Assembly: GCA_963713825.1 (NCBI GenBank)
Contig: CAVQNG010000025.1
Coordinates: 192,001 to 256,000, forward strand
DNA: 64,000 nucleotides
From: an uncultured Acidobacteriota bacterium
GTDB taxonomy: Bacteria > Acidobacteriota > Thermoanaerobaculia > Multivoradales > JAHEKO01
Direction of reading: 5' to 3'
The position numbers were made by a program, and so were the translations under genes. Each line of letters begins with the position of its first letter. Within the stretch, counting starts at the first letter, position 1. The notes under the pieces were generated by a model. It saw nothing but the letters and a program-made list of their open reading frames with translations. It searched no databases and had not been told where the DNA came from. Below, one piece after another: positions 1 through 64,000 of the stretch.

Positions 1-2
1 GG

Positions 3-1505
3 TTTCTCTCCGAGGCGGCCCGGCTGGCAGTCGAGCAGCCGAGCACAGCTGCCTATTCGTTCATCGGCTGGCCTCTTTCTGGATTGATGTCGTACTCGGC
101 CTGGGCGGGAATCGAGCGCGGTCTTTGGTGGGGTCATGCCATCACCTCGCTCTTGTTCATTGCCATTCTGCCTCTGACGAAGATGTTCCATTCGGTGGCG
201 GTGATCGTCAATGTGGCTCTGACCGACGTCAAAAGCCTCCGATTGGTCAGACCCATGTACGTCAGCGAGCTGATGGAGGATCCCGAGGCCGACTTCGACG
301 ACATCTCCCTCGGCTCCCACCAGGCGAGCGAGTTCACGTGGAAGCAATTACTGGACTCGGTCTCTTGTACCGAGTGTGCTCGATGCACCACGGTTTGTCC
401 GGCGCACGCGACTGGGCGACCGCTGTCGCCCATGAAGCTGATCACCGACATCCGGCAGGATCTCTACGCGAGAACGATCCGCAAGGAAACGGAGCCGGAA
501 GAGCTCGTTGGCGGGCGAATCAAGAATGCGGAACTGTGGTCGTGTACCAGCTGCGGAGCCTGCACGGGGGCGTGCCCTGTTCTCATCGACCATGTACCCA
601 CCTTCACCGACATGCGTCGCTATCTGGTGCTCTCCGAAGGCGAGCCTCCCGAGCAGGCGATGGAGGCTCTCGAAGGCATGACGAACCGGGGCAATCCATG
701 GGCCCTGCCGGCTTCCGATCGTCTGAAATGGGCCTCCGAAGCCGCCTTGGACATCCCCCTCATGGCCGAGAAGAAGAAGGCCGACGTCCTCTACTGGGTG
801 GGTTGCGCAGGCGCCTACGATCCCCGCAATCAGGAAGTGGCCAGAGCCTTTGTGAAGATCCTCCAGCAGGCCGGGGTGGATTTCGCGGTGCTGGGGGAGG
901 AGGAGACCTGCACGGGTGACTCGGCGCGCCGCCTCGGCGAGGAATATCTCTTCGAGACTCTCGCCCTCCAGAACATCGAGACCCTGAAGCAGTACGACTT
1001 CAAGACCATCGTCACCCCCTGTCCCCACTGCATGCACTCTCTGGGAACCGAGTACAAGGACTTCGATGGCGACTTCGAAGTCCAGCACCACTCTCAGCTC
1101 ATCTCTCAGCTGATGCAGTCGGGGAAGTTGAAGGTCGATGGTTCTACGAACGGCAAGGTGACGTTTCACGATCCCTGCTATTTGGGCCGCTACCAGGGAG
1201 AGTACGATGCACCTCGCGATCTCATCCAGGGCGCAGTGGGCAAATCGTCCATGGTGGAGATGGACTTCAGCCGTCAGGCGAGTTTCTGTTGTGGTGCTGG
1301 CGGTGGCAACATGTGGTACGAGATGGAGGAAGAGGACCGCATGAATCTGGCTCGAGTGCGACAGGCGGCGGCAACCGGAGCCGGTACTGTTGCCACGGCC
1401 TGCTCCTACTGCATGATCATGATGGACGATGCAGTCAAGGTCGAAGGTAGGGAAGACTCGCTGCAGGTCAAAGACGTAGCCGAGTTGGTCGCCGACAGGC
1501 TGTGA
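3..1505 (+). CDS. Heterodisulfide reductase-related Fe-S oxidoreductase (FadF/GlpC-like: membrane part, 2x[4Fe-4S], two CCG domains); 5'-truncated by window edge
   Basis: CTECARCTTVCP and CTSCGACTGACP ferredoxin motifs; YWVGC, ETCTG, TPCPHC, FHDPC, FCCGAGGG and TACSYC cysteine-rich CCG motifs; frame is open to the window start. Confidence 0.88.
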   Translation, partial: FLSEAARLAVEQPSTAAYSFIGWPLSGLMSYSAWAGIERGLWWGHAITSLLFIAILPLTKMFHSVAVIVNVALTDVKSLRLVRPMYVSELMEDPEADFDDISLGSHQASEFTWKQLLDSVSCTECARCTTVCPAHATGRPLSPMKLITDIRQDLYARTIRKETEPEELVGGRIKNAELWSCTSCGACTGACPVLIDHVPTFTDMRRYLVLSEGEPPEQAMEALEGMTNRGNPWALPASDRLKWASEAALDIPLMAEKKKADVLYWVGCAGAYDPRNQEVARAFVKILQQAGVDFAVLGEEETCTGDSARRLGEEYLFETLALQNIETLKQYDFKTIVTPCPHCMHSLGTEYKDFDGDFEVQHHSQLISQLMQSGKLKVDGSTNGKVTFHDPCYLGRYQGEYDAPRDLIQGAVGKSSMVEMDFSRQASFCCGAGGGNMWYEMEEEDRMNLARVRQAAATGAGTVATACSYCMIMMDDAVKVEGREDSLQVKDVAELVADRL

Positions 1506-1584
1506 TCGGGTCGACAGCGTTGTAACAAGACGCTCCTTCACGAGACCGAATAGGCAGGACGGTCTCTCGAAAGGAGTGTCAACC

Positions 1585-2040
1585 ATGCACAAACGTGAAG
1601 TCGTCGAAGTCCTGTCTTCTCTGGCCAGCGGAGCCCACCCGATTACAGGCGAGAGCTTCGAAGAGGACAGTCCCTACAACCATCCGACCGTAATTCGGGC
1701 CCTTTTCGGGTCCATCGATCTGATCGAGTCTCGGTCGGGCCGGGTGAAGATGACCCTGGAGGAGATCAACCGCCAGGAGGGGAAACCTCTACGCAGCAAC
1801 ATGCGCTGGTCCGAGGAGGAGGAGCGGCGCTTGATCGAGTTGCTCGAAGAGGGGGTTTCGACGGGTGAAATTGCCTCCCAGTTCGACCGTACGAGAGGGG
1901 CGATTCACAGTCGATTGCAGGGCCGAGGACTCCTCGAGAGAGAGGAGATGCTCAACCTCTCTGAAGAGGAGTTGCTTGGTGTACTACGTTCGAGGCTCGC
2001 GGCTCGATCGGATGACTCGAACGAGGCCGAAAGGCCCTAG
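1585..2040 (+). CDS. Conserved hypothetical protein with C-terminal Myb/HTH-like segment
   Basis: AAGGAG RBS before ATG 1585; LASGAHPITGE...NHPTVIRALF N-terminal motif; WSEEEERRL...GEIASQFDRTRGAIHSRL HTH-like region. Confidence 0.7.
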   Translation: MHKREVVEVLSSLASGAHPITGESFEEDSPYNHPTVIRALFGSIDLIESRSGRVKMTLEEINRQEGKPLRSNMRWSEEEERRLIELLEEGVSTGEIASQFDRTRGAIHSRLQGRGLLEREEMLNLSEEELLGVLRSRLAARSDDSNEAERP

Positions 2041-2217
2041 GAGTTGGTTGCCGCAAAGCGCTCGCCAGCCCAGCCCATCGCGGCACCACCCAAGGTAAAC
2101 AGGATCAGGGCATCGATTCTCCACCAGATCCACATCTGCAACGGTAGGTCGAAGACCCCGGACATGGCGAAATAGCTCATGGCGCTGAAGAGTCCGAGGC
2201 AAAGCCCCCATTTTCAT
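2037..2217 (-). pseudogene. Probable remnant of a small membrane-protein gene (frameshift or internal deletion right after the start)
   Basis: AAGGAGG RBS then ATG AAA; the hydrophobic reading WGLCLGLFSAMSYFAMSGVFDLPLQMWIWWRIDALILFTLGGAAMGWAGERF* is one base out of frame with that ATG; its stop shares CTAG with the convergent gene. Confidence 0.4.
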
Positions 2218-2438
2218 GGCCTGCCTCCTTGCCTCGAAAGGGGTGCTGCGGGAAATGGTGAGGTGATTCGCTCATACCCACCCTGACAGAGCGGAGGCAG
2301 GGGCATGCGCCAGGTGCCGCAATCTCCCACTCCGTCGGCGTCATGCAACCTTTGGGCTGATAATCTCGTTACTCCTGGTGGTTGGCGCGGTTCGCGCCGC
2401 AGGATCGATTCATTCAATTTCCTCGAGAGGGATTCACG

Positions 2439-5400
2439 ATGCAAGCGAAACGCTTCCGCGTGCTCATGGTCGCAATGGTGTTGCTGCTGGTCGGTGCCGT
2501 TGCCGCTTTCGCCCAGACCAAGCTGTTGCGCTACCCCGACATCAGTGGCGACCAGGTCGTCTTCACCTATGCCGGTGATCTATGGCTCGCCTCAGAATCG
2601 GGGGGTACTGCCCGGCGCTTGACCGCCCATCCGGGCCTCGAGGTGTTCGCCAAGTTCTCTCCAGACGGTCAGTGGATTGCCTTTACTGGCCAGTACGACG
2701 GGGACGAGCAGGTCTACGTCGTGCCGGTCACGGGTGGTGCGCCGAGGCAGCTCACCTTCTATCCAGCCAAGGGACCCTTCGCTCCCAGATGGGGCTTCGA
2801 CAATCAGGTCTATGACTGGACACACGATGGCAGCGGGATTCTCTTTCGGTCGATGAGATATGGCTACGACCTCTCGGACACGCGCCTGTTCAAGGTGTCG
2901 GTCGAAGGGGGACTGCCGGAGCCCCTGGCGATGCCTATTTCCGGGGCGGGCGATCTGTCACCGGACGGTACGCAGGTCGTCTACTCGCCGCTGGTGCGCG
3001 ACTTCCGAACCTGGAAGCGCTACGAGGGGGGTTGGGCTCAAGAGCTCTACATCTTCGATCTCGATTCCTACGATTTCGAGCAGATCACCGACCACCCTCG
3101 CGCCGACAGGGACCCGATGTGGATTGGTGGGAAGATCTACTTCACCTCGGATCGTGACGGCAAGAACAACCTGTTTTCCTACGATACCCTCAGCAAGGTC
3201 ACCGAACAGTTGACCCAGGAGGATGTCTGGGACATCCGGTGGCCGGGCGACGACGGGGAGAGCCGTATCGTTTACGAGCTGGATGGCGAGCTCCAGGTCT
3301 TCGACGTCGCCGCGGGTGGCTCTCGCCCGCTATCGATCTTCGTGCCGGACGACGGTCTCTACAAGCGGCCGACACTCAAGGCCGTCGGCGACCGGATCGA
3401 GGGATTTGCACTCAGCCCGAAGGGTGAGAGAGCCCTGTTTGTGGCGCGAGGCGATGTGTTCACAGCACCCGTCGAGAAGGGCCCGACCCGCAACCTGACC
3501 GCGAGCTCCCGAGCCCACGACAAATGGGCAAGCTGGTCGCCCGACGGTCGCAAAATCGCCTACATTTCCGATGGAACCGGTGAAGAAGAGCTCTACATCA
3601 TCGATCAGGACGGCTCGGGAGAGCCCGAACAGTTGACAGTCAATGGGGATGCCATGCGGTATGCCCCGATCTGGGCGCCCGACGGCGAGCGCATTGCCTT
3701 CACCGACAAGAACGGCAAGCTCTGGGTTGTCAACGTCGATACGAAGGCGGTGACGCTGGTGGCGGATGACCAGCAGGGTGCAATCGACTCCTATGTCTGG
3801 TCGCCCAACGGCGGGCATCTCGCGTTCATTCTCAGCGAAGTGACTGGTTTCGGCTCCATTCATATTTGGAGCGTCGGCGGTGAGACGACCCAACAGATCA
3901 CGAGCGAGCTCTTCAACGAGTTCGATCTGGCCTGGGATCCCGAAGGCAAATACCTCTACTATCTGTCGGATCGTGAGTACACACCCCAGATCTCGTCGCT
4001 CGAGTGGAACTTCGCCACGGATCGCGAGACTTTCCTCTACGCCCTGGCCCTGCGAGCAGACGTGGAGCATCCTTTGCCCCCGGAGAGCGACGAGGTAACG
4101 CTCGATGCGGACGAGGAGAAGGATGAAGCGGAGGAGGAAGAGGGCGACGTCGAAAAGGCTTATATCGGGATCGACATCGAGGGGCTCGGCGAACGAGTTG
4201 CCCGAATTCCGGTGGAGTCGGACAACTACGGAGGTCTGGCCGCCGCCAAGGGTTTTATTCTCTTCTCCCGAGGAGGGCCGTTCTACTACGGCAGGGGCTC
4301 GGACATCAAAACCGAGCTCAAGATCTTCTCCTTCGAGGATCGAGAAGCCAAGACGCTGGCCGAAGACATCCAGGGCTACGCTCTGTCGTCGGATGGCTCG
4401 AAGGTGCTGGCACGGCATTCGTCCGGCTTCAAGCTCTACGAGGTGACGGCGAATGGAAAGGAGTCGGCCAAGGAGGTCTCGACCGCCAACCTGAAGAGCC
4501 GGGTCGTGCCGCAGGAGGAGTGGGCGGAGATCTTCGACGAAGTGTGGCGCCGGTATCGCGATTTCTTCTATGTCGAGAACATGCACGGCTACGATTGGGC
4601 AGGGCTGCGTGAGCAGTATCGGCCCTGGTTGGAGCACGTCGGACACCGCTCCGATCTCAACTATCTACTCGGCGAAATGATCGCCGAGCTGAGCGTCGGT
4701 CATGCCTATGTCTCTGGCGGCGACTTCGACCTTCCCAAGAGGCACGCGGTCGCCCTTCCCGGCGCCGAGTTCGAGCTCGACGCCACTGCCGATCGGTACA
4801 GAATCGCCAGGATCCTGCCGGGTCACAACGAGGAGGATGAGTACCGCTCACCGCTCACCGAGATCGGCATCAAGATTCAGGCGGGCGACTACGTGCTAGC
4901 CATCGACGGCGAGGAGCTCACCGGCAGCACGAATCCCTACCAGCTACTGAGAGACAAAGCCGACCGCCCAGTGGAGCTCACGGTGAATGCCGCGCCGACC
5001 ATGGCTGGAGCGCGAAAGGTCACCTTCAACCCGATCCGTGCGGAGACCAGTCTCCGTTATCTGGCCTGGGTCGAGGGCAATTACGAGCGGGTCTCGGAGA
5101 TGACCGACGGCCGGGTGGGCTACATGCACATTCCGGACATGGGGGACACCGGGCTGAGCGAATTCGTCAAGTGGTATTACCCGCAGATCCGCAAAGAGGG
5201 GCTGATCGTGGATGTACGGGGCAATGGTGGAGGCAACGTGTCTCAGATGGTGATCGAGCGGCTCGCTCGCAAGCCTCTGGGCACTGGATTTGGTCGCAAC
5301 AGCGCTGTCCCCGACACCTATCCGGGGACGTCCTTCTACGGTCACATGGCTTGTCTGCTGGACGAGGACTCGGCCTCGGATGGTGACATCTTCCCCTACT

Positions 5401-5717
5401 ATTTCCGCGAGGCAGGTCTCGGGCCCCTGATTGGAAAACGGACTTGGGGCGGTGTCGTCGGCATCGCTGGGAGAGGTCCGCTGATCGACGGAGGAACGAT
5501 CTACGTGCCTGAGTTCAGCACCAACGACCTGGACGGCAATTGGATCATCGAGGGCATCGGGGTGGAGCCCGACATCGAGGTCGAGAACGATCCGAAGTCG
5601 ATTCTCGAGGGCCGCGATCCACAGCTCGAGCGGGCTGTCGAAGAGGTGCTGAAGGCAATGCAGGCAGATCCGAGAGTGCTGCCTGCGCGACCGGAGCCTC
5701 CGATCAAGACCCAGTAG
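2439..5717 (+). CDS. Tricorn protease homolog, S41 family (signal peptide, beta-propellers, PDZ, tail-specific protease domain)
   Basis: Signal peptide ending AFA-Q; LLRYPDI start; PD40-like repeats; GYMHIPDMG, DVRGNGGG, SASDGD (catalytic Ser) and GKRTWGG motifs. Confidence 0.93.
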   Translation: MQAKRFRVLMVAMVLLLVGAVAAFAQTKLLRYPDISGDQVVFTYAGDLWLASESGGTARRLTAHPGLEVFAKFSPDGQWIAFTGQYDGDEQVYVVPVTGGAPRQLTFYPAKGPFAPRWGFDNQVYDWTHDGSGILFRSMRYGYDLSDTRLFKVSVEGGLPEPLAMPISGAGDLSPDGTQVVYSPLVRDFRTWKRYEGGWAQELYIFDLDSYDFEQITDHPRADRDPMWIGGKIYFTSDRDGKNNLFSYDTLSKVTEQLTQEDVWDIRWPGDDGESRIVYELDGELQVFDVAAGGSRPLSIFVPDDGLYKRPTLKAVGDRIEGFALSPKGERALFVARGDVFTAPVEKGPTRNLTASSRAHDKWASWSPDGRKIAYISDGTGEEELYIIDQDGSGEPEQLTVNGDAMRYAPIWAPDGERIAFTDKNGKLWVVNVDTKAVTLVADDQQGAIDSYVWSPNGGHLAFILSEVTGFGSIHIWSVGGETTQQITSELFNEFDLAWDPEGKYLYYLSDREYTPQISSLEWNFATDRETFLYALALRADVEHPLPPESDEVTLDADEEKDEAEEEEGDVEKAYIGIDIEGLGERVARIPVESDNYGGLAAAKGFILFSRGGPFYYGRGSDIKTELKIFSFEDREAKTLAEDIQGYALSSDGSKVLARHSSGFKLYEVTANGKESAKEVSTANLKSRVVPQEEWAEIFDEVWRRYRDFFYVENMHGYDWAGLREQYRPWLEHVGHRSDLNYLLGEMIAELSVGHAYVSGGDFDLPKRHAVALPGAEFELDATADRYRIARILPGHNEEDEYRSPLTEIGIKIQAGDYVLAIDGEELTGSTNPYQLLRDKADRPVELTVNAAPTMAGARKVTFNPIRAETSLRYLAWVEGNYERVSEMTDGRVGYMHIPDMGDTGLSEFVKWYYPQIRKEGLIVDVRGNGGGNVSQMVIERLARKPLGTGFGRNSAVPDTYPGTSFYGHMACLLDEDSASDGDIFPYYFREAGLGPLIGKRTWGGVVGIAGRGPLIDGGTIYVPEFSTNDLDGNWIIEGIGVEPDIEVENDPKSILEGRDPQLERAVEEVLKAMQADPRVLPARPEPPIKTQ

Positions 5718-5738
5718 ACAGGAGCACCGCAGGGCATC

Positions 5739-5769
5739 GAAGGGGGCCGAACTTCGGCCCCCTTTCTTC
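5739..5769 (+). terminator. Rho-independent terminator after the tricorn gene
   Basis: AAGGGGGCCGAA-C-TTCGGCCCCCTT perfect inverted repeat with a pyrimidine tail. Confidence 0.75.
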
Positions 5770-5887
5770 GTGCCACCGTGATGGGTGGACGAGGAGAGGA
5801 AGCTGGCCAGGGCCTTGACGCTGCAGCGGTTCTGCTTAAGTCTTAAATCCGACGTCGAAGCGACCATCTCGGGCTAGAATGCTCAGG

Positions 5888-6994
5888 ATGCTCGCCGTCG
5901 GGATCGTCGGTCTGCCCAACGTCGGAAAGTCCAGCCTCTTCAATGCTCTCTCGGCCGGGCAGGCTGAGGTCTCCAACTATCCGTTCACCACCATCGACAG
6001 CAACCTGGGTGTTGTATCGGTCCCGGATCCACGGCTCGAAGAGCTCGAGAGAGTCATCGAGCCCAAGCAGTGTCATCCAGCCCATTTCGAGTTCATCGAC
6101 ATCGCCGGCCTGGTTGAAGGGGCCAGTCGAGGCGAAGGCCTTGGCAACCAGTTCCTGGGTGCCATCCGTCAGGTCGATGCCATCGCTCATGTGGTGCGCT
6201 GCTTCGGCGGCACCGAGGTGGCGCACGTCTTTACCGACATCGATGCAGTCCGCGACGCCGAGATCGTCGAGACGGAACTGCTGCTGGCCGACCTCGAGAT
6301 TCTGCGCAAGAACCTCGAGAAGCGGCGCAAGGAGTGGCAGACGAACGCCAAGGCCGACAAAGGCGACAAGGAGCGCCTCGAGCACTACCTCGAGCTGCTG
6401 GAGGAGGGAGTTCCCCTGCGGAGCGCGCGACCCGACCGCGACGCGCTGCAGGAGATGAAGGCCCTCGGCCTGCTGACGGGCAAGCCCATCTTGTATGTGG
6501 CCAATGTGGGAGAACAGGAGCTGGGCGGCGAGGGATTGCCCGGCGTGGAGGCCCTGGAGCAACTGGGCCCCTGGCCTGGCGCCACCGAGAAGGCCATCGT
6601 GGTGCCGGTCTCGGCGAAGATCGAATGGGAGCTCATGCAGCTCGAGCCCGATGAGCGCCTCCTGTTCATGGCGGAGCTCGGTCTCGAGGCTACCGGTCTC
6701 GACCGGGTCATCGAGGCCTCGTTTCAACTCCTGGGCCTGATCCGCTTCTACACTCTGGCGAATCAAAAGCTACAGGCCTGGGAGATTCCCTCAGGGACTC
6801 ATGCACCGCAAGCGGCGGGGCAGATTCACACCGATATGGAGCGTGGGTTCATTCGAGCCCATGTAGCCTCGTTCGAGCAGGTGCGGGAGCACGGCAGCTT
6901 TCAGCAGCTCCTTCACCTGGGACTGTTGCGGAGGGAAGGTAAGGATTACGCCATCCAGGACGGCGATGTCGTGGAGTTCTTCTTCAGCGGCTGA
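5888..6994 (+). CDS. ychF: Redox-regulated ATPase YchF (Obg family)
   Basis: GIVGLPNVGKSSLFN, NYPFTTI, DIAGLV, GEGLGNQFL, NVGE motifs and C-terminal TGS (IHTDMERGFIRA...EGKDY.IQDGDV); start 5879 or 5888. Confidence 0.95.
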   Translation: MLAVGIVGLPNVGKSSLFNALSAGQAEVSNYPFTTIDSNLGVVSVPDPRLEELERVIEPKQCHPAHFEFIDIAGLVEGASRGEGLGNQFLGAIRQVDAIAHVVRCFGGTEVAHVFTDIDAVRDAEIVETELLLADLEILRKNLEKRRKEWQTNAKADKGDKERLEHYLELLEEGVPLRSARPDRDALQEMKALGLLTGKPILYVANVGEQELGGEGLPGVEALEQLGPWPGATEKAIVVPVSAKIEWELMQLEPDERLLFMAELGLEATGLDRVIEASFQLLGLIRFYTLANQKLQAWEIPSGTHAPQAAGQIHTDMERGFIRAHVASFEQVREHGSFQQLLHLGLLRREGKDYAIQDGDVVEFFFSG

Positions 6995-7043
6995 GTGCCG
7001 CTCGATTCGTAGTTCTACCGTCAGATTCAGGAGGGGGAGAGCG

Positions 7044-9710
7044 ATGAGACGCACTTGTATTTCGATGGGGTTGTGTGCGGCATTCGTGTTGGCGGCGGTT
7101 GTGGGTTCCCCAGCAGTCGCGCTGGGGCAGGTGTCGTCGTTCGCTGGGATCACGGGCCACGACTTCGGGGAACGGATCACCGTGCATCACGAGATGGTGA
7201 GCTATCTGGAGTACCTGGCCGAAGCCTCGCCCCGAGTGACGGTCGTTGAGCAGGGGAGATCATGGGAGGGTCGCCGACTCCTTCTGGCGATCGTAACGTC
7301 GCCAGGCAATCACGCCCGTCTGGAGTCGATTCGAGACACGGCGCAGCGACTTGCCGATCCGCGCCAGACCAGTGCCGATGAGGCTGCCTCCCTGGCCGCC
7401 GATCAGCCGGCCATTGTCTTCATGGGAGGCTCTATTCATGGCTTCGAGCTTTCCGGCGCGGAGGCGGTCCTCAAGCTCCTCGAGCACATGACGACCCGCG
7501 ATGACCCAGAGACGCTGGAGGTGTTGGACGGTGCCGTCCTACTGCTGGATCCCATGCTCAATCCGGATGGACGTGATGCCTTCGCCAACCGCAATCACGA
7601 GACGATCGGCAAGCAACCGACGGCCGTGAGAGACGATTGGTCCAATGACTTCTCCCGTTGGGAAGGGATCCAGTTCCGCACCGGCCACTATTTCTTCGAC
7701 AACAATCGCGACTGGTGGGCTCACACCCAAGACGTGACTCGGTACCGGGTTCCGACCCTGGTCGCTTGGCGGCCACAGGTCGTCATCGATCTGCATGAGA
7801 TGGGTCCCGATGTGGAGTTCTACTTCGACCCGCCATCGAAGCCATTCGGACCCTACTTCCCCGAGTTCTCGAAGACGTGGTTGGTCCGTTTCGGCGATGA
7901 CTACGCGCAGGCGTTTGACGCCGCAGGATTTGAGTACATGACTCGCGAGCGGTTCAACTTCTTCTACCCGGGGTACACGAGCTCCTATGGAAATTACCAG
8001 GGAGCGGTGGGCATGCTCTATGAGCAGGGCTCCACCCGGGGGCTCGCTCTCGAGCGTGCCGACGAGTCTGTCCGGCAGCTCGCCGATGCCCTGACGCAGC
8101 ACTACACCGCCGCTTGGACGGCTGCCCAAACTGCAGCGCGGAACAGGCAGGAGCTCCTGAGGGACTACCACCAGGGGCTTGGCGCAGCCGTGGAGGATGG
8201 CAAGAGCGGCATCACCCGGTACCTCCTGCCGCCGGAAGGCGATCCTCAATTGCTGAAAGAGCTCGTCTCGCTGCTGCTACGAAACGGCATCGAGGTCGGA
8301 AGGTTGAGCCAGGATGCTCAGCTGGCGAGCCTCCGGGATCGGTATGGAGATCAGGCTGGCAATCGAAGCTTCGCTGCGGGCACTTATGTTGTGGCAGCGG
8401 CCCAGCCCCTGAACCGTCTGGTTCGTGCGCTTTTGGAGCCGCAGCTCCCAATGCCCGACGAGTTCCTCGAGGAGGCGCGACAGCGGATCGATCGAGGCGA
8501 GAACCCCCGCTTCTACGACATCACGGCGTGGTCGCTGCCGTTGCTGTTCGATCAACCGGCCTTCAGCAGCTCGGGTGGCGGAGCCCTGGAAGTTGAAGCG
8601 GTCTCCAGTGTCGAGAGCGTCGGCTCGATGCCGTCTGCCGATCCGCGCTACGCCTACGTCTTCGATGGAAAGCAGGTCGCCTCGTTGGCAGCGCTGAGGG
8701 CCCTTCGAGAGAAAGGGTACCGGGCGGCAGTGACCCTGAAACCCACCCGTATCTCCGGCAGGGATCTGTCCAGTGGCTCGGTTGTCTTGCGCCTCGGACA
8801 GAACGAGGCGCAGCTTCACGCCGACGTTCGCGAGGTTGCCGAACACTTCGATCTGGCGCTTTTCGGAGTCGATACAGGTATGTCTGAGCCCGACTACCCA
8901 GCGCTGGGTTCGAGCGAGGTGATTCCATTCAAGACGCCAGAGATCGCCATTCTGGCGGGCCAACCCGTGCATGGCTATTCGTTCGGCTGGGCCTGGTACA
9001 CGCTGGATCGCCAGTATGAGATCCCCGTGACTGTGCGGCACGTGAGCAGCCTGGCCTCGACGCCGATTCATCGGTTCAATGTCATCGTGATACCGCATCT
9101 GTTCTCGGCTGAGGAGATGGCGACCCGACTGGGGGAGGACGGTGTTCGGCGACTTCAACAATGGGTCCAGGACGGCGGCAGTTTGGTCGCCATCGGATCC
9201 GCGGTCGATTTCGTTCGCGAGCATCTGGAGCTCACAGCGGTGCGCACCTGGTACGAGCCTCAGGAGCCGGGTAGAGGTGCCGAGGAGACCGAGGTCGAAG
9301 GTGAGTCGATGGAAGAGGCTCAGCCCTCGGAGCCAGAGCCTCAGCGGTTTTCCGTGCCAGGAGCGTTCCTCAGAGTCGAGCTCGACCAGGAGAGTTGGCT
9401 CAGCGCGGGAGTCGGAAACGAGCTCCCGGCCATGGTGACGTCCGATCGAATCTACCTCGAGCCGGAGGGAGCGCCCGATTCGAACCAGCGCTCAGTCGCC
9501 CGCTATTCGAGCAGAGACCCTTTGGTTCTCTCCGGGCACGTCTGGGCCGAGAGCGGCGAACGCCTACCGGGAACCCTGTTTGCTTATGAGGAAAGAGTTG
9601 GCGAGGGCAGGGTGATCCTCTTTGCAGAGGATCCCAATTTTCGGGCCTATTGGCGGGGCGCCAATCGACTGTTTCTCAATGCCGTCGTTCTGAGCCCCAG
9701 CGCCCCCTAG
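7044..9710 (+). CDS. Secreted M14 family zinc carboxypeptidase with C-terminal GATase-like domain
   Basis: RBS and signal peptide; SIHGFE (HxxE), NPDG, DNNRD, DLHEM motifs; YDITAWSLPL; FAEDPNFRAYW. Confidence 0.88.
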   Translation: MRRTCISMGLCAAFVLAAVVGSPAVALGQVSSFAGITGHDFGERITVHHEMVSYLEYLAEASPRVTVVEQGRSWEGRRLLLAIVTSPGNHARLESIRDTAQRLADPRQTSADEAASLAADQPAIVFMGGSIHGFELSGAEAVLKLLEHMTTRDDPETLEVLDGAVLLLDPMLNPDGRDAFANRNHETIGKQPTAVRDDWSNDFSRWEGIQFRTGHYFFDNNRDWWAHTQDVTRYRVPTLVAWRPQVVIDLHEMGPDVEFYFDPPSKPFGPYFPEFSKTWLVRFGDDYAQAFDAAGFEYMTRERFNFFYPGYTSSYGNYQGAVGMLYEQGSTRGLALERADESVRQLADALTQHYTAAWTAAQTAARNRQELLRDYHQGLGAAVEDGKSGITRYLLPPEGDPQLLKELVSLLLRNGIEVGRLSQDAQLASLRDRYGDQAGNRSFAAGTYVVAAAQPLNRLVRALLEPQLPMPDEFLEEARQRIDRGENPRFYDITAWSLPLLFDQPAFSSSGGGALEVEAVSSVESVGSMPSADPRYAYVFDGKQVASLAALRALREKGYRAAVTLKPTRISGRDLSSGSVVLRLGQNEAQLHADVREVAEHFDLALFGVDTGMSEPDYPALGSSEVIPFKTPEIAILAGQPVHGYSFGWAWYTLDRQYEIPVTVRHVSSLASTPIHRFNVIVIPHLFSAEEMATRLGEDGVRRLQQWVQDGGSLVAIGSAVDFVREHLELTAVRTWYEPQEPGRGAEETEVEGESMEEAQPSEPEPQRFSVPGAFLRVELDQESWLSAGVGNELPAMVTSDRIYLEPEGAPDSNQRSVARYSSRDPLVLSGHVWAESGERLPGTLFAYEERVGEGRVILFAEDPNFRAYWRGANRLFLNAVVLSPSAP

Positions 9711-9863
9711 ACGCCGGGACCTCTGGTATTCGGGTTGTCCTTCGAACTCGCCGCTCAAGTGGCAGGGGCTTTGGAGGTCTTGTAGGATTTACTCTCCGTC
9801 GGTATCGAGAACCGTGGTTGGGGAAGGGCCAGTAGCGGAAGCAGAAAGGAGAGGTGTCCCAAC

Positions 9864-11777
9864 ATGAGGAAACTAGATGTGTTGCCAAGACTGATTCTGA
9901 TTTCACTTTTCGGCATGGTTGCCATGCCTGTGACAGGTCCGGCTCAGGAGTACACACCCAGCGAGGACGCTGTCATCGAGAACGTCAGCAGGTCGGAGTT
10001 CTCACCCTATGTCGGCCGCGAGTATCCGACCCGTGTCTTCTGGGGTGAAACTCATTTGCACACCGCCGTGTCGGTAGACGCGGGGACCATGTGCCGGGTC
10101 GGGCAAGAGGATGCTTACCGTTTCGCGCGTGGCGAGACGATCACGACGACCCACGGCTTGCGTGCCAAGCTCTCTCGGCCATTGGACTGGTTGGTCATCG
10201 CCGACCACTCGGAGATGTACGGACTCATGCCGCAGCTCCTCAAAGGGGACCCCGAGATCCTCGCGACCGAAAAGGGCAGGCGCTGGTACGACATGTTGAT
10301 GACCGATGACCGGGATCAAGTCTTTGCGGCTGCAATGGAGATTGTCGCTTCGCTGCAGCAACCCGATCCTCCGATCGCCAATGACAAGTCGGTCAAGAAT
10401 GCTTGGCGGGAGTACACGGCCTTGGCCGACAAGTACAACGAGCCCGGCCGTTTCACCGCCCTGATCGGCTGGGAGTGGACAGCACTCGGCGGTTTCAATC
10501 TGCATCGCAACGTCATTTTCCGTGGTGACTCGAGCGTTGCCAACCAGACTGTCCCTTACTCGCAGTTCGACAGCCAGAACCCCGAGGACCTGTGGCGGTA
10601 TCTGGCTAATTTCGAGGCGCACACAGGCGCCGAGGTTCTCGCCATCCCACATAACGGGAACTTGAGCAACGGCCGCATGTTCAATGTCGAAACGAACGAC
10701 GGCAAGCCGCTGACCAAGGAGATTGCCGAGCTCCGCGCCTCGATCGAGCCCCTGATCGAAGCCACCCAGATCAAGGGCGATGGTGAGGCACATCCATTTC
10801 TGTCGCCGGACGACGAGTTTGCCGACTACGAAACCTGGGACAAGGCCAACCTCGACGGCACCGAGGTCAAGACTGAGGACATGTTGCGCTGGGAGTACGC
10901 GCGAGAGGCGCTCAAGACCGGTCTGATGCTCGACAAGCAGCTCGGGGTCAACCCCTACAAGTTCGGCATGATCGGCAGCACCGACGCGCACACGGCTCTG
11001 GCAGCGGTCGAAGAGAACAATTTCTTCGGCAAGCACTCGGGCGTAGAGCCCGAGGAACATCGATGGGAGCACATCGTGATCGAGTCGCCGATGGATCCGG
11101 ACCTGACCGTTTATGGCTGGCAGCAGGCGGCTTCCGGCTATGCAGGCGTCTGGGCCAAGGAAAACACCCGCGAGGCGATCTTCGACGCCATGCAACGCAA
11201 GGAGGTCTACGCCACGACGGGCTCGCGCATTCTTGTTCGGTTCTTCGGTGGATGGGAATTCGAAGCAAGCGATGCGGAGTCTCGGATGCCTGGCGGAATC
11301 GGCTACGAAAAAGGCGTGCCGATGGGAGGGGACCTGCGCAAGGGGTCCTCAGGCAAGGCTCCGAACTTCCTCGTCGCCGCCATGAAAGATCCCCTGAGTG
11401 GCAATCTGGATCGCATCCAGATCATCAAAGGCTGGATGGACAAAAACGGTGATCTGCACGAGAAGGTCTTCGATGTCGCCTGGAGCGACGACCGGCAGCC
11501 TGGCGCCAACGGCAAGGTCCCTGCTGTTGGTAGTACGGTAGATGAAGCCAACGCGACCTGGAGCAACTCGATCGGCTCTCCCGAGCTCATTGCTGTTTGG
11601 GAGGACCCGGATTTCGACGCAGGAGAAAGCGCCTTCTACTACGCTCGTGTGATCGAGATTCCGACCCCGCGCTGGACCGCGTACGAGGCCAAGCGGTTCG
11701 GCATCGACATGCCTGACGAGGTGCCGATGACGACTCAGGAGCGGGCCTACACCTCGCCGATCTGGTACACGCCGTAG
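9864..11777 (+). CDS. DUF3604 domain-containing secreted protein (PHP-like fold)
   Basis: Signal peptide; FWGETHLHT, IADHSE, GWEWT, NLHRNVIF, IPHNGNLSNG, QIKGDGEAHP, GSTDAHT, YYARVIEIPTPRW, QERAYTSPIWYTP. Confidence 0.9.
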   Translation: MRKLDVLPRLILISLFGMVAMPVTGPAQEYTPSEDAVIENVSRSEFSPYVGREYPTRVFWGETHLHTAVSVDAGTMCRVGQEDAYRFARGETITTTHGLRAKLSRPLDWLVIADHSEMYGLMPQLLKGDPEILATEKGRRWYDMLMTDDRDQVFAAAMEIVASLQQPDPPIANDKSVKNAWREYTALADKYNEPGRFTALIGWEWTALGGFNLHRNVIFRGDSSVANQTVPYSQFDSQNPEDLWRYLANFEAHTGAEVLAIPHNGNLSNGRMFNVETNDGKPLTKEIAELRASIEPLIEATQIKGDGEAHPFLSPDDEFADYETWDKANLDGTEVKTEDMLRWEYAREALKTGLMLDKQLGVNPYKFGMIGSTDAHTALAAVEENNFFGKHSGVEPEEHRWEHIVIESPMDPDLTVYGWQQAASGYAGVWAKENTREAIFDAMQRKEVYATTGSRILVRFFGGWEFEASDAESRMPGGIGYEKGVPMGGDLRKGSSGKAPNFLVAAMKDPLSGNLDRIQIIKGWMDKNGDLHEKVFDVAWSDDRQPGANGKVPAVGSTVDEANATWSNSIGSPELIAVWEDPDFDAGESAFYYARVIEIPTPRWTAYEAKRFGIDMPDEVPMTTQERAYTSPIWYTP

Positions 11778-11799
11778 GAGCCCGATCTTGCGCGATGGT

Positions 11800-11829
11800 T
11801 GAGGGGCCGGTCGATGCGCCGGCCCTTCA
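11800..11829. terminator. Hairpin between convergent genes (possible bidirectional terminator)
   Basis: TGAGGGGCCGG-8 nt-CCGGCCCTTCA inverted repeat. Confidence 0.55.
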
Positions 11830-11898
11830 TCTATGTTGCGAGCCCGTCAGCCTCGTCGTATCTGGGGGGAGCTCTTGCGGACCCTTTTGGCAAGATCC

Positions 11899-12768
11899 TC
11901 AGTTGTCGAGTGAGACCAGTAGAGCCTTGGCGTCTTCGATGACCTGGGTTTGCTCCACGACATAAGCCTGATCGGGCTCGAGCTGGACAAGATCGTTCAG
12001 CAGTGCCCGGGCCTCCTGCTCCTGGTCGGGAAAGTGCTCCAGGAGGGCATCGGCGAGATAGAACCGGGTCAGCGGGGCATCGGGTGTCAGCTCGATGGCG
12101 CGCCGCAGCTCGCTGACAGCCGTCTTTCGATTTACCCAGCCGGTGAAGATCGGCAGCTTGGGTGCCTCGGAGTGAAGCCGCCCGAGGACGCGATGTCCCC
12201 CGGCCTCTTCGATCTCTTCATCGATCTCGATGACGACTTCGGAGAAGTTCCGGATCTTCTTGGCAACGCCCTCTTTGGCCGCCGCCATCTTGCCGCGATA
12301 GCGTCCCCAGAGTCCCCAGTGAACGGATGACCAGAAGTAGACTTGTGCAGACTGGGGTTGGTCGGCCAAAGCCGCGGCCAGCTTCTCGGTCTTCATGGAG
12401 TCCGGGTTGTCGCCCAGGCCGGCGGCGATCGCGAGCTGCTCTCGCCCCACATCGGCGATCTCTCTGGCCTTTTCGTAGAGGGCGAGCCTCTCATCCGGGT
12501 CCTGTAGCACGTGCTCGCCCTGATAGTAGAGGCTTCTGAGGAGTTTCCAGCGTGCTTCGAGGTTCTCCGGGTCCTGTGTCAGGAGCTCTTCAAATGCCGC
12601 AATGGACTCTCCGATCGGCTCAGGCAGGGCAACCGAACCGGAGTGGCCCTCGGCCCGCCGCAGGTAGGCAGCGTCCCCTCGGGCCATGAGATCCAGATCC
12701 TGTGCCGGTAGCGGCGATAAGGATGAAAGCAGCAGCGTCAATGCCAGCAACGGAGCCAGGGTCTTCAT
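11899..12768 (-). CDS. Secreted all-helical TPR protein, TRAP TatT/BstC-like (putative lipid carrier)
   Basis: GGAGGTG RBS; signal peptide MKTLAPLLALTLLLSSLSPLPA; YFWSSVHWGLWG...GGHRVLGRLHSEAPKLP...ELRRAIELTP TPR-type helices. Confidence 0.6.
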   Translation of the reverse strand: MKTLAPLLALTLLLSSLSPLPAQDLDLMARGDAAYLRRAEGHSGSVALPEPIGESIAAFEELLTQDPENLEARWKLLRSLYYQGEHVLQDPDERLALYEKAREIADVGREQLAIAAGLGDNPDSMKTEKLAAALADQPQSAQVYFWSSVHWGLWGRYRGKMAAAKEGVAKKIRNFSEVVIEIDEEIEEAGGHRVLGRLHSEAPKLPIFTGWVNRKTAVSELRRAIELTPDAPLTRFYLADALLEHFPDQEQEARALLNDLVQLEPDQAYVVEQTQVIEDAKALLVSLDN

Positions 12769-13058
12769 GGTCTCACCTCCTGCAAGTGTGTATCCATCGG
12801 CCTGTCGACGGGGGGCCGAGGGCTGGGATGCAAACCCCTCTAAGCGCTTGATCGTATCCTCAAGTGGCATTCCAGGGTAGCGAAACGTCCTGGAGCCGTG
12901 ATAGAAACTCACAGCGCTTCGCAGGGTTGCCATGAAGCGCATCATTTTCGGAACGGCTACCTCGGACTCGCTCGAAGCAGCCCGATCAAGGGGTTGCTTC
13001 AGCTGTGTTCGAGTCAGTGGTGCACGTTGATTGGTGTGACGGGGAGTTTCGAGGAACC

Positions 13059-15077
13059 ATGGATCAAATGTCATCGCAGGGAGTACTGGAGTCGAGGAGC
13101 GTTGCGCCGCAGGCAGCGCCCGAAGCCGAGGAGTGGCAGGCTCGAATTCGCGATTCGATCCGAGGTGCCCGGCAGCAGCTCTTGAATCTGCAGGAGGCCG
13201 ACGGTCACTGGTGCGCCGAGCTCGAGGGCGACACCATTCTCGAGAGCGAGTACGTTCTTTTGTTGCACTTCCTGGGCCGGATTGGTGAGGAGAGGGTTCA
13301 GAAGGCGGCCAACTACCTGAGGACCAAGCAGCTGCCCGACGGGGGCTGGGGAGCCTATCCGGGCGGCGGCGCGGATGTGAGCACGTCGGTCAAGGCCTAC
13401 TTCGTGTTGAAGCTGGTCGGTGACGATCCCGATACGCCGCACATGGCAAGGGCGAGAGAGGTCATTCGCCGCAAGGGTGGACTGCACGCCTGCAATTCCT
13501 TCACCAAGCTCTATCTATCCATCTTCGGACAATACGAGTGGGACAAGAGCCCTGGTGTACCGCCCGAATTGGTGCTGCTGCCATTGTGGTTCCCGATCAA
13601 CATCTACGACATGTCCTCCTGGTCACGAGCCATCGTGGTGCCCTTGAGCATCATCTGGGCCTACAAGCCCAGCTGTCCGGTTCCTGAGCACGCGAGGCTG
13701 GACGAGCTGCTGGTCGAGAATACGAGACGGGCCGTACCACAATTCAGTCGCGCCTCGCTCCTGCACCATGGCTGGTCATTGTTCTTCCAAACCCTCGATC
13801 GGATTCACAAGCAGGCGGAAAGGTGGCATTTGATGCCGCTGCGACGCCGCGCCTTGCAGCGAGCCGAGGAGTGGATTCTCCCGAGGCTCGAGAAGAGCGA
13901 CGGGCTCGGAGCCATTTTTCCGCCCATCGTCAACACCATCATGGCTTTGCGTTGCCGAGGCTACTCGGTAGATCACCCGATCATCCAGGCCCAGATTCGG
14001 GAGCTCGAAAGGCTGGAGATCGAGACAGGCGACACGCTGCGATTGGAGCCCTGCAAATCACCCGTCTGGGACACGGCCTTGTCACTCAATGCGTTGGGTG
14101 AAAGCGACGACCATGAAGACAGGGCGCGGCTGGAACAGGGCGTCGAGTGGTTGCTGGGCAAGGAGGTCAAGGAGGTCGGGGACTGGAAGATCAAGAGCCC
14201 CGATGCCTGCGTGGGTGGTTGGTACTTCGAGTACGCCAATGAGTTCTACCCGGACTGTGACGACACCGCCCAGATCTTGTCGGCGGTGGCCAAGCTCCGC
14301 CCCTTGTCCGGGGACCTCGAGGAGCGCTATTCGGCGGCCTCTGGGCGCGCTATCTCGTGGCTCATCAGCATGCAGAACCGCGATGGCGGCTGGGCCTCCT
14401 TCGACAAGGACTGCAACAAGGAGTTCCTGACCTACGTGCCGTTCGCTGATCACAACGCCATGATCGACCCGAGCACGACGGACATTACCGCCCGGGCTCT
14501 CGAAGCGTTGTCCGCCAACGGTCACGATCTCTCTTCGGATGTCGTCCGGCGAGCCGTCGCTTTCATCCGCCGCCTGCAGAAGGGCGATGGAACCTGGTAC
14601 GGTCGCTGGGGCTGCAACTACATCTACGGTACCTGGTTGGCGCTGTCTGGACTCAAGGCTGCAGGAGAGGACCTGTCAGAACCGTGGGCCCAAAGCGCCG
14701 CCGAGTGGTTCAGAAGTTGTCAGAACTCCGACGGCGGGTGGGGCGAGCTGCCCGACTCCTATGCCGATTCCAGCAAGAAGGGAATCGGCCCCAGCACGGC
14801 CGCGCAGACCTCCTGGTCGCTTCTGGCCCTGATGTCGACGGGCGATCGAGACAGTGACAACCTCAAGCGGGGTATCGAGTACCTGTTGACTCAACAGCAG
14901 GCCGACGGTAGCTGGAAAGACGAGTGGTGGACTGGCACCGGGTTCCCAGAGGTCTTCTATCTGGACTATCATCTGTACGCAACCTACTTTTCATTGCTCG
15001 CCCTGGAGACCTATCGCAAGGTGGTCGCTGCCAACGGTGGCGATGACTCTGCGCAGGCAGGCCTTCGTGCCGTGTAG
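13059..15077 (+). CDS. shc: Squalene-hopene cyclase
   Basis: Catalytic YPDCDDTA (DxDDTA); QW repeats (QEADGHW, QLPDGGW, QNRDGGW, QKGDGTW, QNSDGGW, QQADGSW); SPVWDT; GTGFP.VFYL.YHLY. Confidence 0.96.
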   Translation: MDQMSSQGVLESRSVAPQAAPEAEEWQARIRDSIRGARQQLLNLQEADGHWCAELEGDTILESEYVLLLHFLGRIGEERVQKAANYLRTKQLPDGGWGAYPGGGADVSTSVKAYFVLKLVGDDPDTPHMARAREVIRRKGGLHACNSFTKLYLSIFGQYEWDKSPGVPPELVLLPLWFPINIYDMSSWSRAIVVPLSIIWAYKPSCPVPEHARLDELLVENTRRAVPQFSRASLLHHGWSLFFQTLDRIHKQAERWHLMPLRRRALQRAEEWILPRLEKSDGLGAIFPPIVNTIMALRCRGYSVDHPIIQAQIRELERLEIETGDTLRLEPCKSPVWDTALSLNALGESDDHEDRARLEQGVEWLLGKEVKEVGDWKIKSPDACVGGWYFEYANEFYPDCDDTAQILSAVAKLRPLSGDLEERYSAASGRAISWLISMQNRDGGWASFDKDCNKEFLTYVPFADHNAMIDPSTTDITARALEALSANGHDLSSDVVRRAVAFIRRLQKGDGTWYGRWGCNYIYGTWLALSGLKAAGEDLSEPWAQSAAEWFRSCQNSDGGWGELPDSYADSSKKGIGPSTAAQTSWSLLALMSTGDRDSDNLKRGIEYLLTQQQADGSWKDEWWTGTGFPEVFYLDYHLYATYFSLLALETYRKVVAANGGDDSAQAGLRAV

Positions 15078-15115
15078 AGTCGTGGCGAACTGATTGAATA
15101 TCGGAGTACGAAGAG

Positions 15116-16117
15116 ATGCGATTTCCACTGCACATCACGACCGACAACATCAAGCATTCGATGAAGAATGCGATGCAGGGCAACCGGCGCTACCCGTTCG
15201 TCCTAATGCTGGAGCCGCTCTACACCTGCAATCTGGCGTGCATCGGTTGCGCGGTCGAGCGGCACACCGGCAAGCTCAAGGATCGGTTGCCGGTCGAGCT
15301 GTGCCTGCAGGCTGTCGACGAGTCTGGTGCGCCGGGCGTGTCGCTGTGCGGTGGTGAGCCGACGGTCTATCCCGAGCTCAAGGAGCTCGTCGACGGCATT
15401 ATCGAGCGCAACCGCCACATCTATCTCTGCACCAACGCCTTGCTCATGGAAGAGAAGGTCTTCGGGCAAATCGATCCTCACAAGCGGTTGACCATCAACG
15501 TCCACTTGGACGGTATGCGGGAGACACACGATTACGTTTGCGCCCGCGATGGGGTGTTCGACAAGGCCGTCGAGATGATCAAGGAGTCGAAGCGCCTCGG
15601 CTATCACACCATTACCAACACGACGATCTTCAAGGAGACGAAGATCTCCGAAGTCGAAGAGCTCTGCGAATACATGGCCAGCCTCGATATCGATGGGATG
15701 TTGATCTCGCCTGGCTATCAGTACGAGTCCGTGGAAGAAGACATCTTCATGACTCGTCAGGACATCTACGACAAGTTCCAGCGCGTGCTGGAGATCTCCA
15801 AACGGTATCGGCTGACGTCGACTCCGATGTTCCTGGAGTTTGCCGCCGGGCTGCGCGACTACAAATGCTCACCATGGAGCACGGTGACCTTCACGCCCAA
15901 CGGCTGGAAGGGCCCCTGCTATCTGATCGGCAAGAAATTCACCTGGTCGTGGGAGGAGTTCTGGAATCTCACCGACTGGGAGTACTGGGAGTCGCGCGAA
16001 GATCGGTTGTGCCAGAACTGCCTGATGCACTCTGGCTTCGAGGCTTCCGTGGTCAAGGAGCTGCCGCGCAGTCCAGGTGACATGGCTCGTCTGATGGCCT
16101 GGAACTTGATGGGCTGA
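15116..16117 (+). CDS. hpnH: Adenosylhopane synthase, radical SAM
   Basis: YPFVLMLEPLYTCNLACIGC (CxxxCxxC), GGEP, YLCTNALL, VHLDG, ISPGYQYE, PCYL, CQNCLMHSGFE; directly after shc. Confidence 0.92.
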   Translation: MRFPLHITTDNIKHSMKNAMQGNRRYPFVLMLEPLYTCNLACIGCAVERHTGKLKDRLPVELCLQAVDESGAPGVSLCGGEPTVYPELKELVDGIIERNRHIYLCTNALLMEEKVFGQIDPHKRLTINVHLDGMRETHDYVCARDGVFDKAVEMIKESKRLGYHTITNTTIFKETKISEVEELCEYMASLDIDGMLISPGYQYESVEEDIFMTRQDIYDKFQRVLEISKRYRLTSTPMFLEFAAGLRDYKCSPWSTVTFTPNGWKGPCYLIGKKFTWSWEEFWNLTDWEYWESREDRLCQNCLMHSGFEASVVKELPRSPGDMARLMAWNLMG

Positions 16118-16216
16118 CACGAGAAACCTCTGAGACGGGTCCCTTCTTTGCCGCAGCTTGGTGAGGGAGGTGTGAGAGCGCCCGCTTCGACCAGAGGGAG
16201 TCTCTAAGGGAATCCA

Positions 16217-17206
16217 ATGAAGGTCTTTCTCACCGGTGCCACTGGCTTCATCGGCGGGCATCTGCTGCGGTCTCTGCTCGAGGCTGGAGCAGAAGTGCGA
16301 TGCCTGACTCGGGCCCAGAGTCGGCGCAGGAATCTCGACGGTTTGGATGTCGAGGTCGCCGAGGGAGACTTACGGGACGCGAGTGCCCTGCGCTCGGGGG
16401 TCGAAGGCTGCGAGATGGTGTTCCATTGCGCTGCCGACTACCGGCTGTACAGCAAGAACCCCGAGGAGCTCTACGAGTCCAACGTAGAGGGGACTCGCAA
16501 CCTGATGCAGGCCGCCTCGGAGGTGGGGGCGCGGCGAGTGGTCTACACCAGCTCGGTCGGTGCTCTCGGTCTCGAGCCTGACGGATCACCGGCGGACGAG
16601 GAGACACCGGTCACTCTCGAGGCCATGGTGGGGCACTACAAGCGGAGCAAGTTCCTGGCAGAGCGAGTCGCCGATGATTGGGTTGAGAAGGGGCTTCCGA
16701 TCGTGATCGTCAACCCTTCGACTCCGATCGGGGAGGGTGACCTCAAACCCACCGCGACGGGCCAGATGATCGTCGACTTCCTCAATCGGAAGACTCCGGC
16801 CTATGTGGACACGGGGCTGAACCTGGTAGACGTGCACGATGTGGCCCTGGGCCATGTTCGGGCCGCAGAAAAGGGCAGGGTCGGTGAGAAGTACATCCTC
16901 GGCAATCGCGACCTGAGCCTGCGGGAGATCTACCAGACGCTTGGCAGCTTGACCGGGCTGCCGGCCCCGAAGATCAAGGTGCCGCATTGGCTGCCGCTCG
17001 CTTGGGCAGCTCTCGACACTGGAGTGAGTCGCCTTGTCGGGCGGACACCGGGAGTGCCGCTCGAGGCCGTTCGTCTATCGAGATACAAGATGTACTTCGA
17101 CGCCAGCAAAGCAGTGCGCGAGCTCGGCCTGCCCCAGACCCCCATCGAAGAACCCCTGCAGAGAGCCGTTGACTGGTACAAGACCAACGGCTACGTGACC
17201 CGCTAG
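16217..17206 (+). CDS. hpnA: Hopanoid-associated sugar epimerase/dehydratase
   Basis: TGATGFIG, FHCAADYRL, YTSSV, YKRSK, VNPSTPIG.GD.KPT.TG, PAYVDTGLN.VDV; hpn context. Confidence 0.9.
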   Translation: MKVFLTGATGFIGGHLLRSLLEAGAEVRCLTRAQSRRRNLDGLDVEVAEGDLRDASALRSGVEGCEMVFHCAADYRLYSKNPEELYESNVEGTRNLMQAASEVGARRVVYTSSVGALGLEPDGSPADEETPVTLEAMVGHYKRSKFLAERVADDWVEKGLPIVIVNPSTPIGEGDLKPTATGQMIVDFLNRKTPAYVDTGLNLVDVHDVALGHVRAAEKGRVGEKYILGNRDLSLREIYQTLGSLTGLPAPKIKVPHWLPLAWAALDTGVSRLVGRTPGVPLEAVRLSRYKMYFDASKAVRELGLPQTPIEEPLQRAVDWYKTNGYVTR

Positions 17207-17222
17207 TCTGGATCTGGGGCCC

Positions 17223-17987
17223 ATGTCATCGACAGAACAGATCGATCCGCGCCGGACGGGTCCAGGAGTTGCAGTCGTCGCCGCCATGGAAGAGGAGCTC
17301 TACTCTCTGCGCCAGCGGCTCTCGGACGTCAGGAGGGTGGCTCTCCCTACGGGCTCGGCGGTCCGCGGGCGCCTCGAATCCCAGGAGGTCTTGCTGGCGG
17401 CCACCGGGGAGGGCGCGGCGGCCGCCGAAAAGAGGCTATCGGCCCTCTTGTCAGACCGCAGCATAGAGGCCCTTCTCGTTGTCGGAGTCGCCGGCGCAAT
17501 CTCCCCGGATCTGGCAGTCGGAGATCTCGTGGCCATCGACTCGGTCAGAGACGAGCACGGCGAGATTCCATCGCCCGACGCCTCGCTTCTGCAGCGAGCC
17601 CTCACTTCGAAGAACGTCGTGCAGGGAGGAGTGGTGAGTGTCGACAAGATCGTGGTTGACGCTGCTGCCAAACAAGCTCTCTGGCAGTCCGTTGGCGGGG
17701 GCCCGTTCCAAGTGGTCGACCTGGAGTCGGCGACTTACGCGCGACTGGCGACGGAAAAGGGAATCCCCTATTTCGTCCTGCGAGCAGTCAGCGACACCGC
17801 AAGTGAAAGTCTGCCGCTCGATTTCAATGCGTTTCGCAGCTCGGATGGGAGCATCAATCGAGGCAGGGTGGCGCGACATTTGATCTTCCATCCACATCTG
17901 GTTGGGCCCTTGAAGGACCTACGCACCCGTTTGAGAGAATGTGCGGTCTCGATGGCGAATGTCGTCGAAGAGATTCTGAGACCATGA
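17223..17987 (+). CDS. hpnG: Purine nucleoside phosphorylase-family protein, probable adenosylhopane nucleosidase HpnG
   Basis: VAAMEEE, TGEG, GVAGAISPDL.VGD, VDLESA, LRAVSD motifs (PNP_UDP family); in the hpnH-hpnA operon. Confidence 0.78.
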   Translation: MSSTEQIDPRRTGPGVAVVAAMEEELYSLRQRLSDVRRVALPTGSAVRGRLESQEVLLAATGEGAAAAEKRLSALLSDRSIEALLVVGVAGAISPDLAVGDLVAIDSVRDEHGEIPSPDASLLQRALTSKNVVQGGVVSVDKIVVDAAAKQALWQSVGGGPFQVVDLESATYARLATEKGIPYFVLRAVSDTASESLPLDFNAFRSSDGSINRGRVARHLIFHPHLVGPLKDLRTRLRECAVSMANVVEEILRP

Positions 17988-19396
17988 GACGTCCAACAAC
18001 CTGGCTCGAGCCTTTAGCACTGAGGGCATTGGTCATCGGCCTGCTGTCGGTGAGCCTTCTGGCGGTGGGTGCTGCGGCAGAGGAGGAGTCGAAGCGGAGG
18101 CTCTTCATTGCCCTGGATGCTGTTCCCTACCAGATAGCGGCTGACGTCATGAATCCGGCCCTGGGCGACGAGGCGCTGTTCCAGGGTTTCGAGGGCCCGG
18201 TGCGGCTGGTCAGCACGTTCCCATCCTCGACGAGCGTGGCGCTGCCCGGGATCCTCGGGCCGATCGGGCTCAGGCGGTCTCCGGGTTACGAAGCCCGCTT
18301 CTTCGACTGGCAGGAGAGCAAGGTCAGGGGCGGTGGGGCCGTCAGCTATGGCCGCATCGAGTTTCCATGGCGGGATTTCTTCGATTGGGGGCGCAAGGGC
18401 GTAGCGGGCAGCGCGATCGAGGCCGTGAAGCCGGTCAAGTCGGGTATCAAGCGCCTCCGCAATGCCATGGAAGACTTCGTTCAATCGGACAAGGAGGAGT
18501 TCTGGATCTACTCTGCGGCGACGGATATCGCGGGTCACGTCATCAGTCCGCAGGCGCACGTCGACTTCTTCAAGGCGCTGGACGAGATGATTCTGGAAGC
18601 GCGCCAGGCGTCACCCGGTCGTCCTTTCGACGTCGTCGTCTTCTCCGATCACGGCATGGATGGTGGCGAGCCTCTGATCAATGTGTTCAGGCCGGCCAAG
18701 AAGGCTCTCAAGCAAGCCGGGTACCGCAGCAAGAAGCGACTGAAAGGCGCTGAAGACGTAGTGCTGACACCCTTCGGATTGGTCTCCAACTTCGAGGCCT
18801 ACACCGTCGACGAGAACAAGGCGCGGGTGGCCGAGATCCTGGCTGCCGTCGAAGGTGTGGACCTCTGCGCCTATGAGCTGGAGGAGGGCTGGCGGGTCGA
18901 AAGCCATCGGGGCAGCGCCACGTTCCTGCAGGATCAGCGCGAAGGAGAGCTCTGGTGGTCGTATGAGCCGCATCACGGCGACCCGCTGGAATTCCTGGAC
19001 GGGATCGAGCGGATGGAGAAGGCCGGCCTGGTGCGACAGGGTTGGTTGCCGGACAAAGCCACCTTCGAGGCCACTATCGATGCGGAGAATCCAGATCCCT
19101 TCTATCGCATTGCTCATGCCTTCGAGTTGACTACGAACCCTGCCTCGGTGATCTGCTCGGCGAGTCGGGGATACATGTATGGTGCTCCCCACACAGGGGT
19201 CCTGGCCCAGATCGGCAAGGGCCACCTGCGCTGGACCCACGGCGCCTTGAACCGCGATGCCACCCTCGGATTCCTGTTCAGCGATGTCGAGGGTTGGGAG
19301 GCGCCAGAGGCCATTCGTTTCGATCGTGCCATCCTGCCCTTTCACGACACTGTGGAGGGAGAGCCGGAGACCGACGCCCCGAAGCCATCCCAATAA
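17984..19396 (+). CDS. Secreted alkaline phosphatase-superfamily (NPP/phosphodiesterase-like) enzyme
   Basis: ATGA overlap with hpnG; signal peptide; FIALDAVP, STFPSSTS, TDIAGH, VFSDHGM and WTHGAL metal/nucleophile motifs. Confidence 0.75.
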   Translation: MRRPTTWLEPLALRALVIGLLSVSLLAVGAAAEEESKRRLFIALDAVPYQIAADVMNPALGDEALFQGFEGPVRLVSTFPSSTSVALPGILGPIGLRRSPGYEARFFDWQESKVRGGGAVSYGRIEFPWRDFFDWGRKGVAGSAIEAVKPVKSGIKRLRNAMEDFVQSDKEEFWIYSAATDIAGHVISPQAHVDFFKALDEMILEARQASPGRPFDVVVFSDHGMDGGEPLINVFRPAKKALKQAGYRSKKRLKGAEDVVLTPFGLVSNFEAYTVDENKARVAEILAAVEGVDLCAYELEEGWRVESHRGSATFLQDQREGELWWSYEPHHGDPLEFLDGIERMEKAGLVRQGWLPDKATFEATIDAENPDPFYRIAHAFELTTNPASVICSASRGYMYGAPHTGVLAQIGKGHLRWTHGALNRDATLGFLFSDVEGWEAPEAIRFDRAILPFHDTVEGEPETDAPKPSQ

Positions 19397-19451
19397 GCCA
19401 AGAAATCTACGCGGTGAGTCGACCGAGTCGCGGGCAGCCCCCTCACGGCGG

Positions 19452-19480
19452 TTTTCAGCATTGCAGGTAAGCTGTAAGAT
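19452..19480 (+). promoter_or_regulatory. Possible sigma70-like internal promoter for the isoprenoid cassette
   Basis: TTTTCA-17 nt-TAAGAT in the gap before the prenyl synthase. Confidence 0.25.
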
Positions 19481-19520
19481 AACGACTCATACCAGTCCCC
19501 ATTTGATGTCGAACAGGCCG

Positions 19521-20648
19521 ATGAGTGGAACGATGAGTGTCGAAGAGGCAGGCCGCAGGCAGGCAACGCAAGAGGCCGGCACCGATTTTGATGAGCTGTT
19601 GGTCTCTTTCCGGGATCGGCTGGAGACCGACCTCATGGCCTGGGTCGAGGCCAAGCGCCTTGCGACCCGCGCCGAGCTCGGGGAGGCCGACGAGCTGACT
19701 GGAGTGCTGTCGGAGTTCCTGGCGCGCGATGGGAAGCGATTGCGCCCTGCCCTGGTCTACTACAGCTACAGAGCTTGTGGCGGCGATTCGGAGCCGGTTG
19801 TCATGCCGGTGGCCATGGCTGTCGAGCTGCTGCACACCTATCTTCTGGTGCACGATGACATCATGGATCACGCCAAGACGCGGCGTGGAGAGCCGGCCGT
19901 GCATGTGCTGTTCAGCGAGTTCCACCGCGACCGTGGATGGCACGGAGACTCCAGCCACTTCGGCACCTCTGTGGGTATCTTGCTCGGTGACCTGGCGGAG
20001 TCGTACGCCGTCGAGCTCTACTCGTCTTCCGAGATGTCGGAGGCAGTGAGAGACGGTGTGCGGCAGTGCTTTTCGACGATGTGCCAGGAGGTCATTGTTG
20101 GACAGTATTTGGAGATGACAGCCGGGTATCGAGGCAATCTGACCGAGGCAGAGCTGCTGCGGATCCTGCAAATGAAATCAGGCCGCTACAGTGTCGAGCG
20201 ACCGGTTCAGCTGGGAGCACTGCTGGCTGCAGCTTCACGGGACACCCTCGATGCTCTGACCCGATACGGGGCTCGGCTTGGTGAGGCCTTCCAACTTCAG
20301 GACGATCTCCTGGGGATGTTTGGCGATGTCGAGACGGTTGGCAAGCCGGTAGGCGAAGATCTGGCCGAGGGCAAGTACACGATCTTGATTCACAGCGCCC
20401 TCGAGAAGCTCTCGCCAGCGGATAGAAAAACCGTCGAAAGGGCGCTTGGCAACGCCGATATTCGAGAGCCGGAGGTGAGAGAGGTTCAGAAGCTCATCGA
20501 GGGTGTCGGGGCTCGCCAACAGGTCGTCGAAATGATCGAAACGCGCCTTCAGGCCGCCGACCAGGCCCTCGACCAGGCCGCAGTGACGGGCCCGGGAGCG
20601 AGTTTCCTCGAGGGGCTGATGGAGTACCTGCGTGGGCGAGAGCGCTAG
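19521..20648 (+). CDS. Short-chain polyprenyl diphosphate synthase (type-I FPP/GGPP synthase-like)
   Basis: GKRLRP, ELLHTYLLVHDDIMD (FARM), RRG, GQYLE, KSGRYS, AFQLQDDLLG (SARM), GK..GEDLAEGK; start uncertain (19506/19521/19533). Confidence 0.9.
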   Translation: MSGTMSVEEAGRRQATQEAGTDFDELLVSFRDRLETDLMAWVEAKRLATRAELGEADELTGVLSEFLARDGKRLRPALVYYSYRACGGDSEPVVMPVAMAVELLHTYLLVHDDIMDHAKTRRGEPAVHVLFSEFHRDRGWHGDSSHFGTSVGILLGDLAESYAVELYSSSEMSEAVRDGVRQCFSTMCQEVIVGQYLEMTAGYRGNLTEAELLRILQMKSGRYSVERPVQLGALLAAASRDTLDALTRYGARLGEAFQLQDDLLGMFGDVETVGKPVGEDLAEGKYTILIHSALEKLSPADRKTVERALGNADIREPEVREVQKLIEGVGARQQVVEMIETRLQAADQALDQAAVTGPGASFLEGLMEYLRGRER

Positions 20649-20672
20649 GCCGCGGATCTACCGAGACAAATT

Positions 20673-21692
20673 ATGACTTCGCACGAAGACCGGGATCGCA
20701 AGGCCGAGCACATCCAGTTGTCCCTCGACGACCGGATGCAGTTGCACGGGCACTACTTCGATGCATACTCCTTCGAGCACCAGGCGCTGCCCGAGCTAGA
20801 TCTCCAGGAGGTGGAGGTCTCGACCCGATTCCTCGACAAAGCCATCGCAGCGCCTCTCCTGATTTCCTGTATGACGGGCGGCACCGGCGATGCGGTCCGC
20901 ATCAACCGGCATCTTGCAGAGGCTGCTGAGGAGGTCGGGATCGCCCTTGGGATCGGCTCACAGCGCAAGGCACTCGAAGATCCCAGCCTGGTCGAGAGCT
21001 TCAAGGTCCGGCAGTGGGCTCCGACAATTCCCCTGCTCGGCAACCTGGGTGCGGTGCAGTTGAATTATGGCTATGGCCTGGACGAGTGTCGAGCCGCCGT
21101 GGAAATGATCGAGGCCGACGCTCTGGTGCTACACCTCAATCCTCTGCAGGAAGCGATCCAGCCAGAAGGGCAGTGCGACTTCAGCGGTTTGATCTCCAAG
21201 GTCGGGCAGATCGTGGAGGGTCTGGAAGTGCCGGTCATCGTCAAGGAGGTCGGGTCGGGCATCTCCCAAGGATTGGCCACCAGGCTGTGGGATGTCGGAG
21301 TGATAATCGTCGATACGGCTGGAGTTGGTGGAACGAGCTGGGCGCGAATCGAAGGCGCACGGGCCCGGGACACAGAGATCGGAGAGCTCTTTGCTGGCTG
21401 GGGGATTCCGACACCGGCGAGCATTCGACAGCTGCGCCGAGTACCCGGTCTCCAGATCATCGGCAGCGGTGGCGTCAGCAACGGCCTCGATGTCGCCAAG
21501 GCGATCGCTCTCGGGGCGGAGATGGCGGGCATGGCGCAGCCCTTCCTGGTCGCCGCGGATGATTCGGCCGAGGCCGTCGTGAGAAAGATCAGGCGCACGA
21601 CAAGAGAGCTCGAGATCACCATGTTCTGCACCGGGGCGCGCAATCTCGAGGCCCTACAGCAAGTCGAGTTACGTCATCCTAGCGAGGATTGA
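20673..21692 (+). CDS. fni: Type 2 isopentenyl-diphosphate delta-isomerase (IDI-2)
   Basis: RKAEHI, MTGG, GSQR, NLGAVQL, HLNPLQEAIQPEG, IVKEVGSG, GGTSW, WGIPT. Confidence 0.95.
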   Translation: MTSHEDRDRKAEHIQLSLDDRMQLHGHYFDAYSFEHQALPELDLQEVEVSTRFLDKAIAAPLLISCMTGGTGDAVRINRHLAEAAEEVGIALGIGSQRKALEDPSLVESFKVRQWAPTIPLLGNLGAVQLNYGYGLDECRAAVEMIEADALVLHLNPLQEAIQPEGQCDFSGLISKVGQIVEGLEVPVIVKEVGSGISQGLATRLWDVGVIIVDTAGVGGTSWARIEGARARDTEIGELFAGWGIPTPASIRQLRRVPGLQIIGSGGVSNGLDVAKAIALGAEMAGMAQPFLVAADDSAEAVVRKIRRTTRELEITMFCTGARNLEALQQVELRHPSED

Positions 21693-21698
21693 AGCACC

Positions 21699-22967
21699 AT
21701 GACCTCTGCACAGCAAGATTCCGTGGATCGTGAGGAACTGGTTCGACAGTTGGTCGAGGGTGAGCGGCGCTGGCACGAGTTGCCGGAAGGGATGCCGGCT
21801 CACGTTCAAGCCAAGATCCGACGTCGTGCCCTGGAGGCCATGACCGGTGTCCAGCTCGACAACATCGCCGCCTACACTCTCGATCCGGTGCGAGCTTCAA
21901 CGCGACACGCGGAGAACTTCATCGGTGCGACGCAGATTCCCGTCGGCATCTGCGGACCGCTCAAGGTCAAGGGCACTTGGGTCAGTGTCGAGGAGGATCT
22001 TCACGTACCGTTGGCGACCAGCGAAGGAGCGCTGATCGCGAGTATCAACCGGGGCTGCCGAGCCCTGCGTGAAGCGGGGGGCGCTGTCGTTCGTGTCGAA
22101 GACGTCGGAATGACCCGAGCGCCGGTTTTTCGCACACTCGGAATCGATGACACCCGGCGCTTTCTCGACTGGGTGCGCCAGAACGACTCGAAGATTCGTC
22201 AGGTGGCGGAGGCGACCAGTAACCATCTCGAGCTCCTGGATATCAAGCCGCAGACTTTTGGCAGTTCGATCTATCTCCGCTTTCGCTTCCGGACGGGGGA
22301 TGCCATGGGCATGAACATGGCAACGATCGCTTGCGATCGAGTCGTGCGGGACCTCATCGAGCCGGGCACCGGCATTCCCTGCGTAGCGCTGTCGGGCAAC
22401 TTCTGCGTCGACAAGAAACCCTCGGCGGTCAACTTCCTGGAAGGCCGGGGCAAGCGAATCTACGCCGAAGTGGTGCTCGATGGCGAGATTCTCGAGCGCT
22501 GCCTGAAGAGCACTTCTCGATCGCTGGTGGAGGTGCAGTATCGGAAGAACCTCCTGGGCTCGATCGCTGCCGGTTCGATGGGATTCAATGCCCACTATGC
22601 GAACGTTCTGGCTGCGGCCTTCATTGCCATGGGTCAGGACGTGGCACAGGTGGTCGAAGGGGCAATGGGGGTGACCTGCATCGAACCCCGGGGCGACGAT
22701 GCCGTCTTCGCCTCGGTGTATCTCCCGGACGTGCCGTTGGGTGTCGTCGGTGGTGGTACGGCACTGGGCCCGCAAAAGGAGGCCCTGGAGGTCATCGGCG
22801 CCGTTGCCGACCCCGAGAACCCCGGTGCTGGAGCGATGCGATTGGCAGAGATTCTGGGCGCGATGGTCCTGGCTGGCGAGCTTTCATTGCTGGCTGCCTT
22901 CACCTCTGGAGACCTTGCTGGGGCCCACGAGCAGCTCGGCCGCGGCGCCATTCCCGACGCAACCTAG
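21699..22967 (+). CDS. hmgA: Class I (NADPH, archaeal/eukaryote-type) HMG-CoA reductase
   Basis: ENFIG, PLATSEGALIASINRG, DAMGMNM, SGNFCVDKKPSA.N..EGRGK (class I hallmark), GQDVAQ, VGGGT, LAGELSL, catalytic C-terminal His (AHEQLGR). Confidence 0.94.
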   Translation: MTSAQQDSVDREELVRQLVEGERRWHELPEGMPAHVQAKIRRRALEAMTGVQLDNIAAYTLDPVRASTRHAENFIGATQIPVGICGPLKVKGTWVSVEEDLHVPLATSEGALIASINRGCRALREAGGAVVRVEDVGMTRAPVFRTLGIDDTRRFLDWVRQNDSKIRQVAEATSNHLELLDIKPQTFGSSIYLRFRFRTGDAMGMNMATIACDRVVRDLIEPGTGIPCVALSGNFCVDKKPSAVNFLEGRGKRIYAEVVLDGEILERCLKSTSRSLVEVQYRKNLLGSIAAGSMGFNAHYANVLAAAFIAMGQDVAQVVEGAMGVTCIEPRGDDAVFASVYLPDVPLGVVGGGTALGPQKEALEVIGAVADPENPGAGAMRLAEILGAMVLAGELSLLAAFTSGDLAGAHEQLGRGAIPDAT

Positions 22968-23040
22968 AGTTGCCCCCGAGCATGATGGAGAGTTCCCCTC
23001 TGGCGCCCGAAGCAGGCTCGACGCTGAGGGCGCGTTCCTG

Positions 23041-24120
23041 ATGCCGCGACACGTTCTGGCCACCACCCCTGGCAAGCTCATTCTGATGGGGGAGCATGCG
23101 GCGGTCTATGGACGGCCGGCCCTGGTAGCGGCTGTAGCACCTCGCACGAGGGTGGAGGTGACCGAATACACCGCAGGGGTCGTGGTGGAGCTACCCGACC
23201 TGGATCGGGAGCTGCGCAGCAACTGGTCCGAGTTGGCGGCAGCAGCGGAGGCTGCGCGGATCCAGTGGGAAGCTTTCTCCGAGAACCCGATAGCGGAGCG
23301 CTTCGAGGCCCTGCGAAGCTCCGACCCTGCCCACCTGGTCGAGCTCGCTCTCGGGGAGGTGGCGGTCGAGCTGGGAGCCGACCTGCCTCCGATGACCCTG
23401 CATGTGAAGTCGGACCTACCTGTCGGCTCGGGATTCGGCAGCTCGGCGGCCGTGGCGGTGGGGCTCGTGGGCGGGGTTCTGTGCTTCATGGAAGGCGTCG
23501 CGGCTCGGCCACTCGTCGATCGCATCGCTTTCGATGTCGAGCGTCGCCAGCACGGGATGCCTTCCGGCGTTGATCACCGAACGGTGCTGCAAGGCGGCAT
23601 TCTGTGGGCCGAGCGGAGCTCTGGGGGTGAGCTTCTCACCACGCCGGTCGAAGGCGGTCAGCTCCTTGGCTCCCGCATCCAGGTGCTGCATACAGGGCAG
23701 CCGTCGGAGACGACGGGTGACGTGGTGGCGGCGGTTCGGCAACTCGCCTACGAAGACCAGGCGGGCTTCGACAGGTTGCTGCATCGGATGGAGTCGTCCG
23801 TCGACGGTTTTCGTGACTGGCTGAGGAGTGGGGCGGGCGATCTCGATCGAGCGATCACGGCGATTCGAGACTATGAGACATGCCTGGAAGCCATAGGTGT
23901 TGTTCCTGCATCTGTGCAGCAGGCGATTCGAGAAGTGGAGGCGCTTGGTGGGGCCGCCAAGATCTCTGGCGCCGGGGCCCTTTCGGGCGAGGCCGCGGGT
24001 TGTCTTCTCGTCTGCTGGCCCGACACCTGGGATGGTCGGTCGCCGAAAGGTCTGTCGGCATACAATCTCCAGGATGTGGAGTTGGGGGTGCCAGGATTGA
24101 CTTGCGAGGTCGAGGGATGA
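23041..24120 (+). CDS. mvk: Mevalonate kinase (GHMP family)
   Basis: PGKLILMGEHAAVYG, LPVGSGFGSSAA, HGMPSGVD, KISGAG. Confidence 0.9.
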   Translation: MPRHVLATTPGKLILMGEHAAVYGRPALVAAVAPRTRVEVTEYTAGVVVELPDLDRELRSNWSELAAAAEAARIQWEAFSENPIAERFEALRSSDPAHLVELALGEVAVELGADLPPMTLHVKSDLPVGSGFGSSAAVAVGLVGGVLCFMEGVAARPLVDRIAFDVERRQHGMPSGVDHRTVLQGGILWAERSSGGELLTTPVEGGQLLGSRIQVLHTGQPSETTGDVVAAVRQLAYEDQAGFDRLLHRMESSVDGFRDWLRSGAGDLDRAITAIRDYETCLEAIGVVPASVQQAIREVEALGGAAKISGAGALSGEAAGCLLVCWPDTWDGRSPKGLSAYNLQDVELGVPGLTCEVEG

Positions 24121-25121
24121 CAGCAAAAGCCACAGTCGTCGCACCGGCGAATATCGCCTTCATCAAGTACTGGGGCACGCAGGACTGGGATCAGACGTTG
24201 CCCTTCAACCCCTCCATCTCTATGACTCTACGTGAGTGTGTCACCCGCACGACCGTCGAGCTCATCGAACGTTCAGAGGGCGACTCGGTCCTTCTCAGAA
24301 CGGCAGAGGGTAGCCTCGAGCCAGCCGCCGAAGCGTTCCGTCAGCGCCTCGAGCCCCACCTTGACCGGCTCCGCAGATGGGCTGGTGAAGAAGTCGCGTT
24401 TCGAGTCGCCACCGAGAATAGCTTCCCCATGGGGGCCGGCATGGCTTCGTCGGCATCGGGCTTCGCTGCCCTCACACTGGCCGTGGTGGCTGCCCTTGGC
24501 AAGCAGACCTCAGGGGAAGAGGCGTCCGTTCTGGCACGCCTCAGTGGGTCCGGATCAGCCTCTCGATCGGTCCTGGGAGGCTATGTTCGGTGGCCCGCTG
24601 GAGAGGAACCTGGAGAGGAGCATGCGGTTCAGTTGGCATCGGCGGACCACTGGGACTTGCGCGATGTCGTAGCTGTCCTCCAGGAGCAGGCCAAGGAGGT
24701 TTCCTCTCGCGAGGGGCACGAGCGGGCACCTTCGAGTCCCTACTTCGAGCCCAGGCAGAAGTTGCTTCCGGACCGCCTCGAGACCGTCACCCAAGCGATT
24801 CTGGCGCGGGACTTTTCGTCCTTGGCGCAGACTGTCGAAGAGGAGGCGATCGACCTCCACCTCATCGCCATGTCTTCCCACCCGCCAATTTTCTACTGGA
24901 GACCAGGAACCCTCGAGGTCCTGGCGGCCATTCGCCTCCTGCGGCAGGATGGGGTCGAGGTCTGTGCAACCATGGACGCTGGTGCCAACGTGCACATGAT
25001 CTGCACGCCAGACTCCGAAGCCGCGGTGGCAGAGGTGGTGGGAGCGATAACAGAAGTCGGTTATTTGATCTACGACGGTGTTGGGCAGGGTCCCAGGACG
25101 ATTGAAGAGCACCTGGTCTGA
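24117..25121 (+). CDS. mvaD: MvaD-family decarboxylase, probably phosphomevalonate (MVA-5-P) decarboxylase
   Basis: ANIAFIKYWG, LPFNPSIS, NSFPMGAGMASSASG, SGSASRS, TMDAGANVH; ATGA overlap with mvk; specificity inferred from the adjacent IPK and the absence of PMK. Confidence 0.85.
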   Translation: MTAKATVVAPANIAFIKYWGTQDWDQTLPFNPSISMTLRECVTRTTVELIERSEGDSVLLRTAEGSLEPAAEAFRQRLEPHLDRLRRWAGEEVAFRVATENSFPMGAGMASSASGFAALTLAVVAALGKQTSGEEASVLARLSGSGSASRSVLGGYVRWPAGEEPGEEHAVQLASADHWDLRDVVAVLQEQAKEVSSREGHERAPSSPYFEPRQKLLPDRLETVTQAILARDFSSLAQTVEEEAIDLHLIAMSSHPPIFYWRPGTLEVLAAIRLLRQDGVEVCATMDAGANVHMICTPDSEAAVAEVVGAITEVGYLIYDGVGQGPRTIEEHLV

Positions 25122-25125
25122 AGCG

Positions 25126-25953
25126 ATGGCATCGACGATAGAAGTCGTTCTCGTCAAGCTGGGCGGCAGCCTGATCACCGACAAACGGCGACCGGAGACG
25201 GCGCGAGAGGATGTTATCGAGCGTCTGGCCGGGGAGCTCGCGGCTCTGCGGCAGGCTGGGGTGCGCCTCGTCCTGGGTCATGGTAGCGGCTCCTTCGGTC
25301 ATGTGGCGGCTGCGAAACACGGCATCCACGAGGGGGTGGCAACGCCCGATCAGCTTCTTGGCGTGACCGAGACTCAGGATCGGGCGGCAAACCTGAACCG
25401 ACGGGTCCTCGGCGCCCTGCTAAGGAGCTCGGTTCCGGCATTCTCATTGGCGCCGTCGAGTTTCCTTGTTTCGGCGGGAGGAAGACCGGACGAGCTATGG
25501 ATCGAGTCTCTGCTGGGCGCCCTGCAGGTGGGAATGCTCCCAGTGGTCTATGGAGACGTCGTCATGGACCGCCAGCTGGGAGCCTCGATCGCGTCGACCG
25601 AAGCCGTCTTCCTGGCCCTGGCCGAGGGACTCCAGGCCCGTGGCATGGTAGTTCGGCGCAGCATCTGGCTGGGCGAGACCGACGGCATCTACGACAGTCA
25701 GGGCGTGACGATCGGGGAGCTGCGACCCGACACCGTTGGGGACCTGCTGGACCAGATCCAGGGGGCCTCAGGAACCGACGTCACGGGAGGGATGAGACTT
25801 CGTCTGGAGACAGCGACTCGTCTCGCTGGGCTCGGAGTCGAGTCCTGGATAGCGAATGGCCTTCAGCCCGGGCTGCTGGCTGAGATCATGAGCGGCCATT
25901 GCGCCAAGGGAACGAGGGTGTTGGCGGCTCCGACTTCTCAGCCCCCAAGCTGA
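25126..25953 (+). CDS. ipk: Isopentenyl phosphate kinase (amino acid kinase family)
   Basis: VKLGGSLITDK, GHGSGSFGH (IPK-diagnostic His), PVVYGDV, DVTGGM. Confidence 0.9.
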   Translation: MASTIEVVLVKLGGSLITDKRRPETAREDVIERLAGELAALRQAGVRLVLGHGSGSFGHVAAAKHGIHEGVATPDQLLGVTETQDRAANLNRRVLGALLRSSVPAFSLAPSSFLVSAGGRPDELWIESLLGALQVGMLPVVYGDVVMDRQLGASIASTEAVFLALAEGLQARGMVVRRSIWLGETDGIYDSQGVTIGELRPDTVGDLLDQIQGASGTDVTGGMRLRLETATRLAGLGVESWIANGLQPGLLAEIMSGHCAKGTRVLAAPTSQPPS

Positions 25954-26034
25954 CATGCGCTCGAGAGAAATCGACGGCGAGGCAAAGGGCGAGGGCTGTT
26001 AGGATGAGCGGCCAAAGGAACGCAGAAGGCTGAA

Positions 26035-27030
26035 ATGAGCGGTGATCGAGACGAGGCTTCAGTTGTGACCGAGCGCAATCGGGCTGGCGATCAGAGGCAG
26101 GATGAGGGCGAGTTGTTGCAGGATCTCCTGGTCAAGACAAGTCGGACGTTTGCCCTGGCCATTCCACTTCTGCCGGATCCCACGCTGCGTGAAGTCACGA
26201 TTGCCTATCTGTTGTTTCGGATTGCGGACACTTTCGAGGACGCCAGCGTGCTGTGGGACAAACCGCAGCAGATCCGGGCACTGCAGGACTTTGGCGATCT
26301 TCTGCGCCAACCTTCTGTGGAGCGGGCTCGGGAGCTGTCGCGTCAGTGGCAGTCCAAGCCCTCGTCAGAACACGCGGGCTATTTAGAGCTATTGGACAGG
26401 ACGCCGGATGTCATCGCGGCCTTTCTCGAGCTCAGCCCGGGAGCCCAGAGGGCAGTGGCCCATCACACGATTCGGACGGCCGAGGGAATGGCCTCTGTGG
26501 TGGAGCGGACCGGTGCCGACGGTGTGTTGCGGCTGGATAGCATCCCCGAGCTGCAGAGTTATTGCTACATCGTTGCGGGCATCGTAGGAGAGATGCTCAC
26601 AGACCTGTTTCTTCTGGAGCGCCCCAACCTGATCCCCATCGCCGGCTACCTGCGACAGCGGTCGGTGGCTTTCGGTGAGGGTCTGCAGCTCGTCAACATC
26701 CTCAAGGACTCGGCCGACGACAGCGTCGAAGGCCGCAACTATCTGCCCTACGACATCGAGCGACGAGAAGTCTTCGATCTGGCCCGGCAAGACCTCGAAG
26801 CGGCTACGGAGTACACCTTGGCGATTCAACAGGCTGGGGGGCCGGACGGACTCGTTCTGTTCACCGGCCTGCCCGTAGCTCTGGCCTGGGCGACTCTCGA
26901 CAAGGTGGAGAAAGACGGACCGGGCGCGAAGATCGGCCGCGTCGAGGTCTTTGCCATTAACAGTCGCTTGAAGAAGGCCGTCGCCGCCGGCCGGCCGGCA
27001 ATCCAAACCCCGAACAAGAAGCCGGCCTGA
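26035..27030 (+). CDS. sqs: Squalene synthase (single-enzyme farnesyl-diphosphate farnesyltransferase type)
   Basis: SRTFALAI, AYLLFRIADTFED, YCYIVAGIVGEMLT, FGEGLQLVNILKD, GRNYLP; ends the hopanoid/MVA cluster. Confidence 0.82.
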   Translation: MSGDRDEASVVTERNRAGDQRQDEGELLQDLLVKTSRTFALAIPLLPDPTLREVTIAYLLFRIADTFEDASVLWDKPQQIRALQDFGDLLRQPSVERARELSRQWQSKPSSEHAGYLELLDRTPDVIAAFLELSPGAQRAVAHHTIRTAEGMASVVERTGADGVLRLDSIPELQSYCYIVAGIVGEMLTDLFLLERPNLIPIAGYLRQRSVAFGEGLQLVNILKDSADDSVEGRNYLPYDIERREVFDLARQDLEAATEYTLAIQQAGGPDGLVLFTGLPVALAWATLDKVEKDGPGAKIGRVEVFAINSRLKKAVAAGRPAIQTPNKKPA

Positions 27031-28622
27031 TGGGTCGCTACCTTCGTCGTATCCTCTTTCTCCAGACTCTCCAGGTTCTGCTCGTAGCCGTGGCAGGTGC
27101 CCAGATCTGGGCTGGCCAGGCCGAAGTCCGGGGTCTTGTCACCGACCTGGACCAGGTGCCCATAGCGGCAGCCGAAGTCACGCTGTATCTCGCGGATCAG
27201 CCTGGTGTCGGTCCGACATCTGTCGAGACAGACGTCCAGGGTCGCTGGAGGATCGGGCGCATTGCCGAAGGGCGATGGGATCTCGTCATCAAGGCTCGAG
27301 ATTTCATGACTGTCGAAGGGTGGGTACAGTCGTCGATAGGACACTCCGAAGAAGTCGAGGTCTGGATGCGCCCCCTAGCCGAGGTCACGGCCGCCTTCGC
27401 CGAGAGCTCCTCGTCGGTTCTACGGTGGCTGGAAAAGGGCGACACCTTGCTGGAGCAAGGCCGGTATCCGGCGGCCAGAGAAGAGTATGAAAAGGCCCTT
27501 GGGGCCGTTCCGAGGACGTCGTGGGCCAAGATCCTGCAGTCCATGGCCAGGACCTACTACCTCGAGGGGGACCTCGAGGTGGCGATCAGGACGCTTCAGT
27601 GGGCGCTGGTGGTCGATCCTGTGGATCTGATTTCCACACAGCTCTATTCCAACCTGCTGGAGCAGTTGGGTCGAGGCCCGGAAGCTGCGGAGTTCCTGAG
27701 GGAGCTACGGGCCAAGAGTCCGGCCGAGCTGGAAGAGCTGGCCGACGAGTACGGCTCAGTCTTGCCGAAGTCGCCAGTAGCGGACCCTCCGTCGAACGAT
27801 CGCACCAAGGTCCCCATCGATGAGCCCGAGGCGGGCAGAACCGGCTCCTATCGTGTCCGGTTCGAGGAGGCGAGCCCCCACTCGTCGTTGGAGGTGCTCC
27901 TGCAGCGCTTGGATCTCGATCTGGCTGCAGTCGAGGCTATCGATCCAGACGCCGGCCGCTACGACCTGAAAGGTGAGAGCTTCAGGGTCTTCGTGCCGCC
28001 CGCGTACTCTCCAGATGCAGATTTCGGGCTCTTCGTATGGATCAGTCCGACTCCTTTTGGTGGCTTCGCTTCGCCGGAGATGCAGAGTGCGCTCGAGGCG
28101 AGTCGACTCATCTGGGTCGGGGCCGATCGGGTCGGCAACGGCCGAGCCCGCTGGTATCGATACCTCCTCGCCCTGGATGCGGCGCACAATATGCGGCAGC
28201 TCTATCGCATCGACGAGGATCGGATCTTCGTTGGCGGCTACTCGGGGGGAGGCAGGGTTACCAGTGGATTGGCCATGCTCTACCCGGAGGTCTTTCGGGG
28301 GGGGTTCTCGCTGTCCGGGTGCGACTATCCGGAGCTCCTGCCGGTCCCCGACAAGCCGGGAGCTCACTGGCCGCCTGGGTTTCCTGCGCCCCCGAAGCGA
28401 GCGCTACGCGAGGTGAAATCGTCGAGTCGATTCGTGTTGCTGACGGGCGAGCTCGATTTTAATCGCGCCCAGACCCGCAAGACCTATCTGAAGATGCTCG
28501 ACGAGGGCTTCGAGCACGTCGTCTATTTCCAGGTTCCAAATGCCAGCCACTACGACCACCCAGACGCAGAAACCCTGACCCAGGCCTTCCGCTTCCTCAC
28601 CGCCGATTCTGCAAGCCCATAG
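27030..28622 (+). CDS. Secreted multidomain protein: carboxypeptidase-regulatory-like beta-sandwich + TPR + alpha/beta hydrolase
   Basis: TGATG overlap with sqs; signal peptide; VRGLVTD..VPIAAAEV...TDVQGRW; TPR (GDTLLEQGRYPAAREEYEKAL); RIFVGGYSGGG nucleophile elbow; LTGELD; C-terminal His. Confidence 0.7.
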   Translation: MGRYLRRILFLQTLQVLLVAVAGAQIWAGQAEVRGLVTDLDQVPIAAAEVTLYLADQPGVGPTSVETDVQGRWRIGRIAEGRWDLVIKARDFMTVEGWVQSSIGHSEEVEVWMRPLAEVTAAFAESSSSVLRWLEKGDTLLEQGRYPAAREEYEKALGAVPRTSWAKILQSMARTYYLEGDLEVAIRTLQWALVVDPVDLISTQLYSNLLEQLGRGPEAAEFLRELRAKSPAELEELADEYGSVLPKSPVADPPSNDRTKVPIDEPEAGRTGSYRVRFEEASPHSSLEVLLQRLDLDLAAVEAIDPDAGRYDLKGESFRVFVPPAYSPDADFGLFVWISPTPFGGFASPEMQSALEASRLIWVGADRVGNGRARWYRYLLALDAAHNMRQLYRIDEDRIFVGGYSGGGRVTSGLAMLYPEVFRGGFSLSGCDYPELLPVPDKPGAHWPPGFPAPPKRALREVKSSSRFVLLTGELDFNRAQTRKTYLKMLDEGFEHVVYFQVPNASHYDHPDAETLTQAFRFLTADSASP

Positions 28623-28674
28623 GCCATTACTCCTCTTGTCATGGGGTAGGATCGGCCCAACGAAGGAGACTGCC

Positions 28675-29520
28675 ATGAAGAGGATCGCTCACGGATCCGG
28701 CTCGAGGGCCGGTGTCGGTTTCTGGCTTCTGGTGCTGGCGCTTGTCGGCCTTTCATCGGGTCTACAGGCAGAGGTCGTCTTTCTCGATCCCGAAGGAGAA
28801 CCGCTTCCGTTCGAGTCCTTCGAAGACGTCGAGAGCTTCCTGAAGACGGCCGACATCGTTTGGAAGGAAAAGCTGGCAGAGGGAACCAACAAGAGAAAGC
28901 GCAAGATCATGCTGGAGAAGGATGGTGTGCAGGCTCATGCCATCCTGCGCACGGGATATGAAGTCAAGGACTCCCCTGGTGGTGGGTTCGTGGACTCCTG
29001 CCACTCCGAGGTAGCGGCTTATCAGCTGAGTCGTCTGCTGGGTCTCGAGAGTGTTCCGCCAGCTGTCCGACGCAAGGGAGGGTCCATTCAGATCTGGGTC
29101 GAGAATGCGACGACGGATGCCTCCCGCCGAGAGAAGGGGGCCGAGCCGGAGGACCCGGTCGCTTTCGAGCAGCAGGTACAGGTGATGGGGGTCTTCGACA
29201 ATCTGATCGCCAACACGGATCGAAATCCCGGCAACATCCTGATCGATGGAGAGGGCAAGGTGTGGTTCATCGACCATACGCGCAGTTTTGCGGGTCAGGA
29301 GGTGCTCAAGTACCCCGAAAGGATCACCGGCTGCGACCGGCAAGTATGGGACCGTCTCCGGGGCCTCTCCGACTCGCAGCTCAGAGAGGCCATGCGACCC
29401 TATCTCCGCCAGTATCAGAACGCACTGCTGGTGCGCCGCCAGCTGGTAGTTCAGGCGATCCAAGGTCTAGTCGACAGCCAGGGCGAGAACGAAGTGCTGT
29501 TTGATTCGGCTTCTCGCTAA
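28675..29520 (+). CDS. Secreted atypical kinase, PI4K-II/Fam20-like fold (paralog A)
   Basis: AAGGAG RBS; signal peptide ending LQA; EVAAYQLSRLLG..VPP, GSIQIWVE, FDNLIANTDRNPGNIL, WFIDHTRSF. Confidence 0.75.
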   Translation: MKRIAHGSGSRAGVGFWLLVLALVGLSSGLQAEVVFLDPEGEPLPFESFEDVESFLKTADIVWKEKLAEGTNKRKRKIMLEKDGVQAHAILRTGYEVKDSPGGGFVDSCHSEVAAYQLSRLLGLESVPPAVRRKGGSIQIWVENATTDASRREKGAEPEDPVAFEQQVQVMGVFDNLIANTDRNPGNILIDGEGKVWFIDHTRSFAGQEVLKYPERITGCDRQVWDRLRGLSDSQLREAMRPYLRQYQNALLVRRQLVVQAIQGLVDSQGENEVLFDSASR

Positions 29521-29569
29521 GAGGGGTTTCTGCGCACCAGATAGTCAGGTTTCGTCGTTCGAGATTCCA

Positions 29570-30358
29570 ATGAGCCGACGATTTGTCGACTATGACCGCA
29601 TTGCTGAGACCTACGATCAGCGCTACTCGCTGAATCGACTGGATGGGGTTGCGAAGGCCCTCGAGGAGAGGCTCGGTAAAACTGAGGCCGAGACGATCCT
29701 GGATGTGGGCTGCGGCACGGGCAGATGGCTGAGCGAGTTGGCGCCGAAATCGAGTCTCGCCGTTGGGCTCGACCGCTCATTGGAAATGCTGCTCAGGGTG
29801 CCCGTGGAAGACGGTCGGGCGGCGTTGGTTTGTGGGTCGGGTGAGTCGATCCCTCTTGCTGACTCGTCGATCGACTTCGTCACCTGTGTCAATGCGATCC
29901 ACCACCTGGCGGCCCCGTCCTCGTTCGTCTTGAATGCTGAGCGATTTCTCCGCCCCCAGGGTGCACTGGCAGTCGTGGGACTGGATCCTCATCCGGGCCG
30001 GGATCGCTGGTATCTGTACGACTATTTTCCTGAAGCTCGAGAGCTCGACCTTCGACGCTATCCCTCCGCCGAACAGCTGAAGGAGTGGATGAGGGCCTCT
30101 GGCCTCGAGAACATCGAGACCGTGGCAGTCGAGCGAATCCGGAGACGATTTGTCGGTGGGGAGATCCTCGAAGACTACTTTCTGCAGCGCAAAGCGAGCT
30201 CTCAGTTGGCGATCCTGTCGGATGAGGCCTGGGCGCAGGGCCTGCAGCGGATTCGTCGCGCCATTCAGAAAGGAGCGCAGGAGGGGGCGCCCACGATCTT
30301 CGAGGTGGACCTGGCCCTCGTGCTGGTTTGCGGCAGCAAGCCTGTGGCCACGAGTTAG
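29570..30358 (+). CDS. Class I SAM-dependent methyltransferase
   Basis: ILDVGCGTG, GLDRSLEML, IPLADSSIDFV, LRPQG. Confidence 0.88.
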   Translation: MSRRFVDYDRIAETYDQRYSLNRLDGVAKALEERLGKTEAETILDVGCGTGRWLSELAPKSSLAVGLDRSLEMLLRVPVEDGRAALVCGSGESIPLADSSIDFVTCVNAIHHLAAPSSFVLNAERFLRPQGALAVVGLDPHPGRDRWYLYDYFPEARELDLRRYPSAEQLKEWMRASGLENIETVAVERIRRRFVGGEILEDYFLQRKASSQLAILSDEAWAQGLQRIRRAIQKGAQEGAPTIFEVDLALVLVCGSKPVATS

Positions 30359-30376
30359 GATGACGGGGAGCCGCCG

Positions 30377-33300
30377 ATGATCGGAAAGACCGTCACACAC
30401 TACGAGATTCTGTCCCAGCTGGGTGCTGGCGGCATGGGAGTGGTCTACAAGGCGAAGGACCTTCGCTTGGACCGTCTGGTAGCCCTCAAGTTCCTGCCGC
30501 CACAATTCGCCTCCACCGAGGAGCTCAAACGGCGCTTCGTCAATGAGGCCCGTGCCGCCTCGGCGTTGGATCACCCCAACATCTGCACCATCCATGAGAT
30601 CGACGAGAGCGAGGATGGCCAGCTCTTCATCGTCATGGCCCTGTACCAGGGTGAGAGCCTGCAGGAGAGGATCCGTCGGGGGCCACTTTCTCCTGCCGAG
30701 ACGCTGGATATCGGCATCCAGGTGACCGAGGGCCTATCGGCCGCTCACGAGAGAGGGATTCTGCATCGGGACATCAAACCCGGGAACATCTTCATTACCG
30801 ATCGCCAAACGGTGAAGGTCCTGGACTTCGGACTGGCGAAGGTGTCGGGAGCCACCAAGATCACCCGTTCGGGAACCTCGATGGGCACCTTGAGCTATAT
30901 GCCGCCTGAGCAGCTCCGCGGCGAAGACGCAGATCAACGATCGGACCTGTTCTCCCTCGGTGCGGTCCTTTACGAAATGTTGGTTGGTGAGCCCGCTTTC
31001 GGTGGAGACAACGAAGGCGCGGTGTTGAACCGTGTGTTGAATCAGGAGCCCGCACCACCCTCGAGTCGGCGGCCGGGCATCGCACCGGGTTTCGATCGAC
31101 TCGTCGGCAGGGCTCTCGCCAAGGATCCCGACCATCGCTATCCGACGGCCGTGGACCTGAGATCAGACCTCGAGGTGCTCCGGGTCGAGGCCGCGGATGC
31201 CGATGACCAACCTACCCTGCTCGAGATTCCGGAGGAGCCGACTCTGGTTGTCACGACTGACTTGTCCCCGGGTCTCAACACCATCGCCGTGCTCGAGTTC
31301 ACCAATGTCTCTGGAGACTCGGAGGTCGAGTGGCTGAGCGGCGGTATCGCCGAGTCGGTGACCGCAGACCTCAAGAAGGTCGGCTCGCTCAGGGTGGTGG
31401 ATCGAAGAAGGGTGATGCAGACGCTCGCCTCAGTGCCGAATGGAGTGGCGGGCGACGAGGACCTGGCTAGCGCGGGTAGATCCCTTGGATCTCGATGGCT
31501 CGTCAGCGGAAGCTTCCAGAAGATGGGAGACAGGCTACGAGTGACGGCCCAATGTCTGGATGTGGCAAGCCAGGCAGTGAAAGCGTCGATCAAGCTGGAC
31601 GGAACCATGCAGGAGATCTTCAGCCTCCAGGACCAGATCATCACCGCCATGATGGAGGCTCTCGGGGTTCGAATCAGTGAGTTCGAAGCCCTGGAGATCG
31701 AGCGTCCCGAAACCTTGGACCTGGAGGCGTACGAGTACTGCGCCAAAGCGCGACAGCTCATCCACAGGATGGGCAAGGAAGATCTGGAGCTGGCTCGTCA
31801 GTTCCTGGAAAAGGCGCTGGCGTTGGATCCCGACTACGCGATGGCACACTCCTCGCTCGGTCAGCTGCACTCCATGCATTTCATTGCCGCTACCCAGCAA
31901 TCAGACCTCGAGCGCAGCATGGAGGCACTCGAGCGCGCCGTGCAGCTCGATCCAGAGCTTGGAGACCCCCATCTCTGGTTGACATACGTCTACGCCCGCG
32001 AGAATCGATTCACCGAGGCGCTGAGAAGTGGTCGGCGGGCCCTGGAGCTCGAGCCCGACAACCCCATGGCCCACTACTTCTTGGGCGTATCACTATGGCT
32101 TCGGGCCATTCTCGATCACCAGACAGAGGGTTATGAGGAGGCAACAAGACACCTCCGACGAACCACTGAAGTGCTTCCCAAGTACCAGTCGGCTTATCAG
32201 GTACTGGCGGATATCTGCAGTCGTCGCGGTGAGTACGAAGAGGCTGAACGGTACTTGAAGACCGCGATGCAGATCGAAGAGTCAGGGGAATTCGATATGG
32301 CGAGGTTCGTCGGCTCGCTTGCCCACATGGGACAGCTGGCGCTGCGGCGTGGGGACCTGGACACAGCCGAGGAGCTATACCTCAGACAGCTGAAGCTCAT
32401 TGAGGCGACCGATCACGTCTATAGCCCATCCTACGGTGCCATGACTCTCTGTTTTCTGGGCGAGATTGCCGAAAGACGTCACCAACACGACTCGGCGCTC
32501 GACCACTTTCGCCGGGCCGCCTCTCAGATTTCGACGACTCCGACGTCCCTGGGAATCGGCTGGGTAGAGATCCGGGCTCGCCTCGGGCGAGCCCGGATCT
32601 TCCGGAGTTTGGGCATGCGCCGAGAGGAGGATCAAAGCCTGCAGCAAGCGCTCGCGCTGTTCCGGGGTCGTGAGGGCTACGATTTCAGCGGCCTCTTCCT
32701 ACACGGTGACGGGGAATTCTGGGCCGATCTGGCGGCCTATCAGGTGTCGGCCAGCCGTTCCAAGGACGCCCTTGCCTCATTGGAAAAGGCAGTCGAATGT
32801 GGCTGGCTGGAGACCGCCCGATTGAAGTGGGATCCGGACCTTCGGCAGCTGCAGAGCGATTCTGAAGCACACACAAGGATCGAGAAGATTCTGGCCCGAC
32901 GCCAGGAGATAGGTCGACCAAACCACCCACCTCCCGTGTACGAGCTGTTTGGTGAGTCTCGGAAAGGCGGTGAGACCTCCCCAGCTCGCGACGCAACCAG
33001 GCCACTGAAGGGTATCGAGGCCCCACCCCGACCTGAATCTCGATGGAGACACTGGTTGATGGTGATCGCTGCAGTAGCTGTGCTCGTCGTCTGCGGTATC
33101 GCGGCTCGCCGATGGATTCGAGATCGACACGAGGCAACGGACACCAGTGAGACCGCCGTGGTTCGTTCTGGGGAGACATCGGAGCCGGCGGCGAAGCTCG
33201 TTGCCAGGCGGGTTCTGGTGGCGCCCTTCGAGAATCGTACAGGCGATCCTTCGCTGAGTAGCCTGGGCCTCATGGCCTCCGACTGGATTACACGCGGACT

Positions 33301-34828
33301 CGCTCAGACCGGGTTGGTGGAAGCGGTGTCGCCGATCACGGCTGTTAGCTCCGCCCGCTTTGTCGCGCAGGAAACCGGAGCGACAGACGAACGAGAGAGG
33401 ATAGCGGCTCTGGCAGCGGAGACCGGTGCCGGTACCGTGGTCACTGGAGCCATCTACCGTCAAGGCGAGGAGATCCTGATTGCAGCCCAGGTCACCGATA
33501 CGATCACAATGCGCCTCCTCGGCGCTCTGGAGCCGAGTCGCGCACCGATCGGAGAGCCCTTGGTCGCCGTCGAGAATCTGCAATCGCGGATCATGGCCTC
33601 GGTGGCAACTCGTCTGGATTCGCGACTCGCCTCGCTCGCCAGACCCTCTGACTTGCCCAATTACGAGGCTTACAACGAGTACTCCCAGGGGCTAGAGCGA
33701 TTCATTCTTCTGGACTTCAGGGGTGCAGCGAACCGCTGGACCAGGGCCAACGCACTGGACTCCTCTTTCATTCGTCCGTTGCTACTTGCTGCCATGGCCT
33801 ACCTCAATCTCTCGGAGTGGGAGACGGCTGACGGACTCGTTCAGAAGGTGGCACCCCATCGCAGCTCCCTGTCGGTGTTGGATCAACTGCTCTTGGATCG
33901 ACTCGTGTCCACCTTCGAGCCCGACTTTGAAGGAGCTCTTGCAGCCATGCGTCGCTCGGCAGAGCTGAATCCCCAGGGCCCCGGAGCCTTCGATGCAGGA
34001 GCTTTGGCCCTGATCACGAATCGCCCTCGCGAGGCAGTAGAGCGGCTCGAAGCCATCGACTTCGAGCGCGGGTTCTATCGAGGATTTGCTCCCTATTGGC
34101 ACTTTCTGACGGAGGCGTATCACCTCCTCGGAGATCATGCAGAAGAGGTCCAGAAAGCGCGCCTGGCTCGGGAGCTATATCCGAGTCGTCTGTCTGCTGT
34201 CTGGTGGGAGGCACGAGCGCGTGTCGCTATGGGTGATCTCGCGACAGTCAGGGAACTGATAGGAGTTGACGCTGGCAACGGCGTGTTCGAAAAGACAGCC
34301 GGCTCTGTGATGATTGCGTCTGCCGGTGAGCTGGGGGCCCATGGTTATCCGGAAGAGGCAGTGGAGATCGCGGCAGCAGCGGTGGAGTGGTACAACCTCC
34401 GCCTCGAGTCCGAAGGAGCAGATCGTGTAGCACGCGCCGGCAGAGCCGAGGCCCTGTTCGCAGCGGCAAGGTGGAAGGAGGCCGAAGAGGAGTTTGTAAA
34501 GCTCGCCGAGGACGACCCCGATGACCTGACCACCAGGGGCTACCTAGGTCTCCTGGCGGCAGGCCGGGGTGACAGCGTCACGGCTCAGGAAGTCTCGAGC
34601 TGGTTCGAACAGCTGGACCGACCCTACCTGTGGGGAGCGCCCTACTACTGGCGAGCAGCCATCGCCGCCTGGAGTGGAGACATGGACCGTGCGCTGCAGC
34701 TATTCCGCGATTCAGCGGCTCACGGCCGGGCTCTGGCAGGGTCGTTCCCTCCTCCCCATTCCGACCCTGTTCTGCAGCCGCTCTGGAACTATCCGCCCTT
34801 CCAGAAGTTCATCGAGCCGAAAGGGTAG
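30377..34828 (+). CDS. Hanks-type Ser/Thr kinase with TolB_N-TPR module, transmembrane helix and a second TolB_N-TPR module
   Basis: LGAGGMGVVY, VALKFL, HRDIKPGN, DFGLAK, YMPPE; IAVLEFTNVSGD and VLVAPFENRTGD modules; TM WLMVIAAVAVLVVCGIAA. Confidence 0.9.
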   Translation: MIGKTVTHYEILSQLGAGGMGVVYKAKDLRLDRLVALKFLPPQFASTEELKRRFVNEARAASALDHPNICTIHEIDESEDGQLFIVMALYQGESLQERIRRGPLSPAETLDIGIQVTEGLSAAHERGILHRDIKPGNIFITDRQTVKVLDFGLAKVSGATKITRSGTSMGTLSYMPPEQLRGEDADQRSDLFSLGAVLYEMLVGEPAFGGDNEGAVLNRVLNQEPAPPSSRRPGIAPGFDRLVGRALAKDPDHRYPTAVDLRSDLEVLRVEAADADDQPTLLEIPEEPTLVVTTDLSPGLNTIAVLEFTNVSGDSEVEWLSGGIAESVTADLKKVGSLRVVDRRRVMQTLASVPNGVAGDEDLASAGRSLGSRWLVSGSFQKMGDRLRVTAQCLDVASQAVKASIKLDGTMQEIFSLQDQIITAMMEALGVRISEFEALEIERPETLDLEAYEYCAKARQLIHRMGKEDLELARQFLEKALALDPDYAMAHSSLGQLHSMHFIAATQQSDLERSMEALERAVQLDPELGDPHLWLTYVYARENRFTEALRSGRRALELEPDNPMAHYFLGVSLWLRAILDHQTEGYEEATRHLRRTTEVLPKYQSAYQVLADICSRRGEYEEAERYLKTAMQIEESGEFDMARFVGSLAHMGQLALRRGDLDTAEELYLRQLKLIEATDHVYSPSYGAMTLCFLGEIAERRHQHDSALDHFRRAASQISTTPTSLGIGWVEIRARLGRARIFRSLGMRREEDQSLQQALALFRGREGYDFSGLFLHGDGEFWADLAAYQVSASRSKDALASLEKAVECGWLETARLKWDPDLRQLQSDSEAHTRIEKILARRQEIGRPNHPPPVYELFGESRKGGETSPARDATRPLKGIEAPPRPESRWRHWLMVIAAVAVLVVCGIAARRWIRDRHEATDTSETAVVRSGETSEPAAKLVARRVLVAPFENRTGDPSLSSLGLMASDWITRGLAQTGLVEAVSPITAVSSARFVAQETGATDERERIAALAAETGAGTVVTGAIYRQGEEILIAAQVTDTITMRLLGALEPSRAPIGEPLVAVENLQSRIMASVATRLDSRLASLARPSDLPNYEAYNEYSQGLERFILLDFRGAANRWTRANALDSSFIRPLLLAAMAYLNLSEWETADGLVQKVAPHRSSLSVLDQLLLDRLVSTFEPDFEGALAAMRRSAELNPQGPGAFDAGALALITNRPREAVERLEAIDFERGFYRGFAPYWHFLTEAYHLLGDHAEEVQKARLARELYPSRLSAVWWEARARVAMGDLATVRELIGVDAGNGVFEKTAGSVMIASAGELGAHGYPEEAVEIAAAAVEWYNLRLESEGADRVARAGRAEALFAAARWKEAEEEFVKLAEDDPDDLTTRGYLGLLAAGRGDSVTAQEVSSWFEQLDRPYLWGAPYYWRAAIAAWSGDMDRALQLFRDSAAHGRALAGSFPPPHSDPVLQPLWNYPPFQKFIEPKG

Positions 34829-34861
34829 TGAGGCAGTAGAGCGTCGAGGGTTCGCTGAGAG

Positions 34862-35866
34862 TCAACTGTTCTTGTCTTCGGTGGCTGTTGCCAAAGCGGC
34901 CGCGGTGTCCTGCTGTGGCTTCTTCAGAAAGCGCTGGCGGTGGAACTCGATCCCGGTGAGCCACTGCATGGAGTTACCCGCTCCGCTGGCGTATCCAGCC
35001 ATCTCGCCCAAGCCGTCGAAACCCAGCAGGACAGTCAGGATCGGCAAGACACGAAGAAGGAGATTCGATCGCCCCGAGCTGACCAGGGTCCGGGCGGAGC
35101 GCCATGTCCGGATCAGTGGAATCAACGGAGAGGCCGCAGTGAACAGAAGGCGCTTGCCGAAACCCCATTCGCGAGCGCGATTGGCTGCGAAGAGACGTCC
35201 ACCGTGGTAGCGCAACTTGATCGAGGGCCCGAATCGGGCGAAGTTGAGGTGAACCATTCGGGCTTGCGGTTCGAGATAGAAACGTCCACCTCGGGTCGCC
35301 AAATCCCACTGCATGGCGCTCTCAGCCTGGAGGATCTCGGGCAGTCGATCACCATAGGCGAGTAGGAGCTCCTTCTTGTAGCTGCTGTTGTGACCTCCGA
35401 TGTGGTGGATCTCGCCGCCCTTCTGAGGATCGATCCAGTCACCGTACTCGATCACGAAGTTGGCCCAGGAAACGGCGCTTCCCGGGTTGGCATTCCTGAA
35501 CAGTGCGCCCACGCCAGCCCACGGCTCGGCGTGCCGGGCGATGAGAGCCGCCGCCCAGCCGCGCGCCGGAAAGCAGTGATCCTCGGTCAGAGCGATGACC
35601 GGTGCCGAGGCAGCCCTGATTCCAACCACCCTCATCTCGGCAGAGGAGTGAGTCGCAGCGCACTCGATGTAGTGCCACGCAGCGAATTCGCCGAAGTCTG
35701 TAGCTTCGAGATCGGCTCCAACCGCGGGCGGACCGACGACCAGGACTTCCATCAGGGTGCTGGCGGTCTGGCGCCGTAGCGCAGTGAGAGTCGTTCTCAG
35801 GGTCTCGAAAGAGTCGGGGGATACCATCACCACCGACAGCGCAGCTTCTTGTGGGTTCGCGGTCAT
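34862..35866 (-). CDS. Glycosyltransferase family 2 (GT-A) protein with C-terminal membrane segments
   Basis: LSVVMVS, LTALRRQT, GIRAASAPVIALTEDHC (DxD-like), HNSSYKKELL; hydrophobic C-terminus; start at MTANPQE. Confidence 0.72.
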   Translation of the reverse strand: MTANPQEAALSVVMVSPDSFETLRTTLTALRRQTASTLMEVLVVGPPAVGADLEATDFGEFAAWHYIECAATHSSAEMRVVGIRAASAPVIALTEDHCFPARGWAAALIARHAEPWAGVGALFRNANPGSAVSWANFVIEYGDWIDPQKGGEIHHIGGHNSSYKKELLLAYGDRLPEILQAESAMQWDLATRGGRFYLEPQARMVHLNFARFGPSIKLRYHGGRLFAANRAREWGFGKRLLFTAASPLIPLIRTWRSARTLVSSGRSNLLLRVLPILTVLLGFDGLGEMAGYASGAGNSMQWLTGIEFHRQRFLKKPQQDTAAALATATEDKNS

Positions 35867-36068
35867 GTCCTTCCGATCGGTTCGAGAGTCAGCGAGAGGA
35901 ACTCCCCGGGGAGGAGCCCCAGATTCGTGTGCGATGCTCTGCACCTTATAGAATCGCCGCACTCTCGGGCAGGACGGCGAGGCCGAGGGAATTATGGGCC
36001 AGGTGGAAGCGGGCGGCAAGGGAAGCGCAACACTGAGACCAGGGAATCCAAGGGTGTTCAGGAATTCG

Positions 36069-37292
36069 ATGAGGCTCATCTCGCACGTTCGGGTACGACC
36101 GTGGATCGCTCCCTGCCTGCTCGGTCTGGCGTGCCTCTCCTGCTCGGCAACCGACTCGGAGCCACCTGTGGCGGTGTCGAATCCGCTTTTCGTGGAGCCG
36201 GCTTCGCGGGACTTTTCCAAGAACCCGGATCTGCTCGAGAGGATCGTCGAGAGCCCCCACGGCTATCTTCGATTCATCAACATCCAGTTCACGCAGGACG
36301 TGTGTCGACAGTTCGCGGGCAGCCTGTCCCAGTACCCTCCCTTCAACCTGCATGGCGATGCCCACCTGGAGCAGTATGCGGTGACCGACCTGGGCCGTGG
36401 GCTGACGGACTTCGACGACTCGTCCAGTGGGCCGGCGGTTGTGGATCTGGTGAGATTCGGCGTGTCTTTGCGCTTGGCGTTGGCGGCACACGGTTGGACA
36501 GATCGGGCCGAAGAGGTACTGGATGCGTTCTTGTTGGGATATCGGACGGCACTAGCGGATCCGTCGGTGGAGGCCCCAGAACCGGTCGTTGTCGGACGGC
36601 TCCAGGCCGGCTTCGAGTACGATCGTGAAAAGTACTTCGAGTGGGTCGAGGAGATCTCGGATCCAGTTCCCGCGGTGGAACAAGTCGAGCTTCTAGAGGC
36701 CATGCGGCACTACTTCGACAACCTGCGGGCCCAGTATCCGAGCCTGGATGCAGGCTTTCTGAAGGTGGAGCGTGTCGGTTATCTCAAGCTGGGGATCGGC
36801 AGCGCATTGGACACCAAGTACCTCGTCCAGATTCGTGGTGAGAGCGATGCGATCACGGATGACCTGGTTCTCGAGCTCAAGCAGGTTCGCGACTTGGCCG
36901 GTATCGAGTGTGTTGCGGCGGGTCAGGGGTCGGACCCTTACCGGATCCTGGTTGGCCAGTCCATCGCCTATCAGCCCTATTCCATGCTGGGCTACGTCCA
37001 TTTTCGCGACGTATCCTTCTGGGCCCATGCCTGGGTCGACAACTACCGTGAGCTGGACATCGATCAGACGATCGAGACCGTGGAGGAGCTCCTGGAAGTG
37101 GCCTACGACGTGGGGGTCCAGCTGGGACTGGGGCATCCGAACCAGTACGAGGAGCCGCTGGCTCTCCAGTTGCGCCGTGAGCAGGTGCGCCTCTTGGACA
37201 GGGACGAAGCTCAGATCAAGGAAGCGTCCCGGCAGCTTACGACGCAGATCGAGCAAGCCTGGCGCGACTTCTCCTCACGGGCCCAGCAGTAG
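36069..37292 (+). CDS. DUF2252-family kinase-fold protein with lipoprotein signal
   Basis: LLGLACLSC lipobox; SPHGYLR, LHGDAHLEQY, LTDFDDS, GIGSALDTKY, DLVLELKQ. Confidence 0.68.
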   Translation: MRLISHVRVRPWIAPCLLGLACLSCSATDSEPPVAVSNPLFVEPASRDFSKNPDLLERIVESPHGYLRFINIQFTQDVCRQFAGSLSQYPPFNLHGDAHLEQYAVTDLGRGLTDFDDSSSGPAVVDLVRFGVSLRLALAAHGWTDRAEEVLDAFLLGYRTALADPSVEAPEPVVVGRLQAGFEYDREKYFEWVEEISDPVPAVEQVELLEAMRHYFDNLRAQYPSLDAGFLKVERVGYLKLGIGSALDTKYLVQIRGESDAITDDLVLELKQVRDLAGIECVAAGQGSDPYRILVGQSIAYQPYSMLGYVHFRDVSFWAHAWVDNYRELDIDQTIETVEELLEVAYDVGVQLGLGHPNQYEEPLALQLRREQVRLLDRDEAQIKEASRQLTTQIEQAWRDFSSRAQQ

Positions 37293-37300
37293 CGTTTTGG

Positions 37301-38647
37301 TCATTCGACCAGGCGAATGCCCTTCGCCTCCGGTGACAGGGTGATGGACTGTGGAAGGTGAAGACCGTCCAGCCAGACAATGCGCTGCCGGTCCAACTGT
37401 TTCGACAGGGCCTTGTAGGCCCCGATGAGTCTCTGGCGGTTCGAGATGTCCACTGTGGTTCCCCAAGGTCCCACCTTCGCGGACTTCGCCACAGGCGTCC
37501 AGACCGCGATTGGCACCCGCAAGTGGCGCAGAAATCCAAGGGCGTCGGAGGGCGACAGCTGGCTGTGATCCACCGGGTCGGGACCGACAATCAGGAGCAC
37601 CAACCTGCGCCGATCCGGCTTCGCGGCCTCCATCCCTGCCACCGCCACGGCGTCGGCCAACCGCTGGTGCTGCGGGTTGGCGGTGCGCGGAAGGACGGAG
37701 GCGAAGAGCCACAGAAGTTTGCCGTCTTGGCGAGAGATTCGCGGCGAAGGCGGAAAGAGCTGATACCGGTAGCGTTCGCGCTCGACCTGTCGGGCCACGG
37801 GAGTGACAAAGCGCAGGTCGTGGTCTTCCTTCAGGAGGGCATCCCGGGGTGTTTCGGTACCCCCCGCGCTTATGATCACCGAGTTGTCACGGAGCCGATC
37901 TACCTTTCCCGCGACAGTGATCGGCCCGATTGCAGCCCGCTGGCGGAGAGTCTCGATCGTCGCCAGGTCGCGGACCACGATGATGTCGGTCCTGCCCTTC
38001 TCGACGGCCCTGACTTCGAGGGGCTCTCCCGAGATCGAGAACCAGTCCCGCATCTCGCTGATCGGCGGCAGCCCTCTTCGTCCCGCCACGAGGACCGGTA
38101 TGGCGGTGAGCTCGGTGGCCACCCTGTCGGTGTAGGGACCGCCGAAGACAGCCTCGGCGCCAACTTCGAGGTTGCCGGAGAACCGCAGCTCGACGCGCAG
38201 GAGGTGGGTTTGCTCGAGATCGACTCGCGGCAGATCGAATCGCCTGGTATCAACCACTTCGAGAGGCTGTCCGTCCAGCTCGATGTCGACCGATTCGGGC
38301 TCGGGATGCTCCGTCATGCTTTCCCATGCGACTCGGGCTTGCATCCCCTGGCCCTCGGTGCTTCGATCGATGAGGATCGAAACCCGGGCCTGCTGGGTCG
38401 AGGTATTGATCCATTGATCGACCCGACCGATTTCGGTGCCTGAGCTACCAAACGCCACGGCTTCCAAGACGTGGGGTGCAAGCTCCTCTCCAAGGTCCAC
38501 GGTGAGCTGCCAAGGTGGCTGATTAAGGCGGCCTACCACTTGGTGGTCCAGAACGACTTCGATCGCCGCGACATTGTCGTGGACGAGCAACTCGACCTGT
38601 TGGGGTCCGAGGATCAGTCCGAGAAAGAGAGTGGCGAACTCGATCAT
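37301..38647 (-). CDS. Hypothetical protein with Ig-like domain and degenerate VWA-like C-terminal domain
   Basis: N-terminal hydrophobic MIEFATLFLGLILG; Ig-like IEVVLD...PPWQLTVDLG..LAPHVLEAVAF similar to the 58.6 kb VWA protein; LADAVAVAG...RRLVLLIV. Confidence 0.6.
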   Translation of the reverse strand: MIEFATLFLGLILGPQQVELLVHDNVAAIEVVLDHQVVGRLNQPPWQLTVDLGEELAPHVLEAVAFGSSGTEIGRVDQWINTSTQQARVSILIDRSTEGQGMQARVAWESMTEHPEPESVDIELDGQPLEVVDTRRFDLPRVDLEQTHLLRVELRFSGNLEVGAEAVFGGPYTDRVATELTAIPVLVAGRRGLPPISEMRDWFSISGEPLEVRAVEKGRTDIIVVRDLATIETLRQRAAIGPITVAGKVDRLRDNSVIISAGGTETPRDALLKEDHDLRFVTPVARQVERERYRYQLFPPSPRISRQDGKLLWLFASVLPRTANPQHQRLADAVAVAGMEAAKPDRRRLVLLIVGPDPVDHSQLSPSDALGFLRHLRVPIAVWTPVAKSAKVGPWGTTVDISNRQRLIGAYKALSKQLDRQRIVWLDGLHLPQSITLSPEAKGIRLVE

Positions 38648-38853
38648 GAGCTGGACATGCCTTCTCCAAGCCTCGCGGGCGCAAGAGCGCGGCTCGTCGA
38701 TTCCGTGGTTCTCGATGGCTGCACCCAGTCTATCCGCACTCTTAGAAACTTCAGTGCCGCCGAAGTGCGCGTTTACGGCATTGGGGCCGAAGGGCGTAGG
38801 ATAGGGGGCACACGGAAGACCACTACGAGCCGGGAGCTGAGTGAGAGGAGTCG

Positions 38854-39927
38854 ATGATGCGACGACGAAGGCTTCGAGCCGATTGGGTGGGTGTGATGGC
38901 CTGTGTCACGGCTGCTGCTATCGGCTGTTCGCCCGCTGTCGATGAGCCCAGTGTCGAGGCGGAAGCGGGGGAATTTTACGATCTGACAGGTGACTACCTG
39001 GGACAGGAGCTACCGGGCCAGACTCCCAAGCTCTTCGCACCGGGCATCGTCTCGACCGGACTGTCGGAGCGGGATGTGGCCATCACTCCCGACGGCAACG
39101 AGATCTACTACTCTGGCGTGGTTGGGGCCAATCACAATTTCAGTGCCATCCTCGTCGTGAAACGCGTCGAAGGTCGGTGGTCGAAGCCAGAAGTGGCCCC
39201 CTTTTCAGGCCACTTCATGGACCTCGAGCCGGCGATCTCACCGGACGGGCAGCGGTTCTTCTTCCTCTCGAATCGGCCTCTCCCGGGGTCGTCAGAGCCG
39301 CATGGCAGCGAAGACATTTGGGTCATGGAGCGCACCGACGGGGGCTGGAGTGAGCCATCGAATCTCGGCCCGCCAGTCAATTCGGCAGCCCCTGAGTTCT
39401 TTCCTTCAGTGACCCGGGATGGAACTCTCTATTTCACCCGTCGTGGCGAGGGCCGCAGCGAGACCATCTTCCGATCGCGCTTCGTGGACGGTGCCTATGC
39501 CGAGCCCGAGGAGCTGGGTCCGGAAGTGAACTCGGGACAAACCCAGTTCAACGCCTTCATCGCACCGGATGAGAGCTACTTGCTGGTCTGCGTCTGGGGT
39601 CGTGACGACAGCCTCGGCGGGGTCGATTACTACGTCGTCTTTCGGTCAGCTGACGATGTGTGGTCGGAGCCCATCAATCTGGGCGAAGGGATCAATATGG
39701 CCGAGGGCTCGGAGTGGTCTCCATCGGTGTCACCCGATGGCAGGTACCTCTTCTTCATGTCGTCACGCGCCACGATCCAGAAGGGGCACTCGCCCGATAG
39801 GCTCGACTACGCGGACATGCAGCGTTTGCACGATTTGCCGATGAACGGAAACTCCGATATCTGGTGGGTGGATGCCGAGGTGATCAGCAGACTGAGGCCG
39901 GAAGAGACTGGTGAAGCTGCTCCTTGA
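38854..39927 (+). CDS. PD40/TolB-like beta-propeller lipoprotein
   Basis: AAAIGC lipobox; YLGQELPG.TPKLFAPGIVST; repeated PAISPDG, SVSPDG, WSEP.NLG motifs. Confidence 0.82.
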   Translation: MMRRRRLRADWVGVMACVTAAAIGCSPAVDEPSVEAEAGEFYDLTGDYLGQELPGQTPKLFAPGIVSTGLSERDVAITPDGNEIYYSGVVGANHNFSAILVVKRVEGRWSKPEVAPFSGHFMDLEPAISPDGQRFFFLSNRPLPGSSEPHGSEDIWVMERTDGGWSEPSNLGPPVNSAAPEFFPSVTRDGTLYFTRRGEGRSETIFRSRFVDGAYAEPEELGPEVNSGQTQFNAFIAPDESYLLVCVWGRDDSLGGVDYYVVFRSADDVWSEPINLGEGINMAEGSEWSPSVSPDGRYLFFMSSRATIQKGHSPDRLDYADMQRLHDLPMNGNSDIWWVDAEVISRLRPEETGEAAP

Positions 39928-39939
39928 GGTGAGACGGAC

Positions 39940-42408
39940 ATGATCGGCAACACGATCGCTCATTACCGGATTCTCGAGTTGATCGGGAAGGGAGGAATGG
40001 GAGAGGTCTATCTGGCCGAGGATCTGGAGCTGGGGCGACAGATCGCGTTGAAGATGCTGCCGCCCCAGCTGGTGAACGAGCCTGACCGATTGGAGCGCTT
40101 CCGACGCGAGGCCAAGACTCTGGCCGCCCTCAACCACCCCAACATCGTCACCATCCACTCCGTGGAAACCGTCGATCTCGAAGCTCCAGGACCCAAGCCC
40201 CAGGACCCAGGGCAAGAAGGCCAGGCGCCGCCGGGCTCTTCGCCCCTTCATTTCCTCACCATGGAGCTCGTGGACGGCAGGACACTTGCGGACTCGATTC
40301 CTCCTGGCGGGCTTGCTGCGGAGAGAATCCTCGAACTGAGTGTCCCACTCGCCGATGCCTTGGCCAGGGCGCATGCGACTGGAATCGTCCACCGGGATCT
40401 GAAACCGGGCAACGTCATGGTGACCTCCGATGGTCGAGTCAAGGTCCTCGATTTTGGCTTGGCGAAGCTGCGAGGCGTTTCGTTGGCCGACGGGGAGACC
40501 CAGTTGGCTACAGAGGGGATCACAGGGGAGGGGCGAGTCCTCGGGACTGTTCCTTATATGTCTCCGGAGCAGGTCGTCGGCAGGGGGGTGGATCCGCGAT
40601 CCGACGTCTTCTCTCTGGGTGTGATGCTGTTCGAGATGGCGACTGGCAAGAGACCGTTTCGGGGCGAATCCTCGCCAGATCTGATCTCCTCGATCTTGCG
40701 GGATACGCCCAAGCGCGTCGATCTCCTGAACGAAGACCTGCCGCATCATCTGGCGCGGGTGATCGGACGCTGTCTCGAGAAGGATCCCGAGAGGCGCTAC
40801 CAGTCGGCGATCGACGTGCGCAACGAGCTGTCAGATCTCGCCCGGGAGCTCGATACGAAAGCGGTGCTCGAGGAGCACGCTGTTCCTGTGACGGTCACGG
40901 AACGGCCCTCGATACAGGGCTGGTTGCTGGGAATCGCGGCGATCGTCGCCATGATCCTGGTGGCTTCGGTCGCGGCCTATAAATTGGTCAAAACCCGTCG
41001 TCCCGGTTCGATCGCGAGTCAGACCACCGCGATTCGGTCGCTAGCTGTGCTGCCTTTCGACAATCTGATGAACGATCCGGAGCAGGACTACTTAGTCGAC
41101 GGGATGCACGAGGCTTTGATTACTGATCTGGCGAAGATCTCGGACCTGAAAGTAATCTCCCGAACGTCAGCAATGCGTTACAAGGGGTCGGACAAGACCC
41201 TGCCGGAGATCGCTCGCGAGCTGGGAGTCGAGGCACTGGTCGAAGGCTCGGTCCTGCGGGCCGAGGGCCAGGTGCGCATCACGGCTCAGCTCATCGATGG
41301 CGCCAGCGACGAGCACCTGTGGGCCGAGAGCTACGACCGTGATTTGGCGAACCTCCTCGCTCTTCTGAGCGACGTGGCCCGTGCCATCGCCACGGAGATC
41401 GAGGTCGAGCTGACCCAGGAGCAGGAAAGGCTGCTGACCTCGAAGACGGCGGTGAATCCAGAGGTGCAAGAGCTCTACCTGAAAGGCCGCTCGCTGCTGA
41501 GTCGGTTCGAGATGAAGCACATCCCCGAGGCGAGGCGGTTCTTCGAGCAGGTGCTGGCGATTGACCCCGATTTTGCTCCTGCGATCTCAGGTCTGGCGAG
41601 CTGCGATTTCTTGCTTGGATTCTTCGGGAGACTGCCTTTCGAGGCAGCGATGCCGGCAGCCGAAAAGGGGTTCCGGAGGGCTCTGGAGCTCGATCCCGAC
41701 CTGAGCCAAGCCCGGTCACTTCTCGGCTGGGTGAAGATGTTCTACCACTGGGACATCGCAGGAGGCGTCGAAGAGTTCGATCGGGCCCTGAGAATCGACC
41801 CCAATGATCCGATCGCCAGACACGGGATGGCCGACTACTACATGATTCTCGGAGATCGCGAGCGGTCCGTGGAGGAGGTGATGGCGGCTCGCAGGGTCGA
41901 CCCACTTTCTCGCGTTACGGTGATTCCAGTGATCGGTCACTTGATGATGGCTCGTCGCTACGAAGAGGCGCTCGACGAGACCCGCCAATGGATGGAGCTC
42001 TTCCCCGACGACAAAGGGGTGATTCTCACTTGGCTACCGATGATTCTCAAGCTGCAAGGTCGTTATGAAGAAGCCCTCGAGGAGGAGCGCAGCCTCTACC
42101 CTCCCGACTCCGGTTACCTCAAGGCTGTGGAACAGGGGTTCGAGGATGGGGGACCACGAGGCGCTGATCGGGCTGCGGGAGACTATCTGGCCAGCCGGTC
42201 ATCGCCATCGCCGATTCTGGTCGCGAGGACCTACGCTGCTGCTGGGGAGGTCGATCTGGCGTTCGAATGGCTAGATCGGGCATACGCGGTACGGGAACCT
42301 CAGCTTCTGCACGTAGTCGCCTATCCGCAATTCGACGCGATTCGCTCCGACCCGCGGTACGAGGAGCTGTTACGACGGATCGGCATCTTCCAAGAGCCAG
42401 AGGCATGA
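39940..42408 (+). CDS. Hanks-type Ser/Thr kinase with TM helix and TolB_N-TPR sensor region
   Basis: IGKGGMGEVY, IALKML, HRDLKPGN, DFGLAK, YMSPE; TM WLLGIAAIVAMILVASVAAY; SLAVLPFDNL; TPRs. Confidence 0.92.
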   Translation: MIGNTIAHYRILELIGKGGMGEVYLAEDLELGRQIALKMLPPQLVNEPDRLERFRREAKTLAALNHPNIVTIHSVETVDLEAPGPKPQDPGQEGQAPPGSSPLHFLTMELVDGRTLADSIPPGGLAAERILELSVPLADALARAHATGIVHRDLKPGNVMVTSDGRVKVLDFGLAKLRGVSLADGETQLATEGITGEGRVLGTVPYMSPEQVVGRGVDPRSDVFSLGVMLFEMATGKRPFRGESSPDLISSILRDTPKRVDLLNEDLPHHLARVIGRCLEKDPERRYQSAIDVRNELSDLARELDTKAVLEEHAVPVTVTERPSIQGWLLGIAAIVAMILVASVAAYKLVKTRRPGSIASQTTAIRSLAVLPFDNLMNDPEQDYLVDGMHEALITDLAKISDLKVISRTSAMRYKGSDKTLPEIARELGVEALVEGSVLRAEGQVRITAQLIDGASDEHLWAESYDRDLANLLALLSDVARAIATEIEVELTQEQERLLTSKTAVNPEVQELYLKGRSLLSRFEMKHIPEARRFFEQVLAIDPDFAPAISGLASCDFLLGFFGRLPFEAAMPAAEKGFRRALELDPDLSQARSLLGWVKMFYHWDIAGGVEEFDRALRIDPNDPIARHGMADYYMILGDRERSVEEVMAARRVDPLSRVTVIPVIGHLMMARRYEEALDETRQWMELFPDDKGVILTWLPMILKLQGRYEEALEEERSLYPPDSGYLKAVEQGFEDGGPRGADRAAGDYLASRSSPSPILVARTYAAAGEVDLAFEWLDRAYAVREPQLLHVVAYPQFDAIRSDPRYEELLRRIGIFQEPEA
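40186..40227 (+). repeat. Degenerate in-frame heptamer tandem repeat (CCAGGNC-like) inside the kinase gene
   Basis: CCAGGAC CCAAGCC CCAGGAC CCAGGGC AAGAAGG CCAGGCG. Confidence 0.5.
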
Positions 42409-43328
42409 GTCACGAGATGAAGATCGGAGTCGTACTACTCGCCGTTCTGGTGGGATCGGTCGGCCTTCAGGGAGCCGGCGCGCAAACCGAATTGCAGGAG
42501 CTTCAGCTCGCACCAAGGGATCTCTCACAGCTTTCCGACCAGGAGATCGAGACCATCCTTCTCGAAGGGCGGGTTGTCGAGAGGGAGAATCTCGACGTCG
42601 GGGTGACCTTGCCGGAGCGTCTTTGGCTCGAGTACGAAGGCTACCGGATCAGCGCTGCTTTCAAGCATCTCGATTTCGAGCGCAAAGGGCTGACCCACTT
42701 CGAGAAGGCACCGCCCCAGCTCAACTTCAAGGACAGCTTTCGATACGAGCGGGCGGCGTACCTGTTGGACCGCCTTCTTGGTCTGCAGATGGTCCCGGTA
42801 ACGGTACTGCGGAACGTAAAGGCTCATAAAGGAGCCGTCGTGGCCTGGGTCGAGGACGCCATTACCGAGCAGGAGCGATTGCGTCTCAAGCTGGCGCCCG
42901 AGGACACCCGGCTTCTCATTCGGCAACGAGCGGCGATGCGGTTGTTCGACGCCCTGGTCTACAACATCGACAACAACCTCGGCAATCAGCTGTGGACGCG
43001 GCCGGATTGGCGCCTCCATCTAATCGACCATTCGCGCTCCTTTCGCCAACAGAGCAAGCTTCCCGAGAGCTTCGCGAACCGCCCGGTGAGCCTTGGCCCA
43101 GAGCTCTACGATGTCCTCAGGTCTCTCGAGGGGCCTCAGATCGAGGCGGCTCTCGGTGAGGTTCTGAGTCCGGGAGAGATCAAGACGCTGGTGGCGCGCC
43201 TCGAGCTGATTCTGGAGAAGATCGCGCACGATCGCCGAGACTATGGCGATCCGTTCGTGTTTCTGGGCAAAGGAGGAGCCTGGTGGGTGGCTTCCCGACC
43301 TATTCCGACCCGACTTGGTCTATATTGA
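42405..43328 (+). CDS. Secreted atypical kinase, PI4K-II/Fam20-like fold (paralog B)
   Basis: ATGA overlap with the Hanks kinase; signal peptide MKIGVVLLAVLVGSVGLQGAGA; AAFK, ERAAYLLDRLLGLQMVP, FDALVYNIDNNLGN, LIDHSRSF. Confidence 0.75.
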   Translation: MSHEMKIGVVLLAVLVGSVGLQGAGAQTELQELQLAPRDLSQLSDQEIETILLEGRVVERENLDVGVTLPERLWLEYEGYRISAAFKHLDFERKGLTHFEKAPPQLNFKDSFRYERAAYLLDRLLGLQMVPVTVLRNVKAHKGAVVAWVEDAITEQERLRLKLAPEDTRLLIRQRAAMRLFDALVYNIDNNLGNQLWTRPDWRLHLIDHSRSFRQQSKLPESFANRPVSLGPELYDVLRSLEGPQIEAALGEVLSPGEIKTLVARLELILEKIAHDRRDYGDPFVFLGKGGAWWVASRPIPTRLGLY

Positions 43329-43349
43329 GCAGACCATAGGAGGGTTTCG

Positions 43350-46226
43350 GTGACCGGGGAGGTACCCGCGGGGCGGGGCGGAGGGGCTGCAGAAGCCGGA
43401 TGGAGGCGATTTCTCAGGCGCCTGGGTGTGGATTTGCGCCCGGGTGAAGGCTCTCCCGCCGCTCTCCTCTTCGCATCACTATTCCTCCTGCTGACCTTCC
43501 AGATTGCCACCAAGACGATCCGGCAATCGACGTTTATCGATGCTCTGGGCGCCGCCCGGCTGCCGCTGGTCTACCTACTGGTAGCGCTCGTCTCCTATCC
43601 GGTCCTACGTCTCTACAATCGATTCGTCGATCGCTATCGCATCGACCAGCTGTTCGTCGCCTCCTGCCTTGGAATTGCCGGTGGCCTGGTCGTCTTCTGG
43701 GTCCTGATGCGCTACTCCTGGACCTGGGTGCCGGTCGTCTTCTACGTCGGATCCTCGATCGTCTACGGCATGCTGGCAAGTCAGTTCTGGCTGCTCGCCA
43801 CCCACCTCTTCGATCCGCGCCAGGCCAAGCGGCTTTTCGGTTTCATTGGTGCCGGTGCCTTGCTGGGTGGCGTTCTCGGTGGGCAGGTGGCACGCCTGGC
43901 TGGAAAGCTGGTGGGGACGAGCTCGGTTCTGCTGGTGGCTGCAGTCCTGCTGGTGGCCGTGGCGCTGCTCATGATGCGGGCGCGCTCTTCGGAGTCCATC
44001 GAGCTCAAGGCAGAGGAGTCCAAGTCATCCCGAGGCAAGTTCGAAAAGGCCAAGGGGGGATTCGAGGTCCTGAGACAGTCCCGCCCACTGCAGACAATTG
44101 CCGCGGTGGTGATCCTGACGATCATGGTGGCGCAAGTCGTAGACCTCCAGTTCAATTGGGCTGTGGAGCAAAGCACCACCACCTTGGACCAGAGGACCGC
44201 CTTCTACGGCAACTTCTTCAGCGTCATGGGCATCGCCGCCTTCGTGTTCCAGTTAGCTTTCACCTCCCGGATCCACCGTCGGTTGGGCATCTCCTTCGCG
44301 CTACGGGTCCTGCCGGTAACGATGGCCATCGGCACCGTGGCTCTCTTTGTGGCGGCTGGCTTCGTCCCGGAGATGTTGGTGGCGGCGGCACTCATCCTGA
44401 AAGTGGGTGAGAGCGGCCTGCGGTACTCCCTGGACCAGTCGACACGAGAGCTCCTCTTTCTGCCCGTGCCATCAAGGCTGCGGGTCAAGGCCAAGGCCTT
44501 TATCGACGTCTTCATTCAACGGGGAGCGAAGGGGCTCTCGGCGCTCCTCTTGCTGCCGGTGACATTCGGGCTGTTCACCCCAGTCCAGGCCGGTTGGATA
44601 TCTCTCGTTCTCATCGCCATCTGGTTCGGTGTGACGGCGATTGCCTCGCGTGAGTACGTGCGGGCGTTCCGAGTCGGCCTCAAGAAGCGGACGGTAGACG
44701 CTTCCGTCGCGGTGGACCTGTCGGATGTGACTACCCTGGAGCTCTTATTGGAATCCCTTGGCAGCTCCGACAGGAGGCAGGTCCTTCACTGTCTGGACAT
44801 TCTGGTGGCCAATGGGCGCGGTGACCTGGTACCGCCACTGTTGCTGTACCACGACGAGCCCGAGGTGCGATTGCGGACGCTGGGCATCCTGGCCGAGCTC
44901 GGGCGCGTCGATGTCGCTCCTTTGATCGAGAGGCGATTGGGAGACACCGACCCCGAGGTGCGCGCCGAAGCCATCAGGGTGCTGGCGAGCCTCCAGGGCA
45001 AGGACGTCTGCGAGTTGATGCTCCCGAAACTGGAGGAGGGAGACCCGGGAGTGCGCGCCGCAGCCGTCGCCTGCCTGGCGAACTATGGCGACGAGTCGAT
45101 GACCGCAGATGCCACACGTGTGCTGCGAGGTCTCCTGGCGGAAGCCGACCCCAGACTGCGCATCGAGGCGGTCAAAGCCATCGGCGCTGTGCACGAGCCG
45201 CTCTTCCAGGAGCGCTTGATCCACTCGCTCTACGATCCCGACGTGGGGGTCGTAAAGGAGGCTGTCGCAGCGACACGCAGGCGAGTCGCCAGGGACGGCT
45301 TCAACCCACTCTACGTTTCAACTCTGATCGCGCTGCTGCAGAATCGTCGGGTCAGACACGAGACTCGGGAAGCGCTGGTGGCCTTTGGTGAGGCGACAAT
45401 TCCGATCCTGGTCCACTTCATGAATGATCCCGATGAGCCTTTGTGGGTGAAGCGGGCCTTGCCCAAGGCCCTCGCACAGATCGGCACTCTGGCCGCGGCC
45501 CAGGCGCTGCTGGACGGGTTGAAGCATGGTAGCGACAGCTTTCTGAGGCGAAAGCAGGTCGAAGCCCTCAACTGGATGCTCGATCACGGCCATCGCCATG
45601 CGCTGGATCGGTCCGCGGTACGACAGCAGATCACCGAAGAGGCAAGGCGATTCTTGCGCCGCCTGGCAGCGCTGCGAGGCTTGGGGTTGCAATCGAAGGG
45701 GGATCTGTCCGGTGCGGTCATCGTATGGAGTGAGGAGCGGGTCCCGACGCTTCTGGATCGATTGCTGGCCGAACGAGCGGCCAGCAATGTCAAGAACCTG
45801 TTCGGTCTCCTGGCGCTGTTGTATCCGCCGGAGCACATCTGGGCTGCCCATCGGAGTCTCACGAGTGGCGACCGACTTCACAGGTCTCGCGCACTGGAGT
45901 TCTTGGACAATACCCTGGATGGTGAGCTTAGCCGCGCGGTCTTTGCCGTCATCGACGATTGTCCCCTGAGTGAGAAGCTGACACGGGCCGCCAAGCTGTA
46001 CGACATACGGGTCCGATCCAGGGTCGAGACGCTGCGGAGCCTACTCGAGGCCTATCTGGGAGGCGAGCCCGACTCGGGTGGAATCGCGGCCGCCGCGCTC
46101 TATGAGATTCGAGTCGAGAGCATCTCCGGCCTGGAGGCCGAGATCGAGCGACTCGTAGCCGGTGCCGAGGACCCGTTTGTCGGAGAGACGGCCACATGGG
46201 TGGCCGAGCGGGTCGCTCGAGTCTAG
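43350..46226 (+). CDS. NTT/TLC (Npt1/Npt2) family nucleotide translocase fused to HEAT repeats, copy 1
   Basis: About 12 hydrophobic helices; SQFWLLATHLFDPRQAKRLFGFIGAG and LRYSLDQSTRELLFLPVP..LRVKAKAFIDVFIQRGAK NTT signatures; HEAT repeats DPEVRAEAIRVL, DPGVRAAAVACL, DPRLRIEAVKAIG. Confidence 0.85.
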   Translation: MTGEVPAGRGGGAAEAGWRRFLRRLGVDLRPGEGSPAALLFASLFLLLTFQIATKTIRQSTFIDALGAARLPLVYLLVALVSYPVLRLYNRFVDRYRIDQLFVASCLGIAGGLVVFWVLMRYSWTWVPVVFYVGSSIVYGMLASQFWLLATHLFDPRQAKRLFGFIGAGALLGGVLGGQVARLAGKLVGTSSVLLVAAVLLVAVALLMMRARSSESIELKAEESKSSRGKFEKAKGGFEVLRQSRPLQTIAAVVILTIMVAQVVDLQFNWAVEQSTTTLDQRTAFYGNFFSVMGIAAFVFQLAFTSRIHRRLGISFALRVLPVTMAIGTVALFVAAGFVPEMLVAAALILKVGESGLRYSLDQSTRELLFLPVPSRLRVKAKAFIDVFIQRGAKGLSALLLLPVTFGLFTPVQAGWISLVLIAIWFGVTAIASREYVRAFRVGLKKRTVDASVAVDLSDVTTLELLLESLGSSDRRQVLHCLDILVANGRGDLVPPLLLYHDEPEVRLRTLGILAELGRVDVAPLIERRLGDTDPEVRAEAIRVLASLQGKDVCELMLPKLEEGDPGVRAAAVACLANYGDESMTADATRVLRGLLAEADPRLRIEAVKAIGAVHEPLFQERLIHSLYDPDVGVVKEAVAATRRRVARDGFNPLYVSTLIALLQNRRVRHETREALVAFGEATIPILVHFMNDPDEPLWVKRALPKALAQIGTLAAAQALLDGLKHGSDSFLRRKQVEALNWMLDHGHRHALDRSAVRQQITEEARRFLRRLAALRGLGLQSKGDLSGAVIVWSEERVPTLLDRLLAERAASNVKNLFGLLALLYPPEHIWAAHRSLTSGDRLHRSRALEFLDNTLDGELSRAVFAVIDDCPLSEKLTRAAKLYDIRVRSRVETLRSLLEAYLGGEPDSGGIAAAALYEIRVESISGLEAEIERLVAGAEDPFVGETATWVAERVARV

Positions 46227-46280
46227 ATTCGAGCCAGGGATGACCTATAATCCTAGGGCCATTCTGCGCAGGAGGAACGG

Positions 46281-49160
46281 ATGAGTCCAGACGTGCCTGG
46301 AACAGCTGAGGCTACACAAGAGACGTCTCTCTGGCGACGTCTGACCAGCCGTCTGGGGATCGACATGCGGCAGGGCGAAGGTTGGCCCGCTGTCCTGCTT
46401 TTCATCACCTTCTTTCTCTTCATCACCTTTCAATACGCCACCAAGAGCGTTCGGCAGTCGTCCTATATCAAGGGGTTGGGGGCGGCCAACTTGCCCTGGG
46501 TCTATCTGGCGGTGGCGATCTGCTCGTATCCGTTGCTTCGACTGTACGGGCGGTTTGCTGATCGGATCAAGCGCCACCATTTGATGGCGGCCACTTGCAC
46601 CATCATTGCCCTCAGCATGGTGGTCTTTTGGTGGCTGTTCCAGTTCAACTGGGCATGGATTCCATTTGCTCTCTACGTCTGGATCTCGATCGCCTATGTC
46701 ATGAACGTCAGCCAGTTCTGGTCGTTCTCGAACCATGTCTTCGATCCCCGTCAGGCCAAGCGCCTGTTCGGCTTCATCGGAGCTGGGGGACTGCTGGGCG
46801 GCATTGCGGGCGGTCAGGTGGCCCGCCTGGTCAGCTATCTGGTCGACACCCGGACCACGTTTCTGGTGGCGGCCGTCATTCTCATGCTGGCTGTTGCGAT
46901 CATCTTCCTGATTCAGAAGCGAAGCCCTGCAGAATCGGATGCGGTGGCTGGCGCTGCGGGCCTGGCCAAGCTCGACAAGGCCAAAGGCGGCTTCGAGATC
47001 ATCAAGGGCTCGCGTCAACTGCAGGTCATCGCGGCAATCATGGTGCTGAGTGTCGTGGTAGCTCAGATCGTGGATTTGCAGTTCAACTGGGCAGTCGAGA
47101 GTGCAACGACCGACCTGGAGAACGCCACGCGGTTCTTCGGCAACTTCTACAGCATCATGGGGATCGCAGCCTTTCTGTTCCAGCTGGCCTTTACGGCTCG
47201 CATTCACCGGGTCCTGGGTGTCGGGGTAGCGATGAGGATTCTGCCAGTCACCTTGGCTTTCGGCACGGCGGCGCTTTTCGTTTCGGCAGGGTTCTTCCCG
47301 GCGCTCCTTCTGGTGACGGCTCTGTTCCTGAAGGTCGGTGAGAACGGAGTGCGCTATTCGCTCGAGCAGGCGACCCGCGAGCTTCTGTTCCTGCCTGTGC
47401 CCTCGCAAGCCCGCGTCAAGGCGAAGGCCTTTATCGACGTCTTCGTGCAACGCGGCGCCAAAGGCATGGCGGCCCTCCTCCTTCTTCCTGTGACATTCGG
47501 CTTGATCACCGCAGTTCAGGCTGGCTGGATCTCATTGGTTCTCATCGCGCTCTGGTTGGGCGTAACCTTCATTGCCTACAAGGAGTACGTGCACTCGTTT
47601 CGGCGCGTTCTCAAGACGCGAAGTGTCGATGCGGAGATTCCTATCGACATCACCGACGTCACGACCCTGGAGATGCTCGTGCAGGCTCTGGGGAGCTCGG
47701 ATGCTCGCCAGGTGATGCAGAGCCTCGACATCCTGGCCTCCAACGGTCGAGAGAACCTCGTCTCTCCGCTGCTGCTCTACCATGATGATGCCGAGGTGAG
47801 GCAGCACACCCTCGAAATCCTGGCCAAGTCGGGGCGAGTCGATGCCTTGCCCCTGATCGAGGGGCGCTTGGCGGATCAGAACCCGGAAGTCAGGGCCGCG
47901 GCGATCGAGACGATGGCCAAGCTGCATGGCGAAGATGCGTGCGAGCTGATGCTGCCACGGCTCAGAGAGAGTGACGCTGGGGTGCGGGCTGCGGCAGTGG
48001 CCTGCCTGGCCAACTATGGAACAGAGTCGATGCTGGGCGAGGCCACACGCTCGCTGGGTGATCTCTTGTCCGATGCCGATCCCGAGATCCGAGCCGAGGC
48101 AGCGAAGGCCCTCGGAGCCATTCACGAGCCCCGATTTCAGGAGCTTCTCATTCGCTTGCTCTACGATCGAGAGCCGCTGATCGCTCGCGAAGCGATCTCG
48201 GCCATCCGTCGCAGGGTGGCGCGAGACGGCTACAACCCGATCTACGTGCCGACCCTGGTGTCGCTGTTGAACAGCCGTCGGGTCAAGCACGACGCGAGGG
48301 AGGCTCTCGTTGCTTTCGGCGAGCCGGCGATTCCGGCTCTGGCCCACTTCATGGGGGATGGCGATGAGCAGTTGTGGGTGCGACGGGCTCTGCCGATGAC
48401 CATCGCCAAGATCGGCACGCTGGCCGCCGCCGAGAAGCTCCTGGATCAGCTGACCCAATCGGCAGATTCCTTTCAGCGCCGCAAATTGATCGAGTCGGTC
48501 GGAGCCCTACCTGATGACATTCGGCATACGGCCGACTCGAAGACCATCGATCAGCAGATTCACTTCGAGGCCGGGCGCTATCTTCAGGCTCTCGCCGATC
48601 TGCGAGCCCTAGGGGCAATCGAGAAGAGCAGGCTCGAGGGTGGCTGTGTCACCTGGCGTGAGGATGCTCAGGAGCCCAACCTGGTAGAGCGGCTTCTCGG
48701 GGAGCGCGCCGAAGAGCACCTGCGCAACATCTTCGGCCTGATGGCGGCTCTCCTTCCACCCCGCGACGTCTGGGCTGCCCATCGCAGCTTGACGGGTGGC
48801 GCCTCCGGTTTGCGAAGCCACGCACTGGAGTACCTGGACAACACGCTGTCGGGCGACTTGCGGCGAAGCGTGTTCGCGGTCATCGATGATCAACCTCTCG
48901 ACGAGAAGCTCAGCGCCGCTGCGAAGCACTTTGGCGTGACGAGCACGACAAAGGTCGCGGTATTGGACAGGATGCTGGTCGAACCAGAGGATGGAGACTC
49001 CGAGGAGTACCATCTCACGCTGGCGGCTCTCTATGCCGTGCACGAAGGAAGAATCGCCGAGCTATACGATCGAGTTCGGTCGCTGGTGCAGAACGCCACG
49101 GACCCGTTCGTCGGTGAAACGGCCCGTTGGGTCGCGGTGCGAGAGGGAATCTCCACGTAG
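46281..49160 (+). CDS. NTT/TLC family nucleotide translocase fused to HEAT repeats, copy 2 (tandem paralog)
   Basis: AGGAGG RBS; SQFWSFSNHVFDPRQAKRLFGFIGAG, VRYSLEQATRELLFLPVP..ARVKAKAFIDVFVQRGAK; HEAT repeats; colinear with copy 1. Confidence 0.85.
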   Translation: MSPDVPGTAEATQETSLWRRLTSRLGIDMRQGEGWPAVLLFITFFLFITFQYATKSVRQSSYIKGLGAANLPWVYLAVAICSYPLLRLYGRFADRIKRHHLMAATCTIIALSMVVFWWLFQFNWAWIPFALYVWISIAYVMNVSQFWSFSNHVFDPRQAKRLFGFIGAGGLLGGIAGGQVARLVSYLVDTRTTFLVAAVILMLAVAIIFLIQKRSPAESDAVAGAAGLAKLDKAKGGFEIIKGSRQLQVIAAIMVLSVVVAQIVDLQFNWAVESATTDLENATRFFGNFYSIMGIAAFLFQLAFTARIHRVLGVGVAMRILPVTLAFGTAALFVSAGFFPALLLVTALFLKVGENGVRYSLEQATRELLFLPVPSQARVKAKAFIDVFVQRGAKGMAALLLLPVTFGLITAVQAGWISLVLIALWLGVTFIAYKEYVHSFRRVLKTRSVDAEIPIDITDVTTLEMLVQALGSSDARQVMQSLDILASNGRENLVSPLLLYHDDAEVRQHTLEILAKSGRVDALPLIEGRLADQNPEVRAAAIETMAKLHGEDACELMLPRLRESDAGVRAAAVACLANYGTESMLGEATRSLGDLLSDADPEIRAEAAKALGAIHEPRFQELLIRLLYDREPLIAREAISAIRRRVARDGYNPIYVPTLVSLLNSRRVKHDAREALVAFGEPAIPALAHFMGDGDEQLWVRRALPMTIAKIGTLAAAEKLLDQLTQSADSFQRRKLIESVGALPDDIRHTADSKTIDQQIHFEAGRYLQALADLRALGAIEKSRLEGGCVTWREDAQEPNLVERLLGERAEEHLRNIFGLMAALLPPRDVWAAHRSLTGGASGLRSHALEYLDNTLSGDLRRSVFAVIDDQPLDEKLSAAAKHFGVTSTTKVAVLDRMLVEPEDGDSEEYHLTLAALYAVHEGRIAELYDRVRSLVQNATDPFVGETARWVAVREGIST

Positions 49161-49181
49161 AAAGTTGGAGGAGGGAAACCT

Positions 49182-49595
49182 GTGTCTGAGTTAGCCAGGA
49201 TCGAAACGGTCGTCTTCCTGCAGAGCGTCGACGTCTTTTCCTATTGCAAGGCGGAGGAAGTGCTCAGGATTGCCGCTATTGCTCAAGAGAGGGCGGTGGC
49301 CGCAGGCGAGAAGATCTACAGCGCGAACGAGCCAGCCGAGGCAATGTTCTGCGTGGTTCGGGGCATGGTCAAGGTCGAGCCCGGCAACGGCGAGACCAAG
49401 ACAGTCGGCCCTCTGGCGACGTTCGGGGGGGTCGACATTCTTCGCAGTCGACTGCGGACGGCGAGCGCGACAGCCGAAACCGATGTCCTGCTGTTGGCCA
49501 TCGAGAGCGACGATCTGTTCGACCTGCTGTCGAACAACATCGAGATCGTCAAGGCTCTCTTCCGTCATCTCATCGAGCGGTTTCAGTACGAGTAG
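49182..49595 (+). CDS. Stand-alone cyclic nucleotide-binding (Crp-like) domain protein
   Basis: FLQSVDVFS, AGEKIYSANEPAEAMFCVVRGMV, FGGVDIL...RTASATAETD. Confidence 0.82.
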   Translation: MSELARIETVVFLQSVDVFSYCKAEEVLRIAAIAQERAVAAGEKIYSANEPAEAMFCVVRGMVKVEPGNGETKTVGPLATFGGVDILRSRLRTASATAETDVLLLAIESDDLFDLLSNNIEIVKALFRHLIERFQYE

Positions 49596-49617
49596 TTCGA
49601 AGTGCAAGGAGGCCTGA

Positions 49618-50556
49618 ATGTTCGTATCGAGTAGAAGAACGGGGCGAGGGTTGTGGATGTCTGGTTGCAAAGCCCTGTTGGTATTTGCTTGTCTGGCCTC
49701 TTGGAGTGGCCATGCATTGGAGGCTGCAGACGCGAAGACGCCTGACCGCGTTTTTCATGGTCCTGATGGCACGCCTCTGCCTTTCCAGACGGTCTCCGAG
49801 GTCGAAGAGTTCCTGCGCACGGCGAGGGTTATCAACGTCGAAGCGATTCCCGAGGGAGTCACCAAGCCGAAGAAGATTCTCCTGGAAGCGAGCGGTGTCC
49901 AGGCGCATGCGAAGTTCGGTTACAACGATTTCAAGGGCCAGGGGGAGAAGCTCGCCGACGGCACCACGGAGATGTACTTCCAAGACAGCTACAAGGCGGA
50001 CATAGCAGCCTTCGTCCTCAGTCGGCTGTTGGGCATGGAGATGGTACCGCCAGCGGTTACCCGACAGGTGGAGGGCCAGGACGGCATCGTTCAGATTTGG
50101 ATCGAGGGGCTGACCAGCTACGAGAGCTGGCTAGAGGACGGCAATTCCGGCCAGCCAGCCTCACTGTACTTCCAGAGACAGGTCAAGGACATGAAGACGT
50201 TCGACCTGCTGATTCGGAATATCGACCGCCATAGTCGCAACATCAACTGGGACAGCGACTGGAATCTCTGGCTCATCGACCACACGCGCAGCCTGGCGAA
50301 GGACGCCACCCTGCGCAAGCCTGATTCCTTCAAGGGCTGCTCCAGGGAGCTCTTTCGGGCGATTCGAGACCTGAACAAGAGCACAGTGGAGACGGCTCTC
50401 AAGCCCTATCTGGGTAACTTCGAGATCAAGGCCCTCCTCAAGCGACGGGACAAGCTCGTCAAGTTGGTCGAAGGCCAGATCAAGAAGCAGGGTGAAGACA
50501 CAATCCTGTTCAACTACGGCGATGCTCCTCCAGGCCTAGTTATCAGCTACGACTAG
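49618..50556 (+). CDS. Secreted atypical kinase, PI4K-II/Fam20-like fold (paralog C)
   Basis: AAGGAGG RBS; signal peptide ending ALEA; DSYKADIAAFVLSRLLGMEMVPP, GIVQIWIE, FDLLIRNIDRHSRNI, WLIDHTRSL. Confidence 0.75.
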   Translation: MFVSSRRTGRGLWMSGCKALLVFACLASWSGHALEAADAKTPDRVFHGPDGTPLPFQTVSEVEEFLRTARVINVEAIPEGVTKPKKILLEASGVQAHAKFGYNDFKGQGEKLADGTTEMYFQDSYKADIAAFVLSRLLGMEMVPPAVTRQVEGQDGIVQIWIEGLTSYESWLEDGNSGQPASLYFQRQVKDMKTFDLLIRNIDRHSRNINWDSDWNLWLIDHTRSLAKDATLRKPDSFKGCSRELFRAIRDLNKSTVETALKPYLGNFEIKALLKRRDKLVKLVEGQIKKQGEDTILFNYGDAPPGLVISYD

Positions 50557-50666
50557 AGTGCCCGGCTGCAATCGGTCGGCAGCGAAGCCGGCGGCGTTGG
50601 ATCTTGCGCTCCGCCGGCTCGGACCACTCATGGGCTGGGTGGGCCTGAAAAACCCAGGAGAGAAGT

Positions 50667-51686
50667 TTGCGTAGTATGGGAATGGACACCTGCCAGACAG
50701 GGCTTCCCTTGGGGAAGCCGAAGGCTTCCGAGCCTCAGAGTGGTGGAGCTGGTGCCGCCAGCGCTCCCAAGTTGCTGCAGAGAAGCGTCGGCCTTGGATG
50801 TCTGATCGTTTCCCTGTTGTTGTTCGAGCCTCCGGAGGCATCCGCACAGCCGGGTCCTTCTGGAACGTTCGACACCCGAACCTGGCTGGGCCCTGATGGG
50901 AAGACTCTCCCGATTACCGCCGAGAACGAGCTCCTGCGGTTTCTCGACAGCGCTTCGGAGACCTCCGTCAAGATCCTCTCGCGAGGCATCACTGGGGCCA
51001 AGAGACTGACGCTGGAGCAGGGAGGGGTCGAGGCTCGAGTCGTCTTCCATGACATCAACCGGTCCGAGCAGAGGCCGAAACGGCTGCCGAACAAACGGAC
51101 CGTGATGTATCTGCGCGACAGCTACAAGAGTCAGATCGCCGCCTATCGACTCAGCAGGCTGCTGGGTATGAAGAACGTGCCGCCGACCGTGGTGCGGGTC
51201 TCGGGAGCGGCGACGGGCTCGGCTCAGCTTTGGATCGAAGATGCGATGACCGAGGACATCCGACTGGAAAAGGGCGTCGAGCTGCGGGACCATAACCTGC
51301 GGAATCAGAACCTGGTCGACATGCGGGTCTTCGACAACCTCATCAACAACATCGACCGTAACCAGGGCAACATGTTGGTGGATTCCTTCGGTACCCTTTG
51401 GTTGATCGACCACACCCGATCGTTCGGGCAGGACAACGGACTGCCGCTGCCCGAGATGATCACGCGGTGCTCGAATCGGATGCTGCAGGCCATTCGTTCG
51501 CTGGACGAGCGGACCTTGCGAGAGGACCTCGGGCCCTACCTCACCGGAGTCGAGATCGGGGCGCTGTGGCAGCGCCGAGAGAGGGTGTTGGAGCGCATCG
51601 AGGAGCTCATCGGCGGCAAGGGCAGGGACCAGGTTCTTTTCGACTACGGCGATCCCGATCCTGGTGTCATCATTCTGGAACAGTGA
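50667..51686 (+). CDS. Secreted or membrane-anchored atypical kinase, PI4K-II/Fam20-like fold (paralog D)
   Basis: Hydrophobic VGLGCLIVSLLLF...ASA segment; DSYKSQIAAYRLSRLLGMKNVPP, GSAQLWIE, FDNLINNIDRNQGNML, WLIDHTRSF; start uncertain. Confidence 0.75.
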   Translation: MRSMGMDTCQTGLPLGKPKASEPQSGGAGAASAPKLLQRSVGLGCLIVSLLLFEPPEASAQPGPSGTFDTRTWLGPDGKTLPITAENELLRFLDSASETSVKILSRGITGAKRLTLEQGGVEARVVFHDINRSEQRPKRLPNKRTVMYLRDSYKSQIAAYRLSRLLGMKNVPPTVVRVSGAATGSAQLWIEDAMTEDIRLEKGVELRDHNLRNQNLVDMRVFDNLINNIDRNQGNMLVDSFGTLWLIDHTRSFGQDNGLPLPEMITRCSNRMLQAIRSLDERTLREDLGPYLTGVEIGALWQRRERVLERIEELIGGKGRDQVLFDYGDPDPGVIILEQ

Positions 51687-51780
51687 ACGGGCTGCGGCTT
51701 GGTGGTGACGAAGCTGGTGTCGTAGGAGGCGACGACCGGGCTCGCCAAATCCCGGGGCCGGCGAGGGTAGACTAGCCCGA

Positions 51781-53589
51781 ATGACGCAGACCGCCTTCCC
51801 CGATCTGAGAGCCTTCCTCGAGCACCTGAAGCGAGATGGAGATCTCGCCGTAGTAGAGGCTCCCGTCGATCCTCTTCTCGAAGTGGCAGAGATCCACCGC
51901 AGGGTGATTGCCGCTGATGGTCCAGCCCTACTGTTCACCAACCCCGTAGACTCGGCCTATCCGCTGGCGACGAATCTCTTCGGATCCACCCGCCGAGTGG
52001 AAGCCGCTTTCGGGCGCCAGCCGTTTCGCCTCATCGAGCGTCTCGTTGCGCTCTCCCAGGAGCTGTTGCCGCCGACGCTGTCAGGCCTCTGGGGTGCGAA
52101 GGACGTGGCTTGGGAAGCGCTGCGAATCGGTACCAAGAGAACCGGCCAGGGACCCGTCATGCAAAGGGTGATCCGAGACCCGGATCTGACCCGATTGCCG
52201 GTGATCACGTCCTGGCCCGATGATGGAGGGCCCTTTGTGACCCTGCCATTGGTGTTTACCGAGCACCCAGACGGTGCCGGTCACAATCTGGGGATGTACC
52301 GGATGCAGGTCCACGACCGGCGCTCGACCGGGATGCACTGGCAGATTGGCAAAGGGGGCGGCTTCCACTATTCAGTAGCCGAGGCTCTCCAGCAGCCTCT
52401 CCCGGCAACGGTCTACCTCGGAGGACCACCGGCCTTGATTCTCGCCGCGGTGGCACCGCTGCCAGAGAACGTTCCCGAGCTCATGCTGGCCTCGCTGATC
52501 GCCGGAGAGAAATTGCGCGTTTGTGCGGCACCCGAGGGGGGCAGCCTGCTGGCTGATTGTGAGTTCGCCCTGAGGGGTAGGGTGCCTGCCGACCTGCGCC
52601 GCACAGAGGGCCCGTTCGGTGACCACTATGGTTACTATTCTCTCGCCCACGACTACCCGGTATTCGAAGTCGATTGGATCGCTTGTCGTAAGGATGCGAT
52701 CTATCCCGCGACGGTGGTGGGCAAGCCCCGGCAGGAGGATTTCTTCATCGGGGATCTACTGCAGGAGTTGCTGGCGCCCCTGTTTCCCTTGGTGATGCCG
52801 GGAGTGATCGATCTCTGGTCCTATGGAGAGACCGGCTACCACTCGTTGGCAGCAGCCGTCGTCAAAGAGCGCTACAAGCGTGAGGCCATGGCCAGCGCAT
52901 TTCGGATCCTGGGGGAGAGCCAGCTCTCACTCACGAAGTTTCTGCTGATCACCGACCAGAGAGTGGATCTGAAGGATTTCAAGGCTACTCTCGAGCACGT
53001 CCTGGAGCGCACACGACCCGAGACCGATCTCTTTGTTCTCAGCAATCTCTCGATGGACACGCTGGATTACTCCGGGCCCCGGGTCAACGAAGGCTCGAAG
53101 GGAGTCTTGCTGGGGCTGGGAGAGCCGGTGCGACAACTGCCAGGGGAGTTTCAGGCCGACGTCTTGCCGTCCGGAGTGACCGATGTCCAGGTCTTCTGTC
53201 TGGGCTGTCTGGTCGTCGGCGGTCCTCCGCATGCCGACGAGCCCAAGGCGGGTCAGCGTCTGGCGGCCGAGTCGGTGTTTCGCGATTGGCCCTTGCTCGT
53301 CTTGACGGACGAGCCGTCCCGAGCGGCTGCCAGTGCGATGAACTTCCTGTGGACGACGTTTACCCGTTTCGAGCCGGCCGCCGATATCCATGCCGCCGCC
53401 AGCCGGGTGGAGCGAAACCACGTAACCTACGACCCGCCCATCCTGATCGATGCCCGGCGCAAGGCGGGTTTTCCTGAGGAGCTCTTCTGTTCGCCCGAGA
53501 TCGCCGACAGGGTGACTCGGAGATGGCAGGAGTACTTTCCGCAGGGCAGTATCGAGATGGGTGACTCCGACCGCGGCCACCTGGACTAG
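51781..53589 (+). CDS. ubiD: UbiD-family prFMN-dependent decarboxylase (long form, MqnL-like)
   Basis: GPALLF.N, NLGMYRMQ, GMHWQIGKGG, EGPFGDHYGYY, TVVGKPRQED, DTLDY. Confidence 0.88.
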   Translation: MTQTAFPDLRAFLEHLKRDGDLAVVEAPVDPLLEVAEIHRRVIAADGPALLFTNPVDSAYPLATNLFGSTRRVEAAFGRQPFRLIERLVALSQELLPPTLSGLWGAKDVAWEALRIGTKRTGQGPVMQRVIRDPDLTRLPVITSWPDDGGPFVTLPLVFTEHPDGAGHNLGMYRMQVHDRRSTGMHWQIGKGGGFHYSVAEALQQPLPATVYLGGPPALILAAVAPLPENVPELMLASLIAGEKLRVCAAPEGGSLLADCEFALRGRVPADLRRTEGPFGDHYGYYSLAHDYPVFEVDWIACRKDAIYPATVVGKPRQEDFFIGDLLQELLAPLFPLVMPGVIDLWSYGETGYHSLAAAVVKERYKREAMASAFRILGESQLSLTKFLLITDQRVDLKDFKATLEHVLERTRPETDLFVLSNLSMDTLDYSGPRVNEGSKGVLLGLGEPVRQLPGEFQADVLPSGVTDVQVFCLGCLVVGGPPHADEPKAGQRLAAESVFRDWPLLVLTDEPSRAAASAMNFLWTTFTRFEPAADIHAAASRVERNHVTYDPPILIDARRKAGFPEELFCSPEIADRVTRRWQEYFPQGSIEMGDSDRGHLD

Positions 53590-53605
53590 AGGAATCGGAG
53601 GCGAA

Positions 53606-54382
53606 ATGAACTTGGAGCTCGAGGGGAAGGTAGCACTGGTTACGGGTAGCAGTCGGGGCCTGGGTAGAGCCATGGCGCTGAGATTGGCGGCGGAGGGCTG
53701 CGCTCTCGCTCTCTGTGCGCGAGGTGAGAAGGCTCTAGTCGAGGTGGCAGGGGAAGTGCGGGAGATGGGTCGTCCGGTCTACTACCAGCCCTTCGATGTG
53801 ACGGCTGCCGAGAACGTCGATGCTTTCGTCGATCAGGCCGCCAAGGAGCTCGGCGGCCTCGACATCCTGGTCAACAACGTCGGCGGAAATAGGCGGGTGG
53901 CTTTCGCCGATTCCAAGGATCGAGATTGGCAGGAGATTCTCGATGTCAACTTCCATTCCCACGTGAGATTCAGCCGGGCGGCCATACCGCTGATGAGGCA
54001 GCGGTCGTCTGGAGTCATCCTGTTCATCTCCTCGATCTTCGGTCGAGAGGCCGGTGGACCCGGGCTGTCGATTTACAACACCAGCAAATCGGCCCTCATC
54101 AGCTTGGCCAAGATCATGGCGCTAGAGCTCGCCCCGGAGGGCATCAGGGTCAATAGCATCGCCCCGGGCTCGATCCGCTTTCCGGGGGGTAGCTGGGACC
54201 GCCGATGCCAGGAGGATCCGGAGGGCATGGCGAGCTTCATTCGCGACAATCTCCCTTTGGGTCGGTTCGGCACGGCCGAGGAGCTGGCCGATGTGGTGGC
54301 GTTTCTCGCCTCCCCGCGGGCGAGCCTCATCACCGGCGCCTGCCTCAACGCCGATGGTGGTCAGTCGCACTCGCTGATCTAG
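53606..54382 (+). CDS. SDR-family oxidoreductase (FabG-like)
   Basis: TGSSRGLG, DILVNNVG, ISS, YNTSK, VNSIAPG, ADGG. Confidence 0.92.
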   Translation: MNLELEGKVALVTGSSRGLGRAMALRLAAEGCALALCARGEKALVEVAGEVREMGRPVYYQPFDVTAAENVDAFVDQAAKELGGLDILVNNVGGNRRVAFADSKDRDWQEILDVNFHSHVRFSRAAIPLMRQRSSGVILFISSIFGREAGGPGLSIYNTSKSALISLAKIMALELAPEGIRVNSIAPGSIRFPGGSWDRRCQEDPEGMASFIRDNLPLGRFGTAEELADVVAFLASPRASLITGACLNADGGQSHSLI

Positions 54383-55443
54383 CTGAAGTTGATCAGGTCG
54401 ATGTTGAGCGTGCGAGACAGGCTCGCCGCCGGTCCCCATTGCACCAGAACTGGGCTCTGGTAGGTACCCTGGACGATCGACGGTCCGTCGCCGGTATCGC
54501 TCACCAGGAGACTTACCGAGCGCTTCATACGAAGAAACTTCTGGGCCGGGCCCGCCATGAATCGGGCGATCAGGTGCTCGAAGCGCGACTCGCTGATGCC
54601 GGTGGCATCCAAGACTTCGTTGAGGACTCTGACCAGGTCGTAGGTCGCGTAGTCTCGGGTCTTGCTGAGGACCTTGCGGGGGTCTTTGACGAGGCTGCGC
54701 CCCTGTCGCGCCATGAAGCGCATGGGGTCTCTGAGCACCTCGGCAAGATCGTGCCGCATGAGGAGCGTCTCGTACTCATTGACGGTCAGACCGCTGAGGG
54801 CCTCGTTGGCACCGAGGGAGATGTCGATGCGACCCTTTTCGATGCCATGATTCCGAACCATCTGGCCGATGCACTCGAAGAATCCGATGCTCGGGTCACG
54901 GAGATTCACCGAGTCGATGGGATGTCTGGAAACTGGCACCGCAAACTGGAGGCTGTCGATCGTCTCCTCGCAGTTGTAGGCCAAAGCGGTGGTGCGGCGC
55001 TGGCGCACACCGTGCTCGTGAACCCCGTCCAGGTCGATGAAATGAGCCGCGGTATGGGGGCTGTTGGTGTATGTGACACAGCTTTTGAGTCCCGAGCTGA
55101 TGAAAGCCAGATGAGAATCGGCGTTCTTTGGCTCGGTTTGGCGCTGCTCGTCGCTCAGCTCATTTCTTAGATGCAGCTTGTCGTGCTCGTAGTTGGCGTT
55201 CGGAGGGAAGATCTGTTGGAAGAGATGGAGAATCGACCCCAGCCGGTCTCGGCTGTAGCCGAGTCGGGAACAGAGGCTCTGATCGAGATAGCCCGCAGTG
55301 GTGTGGTGGGAGCAGTAGAGAGTCCTGCGATACTTGGCGAAGACATCTCCGAGCTCTTCGCGAATCCGCTGACTGACATCGATGACATCGAGCCGATCAG
55401 TAGGCTCCAGCACCAAGGTGATCTCGGACGGCGAAATACCCAT
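54379..55443 (-). CDS. YjbQ/UPF0047-family protein, apparently two tandem domains
   Basis: IDVS...LYCSHHTTAG...YEHD...NADSHL in the N-terminal half; GLTVNEYE...RHDL and QGTYQ in the C-terminal half. Confidence 0.65.
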   Translation of the reverse strand: MGISPSEITLVLEPTDRLDVIDVSQRIREELGDVFAKYRRTLYCSHHTTAGYLDQSLCSRLGYSRDRLGSILHLFQQIFPPNANYEHDKLHLRNELSDEQRQTEPKNADSHLAFISSGLKSCVTYTNSPHTAAHFIDLDGVHEHGVRQRRTTALAYNCEETIDSLQFAVPVSRHPIDSVNLRDPSIGFFECIGQMVRNHGIEKGRIDISLGANEALSGLTVNEYETLLMRHDLAEVLRDPMRFMARQGRSLVKDPRKVLSKTRDYATYDLVRVLNEVLDATGISESRFEHLIARFMAGPAQKFLRMKRSVSLLVSDTGDGPSIVQGTYQSPVLVQWGPAASLSRTLNIDLINFS

Positions 55444-55619
55444 AAGATTCTCCTCGTGGGATCTGAAGCGCGAATTCTATACGTTCGAAAGGGAATCACA
55501 AGGATGGAGCTCGCCACTACCGTCGCATCGAGTCGATCCGGTGTTGGTCGCAAGGGCTGTCGTAGCGGCGTGAATCCTTTTGCCGACAGGTTTCGCGAAC
55601 CATTCTTCGAGAGGACCGA

Positions 55620-56222
55620 ATGAGAGGCGTCGAGCAGATTCCTTGGGCTTACGACGCGTACATGGCGTTGATGGAGGCGGCTGGGTTCCGACACTGGCGC
55701 CACTGGGTGGTCAGGGGGGCCTCGGGTCGGACACTCGATTTGGGATGTGGCACTGGAAGGAATCTGGAGTTGTTCGCGGAGCAGGCGGAGGTGGCGGGAC
55801 TCGAGTTGGATTTGCGAATGGCTCAGAGGGCGAGGCGGAGGGCTCCTGGTCGTCCCTTGGTGGTCGCCAGCGCTGAGAACCTTCCCTTCAGGCCTGGTGC
55901 CTTTGAGACGGTGGTCAGTAGTCTCGTGTTCTGCTCGGTTAGGGAGCCTGACCTGGGCCTGTTGGAAGTGCGTCGAGTCTTGGATGCCGACGGCAAGCTC
56001 CGCATGTTGGAGCATGTTCGCTCGGCGTGGGCCCCGATGGCGAGGCTGCAGGATCTGTTGCAGCCTCTATGGACCCGCGTCTCGGGTGGTTGCCACCCCA
56101 ATCGTGACACCGAGCTCGCGGTCGAGCGGGCCGGCTTCACCATCGATCGCTCGAGTCGGCGAGCCCGCGGCACGATGCGCTGCTTCATCGCCCGACCTGC
56201 GGTGGCTGCTCAGACTCGATAG
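55620..56222 (+). CDS. Class I SAM-dependent methyltransferase
   Basis: TLDLGCGTGRN, SAENLPF, SSLVFCSV, LEHVRS, GGCHPNRD. Confidence 0.88.
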   Translation: MRGVEQIPWAYDAYMALMEAAGFRHWRHWVVRGASGRTLDLGCGTGRNLELFAEQAEVAGLELDLRMAQRARRRAPGRPLVVASAENLPFRPGAFETVVSSLVFCSVREPDLGLLEVRRVLDADGKLRMLEHVRSAWAPMARLQDLLQPLWTRVSGGCHPNRDTELAVERAGFTIDRSSRRARGTMRCFIARPAVAAQTR

Positions 56223-56496
56223 CGATTCCCGCCACGAAGATCGGCGTCACTTCACCGTCTCGCCGACTCCGTGTCCGGGCCAACCGACTCCAACGGACCG
56301 ATCCGGTGACTCGGAAGCTCATCCAGGGTCGACCCAATCGGAAGGTATAGCGCGCCCCGACACGAAGACTGCTAGTGGTCTCGATCGCCATTCCACCGGG
56401 GCTGAAATTCAGCAGCTCGCCACTGACGGCTCGGTTGTGGATGTGGACTCCCTGAATGACGCGGCGGGGATGACCTCTGCGCTCTTGGATCGACAT
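56185..56496 (-). CDS. PilZ domain protein (c-di-GMP receptor)
   Basis: ERRGHPR (RxxxR) and LNFSPGG (D/NxSxxG), followed by G.VRW and GIAI strands; AAGGAG RBS. Confidence 0.75.
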   Translation of the reverse strand: MSIQERRGHPRRVIQGVHIHNRAVSGELLNFSPGGMAIETTSSLRVGARYTFRLGRPWMSFRVTGSVRWSRLARTRSRRDGEVTPIFVAGIAIESEQPPQVGR

Positions 56497-56666
56497 CGTG
56501 GACTCCTTTGCAGTGATGGTGTGGCGGAAGGGGTGGGGCAGGCCCTTGCGTACCAAGCGATTCTGCCGCTCTATGTGACCTTGACGTGAAAGGCCCCTCC
56601 GACCTTGCGCGCCGCGAGGCCCCGTCGGTCAGGAACTTGTTGGGCGGGGAGATGCAACCGACCCGA

Positions 56667-56675
56667 TGCTAGAAT
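56667..56675 (+). promoter_or_regulatory. Extended -10 element upstream of ispG
   Basis: TGCTAGAAT (TGn-TAGAAT) about 38 nt before the GTG start. Confidence 0.35.
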
Positions 56676-56712
56676 CGCGCGGCTCATAGCGACGCACGAG
56701 GAGAGAGCCTTG

Positions 56713-57951
56713 GTGAATCGACATCGAACAATAGGTGTCAGCGTTGGATCGATTCAGGTGGGGGCAGGTGCCCCGATCGTTGTCCAGTCGATGACCAACA
56801 CAGACACGGCCGATAGCGACTCGACTTTCCAGCAGTGTCTGGAGTTGGCCGAGGCCGGCTCCGAGTTGGTCCGGATCACGGTCAACACAGCGCAGGCCGC
56901 CGCCGCGGTGCCCGAAATCAGGCGCCGTCTGGACGATGCAGGTTGCGCCGTGCCGTTGATCGGAGACTTCCACTACAACGGCCATGTGCTGTTGACTGAA
57001 TTCCCCGAGTGCGCGGCTGCCCTCGACAAGTTTCGGATCAACCCTGGCAACGTCGGGCACGGCGAGCGCCGGGACGACAACTTCGCCACGATCTGCCACC
57101 TTGCCGCAGAGCTCGACACACCCGTTCGGATCGGAGTGAACGGTGGTTCTCTGAACCAGGAGTTGGTGATGGAGAGCATGCAGAAGAACACCGATCTGGG
57201 ATTGGGGAAGAGCTCGGAGGAGATCCTCAACGACTGCATGATTCTCTCGGCGGTTCAGTCGACTGAGATGGCCCTGGATTGCGGCCTGCGCCGGGATCAG
57301 ATCATCCTCTCCTGCAAGGTTTCGAGGCCCCGGGATCTCATCGCCGTCTATCGCCGCTTGGCCTCAGAAACCGAGCAGCCCCTTCATCTTGGATTGACGG
57401 AGGCCGGCATGGGCATGAAGGGTGTCGTCTGGTCGGCGTCGGCTATGGCGGTGCTGCTCGAGGAGGGCATCGGCGACACGATCCGCATATCCCTGACTCC
57501 AAGACCGGGGGCGGATCGGCGAGAAGAGGTGTACGCCTGCTTGGAGCTCCTTCAGGCTCTCGATCTGCGTCGCTTTGCTCCCAGCATCACCGCCTGCCCG
57601 GGTTGTGGGCGCACGACTTCCACGACCTTCCAGGAGCTGGCCCAGAGAGTGCAGGAGTACGTTCGCGAGAGCATGCCCCAGTGGAAGGAACGCTTCGAAG
57701 GTGTCGAAACCATGACCGTTGCTGTCATGGGCTGCGTGGTCAACGGGCCGGGTGAGTCGAAAGCAGCTAACATTGGCATCAGCTTGCCAGGCACCGGAGA
57801 AGCTCCGCACTGTCCCGTCTACGTCGATGGTCGCCAGTTGACCAGTCTCCAGGGCAACTACTCCGAGCTTTCGGAGGCCTTCCGCCAGATCATCGAAGAC
57901 TATGTTGCAACCAGCTATTCACCCATCGAGCCAGCACGGACCGGGAGCTGA
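56713..57951 (+). CDS. ispG: (E)-4-hydroxy-3-methylbut-2-enyl diphosphate synthase (MEP pathway)
   Basis: VQSMTNT, GDFHYNGH, RINPGN, RIGVNGGSL, LHLGLTEAG, GIGDTIRISLT, ACPGCGRT, VAVMGCVVNGPGES. Confidence 0.96.
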   Translation: MNRHRTIGVSVGSIQVGAGAPIVVQSMTNTDTADSDSTFQQCLELAEAGSELVRITVNTAQAAAAVPEIRRRLDDAGCAVPLIGDFHYNGHVLLTEFPECAAALDKFRINPGNVGHGERRDDNFATICHLAAELDTPVRIGVNGGSLNQELVMESMQKNTDLGLGKSSEEILNDCMILSAVQSTEMALDCGLRRDQIILSCKVSRPRDLIAVYRRLASETEQPLHLGLTEAGMGMKGVVWSASAMAVLLEEGIGDTIRISLTPRPGADRREEVYACLELLQALDLRRFAPSITACPGCGRTTSTTFQELAQRVQEYVRESMPQWKERFEGVETMTVAVMGCVVNGPGESKAANIGISLPGTGEAPHCPVYVDGRQLTSLQGNYSELSEAFRQIIEDYVATSYSPIEPARTGS

Positions 57952-57998
57952 AGGCTTACCCTCGCCTGGATCAGCTCTGCGACCGTTTGGAGGTAGAA

Positions 57999-58496
57999 AT
58001 GCCTGTTTCCTCAGAGGACTATCGAGACGCACTGCGGCACTTCCCGTCTGGAGTCACCATCGTCACCATCAAAGCTGGTGAGGAAGTCCACGGACTGACG
58101 GTCTCGGCCTTTGCGTCCGTCTCTCCCGACCCGCCCCTGATCGGGGTGATGATCGACCATCGCCACCATGCCTACGCGTTGTTGGAGGAAGAGGGCGCGG
58201 TGTTCGCGGTCAATATGCTGCGGGAGGATCAAATCGAGATGTCCAATCGCTTTGCCTGGGTCAAGGACGAGGACCGATTTGCCGCGGGCGCCTGGCAGAA
58301 GGCGGCGACGGGAGCGCCGATCCTGGCGGACGCGCTGGCCTGGCTCGATTGCACAATCCACGGCAGGCGCCCTGCCGGAACGCATACCATCTATCTCGGT
58401 GAGGTGCAGGCGAGTAGTGTGCCGGAGCCCGACGCCAAGCCACTCGTCTACTGGAATCGTGGCTATCGGACGATTCACCAACACGAGGGAGAGTAG
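57999..58496 (+). CDS. Flavin reductase-like protein
   Basis: YRDALRHFPSGVTIVT, GLTVSAFASVS.DPP, FAVNML, GAPIL, GTHTIYLGEV, PLVY. Confidence 0.92.
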   Translation: MPVSSEDYRDALRHFPSGVTIVTIKAGEEVHGLTVSAFASVSPDPPLIGVMIDHRHHAYALLEEEGAVFAVNMLREDQIEMSNRFAWVKDEDRFAAGAWQKAATGAPILADALAWLDCTIHGRRPAGTHTIYLGEVQASSVPEPDAKPLVYWNRGYRTIHQHEGE

Positions 58497-58556
58497 GTCG
58501 GAATCCCGATCGAGGGTTCGGATCCTGTTTCAGGCACCGATCTTGAATGGAAGAGT

Positions 58557-61500
58557 GTGGGTAGCTGGCCTGGGAACCGTAACCCTGCCGCCGACAATGA
58601 GGTCTCAAGTTTGAGCTCTTGCAACAAACCGGGTGAAATATGCCCTGCCGCCGAGAGGCGAAGCTGGGTTCGATACGCACTGCCACTTGCCGTTATGGCA
58701 TGGCTGGTCCTTCCATGGGTGCCTTCAGGTGGAGCTCAGGCGACGGCTGCCATGACCTCGGAGCCATTCGAGATCGAGCTGGAGGCCCTGGACCCGGCAG
58801 GCGAGGTCGTCACAGACCAGGTTGTCGGCCGTGTCGATGCTCTCGTCGATGGCCAGGTCGTGCCCATCTCTCGAGTTGGAGAGACCGGCGATGAATGGCG
58901 AGTGGTGCTGTTGTTCGATCAAGTCCTGACCCGACCCCTGGACTTTGGCAACGCGGCGCTGCAGCTGGCCGAACGCTCCCGGGAGCTGACTCGGTTGGGG
59001 CCCGTCGAAATCATCTTGGCTGGCCGCGAAATGAGGACAGCCCTGCCAGCCACTCGCGATCCAGATGTCCTCGAGCAGGCTCTCCATTGGATCCGGCTGC
59101 GCGAAGAGTCCGACGATCTCCAAGAGGAGCTGCGATGGAGCCTTCTGGAAGACCTGGGCATCGTCAGCGAGGACGGGGATGAAGAGGCCGCAGCTGCAGG
59201 AGTCCGCAGCGAACCGGAGGCAGCAGAGGCCCGGGTTCAGATGGCGCTCCGGGATGAGAGGCAGCTGTTGCGGGAGCATCACGAGCAGTTGCTGCTGTGG
59301 GTCAGTGAAGAGACCGCGCCGGGGCCGAAGGCGATCATCATGGTGGCCAGCGGATATGACCCCAACCCTGACGACTTCTATCGATCGCTCCTGGTGCGTG
59401 AATACGGTGAGCCGACCGCCGCTCGACTGAACCCGGTAGCGGAACGCCCTTCGGCGTCCGAAGTGGCTCAGACATTTGCTGTCTATGGCTGGCTGGCGCT
59501 GCCCTACGTTCCCGATCAACGGTCCAACGAGCTCCTAGAGCCCGAAGAGGGGACTCCTCCGGAGGAGGAAGGAGCGACCAAGGTCGACGTGGTCATGCAG
59601 GATGGCCGCATCGTGGACAAGACGACCATCGGGGTCGATCCACTCAAGTGGCTCAAGGAGCGCCGGGAAAGGGCTCAAAAAGAGGCGGCTGGACCGCCCC
59701 TGATCTTGGACCCGGCCGCACCGCTACAGGCCCTGGTCGAGGCCACCGGCGGAGAGCTGATTCGAGGTAAGTTTCAGCTTTCGGATCTGATTGAGCGCCT
59801 GCCGAAACGCCAACGGTTGGCCCTCGACACAAGCGCCGTCGAAGCCTCCGATCAACAACTTCTGGAGGTTCGACTGGTCACCAGCGGTAGCGACTCGGAG
59901 CCGGCCCTCCGCTATCGGAGATGGCTCTCTGAAGTGACGCCAGAGATAGTGTCACGGACCCGCGCCGAGCGCATTCTCCAAAACGAACTGGAAGAGGGAG
60001 AGCTTCCTGTGGTGGCTGCAGTGCAGCCGAGCGAGGACGGCCAGAGTGCTCGATTGGTGATCCAGAAGGATGTCTATGGCACGGACGATGAAGTCGAATT
60101 CTCTCCTTTGCGGGTTACAGTGGCCGTTTCGAGAGTGGACGAGCGTCCCGAGATCTTCCACGAGGAGCACCAGGGCTGGGAGAGCTTCGGTGACGGCGAG
60201 GAGATGGAGGAATCCGGCCTCGAGGTCGGTCTCGACCGCCAACCGGACGGGCCGGTTGTCGTGCTGGTCGAGGAGTTGGAAACCGGTGCCTGGGGGGCCA
60301 CTTTCGCGTCCTATGTGGAACCTGGAGCCACGATTTCTGTCGCCGAAAGCCTCGATTCGTTGGTCTTGCCCGCTCCCCAGGTGATTCACCTCATGGCGCC
60401 ACGGCAGGGGTTCGCCATGGGCCGTACGGTGATGGAGACCGTCGTTTCGCACAGAGAGGTAGCGTCGGTGGAGTTTCTTCTCGACGGGGAGAGCAAGGTG
60501 GTTCGAGACGCTCCGCCTTTCAGCGCCAGCCTCGACCTCGGACCGCTTCCCCAACCGCGGCGTGTCACGGTCGTAGCACGGGACAGCTCTGGGGCAGAGT
60601 TGGGACGTGACTATCTGGTGGTCAATGAGGGCTCAGGCGTCTTTGGGGTGCGTATCGTCAAGCCCCGACCCGGTGTAGAAGGCGAGCCCGAGCGGCGTTA
60701 TGCCGGGCCGATCGACGTCCATGCCGAGGTGGAGCCACGCCGGGGCCAGGGAATCGACCGAGTCGAGTTCTACTGGGAAGACACGCTGGCGGCGACCCGC
60801 TACGCCCCACCCTTCCGGCAGAGAATCGTCGTGCCTCCGGAGGCGCCCCGAGGTTTCATTCGAGTGGTGGCCTATCTGGAAGATGGCAACAGCTCCGAAG
60901 ACGTGGTCTTCCTCAACAGTCCCGGCTCGAGCGAAAAGCTCCAGGTCAACTTGATGGAGCTCTATGTAGTCGTGACGGATCGCAAGGGCAGGCCGGTGCG
61001 GGAGCTACCCCAGGAGAGATTCCGAGTTTTGGAGGATGGTGTGGCCCAGGAGATCGGAACCTTCAATGACGCCGGTGATTTGCCTTTGACAGTGGGTCTC
61101 GCCATTGACAGCTCGGCTTCGATGTTCGTCAAGCTGCCGGAAGTCCGGTTCGCTGCAGCGGAGTTCCTGCGCGGTCTGGCGACGCGGCGGGATCGAGCCT
61201 TCGTCGTGGGCTTCGGAACGGAGCCGCGCTTGACCCGCAATACGACATCGGATCTGCCGGAAGTCATCAGCTCACTCGACGTCCTGCAACCGGACGGGCA
61301 GACTGGGATCTGGAAGGCCGTCGTCTATTCCCTCGTGCAGCTGCAAGGAGTGCCGGGGAAGAAAGCCCTCATCGTATACACCGATGGTGCCGACGAGGAC
61401 CCCGACTTCGCCTACCGTACAGCATTGCGATTCGCCCGCAAGGTTGGCGTGCCGATTTACGTGATTCTCTCCAACAACGAGATCAATCGCACCAAGGGCA

Positions 61501-61751
61501 AGGGCCTGAGCGTGAGGGGTTTCCTGGAGCGTCTCGAGACTTTGACTACCTCGGTCGGTGGAAAGGTCTTCTTTGCTCGAGTGGGTGAGGACCTGCAGAA
61601 CGTCTATGCCGAGATCGACGAGGAGCTGCGCAGCCAGTATCTCGTGGGCTACTACTCGGAGTACACGGGAGGGGAGGAATGGCGGCAGATCGAGGTTGGA
61701 GTCGAAGGTGGGGGTTTGAACGCACGAACGATTGCAGGGTACTACCGGTGA
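58557..61751 (+). CDS. Large secreted VWA domain protein with Ig-like domains (Acidobacterial VWFA-related)
   Basis: Signal-like segment; Ig-like VEFLLDG..PPF and VEFYWED..PPF repeats; LYVVVTDRKGRPV..L; MIDAS DSSASM; YTDGAD; ELRSQYLVGY; start uncertain (58557-58695). Confidence 0.82.
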   Translation: MGSWPGNRNPAADNEVSSLSSCNKPGEICPAAERRSWVRYALPLAVMAWLVLPWVPSGGAQATAAMTSEPFEIELEALDPAGEVVTDQVVGRVDALVDGQVVPISRVGETGDEWRVVLLFDQVLTRPLDFGNAALQLAERSRELTRLGPVEIILAGREMRTALPATRDPDVLEQALHWIRLREESDDLQEELRWSLLEDLGIVSEDGDEEAAAAGVRSEPEAAEARVQMALRDERQLLREHHEQLLLWVSEETAPGPKAIIMVASGYDPNPDDFYRSLLVREYGEPTAARLNPVAERPSASEVAQTFAVYGWLALPYVPDQRSNELLEPEEGTPPEEEGATKVDVVMQDGRIVDKTTIGVDPLKWLKERRERAQKEAAGPPLILDPAAPLQALVEATGGELIRGKFQLSDLIERLPKRQRLALDTSAVEASDQQLLEVRLVTSGSDSEPALRYRRWLSEVTPEIVSRTRAERILQNELEEGELPVVAAVQPSEDGQSARLVIQKDVYGTDDEVEFSPLRVTVAVSRVDERPEIFHEEHQGWESFGDGEEMEESGLEVGLDRQPDGPVVVLVEELETGAWGATFASYVEPGATISVAESLDSLVLPAPQVIHLMAPRQGFAMGRTVMETVVSHREVASVEFLLDGESKVVRDAPPFSASLDLGPLPQPRRVTVVARDSSGAELGRDYLVVNEGSGVFGVRIVKPRPGVEGEPERRYAGPIDVHAEVEPRRGQGIDRVEFYWEDTLAATRYAPPFRQRIVVPPEAPRGFIRVVAYLEDGNSSEDVVFLNSPGSSEKLQVNLMELYVVVTDRKGRPVRELPQERFRVLEDGVAQEIGTFNDAGDLPLTVGLAIDSSASMFVKLPEVRFAAAEFLRGLATRRDRAFVVGFGTEPRLTRNTTSDLPEVISSLDVLQPDGQTGIWKAVVYSLVQLQGVPGKKALIVYTDGADEDPDFAYRTALRFARKVGVPIYVILSNNEINRTKGKGLSVRGFLERLETLTTSVGGKVFFARVGEDLQNVYAEIDEELRSQYLVGYYSEYTGGEEWRQIEVGVEGGGLNARTIAGYYR

Positions 61752-61761
61752 GGCCAGCCCT

Positions 61762-62298
61762 ATGTCCTTCCTGAAGATACTTGGTTTGGGCGCCGACGAA
61801 GAGTCCCGCGAGAGCGGCAACACCGCCACTGTCCGCAAGATCGTTGCCGAGTTGGAAACGATGGACTCCGACAAAGCGCGCTACGTGGCCGCTTTTGCCT
61901 ACATCCTCGGCCGGGTGGCGCACGCCGACCTGGACATCAGTGAGGCGGAGACCCACAAGATGGAAGAGGTCATTTGCCAGCTGGGGCACCTGCCTGAAGA
62001 GCAGGCTGTTCTGGTAGTGCAGATCGCCAAGAGTCAGAATCGCCTCTTCGGGCACACGGAGAATTTCCTCGTCACCCGCGAGTTCGTCCAGGTATCGACA
62101 CAGGAGCAACGGCAGAAGCTTCTCGACTGTCTCTTCGCGGTATCTGCCGCCGACGAGTCGATCACCTCGGCAGAGGAGGCGCAAATCCGCCAGATTGCCA
62201 GCGAGCTGGGCTTCAGTCACCGGCAATTCGTCGAGGCCCGCAAGGTGTACTCCCAGCACAGAGAAGTGCTGAAGCCGTTGCAGGACCCCCCTTCCTGA
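61762..62298 (+). CDS. TerB-family protein
   Basis: LGRVAHADLDISEAE, LLDCLFAVSAADESITSAEEAQIRQIASELG. Confidence 0.85.
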   Translation: MSFLKILGLGADEESRESGNTATVRKIVAELETMDSDKARYVAAFAYILGRVAHADLDISEAETHKMEEVICQLGHLPEEQAVLVVQIAKSQNRLFGHTENFLVTREFVQVSTQEQRQKLLDCLFAVSAADESITSAEEAQIRQIASELGFSHRQFVEARKVYSQHREVLKPLQDPPS

Positions 62299-62328
62299 TC
62301 TGGTCTTGGCCCGCGGGGTGAGGATCGA

Positions 62329-63312
62329 TCAGTGAGCCTTGATCGAGGCGCGCTCGCTGGTGGATTCGACCTGCTGCGATTCGGAGTCTGGGCTGACCAG
62401 CTCTGTCCTCCCTCTTCTCCATCGACGGTGCGCCCAGAGCCACAGCTCTGGCCACTCTCGAATCGCTTCTTCGATCGACCGCAGGTAGTTCCTCGTCAGT
62501 TGGTCCACCGCTTCTTCACCGTTGGATTCTGGGAAGATCGGTGGGCGGTAGACGATTCGGCAGCGCTTCCAACCCTCCAGCGGGATTCCGAAGACAGGAA
62601 CCACCGGCGCGCCCGTGCGCAGAGATAGTCGAGCCATCAGAGGTGTCGTATAGGCTGGGTGGCCGAAGAAATCGTACGCCTTGCCTTCGTTCGGATGAAC
62701 TCGCTGATCGATGAGGAGGCCCGTCACGCCGCCCGATCGGAGGGTGCGAATCAGCTGGCGCGCCGCGCCGCGCTTGGCGATCGTCCGATTCCCAAAACGC
62801 TCTCGAATGCGGCGGATCTCCCTCTCTAGGTATGGGTTGTCAAGAGGCCGAGCGACAAAGGAAACGGGCTTTCCCCGCAGCACGGGAGCCTGTGCGAGAG
62901 CCTCCCAGTTGCCGAAATGGGCGGTCATCAGCAAGACACCTTTGCCGGCTTGCTCGGCTTTCTCGAAGTTCTCCCAACCTTCGAAATCGAGACGTGCCAG
63001 GTAGCTTTCGCGGTCGAGGTCCGCCGAAGTGGCGAGGTCGACTGCCGCTGCTCCAATGTTCTCGAAAGACTCCTTGGCAATGCGCTTGCGGTCGGCAGTG
63101 GGTCGTTCCGGAAGGGCGAGCTCGAGGTTCTGCTGCGCCACCCGTCGATGTCGGACGTCTAGAAGGTAGCCGAACCGACCGCCCCATCGTCCGAGGTTCA
63201 ACCGCACCGACTCGGGCAGCACGTTCATCAGGGTCTTGGCTCCCCTGTAGACACCCAACTCCAGCTTGTAGCGGAGAGGGTGCTCCTTCGGTCGCTTGCG
63301 TCGGTTCGTCAT
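62329..63312 (-). CDS. Lipid A biosynthesis acyltransferase (LpxL/HtrB family)
   Basis: NLELALPE, GKGVLLMTAHFGNWE, LLIDQ, FFG, PELWLWAHRRW. Confidence 0.88.
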   Translation of the reverse strand: MTNRRKRPKEHPLRYKLELGVYRGAKTLMNVLPESVRLNLGRWGGRFGYLLDVRHRRVAQQNLELALPERPTADRKRIAKESFENIGAAAVDLATSADLDRESYLARLDFEGWENFEKAEQAGKGVLLMTAHFGNWEALAQAPVLRGKPVSFVARPLDNPYLEREIRRIRERFGNRTIAKRGAARQLIRTLRSGGVTGLLIDQRVHPNEGKAYDFFGHPAYTTPLMARLSLRTGAPVVPVFGIPLEGWKRCRIVYRPPIFPESNGEEAVDQLTRNYLRSIEEAIREWPELWLWAHRRWRRGRTELVSPDSESQQVESTSERASIKAH

Positions 63313-63404
63313 GGCGTCGATGTGACAGTTGTGTCGTTGTCGAGCCCCTAGCCCGGGGACCGGAGAAACTCGACTTGTCCCCAGCCTGTTGTCCTCAGGA
63401 TAGG

Positions 63405-63440
63405 AAAAAGCCGCCGCCTGCCGTCAGGCAGGTGCGGCTT
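63405..63440 (-). terminator. Rho-independent terminator downstream of the FAD-subunit gene
   Basis: Minus strand AAGCCGCACCTGCC-TGAC-GGCAGGCGGCGGCTTTTT: GC stem plus U-run. Confidence 0.7.
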
Positions 63441-63477
63441 GAGGATTATAACCGTGGACTCTGGTTGGATCGAACCC

Positions 63478-63999
63478 CTAGAGTGCGACCAAGCTCTCCA
63501 TGAGCGCGCCCTTTGCCAAGAGAACTTTGTAGGCGTTCTGTTCCAGGGGCTGGGCTCCGGCGACCGCGGCTGCAGCGACAGCCGCCGCCACAGAGGGAGT
63601 TGGTTCCTTGCCAATCAGAGCCGCCTCGGCAGCTGCCGATCGCCAGGGAGCGGGAGCCACGCCTCCGAGGACCACCCTGGCCTCGGCTACGGTCGAACCG
63701 CTCAATCGAACGGCGAGGGCAACACTGACGAGGGCGAAGTCCCAAGCTCCGCGCTCTCGAATCTTGCGATAGGAGCTCTTGACCCCGCTTGCCGCTGGGA
63801 GGACTACTTCGGTAACGATCTCGCCTTGCTGCAGTACGTTCTCCCGTTCCAGGTCCTGATCTGGCAGGACGAAAAAATCCTCCAGGGCCATCGAGCGCTC
63901 TCCACGAGCTCCCGATATGCGGACTTCTCCTCCCAGGGCAACCAGCATCGGTGCCATATCAGACGGGTGGACGATGTAACAGGGATCGCCACCGAAAAT
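63478..63999 (-). CDS. Xanthine dehydrogenase-family FAD-binding subunit (YagS/PaoB-like), C-terminal part, truncated by window edge
   Basis: CYIVHPSDMAPML, YRKIRERGAWDFALVSVA, ARVVLGGVAPAPWR, PLEQNAYKV. Confidence 0.88.
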   Translation of the reverse strand: MFGGDPCYIVHPSDMAPMLVALGGEVRISGARGERSMALEDFFVLPDQDLERENVLQQGEIVTEVVLPAASGVKSSYRKIRERGAWDFALVSVALAVRLSGSTVAEARVVLGGVAPAPWRSAAAEAALIGKEPTPSVAAAVAAAAVAGAQPLEQNAYKVLLAKGALMESLVAL

Positions 64000-64000
64000 C

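Follow-up and report, generated by a model that had tools for sequence, protein, structure and literature searches.

The eight genes at positions 38854–51686 may represent one form of a conserved, undescribed module, in which an inner-membrane carrier of the NTT/TLC family supplies ATP to exported enzymes of the Fam20 fold. This reading, drawn from sequence comparison, was given a probability of about 0.48. The genes lie within a stretch of 64,000 nt that was analysed as a whole (the window). Here, the carrier would be composed of two tandem NTT-HEAT paralogues, and the exported enzymes of three stand-alone paralogues. In the textbook view, the periplasm is free of ATP, and known modifications of the envelope draw on lipid-linked or other donors. 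If the reading is true, the orphan NTT-HEAT family would gain a testable function, ATP-driven phosphorylation outside the bacterial cytoplasm and a new type of inside-out signalling would be revealed, and the Fam20 secretory kinases would originate in bacteria. No description of a module of NTT carriers and exported Fam20-like kinases was found in the published literature searched.

Gene run and transporters

As originally predicted, the eight genes were all encoded on the + strand with mostly short intergenic distances (12, −4, 21, 54, 21, 22, and 110 nt, in order), and the ATG of kinB overlapped the TGA of the Hanks kinase gene as ATGA. The predicted extent of the cluster stood for these eight genes, but a fourth kinase paralogue, kinA, had been missed; it was located 9 kb upstream of the run, beyond 38854–51686, and about 14 kb upstream of the NTT pair. 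The start codon of kinD was also uncertain, the first in-frame start placing about 40 residues ahead of the hydrophobic segment. The features were as follows.

28636–29520, + strand: kinA, fourth kinase paralogue (PF00454 PI3_PI4_kinase 33.7 bits, cut-off 27.1; family HMM 1.4e-94)
38854–39927, + strand: PD40 (WD40-like beta-propeller) protein, first gene of the run (PF07676 3.5e-20)
39940–42408, + strand: Hanks-type Ser/Thr kinase (Pkinase 3.1e-42; TPR families)
42405–43328, + strand: kinB, Fam20/PI4K-like kinase paralogue (family HMM 2e-88)
43350–46226, + strand: NTT-HEAT1 (TLC 58.0 bits, cut-off 21; HEAT_2 1.9e-28; MFS_1 41 bits)
46281–49160, + strand: NTT-HEAT2, tandem paralogue of NTT-HEAT1 (TLC 47.7 bits; HEAT_2 7.8e-30)
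49182–49595, + strand: cNMP-binding protein, stand-alone (PF00027 4.8e-15)
49618–50556, + strand: kinC, Fam20/PI4K-like kinase paralogue (family HMM 1.4e-113)
50667–51686, + strand: kinD, Fam20-like kinase (PF06702 Fam20C 27.4 bits, cut-off 26.8)

The N-terminus of the PD40 protein finished in ...AAIGC, which was lipobox-like as judged by eye. The Hanks protein contained a single hydrophobic segment (residues 328–346), followed by a weak TolB_N-like match and TPR repeats, and is predicted to be a receptor kinase with the kinase domain in the cytoplasm and the TolB_N-like region and TPR repeats outside. The N-terminus of kinB was MSHEMKIGVVLLAVLVGSVGLQGAGAQ. The identity of kinD was 41% with kinC and 34% with kinB. 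The kinA cluster (27030–34828) contained a TPR/CarboxypepD_reg protein, a methyltransferase, and a 1483-aa Hanks-TolB_N-TPR kinase.

A promoter and terminator scan of the run gave nothing above shuffled sequences, with nine terminator-like sites found against 9.3 expected. Contigs from two RNA-library runs covered small parts of these genes, and the uncovered parts are uninformative. One contig of 273 nt matched kinB with no differences. Another of 941 nt covered the end of NTT-HEAT2, the cNMP gene, and the start of kinC with 22 differences and therefore came from a relative. DNA carry-over is possible for both.

The tandem NTT-HEAT pair followed by a cNMP-binding protein was recovered as predicted, with TLC and HEAT_2 above the cut-offs in both carriers. 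The TLC-type membrane domain of NTT-HEAT1 covered about residues 1–440, and the HEAT repeats were fused C-terminally. NTT-HEAT1 and NTT-HEAT2 (958 and 959 aa) were 58% identical over 956 aligned residues. In a whole-genome scan, PF03219 matched these two proteins and one plain TLC gene, and it matched none of 14 control genomes. Residues 1–466 of NTT-HEAT1 aligned over about 390 residues with 'ADP,ATP carrier protein 1' (PDB code 9j3n; 1.4e-8), and the charged motifs that were kept included AKR and (V)K(A/G)K(A)xIDV. Against TIGR00769, the model of characterised NTP/NDP exchangers, the scores were 51.5 and 41.1 bits, below the cut-off of 387.2. By these matches, NTT-HEAT1 and NTT-HEAT2 are distant members of the NTT/TLC family.

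A crude hydropathy scan gave 11 and 8 membrane segments in the two carriers, the family having about twelve helices and two cytoplasmic ends, and the central loop held 10 Lys/Arg in 40 residues. This Lys/Arg-rich loop and the C-terminal fusion of a cNBD in many homologues suggest that the HEAT tail is cytoplasmic. A cNMP-binding homologue was fused to, or directly followed, the NTT-HEAT gene in 54 of 78 loci. In the present run, the cNMP-binding protein had no hydrophobic N-terminus, its gene started 21 nt past NTT-HEAT2, and it is a probable cytoplasmic regulator of the transporters.

The TLC matches were weak (58 and 48 bits), and the substrate may be something other than a nucleotide. The TLC-like proteins could then be MFS-type transporters of another solute, or transceptor scaffolds whose HEAT tails recruit cytoplasmic signalling proteins, and the kinase-fold proteins would use another donor or serve as pseudokinases or binding proteins. 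The membrane domain indeed also matched MFS_1 and scored far under the NCBIfam NTT cut-off, and the commonest other neighbours of NTT-HEAT at the 78 loci were cytoplasmic signalling proteins (PAS histidine kinase 15, STAS 5, and FHA-GAF-PP2C 5). This alternative is considered unlikely in view of the long alignment with a solved ADP,ATP carrier and its conserved charged motifs, and of Major et al. (2017), who, in the available part of their paper, place NTT-HEAT within the NTT family as one clade.

Kinase fold, catalytic residues, and predicted export

The small proteins had been predicted to adopt a kinase fold, and both the HMM and Foldseek checks gave Fam20 first. When compared with PDB entries, the kinase family profile matched Fam20A (2.6e-14), Fam20C (3.9e-10), and the Fam20B-type xylosylkinase (2.5e-7). 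The AlphaFold2 model of kinD had a pLDDT of 81.7, with values above 90 across most of residues 71–330. Its best Foldseek matches in the PDB were Fam20C and Fam20A (E ~2e-10), and the first 20 or more matches were Fam20A, Fam20C, Fam20B-type, and ceFam20 chains (E 2e-10 to 9e-9), followed by the type II PI4-kinases. The TM values against Fam20 chains were 0.53–0.56, normalised to the query including 68 disordered residues.

On these comparisons, homology of the small kinases to Fam20 is clear, whereas their place within Pfam PF06702 is borderline. The PF06702 match of kinD spanned 49 residues only, kinC reached 16 bits, and kinB gave no match. Likewise, kinD scored 17.9 bits with PF00454 PI3_PI4_kinase (cut-off 27.1), and kinB and kinC did not match. 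Within NCBIfam, kinB, kinC, and kinD scored highest against TIGR03843, the SCO1664 family of actinobacterial PI3/PI4-kinase-like proteins of unknown function. The three proteins are not members of this family, because their scores (45, 50.5, and 65.4 bits, respectively) were far under the cut-off of 172.4. The kinase profile also recovered distant actinobacterial relatives (loci L155–L160), which, unlike kinB, kinC, and kinD, showed no signal peptide and no TLC neighbour. The bacterial Fam20-like kinase family comprised 7041 clusters at 50% identity.

The catalytic-loop Asp (D230), the Asn (N235), and the DFG-like Asp (D248; kinD numbering) were invariant in alignment A1, and the catalytic residues aligned with the DRH and DN(A) motifs of Fam20A. 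Of 233 domains, 226 retained the catalytic-loop Asp, 224 the metal-binding Asn, and 231 the DFG-like Asp. In the same 233 domains, the strand-3 position, a lysine in the Fam20 FKP motif, was most often His (137 domains), followed by Arg (45) and Lys (33). It was His in kinD, Gly in kinC (with a Lys two residues earlier), Lys in kinB, and Arg in kinA. Since this lysine is mostly replaced, nucleotide binding would be atypical or, in some members, lost. The frequent His, together with the pseudokinase nature of Fam20A given in the available part of the Fam20 literature, would suit kinases that use another donor, pseudokinases, or binding proteins, but a catalytic Asp/Asn/Asp set in at least 96% of domains is unexpected for a binding-only role. 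The sequence and model comparisons thus support a Fam20/PI4K-type kinase fold with catalytic residues kept, and the proteins are putative kinases.

The prediction that the kinases bear signal peptides was supported among database relatives, of which 105 of 120 had a signal-peptide-like N-terminus compared with 1 of 120 internal control segments, as scored by a home-made heuristic rather than SignalP (an uncharged hydrophobic N-terminal segment, then small-x-small). kinB, kinC, and kinD also had such N-termini, which were visible in alignment A1. The segment of kinC covered residues 19–28 and was followed by small-x-small, that of kinD covered residues 43–52 and was followed by ASA-Q, and kinA also had a signal-peptide-like segment. 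These features support the predicted export of kinB, kinC, and kinD.

In relatives, a PPP-type phosphatase domain was often fused in front of the kinase, and four such genes were located elsewhere in this genome. The fused domain matched the cold-active protein-tyrosine phosphatase of Shewanella (1.4e-35) and also Pfam Metallophos, and a hydrophobic N-terminus preceded the phosphatase in 29 of 39 fused ORFs. Compared with the Shewanella-like PPP phosphatases (PDB codes 2zbm and 1v73; RLPH2, PDB code 5vjv), the domain is distinguished by being joined to a Fam20-like kinase behind a signal-peptide-like N-terminus. A putative exported phosphatase fused to a kinase would fit a phosphorylation cycle outside the cytoplasm. 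No phosphatase gene was found within the kinase/NTT cluster of the window.

The exported enzymes could instead be glycan or lipid kinases, similar to the Fam20B xylosylkinase or the type II PI4-kinases, that modify exopolysaccharide, LPS, or a membrane lipid, with ATP still delivered by the carrier. The profile match with the Fam20B-type xylosylkinase, the fold match with PI4KII, and the score of kinA above the PI3_PI4_kinase cut-off agree with such a role, and, according to the available part of Zhang et al. (2018), sponge and hydra each have a single Fam20 protein that is a glycan kinase. The fusion partner, however, is a PPP domain of the protein-phosphatase type, and no glycosyltransferase or lipid-synthesis gene recurred among the neighbours, which leaves this role quite improbable.

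Linkage of kinases and transporters across genomes

Co-localisation in other genomes had been set in advance as a point on which the original prediction could fail, and the outcome was favourable. When the best NTT-HEAT locus of each genus was taken (n = 78), a kinase was present in 22 loci and within 2 kb in 20, compared with a chance expectation of about 3% (nine copies in 5.4 Mb). Among 71 kinase-seeded loci, 26 had a TLC ORF at most 612 nt away; per database record, these belonged to Acidobacteriota, Myxococcota, Desulfobacterota, and Gammaproteobacteria. The kinase and TLC genes were arranged in co-directional, divergent, or convergent order, depending on the locus. An adjacent TLC gene was found at 20 of 24 kinase-seeded loci with a phosphatase domain and at 6 of 47 without one.

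A phylum sample of 401 genomes contained 101 with both kinase and NTT, 1 with the kinase only, 82 with the NTT only, and 217 with neither, so that 101 of 102 kinase-positive genomes were also NTT-positive. The naive Fisher p value of 2e-42 for this co-occurrence is overstated, the genomes being related. The sole kinase-positive genome without a carrier (G369) showed no TLC match at E 1e-3 and was 92% complete in 380 contigs. In a gammaproteobacterial family, the kinase was present in 34 of 151 genomes. Of these, 22 had a TLC homologue no more than 1.5 kb away and another 6 had one at about 8 kb, giving a TLC gene within 10 kb in 28 of 34. The TLC protein of locus L141 was used as the query and matched 122 of the 151 genomes. 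The Pfam TLC model was rejected as too insensitive for this family, as it found 39 of 151 genomes and missed the TLC gene of G401. A nesting test was also set aside, being near-empty (34/34 against a base rate of 81%), and adjacency alone was used.

Nine kinase-like ORFs were found in the present genome, three of them within 22 kb of the NTT pair (binomial p ~5.5e-6). Five of the nine, including all four phosphatase–kinase fusions, were located on other contigs, where TLC genes were absent from the surrounding 8 kb. No transporter was found among the neighbours of these five genes, one of which precedes another Hanks-TPR kinase.

The link between kinases and transporters is more than chance. 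Neighbourhood by chance or through shared genome ancestry, with no functional link, would agree with the kinases and NTTs that are found apart and with counts inflated by relatedness, but it is highly improbable when the adjacency recurs in four phyla with varied gene orders, nearly every kinase-positive genome has a carrier, and the clustering in this genome alone is significant at the p value above. A strict pairing was not observed, since 56 of the 78 NTT-HEAT loci had no kinase. Even among the 65 of 78 representatives that were kinase-positive, the best NTT locus had no kinase in 43. The carrier does not need the kinases, because they were absent from these 56 loci and from 82 of 183 NTT-positive genomes.

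The PD40 protein and the Hanks kinase, proposed as parts of the system, were both rejected as general components. PD40 was found in none of the 78 NTT-HEAT loci. It occurred at 4 of the 71 kinase-seeded loci, of which at least two (L130 and L131) came from the same MAGs as the closely matching L090 and L092. A Hanks kinase was present at 8 of 78 NTT-HEAT loci; this genome encodes 95 in total, and about 30% of its random 20-kb stretches hold one. At four related loci (L090, L092, L095, and L097), the transporters were directly preceded by a Hanks TolB_N-TPR ORF, and the Hanks kinase is conserved in near relatives only.

Proposed ATP supply to the periplasm and comparison with known systems

It is reasonable to propose that the carriers export ATP. 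The carrier would release ATP from the cytoplasm in return for ADP, possibly with phosphate, from the periplasm, and the exported kinases, thus supplied, would phosphorylate targets in the envelope, more likely proteins, possibly glycans or lipids. The HEAT tail and the neighbouring cNMP-binding protein would face the cytoplasm and tie the ATP supply to a cytoplasmic second messenger. With a phosphatase also present, the degree of phosphorylation outside would track the ATP supply. ATP in the periplasm could escape through porins or be hydrolysed. A wider proposal is more tentative: many Gram-negative bacteria may run an extracytoplasmic phosphorylation cycle in which an NTT gated by cNMP or a phospho-switch meters ATP, Fam20-like kinases and PPP phosphatases write and erase the modification, the ATP supply acts as an inside-out signal, and the bacterial family forms the prokaryotic root of the animal secretory kinases.

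The module could also be real with a carrier that works inward. Nucleotides (ATP, ADP, NAD, or others) would then be taken up from the periplasm or the environment, and the exported phosphatase and kinase-fold proteins would serve salvage by binding or processing organic phosphate or nucleotides outside the cell. It is well known that some metallophosphoesterases of the periplasm hydrolyse nucleotides. PamNTT1 favours ATP import, and a 2020 review describes periplasmic ATP hydrolysis followed by nucleoside uptake, each in the available part of the source. Inward transport is nevertheless improbable, since the fused phosphoesterase matches PPP-family protein-tyrosine phosphatases rather than 5'-nucleotidases, a kinase whose catalytic residues are intact would lack a phosphate donor outside the cytoplasm if no ATP were delivered, and the hosts are free-living in sediment or soil, where external ATP is scarce. 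A cytoplasmic cNMP sensor suits the gating of outflow as well as uptake.

Outward supply of ATP would require different kinetics in this clade, because PamNTT1 preferentially imports ATP and works in a single orientation (PMC1951785, available part). As for the characterised exchangers, counter-exchange could in principle run in either direction. NTT-HEAT1 and NTT-HEAT2 share the Pfam family and the alignment over ~390 residues with the NTT exchangers of Chlamydiae, Rickettsiales, and plastids. Unlike the two proteins, the characterised NTTs import ATP into an energy-dependent cell or organelle and have neither a HEAT or cNBD part nor exported kinases as neighbours. According to the available part of the 2020 review, it is not known how ATP reaches the periplasm, E. 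coli has no translocase, and none is known in free-living Gram-negatives. Graf et al. (2021), as far as their text is available, speculate that an NTT passes ATP outward to a host.

NTT-HEAT and NTT-HEAT-cNBD fusions were described in free-living bacteria, with no known function, by Major, Embley and Williams (2017, Genome Biol Evol, PMC5381601), where the cNBD gene is either fused or located a few nucleotides downstream of NTT-HEAT; the words kinase and periplasm each occur 0 times in that paper. NTT-HEAT1, NTT-HEAT2, and the downstream cNMP gene fit the architecture of this clade, in which the NTT/TLC domain is N-terminal, the HEAT repeats are C-terminal, and a cNBD gene is close behind or fused. 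The present locus differs from those described in its tandem carrier pair and in the link with exported kinases and phosphatases.

The bacterial kinases are homologous in sequence and fold to the animal Fam20 kinases, which include the Golgi casein kinase Fam20C, the pseudokinase Fam20A, and the xylosylkinase Fam20B. Both groups have an N-terminal export signal and the catalytic Asp/Asn/Asp, and both would act outside the cytosol and need ATP in a compartment that makes none, as predicted here for the bacterial proteins. ATP for the animal Fam20 kinases is supplied by lumenal carriers such as AXER/SLC35B1. Bacterial Fam20 homologues were not mentioned in the Fam20 review and the Fam20 evolution paper searched. 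Compared with the animal enzymes, the bacterial kinases are about 18% identical, have about 270 residues without the animal insertions, and mostly carry His in place of the strand-3 Lys, and their putative carrier belongs to the NTT/TLC family instead of SLC35.

Gene organization of the run

The original prediction of an eight-gene co-directional run was confirmed by ORF listing and family scans of the window. The genes were tightly packed on the + strand, with intergenic gaps of 12, -4, 21, 54, 21, 22, and 110 nt in order, and a terminator scan gave no terminator-like site above chance inside the run.

Genes of the run and the gene following it
38854–39927, +, PD40 protein (PF07676, 3.5e-20)
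39940–42408, +, Hanks kinase (Pkinase, 3.1e-42); one membrane segment and TPR repeats outside
42405–43328, +, kinB; its ATG overlaps the TGA of the Hanks kinase gene (ATGA)
43350–46226, +, NTT-HEAT1 (TLC, 58.0 bits, cut-off 21; HEAT_2, 1.9e-28)
46281–49160, +, NTT-HEAT2 (TLC, 47.7 bits; HEAT_2, 7.8e-30)
49182–49595, +, cNMP-binding protein (137 aa)
49618–50556, +, kinC, kinase paralogue
50667–51686, +, kinD, kinase paralogue; start codon uncertain
51781–53589, UbiD-family decarboxylase, first gene after kinD, apparently unrelated to the run

The two carriers, NTT-HEAT1 and NTT-HEAT2, were fusions of an ATP/ADP-translocase-family (TLC) domain with HEAT repeats and shared 58% identity. The identities of the kinC/kinD and kinB/kinD pairs were 41 and 34%, respectively. 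RNA-library contigs covered parts of the run, one on kinB with 0 differences and one from a relative spanning the end of NTT-HEAT2, the cNMP gene, and the start of kinC, which was a weak hint of expression.

The UbiD-family protein scored 467 bits against the TIGR03701 menaquinone (futalosine-pathway) decarboxylase model, just missing the cut-off of 495.9, and carried a C-terminal extension of ~160 residues past its Pfam domains. Gene calls across 34862–37292 were unsettled, as a DUF2252 ORF (35994–37292, +, 3.4e-18) overlapped by ~230 nt a 452-aa ORF on the - strand (34862–36220) with a weak GT2 match.

A second cluster (27030–34828), located 9 kb upstream, contained a TPR/CarboxypepD_reg protein, kinA, a class I methyltransferase, and a Hanks kinase of 1483 aa that also carried TolB_N and TPR regions. 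The kinA gene (28636–29520) encoded a fourth exported kinase paralogue, which scored above the PI3_PI4_kinase cut-off.

Kinase fold, export-type N-termini, and fused phosphatase

Pfam alone identified the small kinases weakly. The PF06702 scores were 27.4 bits for kinD (cut-off 26.8) and 16 bits for kinC, kinB had no match to this family in the Pfam scan, and the NCBIfam matches to the SCO1664 family were all sub-threshold. A family profile built from 32 members (alignment A1) was searched against the PDB and matched Fam20A (2.6e-14), Fam20C (3.9e-10), a Fam20B-type xylosylkinase (2.5e-7), and the C. elegans Fam20 (5.1e-7), followed by a type II PI4-kinase (0.06). The AlphaFold2 model of kinD had a mean pLDDT of 81.7, with residues 1–68 disordered and the remainder mostly above 90, and the best Foldseek matches in the PDB were Fam20C and Fam20A chains (E ~2e-10, TM 0.53–0.56), then PI4KII. 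Of 233 domains, 226 kept the Asp of the catalytic loop, 224 the Asn, and 231 the DFG-like Asp. These comparisons support a kinase fold of Fam20 type with intact catalytic residues in the small proteins. The position of the Fam20 strand-3 lysine was occupied by His (137), Arg (45), or Lys (33) among the 233 domains, and by His, Gly, Lys, and Arg in kinD, kinC, kinB, and kinA, respectively. In kinD this His is residue 128, and the two catalytic Asp are residues 230 and 248. Clustered at 50% identity, the family was large, with 7041 clusters for E ≤ 1e-3 and 3227 for the stricter E ≤ 1e-10.

The N-termini in A1 were short, beginning with basic residues that led into a hydrophobic stretch and closed on an Ala-x-Ala-like motif. 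By a home-made heuristic, not a trained predictor, a signal-peptide-like segment was present in 105/120 database relatives versus 1/120 internal control segments, in agreement with the predicted export of the kinases, and in 56/74 stand-alone and 29/39 fused ORF-derived proteins. Distant actinobacterial relatives among the kinase-seeded loci had neither a TLC neighbour nor, by the same heuristic, a signal peptide. The assignment of kinB, kinC, and kinD as putative exported relatives of Fam20 kinases is well supported.

In long forms of the family, the kinase formed the C-terminus of a 560–900-aa protein. The N-terminal half matched the cold-active protein-tyrosine phosphatase of Shewanella (PDB 2zbm/1v73; 1.4e-35), RLPH2 (2.7e-4), and Pfam Metallophos. 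The joining of kinase and protein-phosphatase-type domains in a single exported polypeptide points to reversible phosphorylation in the compartment that it reaches.

Linkage of the carriers and the kinases

The window corresponded to C25:192001–256000 of a 5.42-Mb assembly of 38 contigs, and near-identical DNA occurred in sediment and salt-marsh metagenome runs of 14 studies. Nine kinase-like ORFs were found in the genome, four in the window, one on contig C1, and four as metallophosphoesterase fusions on C3 (two), C26, and C27. The TLC genes numbered three, namely NTT-HEAT1, NTT-HEAT2, and a plain 435-aa gene on C3. Within this genome, three of the nine kinase-like ORFs lay no farther than 22 kb from the NTT pair (binomial p ~5.5e-6), and none of the five on other contigs had a transporter neighbour. 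One of these five, a fusion gene on C3, was followed by a Hanks–TPR kinase. Thus three kinase loci of the genome (the kinA cluster, kinB, and the C3 fusion) adjoined Hanks–TPR receptor kinases, possibly by chance because the genome holds 95 Hanks kinases. The exported phosphatase–kinase fusion occurred in three near-identical copies, C3:989693–991618 (641 aa), C26:4204–6129 (641 aa), and C27:4351–6135 (594 aa), two of them on short contigs. Such copies could come from recent duplication or belong to a repeat or a mobile stretch. Three ORFs neighbouring this C3 copy had no Pfam match. A further fusion gene was located at C3:1827089–1829083.

The TLC part of NTT-HEAT1 and the kinase profile (both E ≤ 1e-10) were searched against 401 genomes sampled evenly from the phylum and matched 183 and 102 of them, respectively. 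Both were present in 101 genomes, the kinase only in 1, the NTT only in 82 (one of the NTT-positive genomes, G049, is unpublished, and dropping it shifts this number by one), and neither in 217. With this query, no TLC was detected in the one kinase-only genome, G369, which was 92% complete. The naive Fisher p value of 2e-42 for this co-occurrence overstates the linkage because the genomes are related.

The carrier loci were then represented by the best-ranked match of each of 78 other genera among the 150 TLC matches listed, in stretches of up to 20 kb around the carrier, many of which ended early at contig ends. Among these listed matches, a kinase ORF was present in 22/78 loci, 20 of them within 2 kb of the carrier, whereas ~3% was expected by chance from nine kinase copies in 5.4 Mb. 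Together with the carrier in 101 of 102 kinase-positive genomes, this bore out the proposed co-localisation with exported kinases elsewhere. A cNMP-binding homologue was fused or adjacent in 54/78 of the listed loci, and a phosphatase domain was present in 24/78, including 17 of the 22 with a kinase. Speaking against the link, the best-ranked NTT locus lacked a kinase in 43 of the 65 kinase-positive genomes among these 78. A tandem row of five stand-alone exported kinase paralogues, 273–275 aa each, occurred in a different genus of this phylum (L040:13298–17760), 1.8 kb from an NTT-HEAT gene.

Seeding from the kinase profile, with one genome per species, gave 71 loci. A TLC-type ORF was present in 26, at most 612 nt from the kinase ORF, and was found in 20/24 loci with a phosphatase domain versus 6/47 without. 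Four fusion loci lacked TLC; two of them, L101 (kinase gene starting ~1.3 kb from the contig end) and L106 (a 3-kb contig), still held the cNMP gene. By their labels, the TLC-positive loci came from Acidobacteriota, Myxococcota, Desulfobacterota, and Gammaproteobacteria. Most carriers in Desulfobacterota and Gammaproteobacteria were plain TLC proteins that lacked HEAT repeats, which ties the linkage to the TLC domain rather than to the HEAT tail. As a replicate in another phylum, 151 genomes were searched from the family to which G401 belongs, Steroidobacteraceae by the label of locus L141, with the unpublished G522 entering the TLC tallies only. The kinase was present in 34, nearly always as one 600–690-aa frame, and a TLC homologue was located within 1.5 kb in 22/34 and at ~8 kb in 6/34; none was near the kinase in the other six among the matches listed. 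A carrier–kinase module, as predicted from gene neighbourhood, is well supported.

The order of a tandem NTT-HEAT pair, cNMP gene, and kinases was kept in L095, L096, and L097, and also in L090 and L092, and persisted in relatives down to ~51% kinD identity. One MAG with this order was labelled Polyangiaceae, which suggests that the order is old or transferred.

Proposed ATP supply and neighbouring signalling genes

The simplest reading of the module, as in the original prediction, is an outward supply of ATP to the exported kinases. The carrier would pass ATP into the periplasm and take ADP back in exchange, the exported kinases would spend the delivered ATP, and the cytoplasmic HEAT/cNMP part would gate the carrier. 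In phosphatase-bearing forms, an addition to the original prediction, the phosphorylation state outside might track the ATP supply. The domains, the fold, the kept catalytic residues, the export-type N-termini, and the linkage are established by the comparisons above. ATP export by the carrier is a plausible proposal; we infer the substrate, direction, and topology of the carrier and the activity and targets of the kinases. Several observations stand against this mechanism. PamNTT1, a characterised bacterial NTT exchanger, is reported to prefer import and to function in one orientation (PMC1951785). In addition, the TLC match of the NTT-HEAT proteins was distant and overlapped MFS_1, the carrier often occurred without kinases, and the strand-3 lysine was not kept in the kinase family. 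Outward ATP delivery by an NTT was a matter of speculation in Graf et al. 2021.

NTT-HEAT proteins with an adjacent or fused cNBD were described by Major et al. 2017 (PMC5381601), the main text of which contained neither 'kinase' nor 'periplasm'. A Fam20 review contained 'bacteria' once, in the reference list, and a Fam20 evolution paper covered animal genomes only. The literature searched, largely outside subscription papers, yielded no account of exported Fam20-like kinases in bacteria or of a connection between them and NTTs.

Clustering of the ORFs lying up to 6 kb from the carriers gave the kinase group (18 loci, overlap-filtered), PAS histidine kinases (15), and Hanks kinases (14) as the commonest neighbour families, with STAS and FHA–GAF–PP2C proteins in 5 loci each. 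Through the PAS histidine kinase, STAS, and FHA–GAF–PP2C neighbours, cytoplasmic signalling inputs recur at NTT-HEAT loci, and the carriers thus stand between these inputs and the exported enzymes that part of the family has. Among the matches listed, a PD40 homologue was present in 0/78 NTT-HEAT loci, and the PD40 gene once counted with the module is incidental. The Hanks kinase, also proposed as a component, did not hold as a general one (8/78 loci among the matches listed). In L090, L092, L095, and L097, a Hanks TolB_N–TPR ORF immediately preceded the carriers, so the receptor kinase may belong to the module in a sub-lineage, as a lineage-specific addition at most. In 15 of the 78 loci (L012–L089), the PAS histidine kinase followed the cNMP gene.
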